Below are positions 1 through 64,000 of a stretch of 64,000 bases of DNA, piece after piece; positions within the stretch are counted from its first letter, which is position 1, and each line of letters opens with the position of its first letter. This DNA is from Heptranchias perlo (lineage: Eukaryota), in NCBI RefSeq assembly GCF_035084215.1, contig NC_090334.1, forward strand, positions 44,888,001 through 44,952,000. Reading direction: 5' to 3'. The notes beneath the pieces were generated by a model. That model searched no databases, was not told the origin of the DNA, and worked only from the letters and a program-made list of their open reading frames with translations. The position numbers were made by a program, and so were the translations under genes.

Positions 1-495
1 TTATACCCTCACCCCTCCAAAAAAGGAATTTTTTTTAGTTAGAGAGAGTTTAGTTTTTCTAATCTTTGCTTTTTGGCACCTCCCACCAAATCAGCCCAAG
101 GCAAACATGATAGGCAGCTGATCATACCCATTCCATGGATAGTCTGTGAATTTTCAACATTTTTATTTGCATTTTATTATCTTTTTTGTAATTGACTTAT
201 TTTTCCTATGCAAATTAAAGTATTCGGCAAAATTGCATTGTTTGCATAGTTTCTGAGTCATATTAGTGGAAGAAATGAAAAACCAGGTTCAAGACCTGTG
301 ACCAGAAGCAACAAGAGGCAGACAGTTAAAACCTGGCCAGGTTGAAAGAAGTGAAGCCAAGAGAGTAAGGCCAACCACTACTGAGAAGCATTTTCCCTCC
401 AGGTAGTGTCACAATGATTGACAGCCAGGCAGAGTTATCTTGAGAGAGGGTACATGTGAGAGACAGAGAGAAATATAGTGAGAGATATAGCATGC

Positions 496-518
496 GAGAG
501 AGAGAGAGAGAGAGAGAG
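496..518. repeat. (GA)n microsatellite
   Basis: Direct observation. Confidence 0.9.
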
Positions 519-519
519 C

Positions 520-1005
520 AAGAGCGCAAGGAGGAGAATGGAGTTCGTGGCCCAAGCTGAAAACAACGGCTTTGGTCTTCCCAATGTTTAATTGCAGGAA
601 ATTGTGGCTCATCCAGGACTGGATGTTGGACAAGCAGTCTGACAACACAGAGCAGCAGAGGGGTTGAGAGCGGAGGTGGTGGTGAGAAGAGTTGGTTGTT
701 ATCAGTGTACATGTGGAACTTGACGTTGAGTCTTCGGATGATATCAGCAAGAGGCAGCATGTAGATGACTACTAGGTGGGGACCAAGAATAGATCCTTGG
801 GGGACTCCGGAGGCAACTGTGGGAAGAGAAGCCATTGCAAAAGATTCTCTGGCTGCGGCTGGTTAAGTAAGAGTGGAACCAGGCAAGGGCAGTCCCACTC
901 AGCTGGACAATGGAGGAGAGGTGTTCGAGGAGGATAGTGTGGTCAACTATGTTAAAGGTTGCAAAGTGGTGGAAAAGAATGAAGAGGGATAGTGCACCCT
1001 CCACA
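520..1005 (-). mobile_element. Degenerate L2-clade LINE RT fragment
   Basis: Frameshifted pieces FNIVDHTILL, SGVPQGSILGP, MYTDNNQL (YADD) and WMSHNFLQLNIGKTK. Confidence 0.8.
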
Positions 1006-1711
1006 ATTAGAGTAAAATAAGTATACACCAAAGAAAATAATTGTAAGCTAAACACACAATCCCCAAAATGGATGAAAAGACAATTAAAATGGCAATAAAA
1101 AGAAAACAAGCCATAAAAAGTCAGCAAAGGAGGGGGAGAGCTCTGGAAAGTATACAAGAATTTTCCAAAGCAGGTAAGAAATGTTTAGAGCTACAAAGAC
1201 TCTAAAGACGAATAAAGCCAACAATATTAAACACAATACTGAACAGCTCTTCCAGTATCACTATAATAAAGTATCAGAGGGGAGGTTAGAACTCAAAAAG
1301 ATATAGTAGTGAAATTAAAATAGTTTAAATATTAAATTAATATTTTCTGGATGTATTCACTACATAGGATAAATCAGGAGGATCCAAGACTGAAAAAATC
1401 CCTTGGGCCAGAGAGTGTGTATATCCTAGGGTGCCAAAGGAGATGAGGGAGGAAATTTGTGGGCACTGGCTATCATCATGGGAAATTGTTGAGCATTGAG
1501 AGATCCTACAGATACATGAATGTTCTTGAATTTAAAAAGATAACAAATTTGATCCAGATTTATAGGCCCAATCTGACTTCCAAGTGAAAGAAGGATGTGG
1601 GAAACCATCTTCAGTAAGTAGCCTCATACCATTTGGGCTTTGCAGCAGATGCACTACAATTCGAGGACATTGCATAGCCATGCCTAAAAATTGGCCAAGT
1701 GATCTACCTAC

Positions 1712-3056
1712 TTGGGTCAGAAATTGCTGAAATGCCGCATTTTGTGACGCGAGACGTTAATTGGACTTTTTACCTCACAGTTCAGATCACACTGTATTTG
1801 TGCCGCAAATTGCTGGAATGTTGTAACGATAATGGTGCAGCAACGTTAATGTCGCATCTGGGACCTCGTGAATGACATGCCCAGTGGTCTATCTCCTTAA
1901 CCAATGGAAACAAAAGGAAAGAGAAAGAAACAGAGCCAATGACAGAGAAGGAAATAGGGTGAATTGGAATCAAATTAGATACAGAAAGAGAAATCAAGAT
2001 AGGGACAGAAAGAGAGACAGAAAGGAAGTGAGAAAAATTAAAAAGAATAAGCATAGGAAGAGGACATTGTAACCCAGCTGTGTTTGGCAATTGTTGTATT
2101 GATCCTTGAGAAGTTAATGAGGGAATGGCAGGGTAAGTGTGCAAAATGTACAAACATTTCTCTTTCTGTATCTAATTTGATTCCAATTCACCCTATTTCC
2201 TTCTCTGTCATTGGCTCTGTTTCTTTCTCTTTCCTTTTGTTTCCATTGGTTAAGGAGATAGACCACTGGGCATGTCATTCACGAGGACCCATGAATTACA
2301 GAACCAGCGTCCATTGTGATCAGGAACATTGGAAGTGCTTTCGTAAGAACATAGGAATTGCTAGACAAAAAGTGACCAAGGTCCATCTAGTTTGCCTTCC
2401 ATCATCTTGGTAGTTGCATGATGCAATGATAATGGAGTTGTTGACTAATCATAGCAATCAATCACTATGAATTAGTCTACAACAGACCCAGATATGATAC
2501 GAGGAAAACCCCAGTGGTGGAGAGCTTTGGGAACCATAGGTCTAAAGTCACCATTTTCCTCCCATGCTACACTTACCACGTTATGTCTCAAAATATAATT
2601 GTATCCCTAAATTATTTTCTGAAATAAATCTAATTTGCATTTCTGAGTATCAAAACAGCCTTGCATCCTGAAAATGACTGCCTTCCAATACTAACAGGAG
2701 TGCGGATGGTCAGACTGGCACAAAAATACTGCCAAGATAGATTAAAAAGTTTAAAAAACATCTAGGAACAATTCACTACTTGCTGGAGTGAGACTGCACA
2801 GCTTCATTGTACCCTTTCTGGCCTCCAAGGTTGAGTGTCATTAACACTTACAACATAAATTACCAGCCCTAAATGGCTGCGGCGAGATAGTAATTGTTTC
2901 GCTTTTGTCAAGGCTAATGGCAGAGATCGTCTAGCAATGTGTAGAGAATCGGAACTCATGGCATATCTCTTCGCAGAAAATTGCTGGATTTTGTTTACAA
3001 ACTCAATGGCGAGCGTCGTTAATGCGTCATTATTTTTCCAGCAACTTCTAGCCCAA
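1712..3056. mobile_element. Putative non-autonomous DNA transposon with imperfect terminal inverted repeats
   Basis: Left end ttgggtcagaaattgctgaaa resembles the reverse complement of the right end, ttgggctagaagttgctggaaa. Both subterminal regions are CpG-rich. Confidence 0.5.
1864..2286. repeat. Perfect 131-bp inverted repeat (1864-1994 / 2156-2286)
   Basis: The arms are reverse complements; the same peptide appears in ORFs 1782..2153(-) and 2084..2413(+). Confidence 0.93.
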
Positions 3057-3626
3057 GATGTACGAGGTCAGGGTGAGATGTGCCATCAGTATAACTCAGA
3101 TCTGTCAAATACATATCGTACTATACAGATACAGGTTTCACACTTTGTAGCATAACAGCACTTGAGTGAATTAGAGATGTTTTATATGCAAAATTTAAAC
3201 AAACTTCATAACTCTAAGCATTAGGGGTCAGAGCTAATCCCTGAAGGTATTGGCTGACAGAACAGAATTTCTTTCAAATTAAATATACATTTTCTTAACT
3301 ACGTCCAGCTGCTTCTCAGCAAGGTAGAAATATTTATCAAAAACGAAGGGAAACAACGTGTAAGAAAATAAATTTGTTGGTAGGTTTTCCAATAACGAAA
3401 TACGATATTAGGAAAGATAGATAGGATGTTTTTGACAAAGTAAACTACAAAGGATGCCTTCGAACTCTGAAGTGTGAGCACAGGTTCCCAGAAAATGGAC
3501 CTTAATACCACGAGTTATCTTTAAATATTTAGACTATGTTGAAGACAGAATATATGTTCAAAACATATTGCAGCAAATAAAAGGTTTAAATAAACCATTT
3601 TTAAAAATCCGACATGGTACAGTTAC

Positions 3627-3766
3627 CTGTAACTGATGCAGAAACGGAGTTTATAATGTCCAGTGTAAATGGGTTTTTCACCTGCACCATGCGTTTTCTC
3701 TGCACTCTGGCACCAGACTCGGTCTCATCTGAATTCCGGATTATTACAGGAATATCCCAAACAAAC
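3627..3766 (-). CDS. CGRRF1: CGRRF1 coding exon 2; remaining exons not found and probably left of the window
   Basis: cag|G acceptor and G|gtaact donor, phase-compatible with exon 1. Translates FVWDIPVIIRNSDETESGARVQRKRMVQVKNPFTLDIINSVSASVT. Confidence 0.93.
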
Positions 3767-3857
3767 CTGGTTTGGAAATAACATTACGGGTTCGTTATTA
3801 TTAGGGCTCTAGGAACAGCAACGACTTTTATTCACAACACCTTATTCTAACACTTAC

Positions 3858-3961
3858 CATCCCAATATCACAGCGGTCGTAACTAAAAAGCACACGAAGA
3901 TGAGAGTTATGTAGAAAAGCGGCGAGTACTCGTACAACATCACCAGGAACACCGCAGCCAT
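3858..3961 (-). CDS. CGRRF1: Cell growth regulator with RING finger domain 1, coding exon 1
   Basis: ATG at 3961. Translates MAAVFLVMLYEYSPLFYITLIFVCFLVTTAVILG(W), matching the vertebrate CGRRF1 N-terminus. Ends TG|gtaag, 104 nt. Confidence 0.95.
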
Positions 3962-4332
3962 TGGCCTCCCAGCAACCGCCAGATACTGGCAGCAGCTACG
4001 GCAAGTGCAGCAGTACAAAAACATCCGCACGCGTTTACAATTACCTCCACTCAGCACCAAGTTTTTACTGCATTTCAAATCAGCGAATATTTCCAGTTTC
4101 CAGTGTTATATTTATCTCTTTGTGGTTGGTTAGGACTCCGCAGCAAAATGATCGAATATACCCGCTTTGGCCCCATATCCCTTAGTACCTGTGGTTAACA
4201 AAAATCTATCAATCTCAGATTTAAAATTATCAATGAGCTAGCATCAACTGCCGTTTGCAGAAGAAAGTTCCAAACTTCTACGTGTAGAAGTGTTTCCTAA
4301 AAGTCCTGGCTCTAATTTTTAGGCAATATCCC

Positions 4333-4806
4333 TGAAGGCTTTCCTTGAAAGGAAAAAAATTGCAGGGCTACGGGGATAAGGTGGGGGAAGTGGGACTAGC
4401 TGGATTGCTCTTGCATAGAGTCATAGAGTTATACAGCACGGATAGAGGCCCTTCGGCCCATCGTGTCCGCGCCGGCCATCAGCCCTGTCTACTCTAATCC
4501 CATATTCCAGCATTTGGTCCGTAGCCTTGTATGCTATGGCATTTCAAGTGCTCATCCAAATGCTTCTTGAATGTTGTGAGGGTTCCTGCCTCCACAACCC
4601 TTTCAGACAGTGAGTTCCAGACTCCAACCACCCTCTGGGTGAAAAAGTTCTTTCTAAAATCCCCTCTAAACCTCCCGCCTTTTACCTTGAATCTATGTCC
4701 CCTTGTTATAGAACCCTCAACGAAGGGAAAAAGCTCCTTAGAGCTAGTGCAGACTCAATGGGCCGAATGGCCTCCTTCCGTGCTGTAACCTTTCTATGAT
4801 TCTATG
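4333..4806. mobile_element. CR1 3' tail (+) with a nested CR1 3' fragment (-, 4421-4738)
   Basis: (TTCTATGA)-type tails in both orientations; tagag duplicated at 4416-4420 and 4739-4743. Confidence 0.7.
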
Positions 4807-4918
4807 TCCCCGAGTCCTAGATTCCCCAACCAGTGGAAATAGTTTCTATCTACCCTACCAGTTCCCCTTAATATCTTGAAAACTTCGATCAAATCACCCC
4901 TTAATCTTCTATTTTCCA

Positions 4919-6490
4919 ATGTAAAGAATCTTACAACACCAGGTCATAGTCCAACAATTTTATTTGAAAATCACAAGCTTTCGGAGGCTTTCTCCTTCGT
5001 CAGGTGAATGTGGAAATCCTTGAACGTTTCGCATTTATATTCAGAGAACAATACCTGGTGATTACAGATAATCTTTCCAACTGCCCGTTGTCAAGGCAAT
5101 CAAAGTGTTCAGACAGAGAGGTGTTACCTACAGGACCACCCAATATACAAACGGCCAGAACACAAAACAGAGAGAGAGAGGGAGAAACATCCGAAAGGAA
5201 GAGAAAGACAGAAAATGACCCGTTGTATTAAAAACAGATAACTTTTATTCGCTGGTGGGGTTACGTGTAGCGTGACATGAACCCAAGATCCCGGTTGAGG
5301 CCGTCCTCATGGGTGCGGAACTTGGCTATCAATTCCTGCTCGACGATTTTGCGTTGTCGTGTGTCTCGAAGGCCGCCTTGGAGAACGCTTACGCGAAGAT
5401 CGGTGGCTGAATGTCCTTGACTGCTGAAGTGTTCCCCGACTGGGAGGGAACCCTCCTGTCTGGCGATTGTTGCGAGGTGTCCGTTCATTCGTTGTCGCAG
5501 TGTCTGCATGGTCTCACCAATGTACCATGTTCCAGGGCATCTTTTCCTGCAACGTATGAGGTAGACAACATTGGCCGAGTCACAGGAGTATGAACCATGT
5601 ACCTGGTGGGTGGTGTCCTCTCGTGTGATGTTGGTATCTGTGTCGATGATCTGGCATGTCTTGCAGAGGTTGCCGTGGCAGGGTTGTGTGGTGTCGTGGA
5701 CGCTGTTCTCCTGAAAGCTGGGTAATTTGCTGCGAACGATGGTCTGTTTGAGGTTGGGTGGCTGTTTGAAGGCGAGTAGTGGAGGTGTGGGGATGGCCTT
5801 AGCGTGGTGCTCGTCGTCATCGATGACATGTTGAAGGCTGCGGAGAACATGGCGTAGTTTCTCCGCTCCGGGGAAGTACTGGACGACGAAGGGTACTCTG
5901 TTGGTTGCGTCCCGTGTTAGTCTTCTGAGGAGGTCTACGCGATTTTTCGCTGTGGCCCGTCGGAACTGTCGATCGACGAGTCGAGCGTCATATCCCGTTC
6001 TTACGAGGGCGTTTTTCAGCATCTGTAGGTGTCCATCGCGTTCCTCCTCGTCTGAGCAGATCCTGTGTATTCGCAGGGCCTGTCCATAGGGGATGGCCTC
6101 TTTGACGTGGTTAGGGTGGAAGCTGGAAAAGTGGAGCATCGTGAGGTTGTCCGTGGGCTTGCGGTAGAGTGAGGTGCTGAGGTGCCCGTCTTTGATGGAG
6201 ATTCGTGTGTCCAAGAAAGAAACCGATTCTGAGGAGTAGTCCATGGTGAGTTTGATGGTGGGATGGAACTTGTTGATGTTATCGTGTAGTCTCTTTAGTG
6301 ATTGTTCGCCGTGGGTCCATAGAAAGAAAATGTCGTCGATGTATCTGGTGTATAATGTTGGTTGGAGGTCCTGTGCAGTGAAGAAGTCCTGCTCGAACTT
6401 GTGCATGAAAATGTTGGCGTATTGGGGTGCGAATTTGGTCCCCATGGCTGTTCTGTGTGTTTGGGTAAAGAACTGGTTATCAAAGGTGAA
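4919..6490 (-). mobile_element. 5'-truncated Penelope-like retroelement (RT C-terminus + GIY-YIG endonuclease)
   Basis: Uninterrupted 394-aa ORF 5261..6445 with MGTKFAPQYAN, RYIDDIF, LYRKPTD and NVVYLIRC...WYIGET. 12-bp TSD ttctattttcca at 4907-4918 and 6491-6502. Confidence 0.93.
4971..5007 (-). ncRNA. Minimal type I hammerhead ribozyme motif in the Penelope terminal repeat
   Basis: Minus strand TCAC-CTGACGA-A-GGAG aaagc CTCC-GAAA-GCTT-GTGA has both core boxes, stem I, stem II and a palindromic AAGCTT stem III. Confidence 0.65.
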
Positions 6491-7199
6491 TTCTATTTTC
6501 CAGGGAGTACAACCCTAGTTCGTGTAATATCTCCTCGTAATTTAACCCTTGGAGTTCAGATATCATTCTGGTAAATCTACGCTGCACTCCCTCCAAGGTC
6601 ATCATATCCTTCCTAAGGTGCAGTGTCCAGAACTGAATGCAGTATTCCAGATGTGGTCTAACCAGGGCTTTGTATAGCTGTAGTATAACTTCCACCCCTC
6701 GTATTCTAGTCCTCTAGATATAAAGGCTAGCATTCCATTAGCCTTTCTGATTATTTTTCTGTACCTGTCCATGACATTTTAATGATCTATGTACATGGAC
6801 CCCTAAGTCTCTTTGGACCTCCACTTTTGAGTTTTTCACCATTTAGAAAGTATGCTAATCTTTCTTTTTTAGGTTCAAATTGGATGACCTCACACTTGCC
6901 TACATTGAAATCCATTTGCCACAGTTTTGCCCATTCACTTAATGTATTATCTCTCTGTAATTTTATGCTTCCATCTACACTACTGCCTATTTTTGTGTCA
7001 TTGGCAAACCTGGATATGTAACTCTCTATCCCGTCATCTAAGTCGTTAATAAATACAGTGAATAGTTGAGGACCCAACACAGATCCTGTGGGTCACCACT
7101 AGTCACATCCTGCCAATTTGAGTACCTCCCCATTAACCCTACTCTCTGTCTCCTGCCGCTCAGCCAATTTCCTAACCAGGTCAATAATTTGCCCTCAAG

Positions 7200-7650
7200 T
7201 TGGTAGCATTCTTGCTTCCCAGTCAGGCTGTGGGATCAAGCCCCACTTCAGAACTTGAGCATCTTATCTTGGCTGATATACTGAGGAAGTACTACATTGT
7301 TACAGGTGCCCTCTTTCAGGTGAGATGTTAAACAGAGGCCCCACATAAAGTGCTATAGGATATCCTGACCACGTGATACAGCCCTGCCTCCTGTGCATCC
7401 CCCTTCACCTTGCCCCTCCATTGGTGGGCATGCCTATCAGCCGCCTATGCCTCGCGTTCTGGAATGACCTCCCCTAAACCCCTCTGCCTCTTCCTTTAAG
7501 GCGCTCCTTAAATCCCAACTCTTTGACCAAGTTTTCAGTCATCTCTCCTAGTATCTCCTCCTTTGGCTCGGTGTTCATTTTTTTTTAAGTATGCTGTGGG
7601 ATTTTTTTTCTACATTAAGGGTGTTATATAAATGCAAGTTGTTGTTGTGT
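7200..7650 (+). mobile_element. tRNA-derived SINE head plus LINE-derived 3' tail
   Basis: A/B-box-like head (tggtagca...gggatcaagcccc); tail ataaatgcaagttgttgttg, which recurs at about 38320 and 51875. Confidence 0.55.
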
Positions 7651-7789
7651 AGTATATAAATGTAGGATCTTCCTTATCCAATAATAGTTTTCTCATGTAC
7701 TATTCCCATACATAACACAGGTCAGCTTTACACATTGATGGTCAATGTTTGAGGCCTGATCCATGGCAGAGTTTATTGACAAAAATCAG

Positions 7790-8440
7790 TGTGGATGATG
7801 GTCCTCTGCTCCTACCATAATGGTTGGATATGTTTATCATTGAGTCTACTAAAATTCCTAGCTCTCTTTCAGCTTCATTCTTAACTATTTCAACACCTCA
7901 TGGAATACATGTCATCTATTTTTTTCTTCCTATGTGTAGCACTTTTACATTTTTCTGCATTAAATTTCATCTGCAATTGTTCTGCATACTTGCATATCTT
8001 GTCCAACTCATTCTGTAGTTTGAGCTGCTTCTTCTGACGCCACTGCTCCTCTTACTTTGGTATCATCTGCAAATTTGACCACTTTGTATTAAGTTTCTGA
8101 ATCCTGGTTATTTACATAAATTAGAAACAGTAATAGTCCCAGCCCTGAGGTACCCCACTCAATAGTCCCACTCCCATTCCAAAATAACTGCTCTAATGAG
8201 TACTTGTTGTTTTCTGCACTTCAACCAGTTTCTTATCTATTCCTAGGACTTACCTGAATCTCCACAGTTTTGAGTTTAATTAATAGCCTTTTGTGTGGAA
8301 CTTTGTCAAACGCCTTTTGGACGTTAAGGTGCATCATGTCATAGGGCTTTCCACAGTCACTTCCTCAAAGATGTCAAGGAAGGTTAATCAGGCAGGATCC
8401 TCCCCTTCTGAATTCATGCTGACTGCTGTTCACTAGATTG
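7790..8440 (-). mobile_element. Old CR1 LINE fragment
   Basis: Reverse-strand KFADDTK (ttggtatcatctgcaaattt) and KAFDKV (actttgtcaaacgcctt) remnants. Confidence 0.7.
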
Positions 8441-8944
8441 TTATTGTACAAATGGACCCTCAATTATAGTCTTGATAATGGATTCCATTATTTTACATGG
8501 AATGGAACTAACAAACAAAAGGTTTTAAAACAAAATGAAAAACAAATCACAATTTTTAATTCGCAGCAGTGTTCATCTTTAATTCCTGGAGACTCCAGAA
8601 CAACCCTGGAGGGTTGGCAACTCTATCACAGTGGTCCAATGACTCCCTCATAATGATTGTGAGCATTTCACAAACCTCTTCTCCTGTGTCTTTCAGCACT
8701 CTCATTTTTAAATTCTACTCTATCTAAAGAACCATTGAATTTTAAAGCACAGGAGACCATTCAGCCTTTTGTGTCTGTGCTCTGAAAGAGCTATTCCACT
8801 TAGTCCCATTACCATATCCTTTTCCCATCCCCCTTTGAAATTTTTTTTAAAAAATCCACTTAAAAGCTATTATGGGTTCTGCTTCCACTGCAGGTTCTGA
8901 CAGGCACTCCTTGTTCTAACAACCCCACTGCTTATTTTAAGGTA

Positions 8945-9167
8945 TGATGTGGAGAGGCCATTGATGGACTGGGGTTGACAATTGTAAACAATTTTACAAC
9001 ACCAAGTTATAGTCCAACAATTTTATTTGAAATTCACAAGCTTTCGGAGGCTTCCTCCTTCCTCAGGTGAATGTTGTGGAACATTCACCTGAGGAAGGAA
9101 GGAGGAAGCCTCCGAAAGCTTGTGAATTTCAAATAAAATTGTTGGACTATAACTTGGTGTTGTAAAA
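8945..9167. mobile_element. Fold-back (inverted) Penelope terminal-repeat insertion
   Basis: Arms 8990-9075 / 9080-9169 are homologous to 4920-5010. 13-bp TSD ttattttaaggta at 8932-8944 and 9168-9180. Confidence 0.88.
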
Positions 9168-9289
9168 TTATTTTAAGGTAGTTACAGGTGAGTGAGTAAT
9201 GAAGCCTCCTCCTTGAGCGAGCTCTATTTCCTGCCCTGATCTTTTGGTCCATCCCAGATCCTGGAGCTCTTTCCGATGATGTAATTTGA

Positions 9290-9620
9290 ATTGGGGGAGG
9301 ACGAGTCCCGGTACTGATTGGTTCATACCTGAATCACGAGACTAGAAAGAGCTGAAGGGAAAAATAAACAGGAGCCGGGGAGAGAGAGAAACAAAAATGG
9401 TAAGGAACGAGAATTAGACCTAGACAATCTGTGCCCTTTGTACCGCAAGGGTCGCCGAGTCTCACCGGTGTCGGGGATACCCGGTTAGCAGCGGCTTTGC
9501 TGCCGTTGTTCCAGGGAAACCGCCCTTTGAGCTGTCGCGACATGTCCAAGGAATGGGGAGCAGCCACCAGGCCTGAGCGCCGGCACGACCTAAAATTCCC
9601 CAATTTTTTTTGTTTGCTCG
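9290..9620 (+). promoter_or_regulatory. GMFB CpG-rich promoter / first exon region
   Basis: Local CpG enrichment around the ATG exon; reverse CCAAT box (gattgg) at about 9317. Confidence 0.55.
9397..9399 (+). CDS. GMFB: Glia maturation factor beta, exon 1 (ATG only)
   Basis: aaaaATG|gtaagg in a CpG-rich region. An ATG-only first coding exon is typical of ADF/cofilin/GMF genes, and the next exon starts in phase 0. Confidence 0.85.
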
Positions 9621-9775
9621 TTTCATTTTTGTCCGAAAATAGATTTAAACCAGCCAGTAAATTACTTGTATCTTGATTAGAATACAAATATAAGATTAGT
9701 TAGCAGCGCTTCTAAAATTTACTGCCTGCCGTTTGGTTGGTAATGGCCTGGTTTTTTTTATGCCGTTGTTTTCAG

Positions 9776-9872
9776 AGCTGCCCAGTGAGTTTGTGTGGTG
9801 TCGACGAACAGCTGATGGAAAAGCTTAAAAAATTTCGCTTTCGCAAAGAAACCACGAATGCTGCTCTGATAA
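9776..9872 (+). CDS. GMFB: GMFB exon 2
   Basis: ttttcag| ... A|gtgagt; SCPVSLCGVDEQLMEKLKKFRFRKETTNAALI; 97 nt. Confidence 0.95.
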
Positions 9873-10949
9873 GTGAGTGAAACATCTTAGACGGTGAACT
9901 GATTTGCTCAGTGCCAGAATCCGCTTATTTAGAGCGTTAACAACTTCTCGTCCTGTCTGTTTAAAATGCCCACAGAAGTACGGAGGACAATTAATTTTTT
10001 AATTCGAGGACAATTCGATTTGATAATCATGCAAGTTTTATTTTTCTGCAGCCAGCTTTAAAACACCAGACGACCCCAAAACAAGATGGGTCTTCCTGAC
10101 CTATTACACCACTCCTGTAATACACGCATCTATATCGCCGTCAGGTTCAGTGCATGCAACCAGAAAGCCACAAATTGCAAACATGATTTTAAAAGGCATC
10201 TCATAGACGGATTCTAAATCTCGTTAGTGAAGCTATGAATCTATGATGTTCTGGCTTGAAACAAAACCTTGTAAATGCAAGGAATGATTTTTCAAAGTTG
10301 TTTTGTTGGCATTGCTATGACTTGTTTCAGCTATCTCAAATCCAAGTCAAGTGACAAACAAACAGAGTTCAGGGGTTCTAATGATTTTAATCTTGTTCTT
10401 TAGTTATGAAATGTTTAAGTAAAGTCAACTGAAGATGTAAATTATTTAAAGTTCGAAACAATTGTAATGTTATAGAAAACTAATGAGCTTTAGTTTTTTA
10501 ATAAAGCAAACTGTCCATGATTCGCATCAATTTCCCCTGTGCTTTCAATTCCACTTTCAATGTACGTTTGAGTTACATTGCTAGGATGATAGTTTTAATG
10601 AAACTTGAGCTTTTTAAAATGTTTGCAAAATTTTCTTTCATCTTCTGTGAGTGACCTGTAGCTATAACATGCAGTATAAATATGCTGATATTAGCTATTT
10701 ACCAGGATTCTAAATTTAAATTGCATCAAAAGATAAATGTAATACGCTCCTAAAATCACTGGGGGGGAGAAGTTGAACCTAACCCGCACGGTGGGAAACT
10801 GACGTGATCAGCTTGGTTGCCCGATTGGAGACAATGAAAAGTTAAGTTGAGCGGCCTATCTGATCGCGTCAGTTTCCCACTGGGCGGTTTTAAAAAAAAC
10901 ACCCATAATTTACACAGTTCAGCCTACTGTGCCTGTGCAGATGCCAGTT

Positions 10950-11940
10950 CTTCAATTGGAGCAATTTGTCCTAATCCTGTCACCCTGCACTTTTCTTGTA
11001 TCTTTTATGTTCCTTTTATATTAAAAAAAATCTGCGTCAATAGCCACCTGTGGTACGCCATACAACGTTCCAATAACCGGAGTGGTGGAATAAAAATCTA
11101 ACTTTCCCATTATTTTTCTGGTGATTATCCTGAGTATATGCCCCTTGTTACTGATGTTTCTGCTGGTTAGCAAAAATCTTTTACCAGCTTCTCAAAACCT
11201 TTTCATAATTTTGAAAATGTCTTTGATTCCCCACACTTCACCTTTCTGTCCCAATGAAACAAGCCTTTTCTACAACTCTTAATATCCTTCCAGTAATGAG
11301 GTCTCCAGAACTGTAGGCAGTATGCCTTTGGACTAATCAACATTTTGTACAAATTCAACATCACCTCTCTACTTTTATATTCAATGTCCCTTTATATAAA
11401 ACCAAAATTCTACTTGTCTTTTTATAGTTTTCTGTCTGTGCTTTTTTTATAGTTTTCTGCCTGTGTATATCTAGATCGCTCTCTTGCTCTACACTTAAGA
11501 ATTTTACTGTTTAGGATGTACTTTCACTTTTCCCAAAATGTACTACTTCACATTTCTTTGCATTGAATTACACCCTATCGTGAGGGAACAATAACAAAAA
11601 ACTACTTGTCTTCTGACCTGGAATCTTGCACTTTATTTTTCAGTTTGATATGCCCCCTAATTTGGTAATGGCAAACTTTGGTATCATCCCTCTTGTGCCT
11701 ATGTCCAAATTATTTTCTACAAATGGAAAAGAGGTCCCAGTACAGATGCATAGGGCACACCACTACCCAGTCCTGCCAATTTGAAAAACATTAATTTACC
11801 TCTGCTTTCTGTCCATCGTTACATTCCCTTTAATACCACATGCCTCAATCTTCTCAACAATGAATAATCAAGCACCACCTGCCCATTACAAATCCATGCT
11901 GATCATCTTTGATTAGCCAATGCTAATATAACTATTTATC
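10950..11940 (-). mobile_element. Highly decayed CR1 fragment in GMFB intron 2
   Basis: Remnants resembling other CR1 copies here (ccagaactgtaggcagta, ctttggtatcatc). Confidence 0.5.
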
Positions 11941-13048
11941 AATCATCTCTCTACCCAACCAACCAAACATTTGGGCCTGGGTATTTTTCTCCTTTCAGTA
12001 CTATGAACCTAAGCAAAAGTTCTGAAGCTGTACTTCTAATCATTTTTAGCATGAGAATGGACAGCCATAACCTAGCACCAAGCTATGAAATGGTATATTA
12101 CCAAAAGTACTAAACTACCTTGAAGGTCATTGTGGCTAGTCCATTGTCTTGAGTATGAAAGGCCCTTCCCACAGCAATTAATTGGAGAAGGGAAGCAAAA
12201 AGCTGTAAGGCACCTGTATACAGAAATATAAAGGATCTTGGGTATTTAGATCAGCGATTGTCTGTTGTTTAGAGGCAGTTCCAAGTTTTTTTTTTAAATG
12301 AAGAGGGGTGCTGTGGAACTGCAAACTGGGTAGTGGGTGCACTGTCTAGAAGGATCTCCCTGACTAATATCCATGGGCTGTGCTCAAAAGAGGATTTCTT
12401 TAGTGAAGGATTAGATATTCTGAATTATGTTTTGTTTCCATTGGACATGCTTCAGGAGGGGTGAGCAGCACATAATTGATAAATGCAAACTCTTGAGCAA
12501 AAATATGAACATAACTTGGTAAATGTGAACAGCAAAATGTAAGTTGTGTCCTATTACATCTTGCTTTTCTATTATATTTAGGGGCAACATGTTCTATTTC
12601 TGTGCTGCAGCAGATCTTATTTAAGGGAATAAAACTAATAAGTTAACATATGCAAAACTGCACAGAGTGATTTTAAATTTGGGGCAAATAAACATTTGTA
12701 ATCAAATAAGAAAAGAACCCTATGACTGAAAATTTTAAGCTCAGAAAAAAATCACTGGCATATTTATTCTGTACACTAAAGTGGGAGATGCATTTTGTAC
12801 ACTGAATTAAACAAACACTTGTTTTTGTATCCAAAGTAGCATTTTTAGTTTTCTAGCCCTTATCACGAGAGACTGCAAACTAATTTGGAATATTCTTGAT
12901 GGAGGAATAATAGAAAATAAACTGGTAGTTAATAGTACAATATTTTGATTTCTAATTTCCAATATCTTTCTAGCTTGTCTGAGTTTAAAAGGTGTATGAA
13001 CATATACTTTCCGAGAAAGCACTTTTAACTTAATACTTTATGTCACAG

Positions 13049-13098
13049 TGAAGATTGATCAGGAGCAACATATGGTGATTCTGGATGAAGAGCATGAG
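13049..13098 (+). CDS. GMFB: GMFB exon 3
   Basis: cacag|TG ... GAG|gttagt; (M)KIDQEQHMVILDEEHE; 50 nt. Confidence 0.95.
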
Positions 13099-13523
13099 GT
13101 TAGTCACATCTTTTTAACTTGAACATTTTTAGCCTGGGGAAGAGCTGGAATTTAAAAAAAATTCTTACAACATGTTTAATATTTTAACTTTGGGAAAAAC
13201 TGACCCAAATGTAGATGGTTTCTTGGATCCACAGCAAGTGTGGATCTGTGTGATTACTTTCAGTAAGCAGGATTGCAGTTCTCTTTTATGAATCTGACTG
13301 ATTAAGAGAAGCTATATGAAGACAAGGGCTCTGACCAAGGCTCCATCTGGGACAGGACAGCTCTATCTTAAGATGGGAGAAATCAAGGGCTCTGCTAAAG
13401 ATTAGAGGAAGGAAATTGTGAAATGTGTGTACACAAGCCATCAAAATTGTCTACATATTACAGTAGACCAACATTGCTGATGAAGTGTATATAACTTGAA
13501 CTCTTTGCCTACTGTTAATTTAG

Positions 13524-13573
13524 GATATTTCCCCAGATGAACTCAAGAATGAACTACCTGAACATCAACCCAG
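13524..13573 (+). CDS. GMFB: GMFB exon 4
   Basis: tttag|GAT; DISPDELKNELPEHQP(R); followed by the U12 donor ATATCCTT. Confidence 0.95.
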
Positions 13574-13694
13574 ATATCCTTTTCTTGCTTTTAAGTTTTG
13601 AGAAATCTTACTTATCTAATTTTTTTTTTCAGATCACTTATGCACAAAATAACATTGGAAATCCATATTTTAAATTATTTAAGTGAAATTTTAA

Positions 13695-15270
13695 AAAATT
13701 TGTTCATGGGATGTGGGTGTCGCTGGCAAGGCTAGCATTTATTGCCCATCCCTAATTGCCCTTGAGAAGGTGGTGGTGAGCCGCCTTCTTGAACCGCTGC
13801 AGTCCGTGTGGTGAAGGTTCTCCCACAGTGCTGTTAGGAAGGGAATTCCAGGATTTTGACCCAGCGACGATGAAGGAACGGCGATATATTTCCAAGTCGG
13901 GATGGTGAGTGACTTGGAGGGGAACGTGCAGGTGGTGTTGTTCCCATGTGCCTGCTGCTCTTGTCCTTCTAGGTGGTAGAGGTCGCGGGTTTGGGAGGTG
14001 CTGTCTAAGAAGCCTTGGCGAGTTGCTGCAGTGCATCCTGTGGATGGTACACACTGCAGCCACAGTGCGCCGGTGGTGGATGGGGTGCCAATCAAGCAGG
14101 CTGCTTTTGTCCTGGATGGTGTCGAGCTTCTTGAGTGTTGGAGCTGCATTCATCCAAGCAAGTGGAGAGTATTCCATCACACTCCTGACTTGTGCCTTGT
14201 AGATGGTGGAAAGGCTTTGGGGAGTCAGGAGGTGAGTCACTCGCTGCAGAATACCCAGCCTCTGACCTGCTCTTGTGGCCACAGTATTTATATGGCTGGT
14301 CCAGTTAAGTTTCTGGTCAATGGTGACCTCCAGGATGTTGATGGTGGGGGATTCGGCGATGGTAATGCCATTGAATGTCATGGGGAGGTGGTTAGACCCT
14401 CTCTTGTTGGAGATGGTCATTGCCTGGCACTTTTCTGGCACGAATGTTACTTGCCACTTATGAGCTCAAGCCTGGATGTTGTCCAGGTCTTACTGCATCT
14501 GAGGGGTTGTGAATGGAACTGAACGTTGTGCAATCATCAGCGAACATCTCCATTTCTGACCTTATGATGGAGGGAAGGTCGTTGATGAAGCAGCTGAAGA
14601 TGGTTGGGCCTAGGACACTGCCTTGAGGAACTCCTGCAGCAATGCCCTGGGGCTGAGATGATTGGCCTCCAACAACCACTACCATCTTCCTTTGTGCGAG
14701 GTATGACTCCAGCCACTGGAGAGTTTTCCCCCTGATTCCCATTGACTTCAATTTTACTAGGGCTCCTTGGTGCCACACTCTGTGAAATGCTGCCTTGATG
14801 TCAAGGGCAGTCACTCTCACCTTACCTCTGGAATTCAGCTCATTTGTCCATGTTTGGACCAAGGCTGTAATGAGGTTTGGCGCCGAGTGATCCTGGCGGA
14901 ACCCAAACTGAGCATCGGTGAGCAGGTTATTGGTGAGTAAGTGCCGCTTGATAGCACTGTCGACGACACCTTCCATCACTTTGCTGATGATTGAGAGTAG
15001 ACTGATGGGGTGGTAATTGGCCGGATTGGATTTGTCCTGCTTTTTGTGGACAGGACATACCTGGGCAATTTTCCACATTGTCGGGTAGATGCCAGTGTTG
15101 TAGCTGTACTGGAACAGCTTGTCTAGAGGCGCAGCTAGTTCTGGAGCACAAGTCTTCAGCACGACAGCTGGGATGTTGTCGGGGCCCATAGCCTTTGCTG
15201 TATCCAGTGCACTCAGCCGTTTCTTGATATCACGTGGAGTGAATCGAATTGGCCGAAGACTAGCTTATGT
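13695..15270 (-). mobile_element. 5'-truncated CR1/L2-group LINE (shark HER1-like), RT and 3' end
   Basis: ORFs 14458..15189 and 13752..14441: NYHPISLLS, QFGFR, LDIKAAF, GVPQGSVLGP, FADD, YKAQVRSVMEY. Confidence 0.9.
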
Positions 15271-16164
15271 AATGAAAAAGGTAGATGTTGAATTTGAAGC
15301 AGATGTTCTCTCTGGGTTGGCAGGAAATGTTTGGTAATCATTTGCTACCATATGCCAATTTAAGTTGATTATAATTAACTACTGAGTGGTCCTTTTTTAG
15401 TAGGCTTGTTTAATATGCAATAGTGACACAAACTCTTTCAACTAAATGAACATTAAACTCTCTAGGAATGACTTCTAATGGCCAACCTTTCTGAATCATG
15501 TCATGCATCACAATTGGAATAAAATATTTTTCACTTTACCAGAATTGTATCTAAATGGATGTGTGGGTTTTTAAAATCTTCCCATTTCTTTCTTAAATCA
15601 GGGCTCCTGCTGGGTTTGATTTTTTTTTTAGGCACTAGTAGCCCATCAGCATCTAGCCAGTGTGTTTATTCTTCATGGATGATCAAGGACAGTCAATCGG
15701 CTATTCTACCATGGATTTGGAAGAGACTTTACAGTGCACACTCATAACTTGCTTGTCTGATAGCCATATGTTCTCTTTCCAGCAGGAATCACTAAATACT
15801 AACTAGGAATGACTTTCATGGTGCTTTTCCCCTCTCCACCCTTAAACCTAGTGTCTGAAATTAGCCAATTCATCATGATCAGGGATTGAATTTGGGGCCT
15901 TTCTGGTCTATGTAGTGCGGTACAACACCAACGAGTAATCAAGAGAGCGTACTTATAGAATTTTATGTTAACGACTTTTAAGCATCTAATTAAAAGTAGA
16001 CCTTGTGGTAACACAGGAGGCTTATTAACATAGTTGTTTAACCAAAGAATGCAAAAGGTCACACATTGAAAGGAGAGTCTGTAATTATAGGAATTGTTGC
16101 ACCACTTTAAAAAAAAAATTATGATTATACAGAGATGTACAAAATGTGTGGTTGCCCAGTTCCA

Positions 16165-16300
16165 TCTATTGTCTGCATTGTTAGCTAGACTCAGCTGGGC
16201 AGCGTTGAGGGCACTGCAATTGGCTTCCAGTGTCTCTAGGCCAGGGCTCCCTCGCCTAATTACTATCCTAGGATCTCTGCTGGACCATTGTGGATGAAAT
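16165..16300 (+). mobile_element. LF-SINE-like fragment
   Basis: ttagctagactcagctgggcagcgttgagggcactgcaattggc resembles the LF-SINE core as recalled. Confidence 0.5.
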
Positions 16301-16784
16301 ATCAGGAAGGGTTTCTAAGTTTATCGTGGCTGATTATATGTCATTTTTTTGTAATTCTCTTGCGCTATATATTGAGATGGGCTAGAAATAAAATTGACAG
16401 CTCGATCTACTTTGGGGGGGAAAAAAAAATACAACAGCATACTTGTTTAAAGTTGCAACTTTTCAATGGTTGAGTTCTTTGATTTGTATTTCAATGATTT
16501 AGTATGCTTAAGTTGCTTATTTGAACCGATGAGAAATGTGCAAAACTTGTTTTTATTCCTTTGGACAGGTTCAATGTGTTATCCACACATTTAATGTGTG
16601 ATGCACTATACAGAAGACTTTTTTTCATTTTATAATTACGGATAAGGAAGGCCATTCAGCCCATCTTAAAATAGATGAGGCAGGTTCACCATCACAAATT
16701 TTGTAATGGTTTTCTCAGTGTACCTACAACTGAAGTGTAGGTAATCCAATTTAAAACTGCTGTAGTTTTCTTAACTGTAACCAC

Positions 16785-16867
16785 ATTTGTAGTATATAGC
16801 TACAGATATAAACATACTGATGGAAGGATCTCCTATCCACAATGCTTTATATTCTCTAGTCCTTGTG
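16785..16867 (+). CDS. GMFB: GMFB exon 5
   Basis: ccac|A acceptor (AC) and G|gtaagt donor; [27 protein letters not shown]; 83 nt. Confidence 0.95.
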
Positions 16868-18821
16868 GTAAGTGGTCAATTTCTAAATTCTTTTTCAGTT
16901 TGTCTTTGTGTCAACACGTCACAATTTTTTCTTTTTGTTTCAACAGAATGATGTGTGGGTTTCCTGCCTGCTCTCTTCAAAGTTTAGCTTGTCCAACACT
17001 TTTCCATTTTTTTTCTTGCCTTTTTCATGTAGATTTTTTAAATGAATTTTTGCAAGATTGATTTATAAAGATATCCTTCTGGATAGGTCAATGTTGCTTC
17101 TGAAGATTCCTTTTTTTCCTGTAATGCTTGATGCAAGCATAATATGCCTTGATCTCATGCCATCTTGTAAAGGGTCGTAAATCTCCAATTTAAGAAACTT
17201 ATTCCTTGTTTCTATGACAATCTATTACTAAAGATATTCAGAATTATTCAAAGCAATTTGGGTAGAACATGCTGAAATGCTTATATATTGAAAATTGATA
17301 GAGGTTAGTGTTCTGTGGTGGAGGATGAAAAGACTGCTACAACTGCTAACTAATGTGTACATAAGTAAAATCACGCGCTCTTAACATTAAAGTCATAGCA
17401 ATACCATAGTGTACGCAACTCTTGTGCTGCACTATCTATTGCTGCTCAAATTGCTTTTTTGATATATTGCTCTATGATTCAACAAAAAAAATCAATGCAC
17501 TGTTGGCGTTACCAGGTACATCATACTGCTTTTTCCTAGACTCAGTTCGGGAATTCTGCAGTATGGGGAATCGGTCCTGTGTTCTATCTTGCTGTGGGAT
17601 AGCCTGATAACATTGTAATGCATTGTGTCACTTACCAAACCCTTTTTTTTTAAATACTAAGAAATTAACATAAATCAGCAATTCTGAAGGTTTTTTCTCA
17701 AATGTAATAATCCATTGCTTTTTCTCTTATTCAAACAGAATATATTTGTTTCCTTTTAATTGATTTCTCAATCCTATAGTGACTAGTTGCCATAATATTT
17801 CCTTAATTGAAATTTTTGAGTATATTACTGCTCTTCCACTAGTGAGTTGAAAAGTTAGTGTAAGCACTTGGTGATTTGTTGAATATAAAATGCAGAAGCT
17901 AATCATAGTTACTTTTGACTGCTGCAGCTCTTGCCACTTCAGGAACAGTGAAATGTAACCAGTTAGGATTGAACAATGTTAGATTAATAACCTGAAGTTT
18001 TTCTAGGATTTACTATGTGTTCCAGAAGAAATACTTTTTTTGGAAATTTTACCTATTTATTTTTATTCAGGCAAGTCTGCACCACTGCAAAACATACATG
18101 ATCTACTGAAAGAAAGTTGAATACTTATTTTAGAGTGGTTATTTGCATTAATATCACTAAAGAGCCTGAGTATAGCAAGTGCATAGTTTCTGGGTGTGTA
18201 TCTGGTTGTAATGTTATTGAGTATGATGACCAATGCACAAAAGCTTATCCCATATTACACCACACTGGGATTCAGAAATCAGTAGTTTAATGCTTCTGCT
18301 TTTAGCTGTTGAAATGTCAGTGCAGCAGCTGACACGGCCACATGTTAACACTATTATAGACGATGAAATCAATGGCACCAGCACTGATCTGCACGCTCAC
18401 TATATAGTAACCAAACTTTCTCTTCAGGTTTGAATTATGGAGTGCAATATCTGCTTGGTCTTCATATCCTACAATATTTTTCTTTTTCGAGCAAGTATCT
18501 AATACTGTTTTAAAACAATTCCAGGATTCTGTTTTAACTGGTTTGTGGCAAAAAAACCCTTCCTTTTTGATTCCTTTTTTGATCATCTTTAATCTGTGCC
18601 CTCTTGTAACATCATGCTGACCAGTGGAAACAATCTCTCACTCTTTAAGAATGTGAAGGTTTATATGGTAAAGACTTCTGTAAGAGAGAACTTTCTACGA
18701 CAAATTGCTATCCTGGGTGGAAGTAGGATTGGCTGTGAAGGATTGGGCAAATACAATCTATTCTAATTTAAAGATCAGTTACTTCTAGTTTGTAATGGCT
18801 TTCTGTGGCTTTTGATTTTAG

Positions 18822-18895
18822 GTTGTAAGCCTGAACAGCAGATGATATATGCTGGTAGCAAAATTGGATTGGTGGATATTGCACAATTTACCAAG
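18822..18895 (+). CDS. GMFB: GMFB exon 6
   Basis: tttag|GT ... AAG|gtgag; GCKPEQQMIYAGSKIGLVDIAQFTK; 74 nt. Confidence 0.95.
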
Positions 18896-20847
18896 GTGAG
18901 AGTTTATAATTTTAAGTATCAATTTTTTAACAGAACTTATGTACGTAGCTCTCATTTTTACAAGCTGATAACTATAATCTTCCCATTTTATAATGGTTTC
19001 CACATTTAAAGTGAATATTTGGTAGGTTTGGGATGTAGGAAAGAGACAATTAGGTGGTTTTGGTGAGGGGGTGGGAGGGAATGAAGAGACAATTGGGAGA
19101 AGGTTAAAACAATTCCTCTTTGCTAGAGGAACTATTCTAACAATTTCAGTCTCAGTGCTGTGCTATTGCTAGCAGAATGCAAGCCTTCGTTAGAGTATGA
19201 TGAGAAAGGGGAGAATGACAGCAAGCTGTTTGCATCATTTTTTCCCCTGGGCTATATGTTGTAGAATTGTATGTTTTATTTCTCAATGCTCTGACGTCAA
19301 CTTATTTGCATTTGCAGCATGAAATTTAGTATTTTTCAGCAATGGAACAACAACTGCACATGTGCAGTTATAGTGACTAGCTTTCTGACTGCGGGAGTTC
19401 TCCAATGTTGAAGGCCCATACAGGAAAACAACACAATAGCAGATTAAGAGTTTGGCCTGCCTGAGGCGAGAAAAGCTGCAGCATGTAGTGTGTGTGATGG
19501 CACCTGGTAGCCACCAGAGACATTATCATCTCAGTGTTTATTTTACAGTGCTGTCAAGTGGAGTTGCTGCTAATATAAATTACATTAGTTATTCCTGCAC
19601 GTGGCATCGAATTGTATGCTTTTTATTCCTTCACTAAACTTGGAAACTCAGTGTGTTGCGTAGGTTCCTCCTTTCTGTGTTGAATAAATTACCTTTTTAG
19701 GCTTGCTTGAATGATACTTCAAATGCAAATGACTGGTTACAAAGGATTTCAATTTTTTTTCCCCTCGTGGAGACAGATTCTTGCTGGGTATAATTATTTG
19801 GGTGCCAGCAATCCTCCAGTACCCTGCGCCAGTAAATATTAATGTGAGCTTAAGACATGTGTTGCAAGCAATCTCAGCTGACACAAAACCATTTCAGGTC
19901 CCTTGTCCATGCATGAGCATTTTCCAGGAAGGATCAATGGATAATAATCAGAAGTGGGAACTCCTTGCTGTTTGTTTTTCCCACTTTGTAGCGCATTGAG
20001 GCACTGAGATCAGTTGTGGTTGTCCAACTGCTTCTCTAGCTGAGATCAATTAATTTGGTACAAACTGGAGTGACTTTACCCACTAGCCATGGGGGAACTT
20101 AAGATACCAAGTTACACTCAGTTTATGCTGAATGCACTTGGGAATGGACTCCCCAGAGTGATGTTAGGAGCTGATAATTCAGTAATGATTTTATAATGAT
20201 TACCACCTCAGTCTGTCAGGAGATGTTGAATTTTAGTAGTGTTCCACTCTAAGTTCATCTTTCTCCTATGTCATGCACTCCATAATCAAGACTGCTTTCT
20301 TCCACCTCCTTCAACATTGCCCAACTCTGCACAACCTTTTTTCTTCCATTCCATCATTTAAACCCTAGTCCATGCCTTCCATCACTTTAATATCTCCATG
20401 GCCTTGCCTGACTTTGTCTGTAATTTCTTTCAGTCTTGTCCCCTTCTCTCTAAGATCAGGCTACTACTTGTTCCCTGCACCTTCAGACCATTGTTTAGTT
20501 GCCACTCATTCTGCTGATGCTCTCTGCTGTGTAACTCTTTGCCTAGTTCCTTGTAATCTTTCTCTCTGCTTTTTAAAAGCCTCTTCAAACCCTTGTCTTT
20601 AACCATGCCTTTGCCACCCACCTTTGTTTCCCCTCCTTCTCAGCATCCACTGTTTTTTCCTCCATATAAAGCACTTTGAAATGTATTCCTGCATGTAAAA
20701 AAACTCTATGGAATTGTTTTTCTCTACAATCTGTATCATTTGCAATTGCATATATGGGTGGCCAGAATTGGCCACCCATTCCTGATTTGAACAGTAGTCT
20801 GAGAATGGATTAAACTTGTAATTCCCTTAAACTACAAGTCTATACAC

Positions 20848-21005
20848 CCTGGTGACTCAGTGGGTAAATGAACTGCATGGTATGGTAGTGGATCATAACA
20901 TCCCAAATTTAGTCCATGATCTGTGCTGAATTAGCTAATCTCAGCTTGGTAAGCAGTGGGGTTAGTGAACCTGGCCTTTGCTTCTGTGGGCTTGGAAATA
21001 GAAAA
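20848..21005 (+). mobile_element. LF-SINE-like copy
   Basis: tRNA-like head tggtgactcagtgggtaaa plus core tctgtgctgaattagctaatctcagc. Confidence 0.55.
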
Positions 21006-21225
21006 AAAATTTGTAATTTTCTTTTTTTACACATTGCTTAATGCAAGTCAAGGATGGCTCGCCCATAGGGAAATGTTAGGCTCCAACTCGGTGTTTCCTT
21101 AAGTCTGCAAAGCTGAGAACAGGAGCAATGGTGACATCAGTTTAGAATCTCAAATCACTGCACCATTCTGTCTTTTGAAACAAAACTGCTTTTGTATTCT
21201 TGTGCCTTGTATTACGTTTGCTTTA

Positions 21226-22614
21226 CAGTAGGACCCTGGAATACTGAAACTATTTAATAAGCCCCTTGGCAACCTGAACACTCCCACGACTCATTCTGCA
21301 ACTTAATCTAGTGAGCAACAGGAAATCGATCTGTTGTCGTCTTCTACTCTTGCATAGACTTCTCCATAGGTTACAAGAGGAAGAGATAAAGGTCTGAGAC
21401 AGACTAATGGAGCTTAGGCTTGAAGGATGAATTATGGCAGAAGAGTTGCAGCTGATCATGGTGGCGTAGAGGCGACTATCAAATTGGAAGCAGAACCACT
21501 GCAAAGTAGAAGAAAGATGCTGTACTGTTGCCTCAAAGCATTGGTCCCTGCTGAGAAAGCAAAGCTGAATGAAATATTGTGGTTTACACAACAGAAAAGG
21601 GATATACCCACTAGTGATCCTATCCTAGAAGAGAAAGCACTGGTACCAAATGGATGACCAGGATTCACAGCCAGTTCAGGATGGCTGGATAGATGGGAAA
21701 TGGTGCCTTGATTAGGCAGCTGTCGTCTGACTTCAGCACTGTTTTGTAAAGGAAAAAAACTAAAGAAGGTTAAGGAAATCTATTTCCAGAACAAGTCTAA
21801 TACTGTGTGTTCCGGTAGCATTTTGTAGACTAGGTCCAACAAGATGCTAGCTGCATATGCAGATGTAGCTGGTCAAGATGCAAGCATAGCAAGGACCATC
21901 TTAGTCTTTGTATGCAGCAGCACATTTAAGTTACTGTTAGTGGTCTTCGGGAAACAAGTCAAGCTTCAAGTTCTCAATCTCAACTTCAGCTCACCTGGTC
22001 AGCCCGGTCTAATTCTTGGATAATTGTCAAGTTGTTCAGAATGGACATTTGCGTATCTTTCTCAATCAGCCCCAGCCCCGTGCTAGTGTTGATGTAATCT
22101 ATAGAGCAGGAGGCAGTTGAGGATCTGAGATAGAATGGTCAGCTGCTGTTTTTTGTCTTCACTGGTGGGGAAAGAAGCAAGCTGATGGTAGAAACTGAAA
22201 ACCATCAAAGTGAGTCATCAGCATGGGACAGTATACCTATGGCCACTCTCAGCAATTGCTGATCCAACATGCACAATGGCATCAATGCTGATGAATTGAA
22301 GGCTGCAAACACTTCCAGGCATACACAGGTAGATGAAGAGCACATTCACTTCTGAACAGCTGTTGAAACTGCTGCTAGGATGTGATGGGAAGATGATGCT
22401 ATCAGTCCAAAAGTATTTAGGATACAATCTGCTTTTGTAAAACGATATAGCTGCTGTCCAGGATTTATAAATTGTTTTAATTGTATAATATTTATTTCTA
22501 AATTGTTTAACATGTTTAAACAACCTTGTCCAGTATCTTGCACTGTTGTGAGCCTGAACAGTTAGCATCAACATATGTTCTGGTGGAGGTCATTCAGTAG
22601 TAATTAGGGCACTG
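21226..22614 (+). mobile_element. Decayed Tigger/pogo DNA transposon in GMFB intron 6
   Basis: CENP-B HTH remnants KAKLNEILWFTQQKRDIPTSDPILEEKAL and FTASSGWLDRW; DDE-like FKLLLVVFGK; TA-CAGT left end. Right end uncertain. Confidence 0.7.
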
Positions 22615-22938
22615 ATTATTCTGCAGCTTTCCTCTCCTTCCCCTGCTCCTTAAAAGCCTGGGGACAGTATTCATTGTTGAAGTTTAAAGTACAGTACAAT
22701 TCGAGAGCTTTCTTGAATAAGATTGAAATCTTGATGAGATTTTCCTGAATTGTAGAAATAAATCTAGTCTGTAGGTAAATGGCCAGAAATGTTGTCTTTG
22801 CTCAGTAACTGAAACACCAGTGTGCTATGCTATGGGTTGCCTCATAAAATTAGCATTGATCAAGGATTCATACTAATTTGTTGCACTTTAGAGATGAGTC
22901 ACATGAATTGGTGATTTAAGCATGTATTTTTCTTTCAG

Positions 22939-23010
22939 GTGTTTGAAATTAGAAATACAGAAGACTTGACTGAAGAGTGGCTCTGCAAGAAACTGGGATT
23001 TTTCCGTTAG
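22939..23010 (+). CDS. GMFB: GMFB exon 7 (terminal coding part)
   Basis: ttcag|GTG; VFEIRNTEDLTEEWLCKKLGFFR*. Exons sum to 429 nt = 142 aa + stop. Confidence 0.96.
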   Translation: MFEIRNTEDLTEEWLCKKLGFFR

Positions 23011-24321
23011 AAGAATGTGACTGACATAAGCTTGAATTTTGAATATTTACTTCATATAAACTGGAAAATTAAATTTTTATACTTTTGTGTTCCAAGCTGT
23101 AATGGATTTACATAGTGAAAATGTTGAATGCAGTTTTCCAAGAAAATTAACTCATCAAGCACTTTTGTTTTTTGTCCTTTTTTGGTGTGAGCCAGAAAAA
23201 TAAGGAGACACCAGGGTCCACTGGCACACCTGGATCGAGCACTCCTTTGACCTCTGGTTCAAGCATGATCCAAGCAGAGGACATAAATTCTTTCTTCCCA
23301 CTTGGTTAAAGGTCAAAAATTATTGTAATTAGCTTTAATCCCCAGTTCATTATCTAAAACTGGCCATAGTTTGATACTTAACATTCCTTTTTTGCTCTTG
23401 AGTAGGAAAACCAAATTAAATGGTGGATGATTATTCTTGAGTTGTTCAGTTTGAAGGGGACTTTTGCATTGGTTCTGTGCTATACTGCAAGTAATCTGGA
23501 CTTTTCTGCTATTGCTTATAAAACTGAAGAATGTTGTATCCTAGCCCTGTTGCCCTAGCATGACTTTGTACATATACTATTTTTGTCTTGTAAATTTGTC
23601 TTGATTCTTTAGCTTTTTAAAAAAAAAATAACCAATTTTGCATGCAAATTACAAAGTAGCTGGTTTTCAATGTCTGGTTCCTTTTATGAAGGTTCAGTGA
23701 ATATTTGAGAAGCCCAATTTATCTGTATACTAATATTTGCATAAAGTGACCAATTGATAGTATTAGTTGATCAAATCTTGATTATAGTTGGCCTTTTTTA
23801 AAAAGGTATTAAGAAATTTTGTTTAAAAGTAAAATGTCCCTTCAGAACAAGGATCTAATTCTAAATAGCATATTTAAAAATGTTAAGTTTGTTCAAGTTA
23901 TCCTATGCTTAAAAGGTATGCTGTCAGGAACAAGAATAAACAAATTTTCTCACCTTAACGGTTTGGTCTACTTTTTGCACCTATGCAGATTTATATCTCC
24001 AGCCTATAATCCCCTGCTCTTGGTTAATCCATTTTTAAAAAATACTTTTTTACTGAGTCTTCATCCTTTTGTAATTTGTGACATTCTGCTCCCTATTATT
24101 TGTGTAGGGAGTAAACTACTTCATAAACCCAAATCATAGTCCACTAAGGAAATATCCTGATTTTTGAAAATCCATTTTACTTGATTGTTTAGTCATTTGA
24201 ACTAAACTTTATTGGATAATTTCAAATTTAACTTATTTCAAATTCTTCTTCCTGTATCTAAGGAGCAGACTGCTTACTATTGGACTACAGTAGCAGTGTG
24301 GGAAGCAAGGGTGCTTCCTTT

Positions 24322-24387
24322 CCCCTCCCCCCCCCCCCCCCTCCCCTCCCCCCCCTCCCCCCCCCCTCCCCTCCCCTCCCCCCCTCC
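24322..24387. repeat. C-rich low-complexity tract
   Basis: About 66 nt of C runs interrupted by single T. Confidence 0.9.
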
Positions 24388-25013
24388 GGTCTGCTTGACT
24401 CCTTTTTATAGTAGTATAGGTCAGAGAAGGGAATAAACCTGTTACTGCCCTGCATTTGTTTTCTTGCTATGGTCTTCAAATTAATCCACCTTTTATATCA
24501 TCTTGCAATTCCTCGTAAGAATTAATCTTTTGGATTTGAATTGGAAGCTAGTAATCCAATTGCATTTTAATTTGAATAGGATGGAATCAACCAAATGGAC
24601 ATTCATTTATGTACAAGAAAATCTAAATCAATGCCATTTGTTACATATGCTATAAATTATTCTCATGAAGTTAATGTATTCAGTGCTTGAAGAGTTAATT
24701 GGGCATGCAGTCGGCATTTGAGCTATTGCAGTAAGTGATTGTTACAAAGCCTATGGCATCCTTCCCATGGAAGCTGTGAATACAATTTCATTTATTAAAT
24801 GGTTTGAAGCTATTTGGAGACTATTAAGAAAAAAATGTTCAAACTGTAATTTAAATGCATCGAATTATGTGCAGAGAATGGTCTCTTATTAACATACTAT
24901 TTTTCTAATGAGCATTCCAAAATGACTGCAATTGAAAAATGCATATGTAGTATGCTAGCTTGTGATAAATTGATGAGGTAGTTTAACAGCATTTGCCCAC
25001 TGCTTTCTGCACA

Positions 25014-25019
25014 AATAAA
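25014..25019 (+). terminator. Candidate distal GMFB polyadenylation signal
   Basis: AATAAA followed by a T-rich/TGT tract. Alternatives exist at 23935, 24432 and further downstream. Confidence 0.35.
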
Positions 25020-25899
25020 ATTCTGTCATTTTTCAAATTGAGTTTTTTGTACCCCAGTTGCATTTTATCTGATCCATGCTAAATCCTCACCATTTGAAAA
25101 CCAAATTCATAATACATCGTGCAAGACAATGACAAGGGCTGTTATATTAAAACTATTGCACCAAAAGTATTAATAAACATGTAGTTTGCAATATTAGCTT
25201 TATGGCCTTTTATAGTACATCAGCATTTCAGTTTAAGATGAGCATTGTTGTGCTTTAATCTTTTTAGCTTTAATGGTTTTAATAAACACTAAAGCTGAGT
25301 TTTTGGGACTACAACTGCACAAAATAAGACATGACTAATCTTTTTTACAGAAATTTTCAGTTTAGTTTAACATTCATTTGGATGATTTTTCACACTATTA
25401 CCAGATACATGGCACTTAGGTGTGTTGAAATACATGATGCTTGCAGTAAGTATCAAGGTGAATTGTAATTGAACTAGATTGTATGTGTTCTAAATATTTT
25501 CAATTTGTTTTCCCTTCTGGGATTTAGAATAAAGATTAGCTTTACCTCATGGGTGGCAAAAAGTGTGGTGGCTCTTGCTATGCTTGTGAACACACTTAAC
25601 ATGCAAAACAAAGTGAGAAATTTTAACAAGGGGTATTTTAATGATTGACATACAACTAGTGTATTACAGTATCTTCAAGAAAAAATAAATTGTGCAATGT
25701 TCACCATGAATTGAGTTCCTATCTCAGTTGACCCAACTAGCCCCCTTCTCACATGGTGGGGGGGGATGAGGAAATCTGATTGAAATAACCCAAGTTATTT
25801 GTGTACAACTGGCTGACCGTTTTGAAGAGTGGTAGTGACCAGTATGGGAGATATGCTAGTTGTGTATAGAAAATTATGAAATACACTACTGCATCATAC

Positions 25900-26416
25900 T
25901 TTGATAAATTTGCTGTATGTGACCCTGAAGTCAGCTTGCTGGGTAGCAAGGATCTAAGGTGTGTCTGGGGGGTGGGAGAGGCAATCTGGAGGTTGGGGGG
26001 GGGGGGGGTGATGGGGGGTTGTAGCTGCTCGCAGTTCAGTGGAGCACTCTGCTTCTCCTGGCTCTGCATTAAGCTGAGTTTTTAAAAAAAAAACTTTTGG
26101 TGGTGGCCTTCAGCGGTCCTTTTAAGCATGTAGACCAGGTAATCCTGAACACAGCAGGCCTGAAGCCTGCTGGGTTCAGGGCAAATCAATTTCCAGTTTG
26201 GGTCCGAAAACAGGTGTCGGGCCTCTTCTTAGCATATTCAAGGGGCCTTGCGTCTGTTTTGGGTGGCCTCCAGGACCCCTCTACAGTACCCAAACCAAAA
26301 TGGCGCTGAATGTATTTCTAATGCCGTTCTTGTGTGGGAGGTTGGCCCTCTAAATTGGATCTCTGCACCAGTTTTCTGCCAGGAAAGCTGCTGCAACGAG
26401 ATCCAATTTCAGCCCC
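25900..26416. mobile_element. Non-autonomous DNA-transposon-like GC-rich relic
   Basis: Ends ccaatttcagcccc, similar to ccaatttctacccc at 56469-56482. Confidence 0.4.
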
Positions 26417-26419
26417 AGT

Positions 26420-26975
26420 TTCTTTAGCCTATCGAATCCATTTATCATTTTAAACACCTCAGTTAGATCACCTTCTAAATTCAAGGGAATACAAGTTTAT
26501 GCAGCGTGTTCTCACAATTTACCCTTTGAAGCCCCAAGATCACTGGTGAATCTGTGCGGTACCCTCTGCAAGTCCAGTATAACTTTCCTGAGGCACTGTG
26601 CTCAAAACTGAACGCAGATGGGGTCTGACAAAGGCTTTCTACAATTGATGCATAACTTCCTCATTTTTGTATTCCAACCCCCTTGAGATGAAGGCCAATA
26701 TTCCATTAGCCTTTGGATTACTTTTTTGTACCTGTGCATTAGCTTTTAGTGATTTTTGTACATAGACACACAAATCCCTTTGCTCCTACACAGCTCCTAG
26801 TCTCTCCCCATTAAGAAAATATTCTGATTAGTCTTTCTCTGATCCCAAGTGAGTGACCTCACATTGAACTCCATCTGCCACTGTTTTGCCCAATCACTTG
26901 GTCTATGTCCCTTTGTCACTCCCTGCTACCATCTACACAACTTACTGTGCCTGCAAACTTGGATATACAAGTCTC
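26420..26975 (-). mobile_element. CR1 LINE fragment
   Basis: Similar to 6500-7020. Confidence 0.75.
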
Positions 26976-27179
26976 ACCTGCTTCTGCCTTTAATGGGCCC
27001 ACATTCCCCTTTACCACATTTTTCATAGAATCATTACAGCACAGAAGGAGGCCATTCTGTGTTGTTAAAATATTTATAAAAAGCTTTTGCTGTTGGCTTT
27101 AATATCCCTAGTAAGTTTTTTTTTCTATTCCATTTTTACAAAGAATTACATACTGTAACATTTTAATTAGCCAAATGTT

Positions 27180-28710
27180 TTTAAGGATGTGTGATCTGTG
27201 CTAGAGAATGGGTACACAAGGGGATTGCAATGAGCCATCCTTACCATAATTAATGGATCATTTAAAAGGAGGATATATATTGTAGGTCCCCTACCAGTCA
27301 CAACCAAGTTACAGAACAAGTATATCTTGATGATGGTGGGCTACACACATATCACATGTCTAGGTATCCAGATGCCATTGGGCTCAAGTCAACATAAGCA
27401 GATGTTGTAGCTAGTGTGCTTTTGTAAATCTTTTGTGTGTTGGTTTTCCAGAGGAAATTCTGTCTGATCAAGGCATTTTTGGTCCCAGTTAATCTCACAA
27501 TTATGGGAGCAGTGCCTCATAAATGGGCTGTAGAGAGGTTTAATGGCATGCTGAAGCAAATGTTGCAGGCATAAGTTGAGCATGATGGGAACAAAAAGTT
27601 GGCATATGTTTTTGTTTGTCTACAAGGAACAGATGGGGTTCTTGCTCTTTGAGTTACTGCACAGGCATTAAGTTTGTGGCTCTTTAATACTGATCAAAAA
27701 GGCACATTGGGTAAATCCATTGATGAATATAATGGAGCACATGCTCGAGAGAGGACTTGAGCACTCTAGCAGAATCAGTCGTGGAGGCAGGATTTTTTTG
27801 GGGGGGAGGTGCAGGATGGTGTTTGGATATGAGTTTGCCAGATCAAACAATACTACTTCAAAAGGTCTATTTTTCATATAGGAATTTCACTAAGGTTCAA
27901 ATAGAAACATTACTTCTATTAATCTCACAATTCAAATAAAGCAAATGAAAAGATAAAACTGTCTTGTCGGCCAAAAACTCTAAAGCACGTTTATAAGCGC
28001 AAGCCCAACTAATTGGTTTTCACTGGTCGAAGGGTGGAACTGTCTAGTTCTGGAAGAACATCCGTTGTTTCTGTATTCTATCAAATGTTGTGTAGCTCAT
28101 TCTTTTGAAAGGAGTGGACCAATTTTTTTTAACATCAGAGATTTCGGAGGGGTGTTTGAACACCCTGAACATCCTGCCGCAACACCTCCCCCACCCCCAC
28201 CCAACACCTTCTGCGCCCATGAGCAGAATGCACTTGAGGAATCTGGAATGTTTGTGAACCCGCTAGAAATGCTGGTATAACTGCGGTGCCTAGACCCAAG
28301 AATGCTGAGTCGGTCAGAGTGTGTTAGTTTTACTGCTAGTGAGGTAAAACATGTTCCAGGTTCACTGGGAAGGTCCGTATACTGTGATGGAGAAATGGAG
28401 CAATGTAAATTATGTTGTCGCGATACCATGACAGCGGTGTATACATCGGGTGAACCACATGAATGTTACCTCAATAACAATCAGTTATATCATAGTCTTC
28501 CCCTTCCTTTGTCCACCCAAAGAAAGGGGAAGATGATATAACTGATTTGGTACCTAAGAGCAAAGGTTGAAGATTGATATAGCTTCCCAGTTACGACCTG
28601 AACAGAGACAGCAAGCTTAAGAGTTGTTATGGAGTTTTCAGCCTCCGTTCTCAGGCAAAGTAGTTATGCATGGCGAGTTGTGCACAGAATAGAAACGACT
28701 AGCACCAGAA
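27180..28710 (+). mobile_element. Decayed Ty3/Gypsy pol relic (integrase, then RT-leader segment), interrupted at about 27830-28270
   Basis: IVGPLP...NKYILMMVGY, SRYPDAI, VGFPEEILSDQG, ERFNGMLKQML, GFLLFELLHR; later SQLRPEQRQQ...VVHRIET. Confidence 0.75.
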
Positions 28711-28784
28711 AATGACCATGAAAGCTGCCATATTGTTATAAAAACCCATGTGGTTTACTAATATCCTACCCAGTCTGGCCTATA

Positions 28785-29943
28785 CAAGGTACCGCATGGT
28801 AGGTTGTTACATAAGGTTAAATCTCACGGGATCCAAGGTGAGGTAGCCAATTGGATACAAAATTGGCTTGACGACAGAAGACAGAGGGTGGTTGTAGAGG
28901 GTTGTTTTTCAAACTGGAGGCCTGTGTCCAGCGGTGTGCCTCAGGGATCGGTGCTGGGTCCGCTGTTATTTGTTATTTATATTAATGATTTGGATGAGAA
29001 TTTAGGAGGAATGGTTAGTAAGTTTGCAGATGACACCAAGATTGGTGGCATTGTGGACAGTGAAGAAGGTTATCTAGAATTGCAACGGGATCTTGATAAA
29101 TTGGGCCAATGGGCCGATGAATGGCAGATGGAGTTTAATTTAGATAAATGTGAGGTGATGCATTTTGGTAGATCGAATCAGACCAGGACCTACTCCGTTA
29201 ATGGTAGGGCGTTGGGAAGAGTTATAGAACAAAGAGATCTAGGAGTACAGGTTCATAGCTCCTTGAAAGTGGAGTCACAGGTGGATAGGGTGGTGAAGAA
29301 GGCATTCGGCATGCTTGGTTTCATTGGTCATAACATTGAATACAGGAGTTGGGATGTCTTGTTGAAGTGTACAAGACATTAGTAAGGCCACACTTGGAAT
29401 ACTGTGTACAGTTCTGGTCACCCTATTATAGAAAGGATATTATTAAACTAGAAAGAGTGCAGAAAAGATTTACTAGGATGCTACCGGGACTTGATGGTTT
29501 GACTTATAGGGAGAGGTTAGATAGACTGGGTCTTTTTTCCCTGGAGAGTAGGAGGTTTAGGGGTGACCTTATAGAAGTCTATAAAATAATGAGGGGCATA
29601 GATAAGGTAGATAGTCAAAATCTTTTCCCAAAGGTAGGGGAGTCTATAACGAGGGGACATAGATTTAAGGTGAGAGGGGAGAGATACAAAAGGGTCCAGA
29701 GGGGCAATTTTTTCACTCAAAGGGTGGTGAGTGTCTGGAACGAGCTGCCAGATGCAGTAGTAGAGGCGGGTACAATTTTGTCTTTTAAAAAGCATTTGGA
29801 CAGTTACATGGGTAAGATGGGTATAGAGGGATATGGGCCAAGTGCAGGCAATTGGGACTAGCTTAGTGGTATAAACTGGGTGACATGGACATGTTGGGCC
29901 GAAGGGCCTGTTTCCATGTTGTAAACTTCTATGATTCTATGAC
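28785..29943 (+). mobile_element. 5'-truncated CR1 LINE with tail
   Basis: ORFs 28804..29382 and 29349..29861 (GVPQGSVLGP, FADDTK, VRPHLEY); ttctatgattctatga tail. Confidence 0.93.
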
Positions 29944-30084
29944 TCCAGCTCCACGTTATGTGGCTGACTCTTAATGCCCTCGGCAATTAAGGGTGGGCAA
30001 CAGATGCTGCCAGTGTTACCCACATCCCAAGAACAAATAATTAAAAAGATTGGGTAGCACAATGCCCAGTCCCATACTGTGTGC

Positions 30085-30728
30085 AGGAACACATAGAGCG
30101 AGCATTGGTAAGGGAGCTGCAAGTGGTAGACATCTTGATGGGGATAAAGGTACATGTCATTGTGGCCTCCTGGTGCTTGTTCAATGGTCTCGAGGGGTTA
30201 GAAAGAAATTTCCTAAATTGGCCTAAGGTTTTTTATCAGGTGTTTTGCATCTCTCAGGAGCTTGCATGGATGGAGGTAGGGGAGTGGATAGGGTGGGCTT
30301 ATTGGTGTGAGCAGGTTGGAACACATGGAATGGGACAGGCTTTGTGGGCCAGGTAGTCTTTTCCTGTCCCTTGTATGTTCATAGAAATTTATGGCACAGA
30401 GGGAGGCCAGGCCTGTGCCGGCCAAAAAAGAGCTATCCAACCTAATCCCACTTTCCAACTCTTGGTCCGCAGCCTTGTAGGTTACGGCACTTCACGTGCA
30501 CATCCAAGCACCTTTTAAATGCAATGAGGGTTTCTGCCTGCACCACCCTTTCAGGCAGTGAGTTCCAGACCCCCACCACCCTCTGGGTGAATTTTTTTTT
30601 CCTCAGCTCCCCTCTAATCTTTCTACCAATTATTTTAAATCTATGCCCCCTAATTATTGACTCCTCTGCTAAGGGAAATAGGTCCTTCCTATCCACTCTA
30701 TCTAGGCCCCTAATAATTTTATACACAA
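30085..30728. mobile_element. Two tail-to-tail CR1 3' fragments (+ to about 30380, then -)
   Basis: Minus piece encodes YKIIRGLDRVD...FTQRVVGVWNSLP. Confidence 0.75.
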
Positions 30729-31419
30729 ACATGTTATGTTTGTAGGTGTAGAGGTTAGAGTTAGGGGTTATTCACCCTTCATGGAGGCTCTCAGCTTCAC
30801 TTATGGTGCTCATTCCAAAGAAAGATAAAATGAACCAGTTTTGGTTTGTTGCCATGAGGCTGCTATGCTGTTACTCTAGTAGAGAGCTGGCACAGATACA
30901 ATAGGCCAAATGGCCTATTTCTGTGCTGTGAACTTCTACGGTTCCATATTGAAATCTTCAAGTACATTGCTTTACAGTGTTAGAAGGGTTTCTGGAAAAT
31001 GACATGATGATGTATATAGTTGGTAACAGTAAATAATTTCTGGTCATGAAGATTGGTCACTTGGCTGAATTACTGAAGGGTTGTTGGCATTTTGGAACTG
31101 TACTAAAGCAGCAGGTGGCACCTTCAGGAAGGGAGATAAAAAAACAATATTTCATGAGGCGACTGCTGTTATTCTACAACCCAACTGTGATTTTTTAAAA
31201 ATTAAACTTTTATAAGGTTTTGACATCTTTTTCTCAATTTCTCTTTTTTGTTGTGGACCTTTCCCTGACCTCTACCAGTTGCTACGGGTAACTAACTTTA
31301 AACCTACCTTCGTTAAATAAATAAAAGGACCACTCGGGGCCTTTTTATTTACTGCAATTAATTTTTGTCTCGTTATATGGGAAGGAACAAAGTGACAGTA
31401 CCTTGCTACTTTGCTGGTT

Positions 31420-31860
31420 ATTAGGAGCCTATCACGACATCGTCTGAACCCCCACCGACCACCACGACGAGCTTGGGAGAAAGGACTGGTGCGTAACGAC
31501 GTGCTGACGTTGGCTGGTTCAATGACTGTGCCCGGCCGCTGCGCTGCTTGTCTGCCCTGATCCAAGATGGCGTTTACATTTGCGGCCTTTTGTTACATGT
31601 TGGCGCTGCTCCTCACCGCCGCCCTCATATTTTTTGCCATTTGGCATGTGAGTATCAGATTATTCCGCTTTTATATCTGCGCCGTTGTTATGGACCGTTC
31701 TTTTGAAAACGTGATTTCTTTTGGATAAATGTGGGAGGAGAGAAGCTGCTCTCGGTTGATTTGCCGGTTGGCTCGGCGGTTTGTGACTGCCGTCAGGCCC
31801 GAGGTGGGGAGGAGGGGGTTGCCCCACAGACTCTCAAGCTAAGACACCGATTTTCCACCT
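31420..31860 (+). promoter_or_regulatory. CNIH1 CpG-rich promoter
   Basis: CpG enrichment; CRE/ATF-like TGACGT at 31505-31510; YY1-like CAAGATGGCG overlapping the ATG. Confidence 0.6.
31567..31647 (+). CDS. CNIH1: Cornichon homolog 1, exon 1
   Basis: aagATGG start; [27 protein letters not shown]|gtgagt. Confidence 0.97.
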
Positions 31861-32299
31861 TCTCAGTAAATTATTTCGGAAATATTTTCTTATTCAGACC
31901 TTGTTACTTAAAACGACCTTAGGTTGAGGTGCGATCACTCTCCTTGAATGGAGCTGAGAACACATAGAATTGAATGAATCGATCAGTTTGGGATTATTGT
32001 TGCCACAGTCTGTGCAAATTGGCTTCAACATCCCGATTAATTCAGTACCGTATGGTCAGCTTTTCCAAATGGAAGGCTAGTTATTACAGCTTTTTGGATG
32101 CGTGCAACGGGGATGCAATTTAATATTTTTGTATTTAAAAGCTTTATTAAGAAGAGCGGTGCACGGTATATATTTAAATCAGATTCACCTTTATTTGGTT
32201 AAATATTCTAATCAACCAACGGTTTGTGAAATTGCAAATATTCAGGATAAGACATTAGCGAAGACGTAATTATGCTGTACCGTTAATATTCTTTTCCAG

Positions 32300-32368
32300 A
32301 TTATAGCATTTGATGAATTGAAGACGGACTACAAGAATCCTATAGACCAATGTAATACACTCAATCCT
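32300..32368 (+). CDS. CNIH1: CNIH1 exon 2
   Basis: ttccag| IIAFDELKTDYKNPIDQCNTLNP |gtaagt. Confidence 0.97.
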
Positions 32369-33289
32369 GTAAGTTATTGCGGGGTGATTTTGATTATTTA
32401 TGAACAGTTTGTTTTGCTTTTTATCTAAACGTTCCGTTTTCTCTGCCTGGAGAACAGTTTTTCTTTGAGTCTATTGTTTCACGCTTGCTTCATTTTTGTA
32501 TTCTGACTGTTGTTAATCTACAGTGATCTTGTCAGCTGTCGTACTAACATTCTTTCAATCTGCTTTTGTCATTTTTTTCGGCACAAAGACAGTTGTAAAG
32601 GTCAAAAAGATTAAAAGAGTCAAAATGGCATTTAAGGTTTGTACTAATTTCTAGTTAAAATGCCTTTCATTTTAAAACTTTTTCTTGGGGTCATATGTGA
32701 ACGTCTTTCAGGTCATAATTGACAATCTGTAGCAGTAAAATCAAGAATAATTCATTCACTTTTATTTGAAAAAAAATTGCTGTTTTATTACTGTAATGAA
32801 ATAAATGCCTGTAGTACAGGGGGTAGTACAATAAAAGTTTAACACGTATGCCATTTCTATGGGCTGATTGTATATGAGTGAATAATTTGGAACTATATAA
32901 TCTGAATAAAATTTGAAATTGATAAATGCAGTTTATATTAAGTACAGAATTGTTGTAAATTTTAACAGTAAAACAAATTCAGTAGAATTACTAAAGATGC
33001 ACAAAATCAAATGTTGAGGTCACTTAACTGAAAGACTATTGTAAATGACCCAGCCCAGCATCATCAAACATAACCCATTTTTGTGCATACAGTGGAACAT
33101 TTAGTTATTGTTGCTGATAAATATTCATTTTAATATTGAGACTCTGGTGGACAGTCTTTCAAGAAATGAAAAGATATTTTCAGAAAGCACATAAATTATT
33201 TATGAAAATATCAGTCTTTTAATTTTTAATTTATTGGCTGAAACTCTTTTGTTCACAAGATTAAAGATAATTATGGGTGCCAGAGTCCA

Positions 33290-34030
33290 ATTAACCAATC
33301 TTCTTTCATCCATGCAGAAAGACTTTCAAGTCCCCCACCTCCCCATCTCTATCTGGAGGTTCATTCCATCTGTTCCATGCCTTTTACTAGTTTGAGCCCA
33401 TGACCCCTCACCCTACTTTTGCAGTTCAGTTTGAAATAATTTTTCAGATTAACTTTCTCCATACTGTTTAATATCTTACATACCTCTAGAAGATTACTCC
33501 TGCATCACCTTTCTTCATAATTCACCCCTCTAACATTAGAGATCAGCTTCTTAGCTCTCCTGCATACTGCCTCTAGTGCCTGAACCTTATGTCTTTGTGT
33601 CCAGAACTGGAAACAGTACTCAAGGTGTGGTGTAATCAGAGCACTATAGAGTTAAAGCATGACTTCCTCTGACTTGTACTCTTATTGTTCTAGAAATATA
33701 ATTCAGCATTCTATTAGCTTTGTTGATTGCTGCTCTGCTTCGGTTGGACATACTGACTGTTGAGTCTACTGAGACACCTTGGTCTCTATCAACCTCATCC
33801 TTTCCTATTTCATCATCATCCATGGAGTGTGTGTGTCACCCATTTTTCCTTCCTATGTGCAGTACCTTACACTTGTCTGCATTAAATTTCATCTGCCATT
33901 GTTCTGCCCAGTTAGATATTTTGTCCAATACATTTTGTAATTTCTGAACCCCCTCATCCAAATCCACTGCCCTCTTAATTTGGTATCATAATCAAATTTG
34001 ACCAATTTGCATTGAGTTTCTGAATCCAAG
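33290..34030 (-). mobile_element. Old CR1 fragment in CNIH1 intron 2
   Basis: Reverse WQMKFNADKC and PHLEYCFQFW remnants. Confidence 0.7.
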
Positions 34031-34689
34031 TCATTGATGTAGATTAGAAATTGCATTTTTCAATAGAATACTTTTCAAAATTTAATTTTAAATTTGTCTC
34101 GATATAAGAATTAGTATCATGAGATTTTACATTGACAGGAGCAATCGGATGTTAGACTAAGTGGAGGAAAAATTAGAATTTCAGTGGCTTATGTATCACC
34201 AAATGTGAACACATGACTATCTACTTTGCTCAAACCACTTCACTGTGGACCATTTGCTAATGGAACGAATAGCTGCTCTGTTGTACATAGCTGCATGTCT
34301 TCGAGCAGAATCTTATTGCTGTAAATATGTATCAAACATTTTTTAAAGCACTTTAATTTAAGATATGTATCAAGTGCAGCTATTTAACATTTCAGGATTG
34401 CATATTTGTATAATTATTTTTGGTGTACCTTCTAGCAGTTTTAAAAAAAACTTTAAATTTTCCACCACCTATTTGCTTTAATCAAAGTTAAACCTCAACC
34501 TGCATTTATGCTGCTCATCCAACCAAGAAGGTATTCAGTTCAACTTGTGGCGATCATTATAGGTACAGACTACCCTCAAGGAATTGTGCTTGAATAATTG
34601 GGGAGGGATCTTTTGATGATGAGCTTTCTCCCAGAAGAAGCTCGGGTGCTAGGATCACCTACGACTAGTTTAAGTTGGGCCTTTCTAAT

Positions 34690-35410
34690 TAGAATCCAGT
34701 AGTGTTTGTAATTGCTGTGCTGTTCTTGAGTTCAAATTCCACCGTTGCAGTTTGAGAACTTTATATTCAGTTTGAAATAAATTTGCGAATAAAAAGCTGT
34801 AATCAGTAAAAGTGACCATGAAGCTGTCAGAATGTCGTATTAAACCCAACTACATCTACAAGATGCACTGCACCAACTCGCCAAGGCTTCTTCGACAGCA
34901 CCTCCCAAACCCACGACCTCTACCACCTAGAAGGACAAGGACAAGGGCAGCAGGCGCATTGGAACACCACCACCTGCATGTTCCCCTCCAAGTCACACAC
35001 CATCCCGACTTGGAAATATATTGCCGTTCCTTTGTCGTCGTTGGGTCAAAATCCTGGCACTCCCTACCTAACAGCACTGTGGGAGTACCTTCACCACATG
35101 GACTGCAGGCAGGCGGCTCACCACCACCTCCTTAAGGGCAATTAGGGATGGGCAATAAATGCTGGCCTTGCCAGCGACGTCCACATCCCATGAATGAATT
35201 AAAAAAAAACACAACTGGTTCACTGTTTTCTTTGCCCAGTCTGACCTATATGTGACTCCGGTCCCACACCAACATGGTTGACTCTTAACTGTCCTCTGAA
35301 GTGGCCTAAGCAAGCGACTCGGTTGTACCAAACTGCTACATCAGGGCATCTAGGGCTGGGCAATAAATTCTGCCTTTGCGAGCGGCACCCACATCCTGAA
35401 TGTGAATTTA
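34690..35410 (+). mobile_element. SINE interrupted by a HER1-like LINE 3' end (34850-35205)
   Basis: MHCTNSPRLLRQHLPNPRPLPPRRTR matches the element at 13695-15270; SINE-like sequence flanks it. Confidence 0.7.
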
Positions 35411-37171
35411 GAAAAAATCTCTTGGTCACCTTGGTCATCCTATTTTTTCCTCCAGTTTTTTTTCTTCACCATTTTTCTTCCTGAAGAAAGGGACTTGTAT
35501 AGAGTTTCAGTTTCACGGTTGATGGTAGTTTATTTTAGTACCTCATCCAAGCAGTTATTGATGTGTGAGTGTGTACAATCAGCATCAGTGGGTTTGAGGT
35601 CATTACAGATGAGCCTGATCCAGCCTTCATATGGTGTTTTTTTATGAACTTCCAGGATGTTTACCATTTTTCTTTCTCTCTGAAGCCAGCTGTAGTACCC
35701 TCACTGTTTCCATTGCGAAGAATGGTCTGTTTTACAGTGTCCTAACATGCAGTGCATTCACTCACTGAACCACTACTTGCATCTTTCTGCCTTTTTGGGT
35801 AAAGAGACGGCTCTTAGACATGGATTTAGAATTTTGTGCAATATTTCATTGAGTAGTAGTGATGAATTTTCAGAAGTTTTTTTAAGTTTGTATCCCCATC
35901 CATTCAACCCCACCCAAACTGCTTGCAGCCCAGGCTCCTACTGGTTAAAAGACAGGTGAGAAAGCAGTGAAAGTGATACACATTTTAAAAGAAACTTATC
36001 TAAATTTATAATATCTAGCATTGAGACTGATGTTACAATATTGGTGAACCATTAGATTTCCTGATAGTAAATAGCTTCATTTGATATTGTAATTAAAGCA
36101 GGGCAGAGGTAGACACTATTGATCTTTTGTGACTTGCTAGGCTGTGAAATCTGTCCTCATTAGCATCTTTTTGCCTATTCACATTTTGCATTTTGGCATC
36201 CCTATATATGCTGAAATGACTAGGGTTTCTGCTCGACCCCTAGGCTTGCTATAGTTTCCTAGATATTGGGCTGGTAAAAATCCATAGCAGTTTGTAGGGA
36301 GCGAGGGCTTTTTATGTGAGTGATTGTTGATGATAAATCTGAGGAGAATATGAAGTAAAAATGTAACATAGATTTAATGTTTTAATATTTCCTAATGCGT
36401 TCGCACAGACACTATAGACGCTTTAATTTGGTTACTGTAACTGCTGAGAGAGGTTCTCAGCTATCTTTCTCCGTATTGGAGGAAATGCATGTTATTTGCC
36501 TGTGTTGAATGCACTTCAAAAGATGGATGAGTTAGCATTGTTAAGGTGGACTGCTGAATGAGTAGGATCTGTTAAGTCTAACATAGTATTGTTCATGAGC
36601 TGCTACCACACCTGCCTATCTGATCCCTTAATTTAGTTATGGGACAGAGGGTGAATGCACAGCTTTCATACACTCTTGTCCAGAAAGGTGGTGGTGTTTA
36701 AAACATTTCTTTCCTGACCGCCAGAAGGAAACACAGCTAATCATTTAGGATTGCCAGCCAAGTGATGGCAAAGTAACCATACATGTTTATGAAAAGGGAC
36801 AGGAAAAGAACAACTGGTCCATCTAGATGTGGTGCAGCCTACATGCACCATTGATCCAGTCCTCAATCATGCAATCTTCTGGGAGAGGCAAAATAAGAGA
36901 AAAGGCATTGGGCCAATTTAGGAAAAAATTCTGGGAAGATTCTCTCTAACCCCAGGAGGAAATCAAACCAGCTCAAGGAGGCTGAATTAACTGATGATAC
37001 CAGTGACTTTGAGCTTCACCTACCTTTCCAAACCTCGAGATGTCTTCCACTTGCAGAAAGTTGCTTAGTTTCACACTTGTAAATATTGATATTGGGAAAA
37101 TCTGTCAGGATAATTGTTGCCTTAGAACCATTCTGTGATTGACAGTTGTATTTAATATGGAGACCAGACAG

Positions 37172-37330
37172 NNNNNNNNNNNNNNNNNNNNNNNNNNNNN
37201 NNNNNNNNNNNNNNNNNNNNNNNNNNNNNNNNNNNNNNNNNNNNNNNNNNNNNNNNNNNNNNNNNNNNNNNNNNNNNNNNNNNNNNNNNNNNNNNNNNNN
37301 NNNNNNNNNNNNNNNNNNNNNNNNNNNNNN
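37172..37330. other. Assembly gap (159 N)
   Basis: Run of N. Confidence 1.
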
Positions 37331-37676
37331 CTCTCTTACTCTCTCCTCCCCTTCTCTCTCTCTTACTCTCTCTCCTCCCCCTTCTCTCTCTCTCTTACTC
37401 TCTCTCCTCCCCTTCTCTCTCACTCTCTCTCCTCTCCCTTCTCTCTCTCTTACTCTCTCTCCTCCCCCTTCTCTCTCTCTTACTCTCTCTCCTCCCCCTT
37501 CTCTCTCTCACTCTCTCTCCTCCCCCTTCTCTCTCTCTCTCTTACTCACTCTCCTCCCCTTCTCTCTCTCTCTTACTCTCTCTCCTCCCCTTCTCTCTCT
37601 TACTCTCTCTCCTCCCCCTTCTCTCTTACTCTCTCTCCTCCCCCTTTTACTCTCTCTCTCCCCCCTTCTCTCTCTC
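37331..37676. repeat. Pyrimidine-rich minisatellite, unit about 29-33 bp (ctctcttactctctctcctcccccttctct)
   Basis: About 11 imperfect tandem units abutting the gap. Confidence 0.9.
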
Positions 37677-40600
37677 GCCCGCCTGCATAGCCTGAATAGT
37701 GCACTTTGTTTTGACGGTGTTCAGTGCCATAGGAGGTCAATTAGATTATATAAAATTTTGAGAGCATCTGTAAACCTCCTAATTCAAAATACATACCACC
37801 TTAATTGTAAAATGACTTCATGCGTGTGTGTGTGTGTGTGTGTATTACATGATAAAGCTTTTAAAAAAAAAATATTCGTAACTGGAAAAAAACAGAAACC
37901 AGGATATCTTGCAGAATCTGACATTCCACTTGGCAATTTTGACTCAGTTTGTATAAATCTTAATCCTTGCCTTAATATACAGCTACCTAAATATTAAAGC
38001 ATTTCCTCTGGTCTTTGTTTGCTAGTTGAAAGAATACTCATAGTTTTTGCTCAACAATGTTCTCTGTACTTATCTTTCAAAAATCCTCTTGTGGAACACT
38101 CATTAGATATGAAGGTCTGCCTTTTTGAACTACTGCAGCGTAGGCTAAATTGCATTTAAACAAGACCACAGAAAAGTTAGGTAATATATTGTACCACTTC
38201 TTTGACCAAGCTTTTGGTCACCTACTTAATATCTCCTTATGTGGCATCAGTGTCAAATTTTGTTTGATAATGTTGCAGTGAAGCACTGTGGGACATTTTA
38301 CTATATTATAGTGCTGTATAAATGCAACTTGTTGTATGATACAGTAAAAACTTGATTATCTGCCTTCATGATCAGACTGAGCTGGGAGAACAGCTGGAGT
38401 TGGGTCCAAGAGACCAGCAGGGGTCAAGGCAACAGGGCAGAGGACCAGCACAGATCGGGACCAGTGGCCTGTTGAGAAATCAGCAGCAGTCAGCAATCTG
38501 ATTAAATAAATGCTTTTAACAAACCTTCTACATAATATTACTTAAACCATTTATGTACAGGTAAAAATATCATGTGACCTCTTCAGTATACTTTTAACTA
38601 ATGCAAATTAGGTATGGTAGTATAATGCTGGACTAGCAACAAATAGGGCTTGAGAATTCAAATCCTGTAAATTGTGAAATTGAATTCAATAAATCTGGTA
38701 ATTTGTGGGCTAGCACTGGAAAAATGACCATGAAAGCTTCCAGATGGTTGTTAAAAACTCAACTGGTTCATCACTGTCCTTCAGGGAAGAGAAATTGCCA
38801 CCCCTACTCATTCTAGACTACAGATGACTCCAGCCCCACACTACGTGGTTTACTGTTAATGCCCTCAGGGCAATGTGGATGGACAATAAATACCACCTTA
38901 CCAGTGTGTCCCACATCCCAAAAACAATTTTTTTTAAAAAAGCTTACACTAATTTATGTTCTGTGTGCTGAAACTAAACTTTCACTGTTTGAAATGTTAA
39001 AAAAAGTTAAGCATTGCACTCTGTTTTCCATACAGTTGAACCTATATTATCTGCCAATTCCTATTTTTCTGGATTTGGGGGCGTCCCTTCCATTATGGCA
39101 TTAATCATAATTCCACTGTGCTTGCTCTCTTTCAAACCAAATTTAGAAAAATGGAATGGAGTGTTTGGAAGTAACCATTTCATCTTGGCAAATTGTAACC
39201 TTCATTGTGTAAAATGACCCACACTACAGACTGTTTCTATCATGAAAACTAAAGATTGCTCTGTGAATATGGGTGCAGGACAAGATTACACAACATTCTG
39301 ATGTGATGTGTATTGTGACGCTGAGGCAATCTTAACAGTTCCCTAGTGGATGTGACCCCATGGCAAAAAACGTCCTTAAATTGGTAATTTCACTCTGGTA
39401 CTCCACTAAAGGTGACTGATGTGAGAAGCAGAATGATTAACACAGGTGCACTAAGGGTGCTCTTCTGTGTAGAGGCTAAAGAATACTGTTGGGCAGAATA
39501 AAGGGAACTTTGCTCTTTAGCTGATCTACTGTGCCTGACTTAGGAATGCTTGGTATTGACATTGGGAGACAAAATTGCAAAAATATTCCACTTGTCGGCA
39601 CTGTCATCCTTCATTTTGATGAGTACATAATTCACCTCCAAAAATTTGAAGGGGAGAAAAAATGATTCTAAATTTAAAAAAAATTCTGAACACTTCTCTT
39701 TCCTTGTTTTCTCTTTTCCATCCTCTATTTTTATTTTAGCTTTACAAATTTTTAAAAAAAAACTTGAAGCATTAGACCTTTGTTCCTGAGCCCACAAATC
39801 CTGCCAATTGAGGGTCAGAAGTTTGAAGATTGACGTGATTGCAGGCCAGTCAGCTCTTGACGTGGTTTTTTTCTAGTGTCAAATTTAAAATCTGATCACT
39901 CAACGAGTTATTTTGTTTGCTTCTTAGTTGTACCTGGATGAGACCTTGTTGGTAGTGCTCTAAGGATTAAGGTTCATTAAGAACAAGCTGCAATATTAGA
40001 GATTACAGATGTCTTAACTATTTTAGAAGGTAGCAACAGAATTACCAATTTCCATTACCTTGCATGCTGTATGGATGCTACACGTCTTGCTTTACTCCAA
40101 ACTGCTGTTCCTGTTTGTGCTTTGTAACAACTACATCATTTGAATGAGATTTTTTGTTAGAATTATTCCACTCAGTGTGCTGCTCCTATTGTTCTGACAT
40201 GCTTGCCTCTCATCAGAAGTACATGGGTGCACTAAGGCTGCTCTTCTCATCAGATGTACAACTTGGATAGGACATAGAAAAATATTCTGAAGAAATATTT
40301 ATTAATTTTTACATTTTTAGTTGAAAGAGACATTTTTGTTTATCTTCCTTAGATTCTATGCAGTTATCTTTTTTTATCTGTATCCGATATGATCTATTTC
40401 TTTTCCCCCATATTGTAATCAGTGTTGAGAAATGACACTTTCCATGGAACTTAGCAGAGTAAAGTACCTCCACTTCCCAACACAACCATTCCTGAGATTT
40501 TTGAGAATGTCAATTTGGGGCTAATTACTGCTGGATTATGATTGGTATTATGGATTTGCATCCATTAGGAACTGGATTGAGACTGTTCAAATGTTTACTT

Positions 40601-40924
40601 GGAATTCATGGAGCCAACAGATAAAAGAAACTTTCATTCCCTTAGACTGGTTGGATTTGAACCCAGGTCTCAGAGGTAAAAGTGCAGTGTTTTAATATGC
40701 TGTGTTACAGAGTACCAGATGTGGAACTTTTGAGAATTATCCCATTGTACTCAAAAGAAACCCTGTTGAAATTGTCCATTGCTTTGGTGACTCTGAAACA
40801 TTGGTACAATGGGATATCTTTTGATTTAAAAAAAAACATTTTTAATAGGTTGATTTTTTTTTTGCCAGGATATAAGTGTAAGCAAGTGTAGTAAAACATA
40901 CTAATTTTAAGATTTTTTTTTCAG

Positions 40925-41037
40925 CTGGTACTTCCCGAGTACCTCATCCATGCCTTCTTCTGTGTCATGTTTCTCTGTGCAGCAGAGTGGCTTACACTGG
41001 GTCTCAATATGCCATTGCTGGGCTACCATATTTGGAG
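40925..41037 (+). CDS. CNIH1: CNIH1 exon 3
   Basis: tttcag| [37 protein letters not shown](R) |gtaagt. Confidence 0.97.
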
Positions 41038-44000
41038 GTAAGTAGCTTATTGTCTGCCATTTTCTATCTAATGTGTTTTCAGCTTTTTTCTTGAATAGAT
41101 AATTGAATTTATCATGCTAAATATACATCAGCTGTCTTGTAGTTTATTTGCAACCAAAGTTGTACTTTAAGTTCTGTCTCTACATTCTGTGTATTTTTCC
41201 TTAAGCCTAGCACAAGATCTCTCCTATTTATAAGCACATTGGAATACTGAAATTCTGAAAACTTGGATGTTGGACAGAGAGACACCTGATGTCACGCCAG
41301 AATGAATAAAGTTTGCTTTATGAAAATTTGATAATTGAGCTTATTCTGATACCCAATGAATTCAATCTAGCAATAATTCTTGACACATCTGTCATTAAAA
41401 TGGCTGTAAATATGCAAAACCTGGTGAGAGAGTACATAATCTTCATCAATTAAGATTGTTTCAAATTGAACATTCCTGATTAGCATACCTGGCAAATTTA
41501 ACATTACTGAAATGTTCAATTAGGCTGCAAAGTCACAATAGACTTTTACAGAGACAAACTGGGTCTGTGTGTCAATGATGCCCAGAAAAGAAATGGAAAC
41601 AAATAATCTGAATAATATATGGGACATATGACCTGCTGACCTCTCTTTATTTGAAGCAATAATATAATGTACTAAACATAATGGAGGACAGCTGATTCCA
41701 CAACTTAAATAACTGCATGTACTTTCTGGCAGCAGGTTGCAATATTATTTTGTCTACAGAAAATTAAAAATTCAAACACGATTAGATGCTAGCACTTGAC
41801 TTGATGCTCTGCTTACTAAAACGCACAGATATGATTGAGTCTTCTACTACGTTGTGAGGTCAGTGAACCAGGAAGCAATTGGCTGAAGGCTTATTACTCT
41901 TGTGAATAATAGGTATTGCAGCCTACAAACCCAGAATTACCAGTAGCTTTTTCAAAATCCATCTTTTGTAGATGGAATCATCGGAAATACATACTGTAAG
42001 AAGCAGCACAAGTGTTGAAACAAATGCTTACCATGGCAGTAAATGCATGTAAATCCATATTTTCATGTCAGAAATTTATAGCTGCTTTTAAATTCACACA
42101 TTAATTGCCACAGAGTTTCATAATTTTAAAGGTGTCCTCGCAAGAAAACTTAAATTTTCTAGCACCCTATCACGTCTCAAATATCCCAAAACACTTCAGA
42201 AAAAACAAATAAATACAGTCACTATTGTTATGTAGGCAAACATTGCAGCCAATTTGTACACCGCAAAGTCCCATAAACAGCAACAAGATAAATAAAGAGT
42301 TGATCTATTTTTGGTGGTGTTGGTCGAGAAATGAATGTTGGTGAGCATACCAGGAAAACTCAGCTCTCCAGATAGTGCAATGGAATCTGTACACGTCCAT
42401 GTGAACTGGCAGACTGTTTAATGTCTCATCTGAAGGACTCCTTTGGCACTACACTAAAGTGCTGGCCCAGATTATGTGTTCATTTGGAGGTAGAATTACT
42501 GATACTAATCCTGTGCTTGATTGTGTACTTCTTACTTTCCATATATAGTATCTGTTGCATTCCAAATGTTGCACTTTATTCAGTTGCGATTTATTAGTGT
42601 TTTATGCAATTTTCAAAGAAGTGTAGAAAAAGAGAAAGAAAACTGATTATCTCTTGCTATTTTAGCTGGTCTTGAGACATCCTAGAGAGGGCTTTTGTGA
42701 TAACAAGGGGAGCTAAGTAAATGCCAATCTAGAGAGACTTCTAACAACAATAATTAGCCTCTAAATTTACTTTGGGACCTAATTAGACCACTTCCCCCAA
42801 GGATGCCTGACCCATGGCCTTTAAGAAGACATGCCAGTTTAGCATCTAAAATTATAACCATGCTTCAGACCCCAGACTACCCATGAGCAATACCATGGGG
42901 GTTCAGTTATGATATATTTAGTGGGGGGGTGTGCAGAGAATAACCTGCATGTCCTCTGATAATACCAGCATTTTAAAAGTGAAGCAGTGTGCTTGAATAT
43001 ATTTCTCTTCTCCCTCCCCAAAATAGTGTGGGCTCGCAATGTTCCCTATTTACTATTTGATTATGTTGTACTTTAAATACTATCTTAATTTTTAAATTTT
43101 GTTTTTCAAAGTGAAATTTAACTCCAAGTATTGAAGGAATGAAACAGATGGCCCAAAGTAAAGTTTACATTCCCAGCATTTATAGCTAAGTATCAGTATC
43201 AAATTGAAGCAGTGAAGTAAGAGTCAGAGAAAAATTTGGTCTGATGAACAGTTGATGTCTTTTCTGAAAATGAAAGTTAATTAAGACTGTTAATACATAT
43301 AGAATGTAGTAATTTGAGCATTTTTGAACAGATTTAAAAAAAAATATGCACTCCATTTAAATGTTTCCTGAAACAGTATACTATACAGATAATGTAATAC
43401 GTTTTGGAACTGTGATCTGACGATGACATTTCAAGTAAGCGGTATAAAGCAATAACATTTTAGGTCCAACAACATAACACACTTTTTAGCTGTTCGAGGC
43501 TTACCAGAAGCATGAGGAAGACAACCCAGTGAATCTTGCTTCAGTCTTCATTGAGGAGTTCAAAGAAACTTGCTTGGTTCTCTGCAAACCTGTGGTAGGC
43601 ATACATGGAGGATTATCACAAGATGTCATCAAGTCTGGATGCTTTTTTAAAATTAATTGCTCCTTCCATCAACAAAAGGAACACGGTGACCCCATTATTC
43701 AGTTTGTTGAATAGACGTCCAGGGTTGCTGAGTAGTTACAGAATTGATGTATATAACGGGTGAGGAGTGACTTATTGTTTGCATAGGGAGTTGGATGGCT
43801 TCCAGAGAGCTGCACATAGGCATGACTGGCTTCCAGAGAGCCACAAATCATTGGTCAGAAACGGTAAGAAAAGTTATTTGGCAGAAACCTGGACTTCTAT
43901 GAACATTGTCTCTTCCCCCCCCCCCCCCCCATCCAGTAATTGGATTAATCCAAAAAAGAACCTGTTTGTCTATGGCCATGATTGTGATCCACGGCTATTA

Positions 44001-45014
44001 CCGAGCATCAATTATGCATATCAGACATGGGGAACCTCTGTTTCATTGGTTCATACAGAAACACCTGCAAAGAAATGTTCAGAGCCAGCTAGATTGTTGG
44101 GACGGTGGAGTACACATCCAACTTGATGAACCTAAAAAAAAAGGCAAGATGAATGACCTAAAGAATTAATAGGTGGCATGCTGCGATGCTGCATCATGTT
44201 GGATACGAACTTAAGCATTGAAAAAGAATAGGCCATTCGGCTCATCAAGGCTGATCTTTCCACAGACCAGGTGCAATCTACTCCATCTGTTTAATTTCCC
44301 ATGGGGAACGACCTGCACAAATGCTCAGGATCCCCAAAGGAATCAAGCAAACTCCAGAATATCTGCTAATTCCCACATTTCCAGTACTCGGCCATGGCTC
44401 GGTGGCTGTTTCTAGCCCCAGCAGCGCAGGAATCATTATATTCTGTGGAATACAACTACTACTGATAATTTGAAGTCATTTTTTCTGCTAAAGGTTTTGA
44501 ATTATCTAATAATTGGAATTAAGCAATGTAAATAATACAAAGTGTGAATTTAGTGCTAAAAAATTGAATTATCAGAGATATTTGAACTATGAGGAGTAGA
44601 TTTCATTTGTCATCCCATTTTCTACTTATCTCCATATCCTTCCCTGTCCACTACCCTTTAGCATGGTGGGAGTGACAAGAGAGAATAATTATTTGGAGGA
44701 GACTGGTTCAAATTTCTATAAATGCAAGTAGGTGCTGTTACTGCAAGTCAAATAACCTGTTCTTAGTTTCCCCATGTGTGCTTCTCCAGCATCTTGGATA
44801 CCAGAACCATGTCTTTTCCCTTTCAAAAAAAAATCCAATAAAAACAAGCTCAGCTTTGTGAATTTCTCAGCTTATATAAAACCTAAGTCCAAGAATCATC
44901 CTTGGTCTCTGAACCCTCTCATCATTTGATGCATCATGATTCATCAATGTCAGCAACAACTTGTACCTTTTTAATGTAAGACCCCAAAGCGCTTCACAAA
45001 TGGGTTTATTTGAA

Positions 45015-45408
45015 GATGGAACAGGTGTAGGCCATTCAGCCTCCCGAGCCTATTCTGCCATTCAATAAGATCATGGCTGACCTGTCCCTCGACGCTATTT
45101 ATCTGCCTTTGATCCATATCCCTTGATACCTTTCCCTAATAAAAATCTATCAGTCTTGAAAATTTCAATTGACCTAGCATGCACAGCCTTTTGGGGGAAA
45201 TAATTCCACATTTCTACTACCCTTTGTGTGGAAAAAGTGCTTCCTGATTTCACTTCTGAATGGTCTAGCTCTAATTTTAATACGTGCCCCCTTGATTCTC
45301 CCACCAGAGGAAACAAGTACTCTGTCTACTCTATCGTGTCCGTTTATCATTTTAAGCACCTCAATTAGGTCACCCCTCAACTTTCTAAATTCAAGGAAAT
45401 ACAACCCT
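45015..45408 (-). mobile_element. CR1 3' fragment
   Basis: LEFRKLRGDLIEV and TQRVVEMWN. Confidence 0.8.
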
Positions 45409-46058
45409 TGATTGCTAAAAATCTCTCAGTATTCTGATGATTTATACAATGTGTGGCTATGGTTATGTGAATACTCAGAAGCTGACTTCTTTCCATTAAC
45501 TGATGAAGATGAGTAAAACAAGTGTTCTGGTCCCTCTTTTATTCCAGACTACGAACAAAGCCAAATATAGTAATACTCTTGGGAACACCCTGACAGTTTC
45601 TTGAAAACTTGTGATCTGAGGCACTTTCTAAAAAAGATGCTATTATGTGTTTGATTTATGGTTTTCTAAACAAAGTGAAGAAGAATTATTTTACTTCCAT
45701 TATTGTCTGAATAGTTGTGCATCAGTTTTTCAATGAGAGTCACAAAGCCAGTTTATATCCAAAATATTTATTTTTTCCAATTTTATTGAGTTTACCTATC
45801 AAATTGCTTTTTAAATTATTAAATTAAATAATGCAATGAAATGAGATGAATTTTCTACGTAGTCCACAAAGTTACTTTTATGGCTGTTGTTCCTTATTTT
45901 GTATTGAGCCCGTGCTTTATAAATGATCTGTAAACAGTCTGCTCAATTCTAAGCTTAATCATATGTTGATCACTTTTGCATTTAATAATAGAAAAGGTGA
46001 CTTTTTCACAAGTTAATTGACTACATTCCGTTTTAATCAAAAAAAATTCTATTTGCAG

Positions 46059-46202
46059 GTACATGACTAGACCAGTAATGAGCGTTCCAGGTCTCTATGA
46101 TCCAACCACTATTATGAATGCTGATATACTAGCATACTGTCAGAAGGAAGGGTGGTGCAAACTAGCATTCTACCTGTTGTCTTTTTTTTACTACCTATAT
46201 GG
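46059..46202 (+). CDS. CNIH1: CNIH1 exon 4
   Basis: ttgcag|G; [47 protein letters not shown](G) |gtaagt. Confidence 0.97.
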
Positions 46203-46829
46203 GTAAGTTAATACAAAGGTGAATTATATTTTTATGACTATTTTCTCATTTTTACCACTGACATTTGTGTACCACACTTTAATTATAAATATCCATAGTA
46301 TAGTAAATTTAGAATGACTTGGACGCTTTTTAAGTACTAAACTTAAGGTATCGGGATTCTTGCTTGTTCTCAGACAAGACAATATTTTTTAATTGAGAAA
46401 CTTAGGTGAAGAACCAAGACTGTCACTGCAGATTAAAAAGAATAGAAGATGAGATAAAATGAGAAATAATGGTTGGGTAATGTTAAGCTCGGGTTTTAAA
46501 ACCCTATAGAAGGAAGGAGAGCTGAGGAAGTTAATGGAGTTCCTGAGTTTTGAGGTCCCAGGAAACGAAGAGCTGAAGTAGAAGACTGGGCAATGAATCA
46601 ATTTCAAGACCGAGGGGAGGCAAAAAGTGTACAGGATGACATACTTGGAATTAAGAAGGAACAAAAGGAAAAAGTTAGAGGGATAATGACCATAGTAATA
46701 ATGATAAAATACAGACAAAAAAATTGCATTGGAGGGAGAATGATTAGAAATGCAGGAGAGAGAAAGATTACCTATCAGATTTCTTGTATCCCATCCAGAA
46801 GCATTGAAAAGGTGGTAGAAGAGCCTTTT

Positions 46830-48365
46830 TAAATCTTGGGATGTGTACAGAAAGTCTGCATTCATTGCCCATCCCCAAGAAGGAAGTGGTGGGCATTTTC
46901 CTTGAACCACTGTAGTCCTTGAGATGGTGCTCCCACAAGAGTGTTAGATAGCTATTTCCAGGATTCTGACCTAGAGGTGATATCCAAGAATGGGTGGTGT
47001 GTGACTTGGAGGAGAACATTGCTGCTCTTGATTCTGGCAATAGAGGTCACAGGAGGGATGTATTGTCAAAGTAACCTTGGTGAGTTGCTGTAGTGCATCT
47101 TACAGATTGTACATAATGCAGCCACGGTTTGTCGGTGATGGATATTGAGTCCAGTGCTTAGTTGCAGCTATAGCCATCCAGGCGAGTGGTAAGTATTCCA
47201 TCACATTCCTGACTTGAGCCTTGTGGATAATGGAGAGGCTTTGAGGGGAGTCATATCTGATGCAAAGGAAGATGCTCGTGGTTTGAGATGAACCACCCAG
47301 CCTCTGTCCTGCTCTTGTAGCCACTATACTTATGTGGCTAGTCCAGTTTGGCTTCTGAAAAATGGTGACTCCCAGGATGTTTATGGTGGAGGAACTCAGC
47401 AATGATGGTGCCATTGAAGGTCATGGGGAGGTGGCTTGTTCTCTTGTTCAAGATGGTTATTACCACCATTTATCAGCCCAAATCTGGATTTTATCCAAGT
47501 TCTATTGTAGGCTGTCATGTGCTGCTTCATTATCAGAGGAGTTGTGAATGGAGTACACGGGAATTGTCAGCAAACAGCCACACTCTTGGCCTTATGATCA
47601 AGGAAACGTCATTGCTGAAACAGTTGAAGATGGTTGGGCTGAGGATGCTTCCCTGAGGAACAGTGATATCCTGGGACCATGGTGACTGGCCTCTGACAAC
47701 CACAGCCACCATCCTTTGCATCAGGTGTGATTCCAGCCATTGGAGGGGTTTCCCCATGACCCCTATTAACTTAAGTTTTGCTCGGGTTCTTTGATGCTAT
47801 ACTCAAGTCAAATGCTGCCTTGATGTTGCACACATCTCTCCTCTGGCATTCAGCTCGTGTCTTTGTCTGGATCAAGGCTGTCATGTAGTCTGACGCTGAG
47901 TGGTTCTGGTGGAACCCGAACTGAGCATCAGCGAGCAGGTTATTGCTCAGTAGGTATTGTGTGATGGCATTATTGATAACTCCTTCCAATACTTTACTGA
48001 TGATTAGGAGGAGGCTGATATGGTGGTAAATGGCTGGTATAGATTTGTCCTGTTTTGTGTGGATAGGACATATCTGGGTGATCTTACATATTCAGGTAGA
48101 AGCCACTGTCATAGCTCTACTGGAACAGCTTGGCTAGCAATTAACTCTGGTGCACAGGTCTTCAGTACATCCGGAATCGTTTTGGGGCCTATACCTTTTG
48201 CTGTGTCCATTGCACTCAGCTGCTTCTTACTGACATGTGGGGTGAACAGAATTGCTAGAGACTGGTATCTACGATGGAAAACTCGGAAGAAGACTAAGTT
48301 GGATCATTACTTCTGGCTGAAGACACTTGCAAAAACTTCAGTCACGTCTCTTGCACTCAAGTGAT
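46830..48365 (-). mobile_element. Older HER1-like LINE copy
   Basis: Frameshifted homologue of 13695-15270 (DAQFGF, VPQGSILSP, FADN, KAQVRNVMEY). Confidence 0.85.
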
Positions 48366-48369
48366 GGGT

Positions 48370-49660
48370 CAGACCAGGTTGACACCACATATGGGACAGC
48401 ATTCAAGTTTTGGACAAGTTAGGGCTTTATCAATGATGAAGAGTTGTTGAAGGAAAAAGTGTTTGGCATGAAAGTGGAATCTAAGCTGCTTAGAGGTATC
48501 TTCAGCAGTGGAAGAGATATGCGAGTTTCATTTGAGAGAGGAGAGTGAATCTGAATAAGATGAGGCACTAATAATTGGGTCATCAAAGGTAAGATGTGTT
48601 AACCATTGGAAGGATTTGTAAGAGATGGTGGGAAGCTGTTAATGAAGAATTGAAAGAAACAAGTATTTTATTGCCTTAGTAAAAGACATGGAGAAGATCA
48701 AACCACTGCACTGTGAGGAATGAAGATTGGGAGTACTGAAATAAGTTAATGAATAGAGTGGATAAGGTTGGATAGTGAGTGAAGGAGGTCATTCCTATGG
48801 AGAAAGAACAGAGTTGGTGAGGGTGTAGAGCCCTAGGGTAATCCTGATGGAAAGAGAGGATGTGCTATCAGGTACAGCACATAGAGCAATGTAGGTGAAA
48901 TTAGATATCCATGAACGTAACTCATGGAAGACTCATGTGGTTGCTTGTTTAGAAGTGCACAGTTCCAGGCCCATCAAAGGCTTTGGAAATGTCACGTGAG
49001 GCAGCAACTGAGGAGAAAGAAACAGAGTTAACGTTTCAGGTCGAAGACCTTTTGTCAGACCTGAAACATTAGGATGAATACAGGCAAATTTCCAAGAAGA
49101 GGGAAGGCTGGACTGGGAATAAAAGACTGAAATGTTTCGACTTCTCCACAGATGCTGCCTCATTTGCTGAGCTTTTCCAGCATTTTCTGTGTTTATTTCA
49201 GGTTTCCAGCATTTGCAGTATTTTGCTTGTGATAAATGACTCACTAGAGTGTACAAGAGTAGAGTTGTAGAGGTGAATAACAGACAAAAAGATCACCAGT
49301 AGAACCTGAAGGAGATACAGAAAACTATACTGGCAATTGTGGTTTAGGCTACAACTTTCAGGATGAAAGACCAACTTCCATAACTTTAGACAGTAGTTGA
49401 GATTAGGGATGGGCAATAAATGCTGGCCTAGCCAGCGATGCCCACATCCCATGAATGAATTTTTAAAAAAAGATGGAATGGTTATAGGGGTCGCCTTTCT
49501 TAGGATGAATAGAGGCAAATTTCCAAGAAGAGGGAAGGGTGGACTGGAATAAAAGACTGAAGAGACAGCATAAGTCAAGGGTAAGTTCAGAACCACATAG
49601 CTTGAGGACATTAGGAGGGATATCATCAGAACTGTATTCCAGAGAGCAGAGGTTATTGAA
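48370..49660 (-). mobile_element. Ancient LINE RT relic interrupted by a Penelope-derived short repeat (about 49005-49230) and a LINE/SINE tail
   Basis: LPSSWKFASIHPKKGDP and SGLP*GSTPSPTLFFLHRNDL remnants. Confidence 0.6.
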
Positions 49661-49787
49661 TCTCCCCACAGCTATTCATTTGGTTACTGTTAATGTACTT
49701 TTAAAACTTATAAATTGAATCAATAGTAGTTTTTATTTCATTTTGGCAGATTTAACATGGTAGATTTTTAACAATTTTGTTTTGCAG

Positions 49788-49815
49788 CATGATCTATGTG
49801 CTGGTGAGTTCTTAA
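49788..49815 (+). CDS. CNIH1: CNIH1 exon 5 (terminal coding part)
   Basis: ttgcag|C ATG...; MIYVLVSS*. Exons sum to 435 nt = 144 aa + stop. Confidence 0.96.
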
Positions 49816-50596
49816 AATAACAGTTGTAAGATCCAGTGAAGTTGTTGACTCCATGCAAGGAACACAAGGATGTTGGTGGTTTTCAAGAACTTGGGTTCAT
49901 CTACAGAACTTGTTGCTCACCAGCTATGACCTGCTTAATATGTATTCAAATTAAATGCTTTCCCTCACTTTTCATGGACATTTTGCCTCCAGAGTTTATA
50001 GTTTTCTGCCGATATAAGAAATGATTTCTGTAATTTGCCTTGACCCAAAACGCAGAAGAATTACGTTTGTACTTTATGTATGAAAATCAAATCAATAATT
50101 ACAGATTACGTTTTAAACATAAAATTGAAGTTGCACTCCTATTTGATGCTATTTACAAATAACAAAGGTATATTATGTAAAAAATGATGTAACCATGCCC
50201 AAATGTGTTAAAATGTGTCTAGTTCAGACAAATGACCAGAGGATGAATCCAGATATTCTGTTTGCACAGCTAAACCTCATTGGATACCAGTTTACGTTTT
50301 TAGTAAATTTAACTTTTATAGTTTTTCACTTTGTAGAAAGAGAATTTATTTTAAAACGGCTAGATGTTGTACTCGCAGGAGAAATGACGGATATAACCAG
50401 TGACAGTCATACTTTGCATGGGAAAGGGATCCATTTGTGTAAAAGAACTTCAGTTTGCATATTCTGCAAAGTGACATTTATTTTAAGTAAACTTTTGTTT
50501 GGAAACATTTGCTTGTGAAGACTGTTTTAGCTCTGGTGATGGTGCCAAATACTCCATGTTGATTCGGCCTGTATATTTAAACAGTAAAAGCTGAAG

Positions 50597-50738
50597 TATA
50601 GTAGAACCTCATAACAAATTTGGTTATTTTGAGCCTCATTATAAAACTTTTTCTCATGTTTGAGGTTCAAAAAACATAAACCCCATTTTCAGAATAGTTT
50701 TGTTAATCTGAAGTTTGTAATAATGAGGTTCACGAGTA
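50597..50738. mobile_element. MITE-like element (Tc1/Tigger type) in the putative CNIH1 3' UTR
   Basis: Imperfect TIRs gtagaacctcataacaaa / tttgtaataatgaggttcac with TA at both ends. Confidence 0.5.
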
Positions 50739-50790
50739 TCACTAGTTGTGGTGCAATACAGCTGTATGTTTTTCTGTACAAAATCCTGCA

Positions 50791-50796
50791 AATAAA
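50791..50796 (+). terminator. Candidate CNIH1 polyadenylation signal
   Basis: AATAAA about 1 kb after the stop, with upstream TGTA motifs and GT/T-rich sequence downstream. Confidence 0.55.
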
Positions 50797-52231
50797 ATGC
50801 TTGAATATAAATTAACAAACGTTAAAACGTGTGCTGATGGCTGTTTTAATGTTAATAGTATAATTTGCAGTTTTCAGTTTTGAAAAAGCTGTTTAATTTG
50901 AATTGGAGAAAGCAAAATTATATGTTTAGATGAATCACAGGCAATAATACTGACACGTAAATGGCTTGGGTAATATACAAGGGGCTTGGTGTTGTGTTTT
51001 GTACAATATTGCAAATATCTGTTAGCACATCGAGACTTACACTTTGTTTAAGGATGGACTACATAACATTTTGATGCAAAGATACAGCTGTAAATGGAAA
51101 AATTGATTAAAGACTGTTTACCAACCAGTTTCTATATGTCATAGTACTGTATATTTTGTGAGTGGTTCTACTCAAAACATAACTCAGTTGTACCTTTTTG
51201 TGCTTATGTTCCTATGGCTGTCCTTTTTTATTTCTCATTTGTGAACTTTATGGCAAAGTTGTGTGCAACGAAAATGATCTTGCAAGAAGTGTGATGGTGA
51301 GTCTTGTGAATATACTGGCACGTGTTACATCAATGGATAATATGAAGTACTGTCCCGCACCTCTGAAATGACCACCCAATTAAAAGTCAAACAGAAATAC
51401 CAAGGATAAACCTCTTCTGCACTGAAAGCATAACCATTTCTCAGCAATTTAGTTGCCTAAATAGGTTCCGACAAAGAGCCCAAGTATGAAACCGCACATT
51501 TGGATATAATGTCCTAGCAACTTTATTTATTGGGATAAGATCCTATTATAAGTGTTATATCTTTATGATGTGTGGAGAAATACCAATAGAAATACAAATT
51601 TTTTCATTGCTATGTTATGTGATTTTGTGATTGCTGTATCATGTGATTTTTATTCCATAGGCTGCATTTAGCCAATGAGCTACAAATGTTGCCCACATGT
51701 AGACATAATTCATTGCTCTTAACAGATGATCTGGTAATTTATTTAATTCTTGTTTGTGGGACCTTGTGTGTAGATTGGCTGCTGTGTTTCCTACATTATA
51801 ACAGTGACTACATTTCAAAGTACTTCATTAGTTGTAAAGAGCTTTGGATGTCCTGAGGTTATGAAAGGCTCTATATAAATGCAAGTTCTTTACTGCAGGC
51901 TGTACAAAGCCACACTAGTCAACAAGAGACCTAAACCAACGCATTGAAATGGTCTCTGCACTCAGAGTTCTATGACTTGACAAAACTTGTGTTTTCAAAA
52001 CAGTGAAAGGAAGTTGGCTTCCATAACGTCGTGCTCCCACAATGCTGGTAAGTAGGAAGTTCCAGGATTTTGACTCTGCAGCAATGAAACGGTAAGATCC
52101 CTGTCCCTCTAGGTGATGGAAGTCGTGGATTTGTGAGGTGCTGCTGAAGAAGCTACGGCTAGTTGCTGCAGTGTATCGTGTAGAAGTTGTGCTAAAATTT
52201 AATACTCCAACTAAGGCCTAACCAGTGATTT

Positions 52232-52652
52232 ATAGTGTCCAATTCTAGGCACCACACTTTAGGAAGGATGTCAAGGCCTTGGAGAGGGTGCAGAGGAGAT
52301 TTACTAAAATGGTACTAGGGTTGCGGGACTTCAGTTACACAGAGACTAGAGAAGCTGGGGTTATTCTCCTTAGAGCAGAAATGGTTACGGGAAGATTTAA
52401 TAGGTTTTCAAAATCATGAAGGGTTTTGATAGAGTAAATAAGGAGAAACTGTTTCCAGTGGCAGAAGGGTCAGTAACCAGAGGATACAGATTTAAGGTAA
52501 TTGGCAAAAGAACCAACGGCAAGATGAGATTTTTTTTTATGCAGCAAGTTATGATCTAGAATGCACTGCCTGAAACAGTGGAGGAAGCAGCTTCAATAAT
52601 CCCTTTCAAAAGGGAATTAGATAAATACTTGAAAGTGAAAAATTTGCAGGGC
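52232..52652 (+). mobile_element. CR1 3' fragment
   Basis: Encodes HFRKDVKALERVQRRFT remnant. Confidence 0.8.
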
Positions 52653-52808
52653 TTTTAAATAATTTTTTGTTGAGAATGCAACCTTAAAAAGAAGAACCAA
52701 TATATTTGCATATTGCCATTGTTATTTGTAGAGGTTGGACATTTGTGATATTTATATATGCAATCAATTTACAAAATTACAATCTACAGCCTGAAATTTC
52801 TGCAATTT

Positions 52809-52898
52809 TTATCTTGACACTGATCGTGCTGCAGAGTCGTCTTTTGTTGCCAGGTACATTGCCACATTACCCCGAAAATCGTGTAAGTAGTTGTATTG
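52809..52898 (-). CDS. CDKN3: CDKN3 exon 8 (terminal coding part)
   Basis: tgacag| QYNYLHDFRGNVAMYLATKDDSAARSVSR* (TAA). Confidence 0.95.
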   Translation of the reverse strand, partial: QYNYLHDFRGNVAMYLATKDDSAARSVSR

Positions 52899-54279
52899 CT
52901 GTCAAACAAACAAAATAATTACAAACACTATTGGTAATTTTCCAGCTTTCCTTAGTAAAGTACACTATTTCCTGAGTACATGAACTCCAATGGCTCTTTG
53001 ATCCCATTGTGCTTATCCTTCTTGAGCAAGCCTTGATGTAAGTCCATATATGTTCTTGCCAGGTGAGTACAGGATCAGGCTCTACAATGATGCCATCACA
53101 GTACCAAAGGGCACCCAGTGCCAGTGAAACCATACCCCAACATGAGTCAATGGGGATGAATTTCCTTGCCACGTCTGGCCCTTTAGCCTTGCTGGAATGG
53201 CATAGGAATTTTTCCCAGCAAGGAAACTCGCATGGAAGCCGCTTCTGTCAAAGGGCTGTCCCTGAGTTTGTGTGTTTCTGGAACCTTTCTGCACTCCAAT
53301 TCTGAGTTACCACTGGTCTCATTTACATGTGTGGAGGGGAGTTTCCTGGACATACCCTATTAATGCATTCAGGATAAGTTACACCTGTTTGACTTCTGCA
53401 TTGAATACAGAGAATCAGCTGTTAAAGGTGGAAGTGAGGAGTTCCTGTCACAGAAGAGCCTGCAGATTCTTCAGTGAAGATTTCTGAAGGTAAGAAATGT
53501 TTAACATCTTTTTTACATTGCATCCTGTCTACAGACCCTTACACTTGCTTCTGACTGCTTCTCAGAGGGTTGGAGTGCTAGCAGATTTGTGGACCCCTAC
53601 ACTTTTTTCCCCACCCCCCAATGTTAGGGGTAGGTATGGAATTCCCTATGGGCACCTATTCTCATGCTTCTAGGTGCACCTGCGTGTCAGGATTACGGGA
53701 AGTGGTTGGCTCCTCATGCTGCACTGAAGGGTCATGGCACTCCTCCCTTGGCAGCTGGCTCCTGGCATGGATCTGCTGTTAGCTGCATCTCTAGAGGGTG
53801 TTCCTGGGTAGCTTGATCTCACCTGCCAAATTTCACTTGCATAAGCATATGCTGCTGTTCTGAGGGACGGCAGTATCACGCAAGTGTGACTCCTGGGTGG
53901 CTTGGTTGTCAGCTTTCTCATATGTCACCTGCTACTGCGGTGGGTTTGCAGAAAGGGAGGGTAGAAGGCAAGAATGGAGCACTTCCCCCTTGGGATTAAG
54001 GAGACAGAGAAAGAGGTGGAAGGTTGTGGCTTATTGATGCTTCTTAGGAATATCAGGGGGACAGTGCAGGCGCTCAAGTCAGTAACCTGTTGCCAGCAAG
54101 ATGCCACCAACCTCACTATCTCCCATGCAAGATCTATATGCCTCCCCACATGTGCCTGACCTTGTCCTTGAAGGGAATGAGGATTTTAAAGGCTGGCCTG
54201 CCTTTTGTGGGCATTGTCAATTTCCCCTATAAAGAGAGAGAGGGTAAGGCTAGCAGTTAAGGAGTGGTGGCAAGTCTCG

Positions 54280-55157
54280 TATCTAAGTTTGCTGAAGACA
54301 AAGATTGGTAGCATTGTAAGCAGTGTAGATGAAAACATAAAATTACAAAGGGATATTGATAGATTAGGTGAATGGGCAAAATTGTGGCAAATGGAATTCA
54401 ATGCAGACAAATGTGAGGTCATCCACTTTGGATCAAAAAAGGATAGAACAGGATACTTTCTAAATGGTAAAAAGTTAAAAACTGGATGTCCTAAGGGACT
54501 TTGGGGTTCAGGTACAGAAAATAATCAAGAAGGCTAATGGAATGCTGGCCTTTATATCTAGAGGACTAGAGTACAAGGGGGCAGAAGTTATGCTACAGCT
54601 ATACAAAACCCTGGTTAGACCGCACCTGGAGTACTGTGAGCAGTTCTGGGCACCGCACCTTCGGAAGGACATACTGGCCTTGGAGGGAGTGCAGCGTAGG
54701 TTTACTAGAATGATACCCGCACTTCAAGGGTTAAGTTACGAGGAGAGATTACACAAATTGGGGTTGTATTCTCTGGAGTTTCGAAGGTTAAGGGGTGATC
54801 TGATCGAAGTTTATAAGATATTAAGGGGAATGGATAGAGAGAAACTATTTCTGCTGGTTGGGGATTCTAGGAGTAGGGGGGCACAGTCTAAAAGTTAGAG
54901 CCAGACCTTTCAGGAGCGAGATTAGAAAACATTTCTACAAAGGGTGGTAGAAGTTTGGAACTCTCTTCCACAAACGACAATTGATACTAGCTCAATTGCT
55001 AAATTTAAATGTGAGATAGATAGCTTTTTGGCAACCAAAGGTATTAAGGGATATGGGCCAAAGGCAGGTATATGGAGCTAGATCACAGATCAGCCATGAT
55101 CTTATCAAATGGCGGAGTAGGCATGAGGGGCTGAATGGCCTACTCCTGTTCCTATGT
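54280..55157 (+). mobile_element. CR1 LINE 3' portion in CDKN3 intron 7
   Basis: WQMEFNADKC and LYKTLVRPHLEYCEQFW; cctgttcctatgt tail. Confidence 0.9.
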
Positions 55158-55419
55158 GGTATGGAAGAACAGGAGTAAATAGAGGGGTGGTGTGAGGGTG
55201 TTAAAGTGGAGGAAGGGGATTTGGGGTTGTGCAAGGCCATTATTATGTGTTAGGGGAGCGGGAGCTGTGTAGCCATAGCCCAGGATAGGGTGTTGGAAGC
55301 AGCCTTAAGCAGAGAGCATTGTGTAGGGTTAGTTGTAGAAGTAGTGCTTTAAGAAGGTGAAGTGTGTGTTGGTGCTCAGAGTAGGCAAGGAAGAAAAGAG
55401 AGATGGGTGCAGTATATTG

Positions 55420-55645
55420 CTATGCTGAGGATGTGGAACTTTATGCAGCACGGTTCTTCAGTCCTGGCGTGAGGGAATTGGCAGTCAGTTTCAGAGCCAC
55501 CTCCCTCCAGGTAGCAGGCGTGGTAATTCTGGGTGCCTATATGGCACCCACACCCAGGAGTCCGTTTGTCCTTTCTACAATGCTCCCCTGGAGGTCTAAA
55601 TGAGTGAAGTTGTACGTTGTTCTCCTCTGGCTTAGTGACATGCCC
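55420..55645 (-). mobile_element. Harbinger-type Myb/SANT ORF relic
   Basis: RRTTYNFTHLDL...WREVALKLTANSLTP/RTEEPCCIKF, with a stop and a frameshift. Confidence 0.55.
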
Positions 55646-56571
55646 TGCTACACTTTGGGCATAGATGGCACTTGAATATCCATAGTTCTGTCCAAGTGTA
55701 ATAATAAATACTGTAAGATATGCAGTAAAGTAATTTGAGAGAGAAATGAAAGAGGTAACCAGTATTCCTGCCTTACTACCTTGTCCACCAACTATTCTGC
55801 TGAAAAGTACATAAAAGGCTGCATGGAGGTTTCCTGTTGCTTCAGCTGCTTGTGCCGGTTTTACACATGTTTGCACCAATGGATATGGAAATGAGCATAA
55901 CCAGGAAACTTTTGTTAATTTCACTCCAGAGGCCAGCAGCAGATGTTACATTCTTTTTTCAATAAAAGGTGCAATAGCGCTGGAAATCACATTGAAGGTT
56001 TTTGGGCAGAAAACTGATCAGTTCGGGAGCCTCATTTTAATAATTGTGCCGAGCTGCTGGCACCTGTCATACTTCCAGAGGCAGCTTGCTTGTATGGCCT
56101 GATCCAATTTGGGCCGTCTGCCTTGCAGGCAGCTTCCTTAAGGTAAATCCTATAAAGGGGTGGGGGAGAGAAGAGAAAGGCAGAAGATGACTGGGGAGGG
56201 GGAGGAGATAATTATTATCATGGGCTGGCAGTGGCCCTCTGGAGTGCTGTGGTTAGGCTGCAGCAATCTACTAATCTACCGGAGCAGGCTAAGCCCTATT
56301 GAATTTTTCTAAGGGGTCCTTAAACACATGTTAGGCCCCTGATTAGCAGGGACCTAATGCCTGTTGAAGGCAGCCGCCCAGGACTCCTGAAAATTGTCCG
56401 AAGCCAATATGGCCCTGCAATCTTGTTCATTTTAGCTATGTTTTCTGTCTGGAAAATGGGCACAAGGACCAATTTCTACCCCATGACTTTAGGAAAGATG
56501 GGGAGTAAACTGGTTAAAAAGAAAATATAAAGCACAAATGAGCAATTTTTTGAGACAAATTTCAACTTTAC

Positions 56572-56675
56572 CTTCACTGTTTGTATTGCTCCAGCTCCTC
56601 TTAATTTACGAAGAAGGTCAATTGCTTCTTCTGGCAGCATGGTCTCAGACAGCTGAAGTAGAAGACATGCTGCAA
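56572..56675 (-). CDS. CDKN3: CDKN3 exon 7
   Basis: cctag|TT ... AAG|gtaaag; (I)AACLLLQLSETMLPEEAIDLLRKLRGAGAIQTVK; 104 nt. Confidence 0.95.
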
Positions 56676-56689
56676 CTAGGAGACACAAT

Positions 56690-58090
56690 TTAGGAAGGAA
56701 ACATGCAAGGAAGTTATGCTAAATCTTTATAAATACTGGTTAGGCCTCAGCTGGAGTATTGTGTTCAATTCTGGGCATCACACTTTAGGAAGGATATCGA
56801 TGCTGAAGAGATTTACTAGAATGGTGCCTGGGATGAGGGACTTCAGTTATGTGGAGTGACTGGAGAAGCTGGGGTTGTTCTTTGTTTTTTTTATTTGTTC
56901 ATGGGATGTGGGAGTAGCTGGCGAGGCTGGCATTTATTGCCCATCCCTAATTGCCATTGAGAAGGTGGTGGTGAGCCGCCGCCTTGAACCGCTGCAGTCT
57001 GTGTGGTGACTATTCTCCCACAGTGCTGTTAGGAAGGGAGTTCCAGGATTTTGACCCAGCGACGATGAGAGAACGGCGATATATTTCCAAGTCGGGATGG
57101 TGTGTGACTTGGAGGGGAACGTGCAGGTGGTGTTGTTCCCATGTGCCTGCTGCCCATGTCCTTCTAGGTGGTAGAGGTCGCGGGTTTGGGAGGTGTTGTC
57201 TAATAAGCCTTAGCGAGTTGCTGCAGTGCATCCTGTGGATGGTACACACTGTGTGCCGGTGATGAAGGGAGTGAATGTTTAGGGTGGTGGATGGGGTGCC
57301 AATCAAGTGGGCTGCTTTATCTTGGATGGTGTCAAACTTCGAGTGTTGTTGGAGCTGCACTCATCCAAGCAAGTGGAGAGTATTCCATCACACTCCTGAC
57401 ATGTGCCTTGTAGATGGTGGAAAGGCTTTGGGGAGTCAGGAGGTGAGTCACTCGCCGCAGAATACCCAGCCTCTGACCTCCTCTTGCAGCCACAGTATTT
57501 ATATGGCTGGTCCAGTTAAGTTTCTGGTCGATGGTGACCCCCAGGATGTTGATGGTGGGGTAATGCCAATGAATATCAAGGGGAGGTGGTTAGACTCTCT
57601 TGTTGGAGATGGTCATTGCCTGACACATATCTGGCACGAATGTTACTTGCCATTTATGAGCCCAAGCTTGGATGTTGTCCATGTCTTGCTGCATGCGGGC
57701 TCGGACTGCTTCGTTATTTGAGGGGTTGCGAATGGAACTGTGCAATCATCAGCGAACATTCGCATTTAGAACAGAGAAGGTTAAGGGGAGATTTGAAAGA
57801 GTAAATAAAGAGAAACAATTTCCAGTGGTAGAAGGGTCGGTAACCCGAGGACACAGATTTAAGGTGATTGGCAAAAGAGCCAGAGGTGACATGAAGAAAC
57901 ATTTCTTTAAGCAATAATGATCTGGAATGCACTGCCTGAAAGGGTGGTGGAAGCAGATTCAATAGTTACTTTCAAAAGGGTAAATACTTGAAGGGAAAAA
58001 ATTTACTGGGCTATGGGGAAAGGGACTAATTGGATAGCTCATTCAAAGAGCCGGCATAGGCACAATGGGCTGAATGGCCTCCTACTATGA
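56690..58090. mobile_element. CR1 (+) interrupted by a HER1-like LINE (-, about 56885-57760)
   Basis: CR1 stops at gggttgttc (56880) and resumes at ttagaacagagaagg (about 57766). The insert matches 13700-14545. Confidence 0.85.
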
Positions 58091-58219
58091 TAAATTGTGT
58101 TACTAATCTGATTAAATGCCATACCTCAGTTGAACAAGCACTCCTTAATTTTGCTTAGTTTGGGGGGAAAAGGAAAGTTTATAAAAAATGGAAAAACAGA
58201 AGCAAAATTCTACACTTAC

Positions 58220-58251
58220 TTAGACATGAGCATCCAAGGCCTCCATAACAT
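58220..58251 (-). CDS. CDKN3: CDKN3 exon 6 (catalytic P-loop exon)
   Basis: ttgcag|A TGT TAT GGA GGC CTT GGA TGC TCA TGT CTA A|gtaagt = (Q)CYGGLGCSCL; 32 nt. Confidence 0.92.
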
Positions 58252-58699
58252 CTGCAAAGTAATTACAGAAAGTGGTGCAAGAAAATGGTTCAGATTCTGG
58301 TTTAAAAGTTCTTCATGCACTGCATCAATACTATCAAAGATTATTTTTGGCATAGAATATGCAAATAAGTTTATTGGCTGGGTACTTTAAGCAACTGTCA
58401 AGAATCAAGAACACTTCAACATCTGCAATTGTTTGGTGCACTGAGAACATGGATAATCCCAACTCTAATATTGTGAATTCAGTTGTCAAGACTAGATTCA
58501 AACCCAAATTTTTCCCATCATAATGGCTGACTTCGGGGTGGGATTCTACTGCAGGTGGAAAATAGGGATCTAAGTTGAGGCTCGTACTGGAAGTTCTTGT
58601 CCTAAAATAGGCATGTATATTTAAATGAGGTGGCAATGAGATGGTGATTTACAGGTCACATTTTACATAATTATTACTGAGCTTTCTATCATGTCCAGA

Positions 58700-59297
58700 T
58701 TACAAGGGGGCAGAAGTTATGCTGCAGCTATACAAAACCCTGGTTAGATCGCACCTGGAGTACTGTGAGCAGTTCTGGGCACCGCACCTTCGGAAGGACA
58801 TACTGGCCTTGGAGGGAGTGCAGCGTAGGTTTACTAGAATGATACCCGCACTTCAAGGGTTAAGTTATGAGGAGAGATTACACAAATTGGGGTTGTATTC
58901 TCTAGAGTTTAGAAGGTTAAGGGGTGATCTGATCGAAGTTTATAAGATATTAAGGGGAATGGATAGGGTGGATAGAGAGAAACTATTTCCGCTGGTTGGG
59001 GATTTTAGGAGTAGGGGGCACAGTCTAAAAATTAGAGCCAGACCTTTCAGGAGCGAGATTAGAAAACGTTTCTACACAAAGGGTGGTAGAAGTTTGGAAC
59101 TCTCTTCCGCAAACGGCAATTGATACTAGCTCAATTGCTAAATTTAAATCTGAGATAGATAGCTTTTTGGCAACTAAAAGGTATTAAGGGATATGGGCCA
59201 AAGGCAGGTATATGGAGTTAGATCACAGATCAGCCATGATCTTATCAAATGGCGGAGCAGGCACGAGGGGCTGAATGGCCTACTCCTGTTCCTATGT
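58700..59297 (+). mobile_element. Young CR1 3' fragment
   Basis: Near-identical to 54572-55157. Confidence 0.9.
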
Positions 59298-59514
59298 CCA
59301 TATAAAATACCCATCCATTTTTGCTTAGCAGTAAGGTAAATTGGATTCAAATGACCCAGCCAGTATTATAGAAAGATTTATAGAAAAGCTTATTTCTCAG
59401 ATGATTTTTTGTTTCTTGCTAACAACTGCTTCACCATCTATGTGCCTTCAATTGTGGGACTCCAATATATCACCCCATACCATTCGAAAGAGGCCAAAAT
59501 GAGTTTTCCACTGG

Positions 59515-61438
59515 GAACATAAGAAATAGGAGCAGGAGTAGGCCATCCGGCCCCTCGAGCCTACTCCGCCATTCAACAAGATCACGGCTGATCATCTATC
59601 TCAATACCATATTTATGCTCTCTCCCCATACCCCTTGATGCCTTGTGTCCAGAAATCTATCTAGCTCCTTCTTAAATATATTCAGTGACTTGGCCTCTAC
59701 AGCCTTCTGTGGCAGAGAATTCCACAGGTTCACCACCCTCAGTGAAGAAATTTCTCCTCATCTCAGTCCTAAATGTCCTACCCCGTATCCTGAGACTGTG
59801 ACCCCTCATTCTAGACTCCCCAGCCAGGGGAAACATCCTCCCTGCATCCTGACAGAATTTTATACGTTTCAATGAGATCCCCTCTCATTCTTCTAAACTC
59901 GAGTGAATACAGGCCGAGTCGACCCAATCTTTCCTCATACGACAGTCCTGCCATCCCAGGAATCAGTCTGGTGAACCTTCGCTGTACTCCCTCTATGGCA
60001 AGTATATCTTTTCTTAGGTAAGGAGACCAAAACTGCACACAATACTCCAGGTGTGGTCTCACCAAGGCCCTGTATAACTGCAGTAAGACATCCTTGCTCC
60101 TGTACTCAAATCCTCTTGCAATGAAGGCCAACATACCATTTGCCTTCCTAACTGCTTGCTGCACCTGCATGTTTGCTTTCAGTGACTGGTGTACAAGGAC
60201 ACCCAGGTCCCTTTGTACATCAGTATTTCCCAATCTATCACTATTTAAATAATACTCTGCCTTTCTGTTTTTTCCTTCTGAAGTGGATAACTTCACATTT
60301 ATCCACATTATACTGCATCTGCCATATATTTGCCCAATCTTGGGTAAGGAGACCAAAATTATACACGATACTCCAGGTGTGGTCTTACCAAGGTCCTATA
60401 TAATTGCAGTAAGATATCTTTACTCCTGTACTCCAATCCACTTATAATAAAAGGCAAACATACCATTTGCCTTCCTAATTGCTTGCTGCACCTGCATGTT
60501 AGCTTTCAGTGATTCATGTACAAGGACACCCAAGTCCCTTTGAACATCAACATTTCCCAATCTCTCACCATTTAAAAAATACTCTGCATTTCTGTTTTTT
60601 CCTACCAAAGTGGATAACTTCACATTTTTCCACATTATATTCCATCTGCCATGTTCTTGCCCACTCACTTAGCCCGTCTATATCCCCTTGAAGCCTCTTT
60701 GCATCCTCCTCACAACTCACTTTCCCACCTAGTTTTATGTCATCAGCAAACTTGGAAATATTACATTTGGTCCCCTCATTCAAATCATTGATATAGATTG
60801 TGAATAGCTGGGACCCAAGCACTGCTCCCTGCGGTACCCCACTAGTCACAGTCTGCCAACCTGAAAAAGACCCGTTTATTCCTACTCTCTGTTTTCTGTC
60901 TGTTAACCAATTCTCAATCCATGCCAGTATATTATCCCCAATTCCATGTGCTCTAACTTTGTTCACCAACCTCCTGTGTGGGACCTTATCGAAAGCCTTC
61001 TGAAAATTCAAGTACACCACATCCACTGGTTCCCCACACCCCCCCCCCCCCCCCAATATCTATTCTACTAGTTACATCCTCAAAGAACACCAATAGGTTT
61101 GTCAAACATGATTTCCCTTTCATAAATCCATGTTGACTGCCAAATCCTATTATTTTCTAAGTGTCCTGTTATCGCATCCTTTATAATAGATTCTAGCATT
61201 TTCCCTACTACTGATGTCAGGCTAACTGGTCTGTAGTTTCCTGCTTTCTCTCTTCCCTCCCTCCTTCCTTCCTTAAATAGTGGGGTTACATTTGCTACCC
61301 TCCAATCTGCAGGAACCATTCTAGAATCTGTAGAATTTTGGAAGATGACAACCAATGCATCCACTATCTCTACAGCCACCTCTTTCAAAACCCTGGGATG
61401 CAGATCATCAGATCCTTGGGATTTATCAATTTTCAGTC
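59515..61438 (-). mobile_element. CR1 LINE(s), RT region with a repeated internal segment
   Basis: NYRPVSLTSVVGK, FQKAFDKVPH, GVPQGAVLG, FADD and LVRPHLEY in ORFs from 59811 to 61388. Confidence 0.92.
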
Positions 61439-62059
61439 CCAGGAATATCCCTGCGTTTTAGAGGCAGGTGAAGAGGAACAACAAAATGAAGACAGACTGG
61501 TCAAGCAACATGGCACCAACTCACTGACACTCCCACTCCAAATTATATAGGCCAAAGTGCTCCTACTTCCAGCTAACCAAGAAGTAGTACTTTGCACAGA
61601 AATGAACTGAGTTTTATGTGGTCAAAGAGTGTTTAACTTTGCACAGAAATATTCACCAAAAGATAGCAACAAAAATGTTCACTATGTATAACTATTTCTT
61701 ACCACTACATCTCCATTTGTGCCAGCCAACTTACTCCTACTACTACAACCAGATGCTCCTCCCCAATGTTAAAGGCCTGTGAGTGGCATGGACACTTCCC
61801 TCAAGTGCATTGCATCCCATGAGAGTTGAAGGTACATTGTCCTTTTCAATGAGGTGTCCTTAAGAATAGCAGTAGCCCCTGTGGCAGGAAATGTGAGTTG
61901 ACAGAATGGTTTTGAGTAAAGATGTTGCATGAGTGTTATCAGACATTTCCCTTTGCATAAGAGACCCCAAGATGCTGACACAGAAAGAGTATGATTGTGC
62001 CTTCACTCACCTCCTTACCCATCAGTGGTAAAGGATGTGGAATGGCAACAGATCCTTGA

Positions 62060-62255
62060 CTTACCGTAGACACACTTGTGAGATCATTGAACCTGTTCCT
62101 GCACTACCCCGATCGCTTGGAGGCCAGAAGAGACTTCCTTTTTGAGGGCCATCTCTGCTTAGACCCAGATAAGACCTTCCTCCTCTGCCTTCCTTTGGCC
62201 AGAAGCACTTCCACTGCTGCCTGTGAAAACATGGGGGCTTTGTGCCCTGCAGCAG
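62060..62255 (-). mobile_element. Harbinger-type Myb/SANT ORF relic
   Basis: KAPMFSQAAVEVLLAKGRQRRKVL...*CRNRFNDLT followed by a gtaag donor-like site. Confidence 0.65.
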
Positions 62256-62609
62256 ACCTATGTGACACTGTGCAACAACTAATCATTCAAATCCTACAGC
62301 AGCAGCATGCCATTTCTCACCCCAAATAGGCAAGCTCCTGATCAGAGGCACTAACAATACAGCAGCTGTTCCAGAATAGTCTAATTAGGCTAATGCTGGA
62401 AACTTCGGTGGGATTAGTGCTTGTGCAGTTGTGGGTGGAAGTCCTGCCTCACTACAATTCTGATGGCAATCACATCCAAGAGGAAAATCTGGGTTATGCT
62501 ATCACTACTTATTCCTTACTGAGATGCACAGTAACTTGCATTTGCAATTGATTTGCCATAAAAGAAAGTTTTATTCAAGTTCACGATTAGCAGCAGAAAT
62601 GCCACCTAC

Positions 62610-62832
62610 TGGATAAGGGTCCTTCTGTCATTTTCCAAGCAGATTCTCAACTCTTCCAGAATTTTCCAACAGCTAGCAATATCTGGAACACTTCCATCAG
62701 GAAAAGGATAGTGATACACCATGAATCCCTGTTGCTGGTACGATTCCAGTAAGCCTGGAACCCTGTATTTCACCATTTCTCCTTTGGTACAGAACACAAA
62801 TACATCTTGTATGTTGTGGCTCTTGAGCTCCT
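62610..62832 (-). CDS. CDKN3: CDKN3 exon 5
   Basis: tgacag|AG ... CA|gtagg; ELKSHNIQDVFVFCTKGEMVKYRVPGLL...YPFPDGSVPDIASC...RRTLI; 223 nt. Confidence 0.95.
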
Positions 62833-63357
62833 CTGTCAATAGTTAAAGAAGATGGATACTATGAATTATATACTTTACTAACTCTACATAAGCTATACAT
62901 GTTAGAGGCACTGTGATCCAACAATAGAATAGACAGTGCAGATTGCAGGAGCTACTGCCTTATCTAAAATGGTAATTTAAGCAAGTAAAAGAACACTGCA
63001 GTTTGGTGGAGCTCTGGTGTGTTGATGCACACACAAAGACACGTTTCTTATTTCAGCTCCCTTTGTTGGTAGAAGAAACAAGTCAAATATGAGCTGCTCT
63101 CCTGCATCATTCTAGCACTAGGTTACCTGCAGCATTAACAAAAGCTTGAGAGCAAAACACCTGTGCACCCTCTTAACCAGGAAAGGAAAAAAAAATCCCA
63201 AAATAAATGTAAAGGAAATAGTAAAGAAGTACAAGGAAACTTTGGGCTTTTGGACCACTCCAAAACCTAAAAATTCAGGAGAATATTATCCAAAATGGAT
63301 ACCTTCCTTGAACCCAAAAACAGACTCATGCCATACGTATATATAAATATGCATTAC

Positions 63358-63402
63358 CTAAATCTTTTTGAAGGTTTCTTCTTACATCTTTAAATTTACA
63401 AC
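63358..63402 (-). CDS. CDKN3: Cyclin-dependent kinase inhibitor 3 (KAP phosphatase), exon 4; exons 1-3 lie beyond the window
   Basis: aaacag|GT ... G|gtaatg; GCKFKDVRRNLQKDL(E); 45 nt. Confidence 0.93.
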
Positions 63403-64000
63403 CTGTTTAAATAAAGTAGTTTAAGTATTTGTGTGAATCTAGGATATTTAAAAGGAAGCGATATTTAATGTAGGACATTCCAATGGCTGTACATCATTAT
63501 TTTCTTTCAGAAGAGTCAGACCAAAAAAAAGCCATGATTAGTTAAGGCCTGTCCCAAATAAAAGAAAATAATAACTACAATGTCATTATTACAACACTCT
63601 TACTTGATTACTAATAATCCCATCCACTAAAATATAGCATTATATTTTTCTATTAAAATCTTGATGGGAAAACTATAACAGCCTAACAGCCAATGCATCT
63701 GGCTACTTGCCTCTTCTGTTGCATGCTGCACTGCTGTAACCAAGGGCTTGCAAATTTTTCTTGAGCACTGGAAAAAAGTGAGCTTCCTGCTAAATTCTTG
63801 TATTGTGTAGCTGGACAGGGGCTTTGGAAGCCGATATTGTATTGGGAAGGACAAGCAAGATTGGGGCCGAGGAGACTGAAGGACCCCTTGTGAGACCAGG
63901 AGGGAGCATTCGTGCTCCTCCTGGCCCACAGGATTCCACAGAAAAAGTGATTTGAAAAAAAAAACTTACTTTGGCCTCATGCAGGCCTCCTAAATCCAGA

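Follow-up and report, generated by a model that had tools for sequence, protein, structure and literature searches.

Cysteine at the P-loop arginine position of a shark CDKN3/KAP: a predicted pseudophosphatase

The CDKN3/KAP gene of the shark Heptranchias perlo raises the question of whether a phosphatase that carries cysteine in place of the CX5R arginine of its P-loop can still be an enzyme and, if it cannot, why the protein is kept. An earlier note on this DNA had proposed a catalytically dead or weakened CDK-binding protein in which two changes, His to Gln and Arg to Cys, had struck a single motif. Residues are numbered here as in the Heptranchias protein P0002; the human number is the P0002 number plus 6.

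The CDKN3 locus, its transcripts and its copy number

The window analyzed is the whole stretch of 64,000 nt (G000:C10:44888001-44952000), and the CDKN3/KAP gene lies on its minus strand. Read on the plus strand, positions 58220-58251 contain no motif; the motif was found on the minus strand, which the earlier note had left unstated. All of the following CDKN3 features are on this strand. Exon 4 (63358..63402, 45 nt, in frame) encodes Lys48, the counterpart of human Lys54, which contacts Tyr15 of CDK2. Exon 5 (62610..62832, 223 nt) contains the unchanged Asp104 codon of the FPDG motif (62696..62698; human Asp110, which we take to be the general acid of KAP), and its last two bases begin the Gln133 codon. 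Exon 6 (58220..58251, 32 nt) encodes the P-loop C-Y-G-G-L-G-C-S, in which the catalytic Cys134 codon TGT (58248..58250; human Cys140) is kept and a TGC codon for Cys140 (58230..58232) stands at the CX5R Arg position (human Arg146). Exon 7 (56572..56675, 104 nt) encodes the Q-loop, with Gly172 (human Gly178, Gly kept; codon at 56590..56592, a position counted manually along exon 7) and Val177 (human Ile183, a contact of the CDK2 GDSEID patch), and the coding part of exon 8 with its stop (52809..52898) encodes Tyr180 (human Tyr186, likewise a CDK2 contact).

The canonical GT-AG sites and the lack of stops described in the earlier note were borne out: there are AG acceptors throughout and GT donors on exons 4-7, and the joined exons 4-8 form a single open frame with its stop in exon 8 (FPDG ... 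IQCYGGLGCSCL ... AIQTVKQY). The exon 5/6 splice yields QCYGGLGCS from the codons CAA TGT TAT GGA GGC CTT GGA TGC TCA, and the same codons were found in the genome and in the spliced contig X1. Exons 1-3 are located outside the window, within the next 13 kb of G000:C10, and splice in frame, giving eight intact exons in total. Exon 1 contributes an MVNL start, as in relatives, and the translation of exons 2-8 equals P0002, named at its source as CDKN3 isoform X1 of Heptranchias perlo, letter for letter.

Tail to tail with CDKN3 is a CNIH1-like gene on the plus strand (31567..46206, with coding pieces near 31567, 32300, 40925, and 46060), and two GMFB-like coding pieces are found on the same strand (9833..22990, the end being approximate; near 9833 and 22939). 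Both neighbors were named from motifs and compared with the human gene order, and their names are putative; the presence of such exons downstream of CDKN3 indicates that this is the true CDKN3 locus. Several LINE-like and SINE-like repeat pieces of putative families are scattered over introns 5-7 (window 54500-61500), with reverse-transcriptase-like frames near 59811-61457. An intron of the CNIH1-like gene contains two open frames side by side, 74 and 120 residues long (43490-44126, plus strand), which had no Pfam match at an E value of 0.01 and probably represent a broken mobile element.

Two spliced contigs cover the altered codon. Contig X1 (organism A) shows no differences over exon 5 and runs on through the first 30 letters of exon 6, its Gln and Cys codons being those of the genome; since it is spliced, it is derived from RNA. 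It is the only organism A contig read across the codon and possibly comes from the genome's own sample (the run type was guessed), so that it serves as a check on base calling and splicing and not on the population. Contig X7 comes from a different organism and differs at 23 of 226 letters. It uses the same exon 5/6 splice and also reads TGC, with three codons close by changed synonymously; its four listed amino acid changes fit the batoid pattern of P0011. The codon was reached in two of four runs (X5 has no contig there, and the X9 contigs end at or enter intron 5). Contigs of X2 and X9 cross from exon 5 into intron 5 (window 62556-62609) and represent unspliced or intron-retaining RNA, and many CDKN3 records in the databases likewise stop after exon 5. 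Exon 4 (63358-63402) is covered in X2 and X5 and is skipped in frame in contigs X1 and X7, which come from two organisms. This skipping, which removes Lys48, is also seen in many shark, ray, and chimaera records.

The search of the genome with exon 5 returned one match among the five candidates scored, and that with an exon 6 pattern permitting Arg or Cys codons also returned one, as did a reversed control pattern. Neither search revealed a second intact CDKN3 copy in the H. perlo genome, and within introns 5-6 there was no alternative exon 6, the next-best 32-mer having 13 mismatches. A metagenome scan for exon 6 of relatives gave no matches. Of the points that the earlier note had put forward for checking, a second copy and an alternative exon were looked for in these searches, and the contigs, in which CGC and CAC or CAT codons might have appeared, read TGC (X1 and X7) and the same Gln codon (X1). 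A single base-call error, which the note had held to be less likely, is opposed by the TGC codon in spliced contigs of two organisms. An artefact, be it such an error, a misassigned exon 6, editing of the RNA that restores Arg, or a further intact copy, could be argued from a possibly incomplete assembly, from the single organism A contig, and from the fact that contigs drop rare variants; given the two organisms with TGC, the Cys found in records of five other species (see below), and the failure to find a second exon 5 or exon 6, we consider it extremely improbable.

Distribution of the two motif changes

To compile chondrichthyan CDKN3 sequences, we used three protein searches and two cluster look-ups, which provided 63 records from 21 species and 22 genes. 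The motif was Gln-Cys...Arg in 46 records and Gln-Cys...Cys in 15; the remaining two are chimaera models with a mis-joined exon 6 (P0020 and P0232), which stay in the raw counts and were not taken as motif changes. The alignment across sharks, rays, and chimaera confirmed the change in Heptranchias and showed it to be wider than first described. His is replaced by Gln in all 21 species, chimaera included, whereas Arg is replaced by Cys in 6 of the 21, belonging to six orders. The pair of changes is thus not a private double hit of one species, as the earlier note had supposed. Cys140 is carried by two squalomorph sharks (Heptranchias and Pristiophorus), a skate (Rhinoraja), an electric ray (Narcine), a sawfish (Pristis), and one of the two genes of the horn shark Heterodontus. 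Arg is found in Callorhinchus, four species of the stingray group, ten other galeomorph sharks, and the second Heterodontus gene. Neither His nor any other residue was seen at this position in chondrichthyans.

Both residues are nearly invariant elsewhere. Among 207 non-chondrichthyan records examined, with isoforms counted separately, Arg was present in 200 of the 201 aligned and His in 199 of 202. The Gln rows P0032, P0094, and P0248 are other exon joins or fragments, kept in the raw counts and not taken as motif changes, and P0043 was omitted from the conservation count of the 22 genes and the non-chondrichthyan records. The sole exception for Arg is P0184 of the frog Pelodytes ibericus (HCYGGLGCS, known as a record only), whose Arg-to-Cys change is, on the sequences compared, independent of those in chondrichthyans. 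In more distant relatives, 109 rows of 175 aligned covered the P-loop; 105 of them have Arg, 4 are without it, and none has Cys.

The two Heterodontus francisci proteins, P0003 and P0135, are encoded on one contig and differ at only two residues, Arg/Cys140 and Cys/Ser142, both in exon 6; they are either tandem duplicates or the products of two haplotypes. In Scyliorhinus canicula, too, the CDKN3-like records fall into two sets, with Arg in both. Several other records depart from the consensus at different sites. In Rhinoraja longicauda P0228, Ser replaces Cys73 (human Cys79), which is Cys in 203 of 204 non-chondrichthyan records. In Diceros and Equus (P0033, P0034, P0035, and P0233), His replaces the acid Asp (PIPHGG), which makes the CDKN3 of the horse family and rhinoceros a further candidate for a weakened KAP lineage, judged from sequence. 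P0091 (Rhineura floridana), P0123, P0177, P0180, and P0252 show the catalytic Cys changed to Gly or the acid Asp changed to Val, Gly, Asn, or Glu; these are single records and may be errors.

Conserved residues, fold, and predicted activity

The Heptranchias protein matches Pfam family PF05706 (1.4e-78, 262.8 bits), and its structure model (pLDDT 83) has KAP itself as its best Foldseek matches (1FPZ and 1FQ1; rmsd 1.4-1.7, about 67-68% identity). P0002 falls within the chondrichthyan CDKN3 clade, and sequence and model together identify the gene as a CDKN3/KAP orthologue with a predicted KAP-fold product. Of the residues that characterize active HCX5R PTP/DUSP enzymes, the catalytic Cys, the acid Asp, the P-loop Ser, and the Q-loop Gln are present; the P-loop Arg and the His preceding the Cys are not. 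Cys134, Asp104, Ser141, and Gln175/179 show no change across the 22 chondrichthyan genes, those with Cys140 included. The CDK2-contact sites are Lys, Val or Ile, and Tyr in all 22 (Lys48, Val177, and Tyr180 in Heptranchias), and Val at the position of human Ile183 is also found in 89 of 200 non-chondrichthyan records.

These data bear on whether the gene has begun to decay. Early pseudogenization, with the function already gone, would account for the absence of an essential catalytic residue, and the low depth of contig X1 (8.6) gives no sign of strong expression, although contigs cannot measure expression. Against it, the same Cys occurs in intact genes of six orders, and the Heptranchias gene has eight in-frame exons. 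The terminal branches of the five species that have only the Cys form are short (0.019-0.079 changes per site), and among the products of the 21 shark and ray genes, P0002 is the most similar to that of the chimaera (84.1% identity). Synonymous codon differences are in excess over exon 5: 9 synonymous and 4 nonsynonymous codons relative to contig X7 (14 of 23 differences listed), and 8 and 3 relative to contig X9 (13 of 17 listed). The conserved Cys134, Asp104, and CDK2 contacts and the short Cys branches indicate that there is no decay, and we regard pseudogenization as very unlikely and largely refuted. The gene lacks an essential residue and is intact, transcribed (as judged from spliced contigs whose run type was guessed), and, to judge from branch lengths and codon differences, under purifying selection. 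Heptranchias CDKN3 is hence classified, from its sequence, as a predicted pseudophosphatase.

The effect of the two substitutions on activity can be estimated from other phosphatases. The P-loop Arg binds the substrate phosphate (PMC7589817). PTEN has disease alleles at the same two motif positions, H123Q being the same substitution as that in KAP. At the Arg position, R130Q leaves PTEN nearly without activity and R130L is unable to suppress AKT. H123Q costs the enzyme 60-80% of its in vitro activity, yet AKT suppression persists in cells (PMC7754348, PMC4316932); the variant has been left unclassified elsewhere (PMC7190743). The part of the earlier proposal that attributed inactivity to both changes needs to be qualified, since partly active PTEN H123Q implies that His to Gln alone probably does not abolish activity. 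By analogy with PTEN, the Gln-plus-Arg forms of KAP are probably weakened and the Gln-plus-Cys form is probably near dead, an analogy drawn from a different enzyme, a lipid phosphatase, and from other substitutions (Gln and Leu); no data on Arg to Cys were found.

The earlier idea of a dead or weakened CDK-binding protein otherwise stands as the best reading, its activity being predicted: the change is real and spliced, no second intact copy was found in the genome, and the gene is not decaying. We consider it probable, if by no means assured, that this intact, spliced KAP, the one copy found, with Cys for the P-loop Arg, is almost or entirely inactive as a phosphatase and has been retained for docking on CDKs. 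If the Arg side chain is missing, the phosphate would not be held and the transition state would not be stabilized, and CDK2-pT160 (and CDK1-pT161) would be dephosphorylated at no useful rate. Human KAP docks on the GDSEID patch of CDK2 via Ile183 and Tyr186, with Lys54 touching Tyr15, and its docking site is common to CKS1 and CDC25A (PMC11316097, 10.1101/2024.06.03.596235). The C-terminal helix of the Heptranchias protein, with Val177 and Tyr180, would still dock on this patch of monomeric CDK1/2, where the protein could compete at the site shared by CKS1 and CDC25A or shield the T-loop. Such a docking or competing role would be the simplest reason for keeping the protein. A CDKN3 C79S mutant described as phosphatase-dead localized normally (PMC3691455).

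Several observations stand against the docking reading. Cys134 and Asp104 are invariant even in species with Cys140, where erosion might be anticipated had the site been dead for long, and the exon 4-skipping form (X1 and X7) is devoid of the Lys48 contact. In leukemic cells, growth suppression by human CDKN3 depends on the catalytic Cys, C140S having no effect (PMC4216094), so that even mammals provide no established case of a purely noncatalytic role. The invariance of the remaining catalytic residues would also suit a Cys form that retains weak or altered chemistry, either as slow turnover that relies on backbone amides and Lys48 for phosphate binding or as a redox switch of the P-loop cysteines, together with Cys73. 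The restriction of chondrichthyan site 140 to Arg or Cys and the independent change in Pelodytes point in the same direction. Nevertheless, no compensating Arg or Lys was found that all five Cys-only species have and both Arg-bearing clades lack, Cys73 is lost in the skate, and Arg substitutions kill PTEN; we consider retained chemistry unlikely, without dismissing it.

Evolution of position 140 and relation to known pseudophosphatases

Turning to the history of the site, we analyzed one isoform per gene by tree and parsimony, with the motif site masked in the protein tree. Apart from the batoid fork, this tree fits the species tree as we take it to be; the support for the chondrichthyan CDKN3 clade was 99/97. 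Position 140 requires four changes on two accepted batoid topologies and three if the Cys-bearing batoids form one clade; the neighboring sites 133-139 and 141 require none. Such counts do not distinguish gain from loss of Arg140: from the sequences, either Cys140 would have four or five parallel origins or there would have been at least one return to Arg. In Heptranchias, CpG codons encode three further Arg residues (R166 CGT, R187 CGG, and R203 CGA); these show no change on the same tree, and a mutable codon alone is thus insufficient to explain the changes at position 140. The lability is not unique: 63 sites reach at least 97% conservation outside chondrichthyans, and within the group 55 of them show no change and 5 have three or four changes. 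On the docking reading, His to Gln on the chondrichthyan stem would have weakened the enzyme first, leaving the Arg position free to alternate between Arg and Cys at least three to four times.

Position 172 may be linked to this alternation. We take Gly172 to match Gly259 of PTP1B, a substrate-specificity site. Gly is present in 192 of 199 non-chondrichthyan records and also in archaeal PTPs. Among chondrichthyans, it is found in the five Cys-only species and the chimaera, and each Arg-bearing shark or ray has Arg or Ala in its place. The five Cys-only species are uniform at 155 sites. Two of these sites differ in every one of the 11 Arg-bearing galeomorph genes and eight in each of the 4 stingray-group genes, and both sets include 140 and 172. 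The crude chance of this overlap is 7/154 (~0.045), for a pattern found post hoc in two independent clades, and for these reasons the covariation, new in this analysis and seen in sequences, is offered as a lead only. It is conceivable, though we hold this tentatively, that Arg was lost once in the shark and ray ancestor, leaving a CDK-docking pseudophosphatase, and was regained twice, in stingrays and galeomorphs, each time with replacement of Gly172.

The same pattern might also mean that sharks and rays as a whole already have a KAP of low activity, in which Arg/Cys alternates almost neutrally at a mutable codon, with His to Gln plus either Arg140Cys or Gly172Arg/Ala as alternative routes to a weak enzyme. 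All 20 elasmobranch species have Arg140Cys or a replaced Gly172, the chimaera alone having neither. The horn shark copies differ at only two residues, which shows that the switch is possible in a short time, and CDKN3 is reported lost in Xenopus (PMC9178385), so that the gene is dispensable in some vertebrates. Set against this are the unchanged CpG-codon Arg residues, the lack of any Arg-to-His change, the other CpG outcome, and the mildness of Gly to Ala. On balance, we judge a neutral flip to be decidedly unlikely.

STYX and MK-STYX are without the catalytic Cys. Like them, EGG-4/5 and tensin 1 have inactive PTP/DUSP domains that act through binding (PMC3507883, PMC13199840); EGG-4/5 and tensin 1 are also without the catalytic Cys (PMC3507883). 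All of these proteins may still grip phosphate via Arg. The Heptranchias KAP, in contrast, has kept the Cys and lost the Arg and is therefore predicted to bind phospho-sites poorly. In this it resembles the PTP-like domain of auxilin, in which the Cys is kept, the HCX5R Arg is lost, and inactivity is predicted (PMC3507883). The auxilin domain, however, is of the PTEN type and part of a larger protein, whereas the Heptranchias protein is a stand-alone CDK phosphatase in which the loss varies among related lineages. Its closest comparisons are the orthologues. Human KAP (1FPZ, 1FQ1), whose pairing with CDK2 has been solved structurally, has the same Cys, Asp, Q-loop Gln, and CDK2 contacts and is an active pThr160 phosphatase, while the Heptranchias protein has, in human numbers, His139 to Gln and Arg146 to Cys. 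The Arg-bearing proteins of chimaera, stingrays, and galeomorphs are 81-91% identical to that of Heptranchias and share Gln for His; they differ in keeping Arg and, in sharks and rays, in having Arg or Ala for Gly172.

Domains of this kind without Arg are thus already known from auxilin. Two sources list CDKN3 solely as an active enzyme (PMC13199840, PMC5618612), and a literature search provided no report of a motif change in fish or shark CDKN3, though a mention may exist in the original KAP papers, in phosphatome surveys or their tables, or in subscription journals; the Arg change in CDKN3 is apparently unreported. An Arg-less case that varies by lineage would extend the known pseudophosphatases, and it carries a warning, as databases label such proteins CDKN3 with no remark on activity. 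In mammals, it is difficult to tell the enzymatic role of KAP from its CDK-binding role. Near-identical KAPs with and without the catalytic Arg form natural pairs in sharks and rays, the two horn shark copies included, and these pairs bear on the noncatalytic core of KAP function and on whether an enzyme may lose and regain its key residue. If Arg was indeed lost and then regained, this would be a natural, repeated reactivation of a cell cycle enzyme, both states of which are carried by the horn shark copies.
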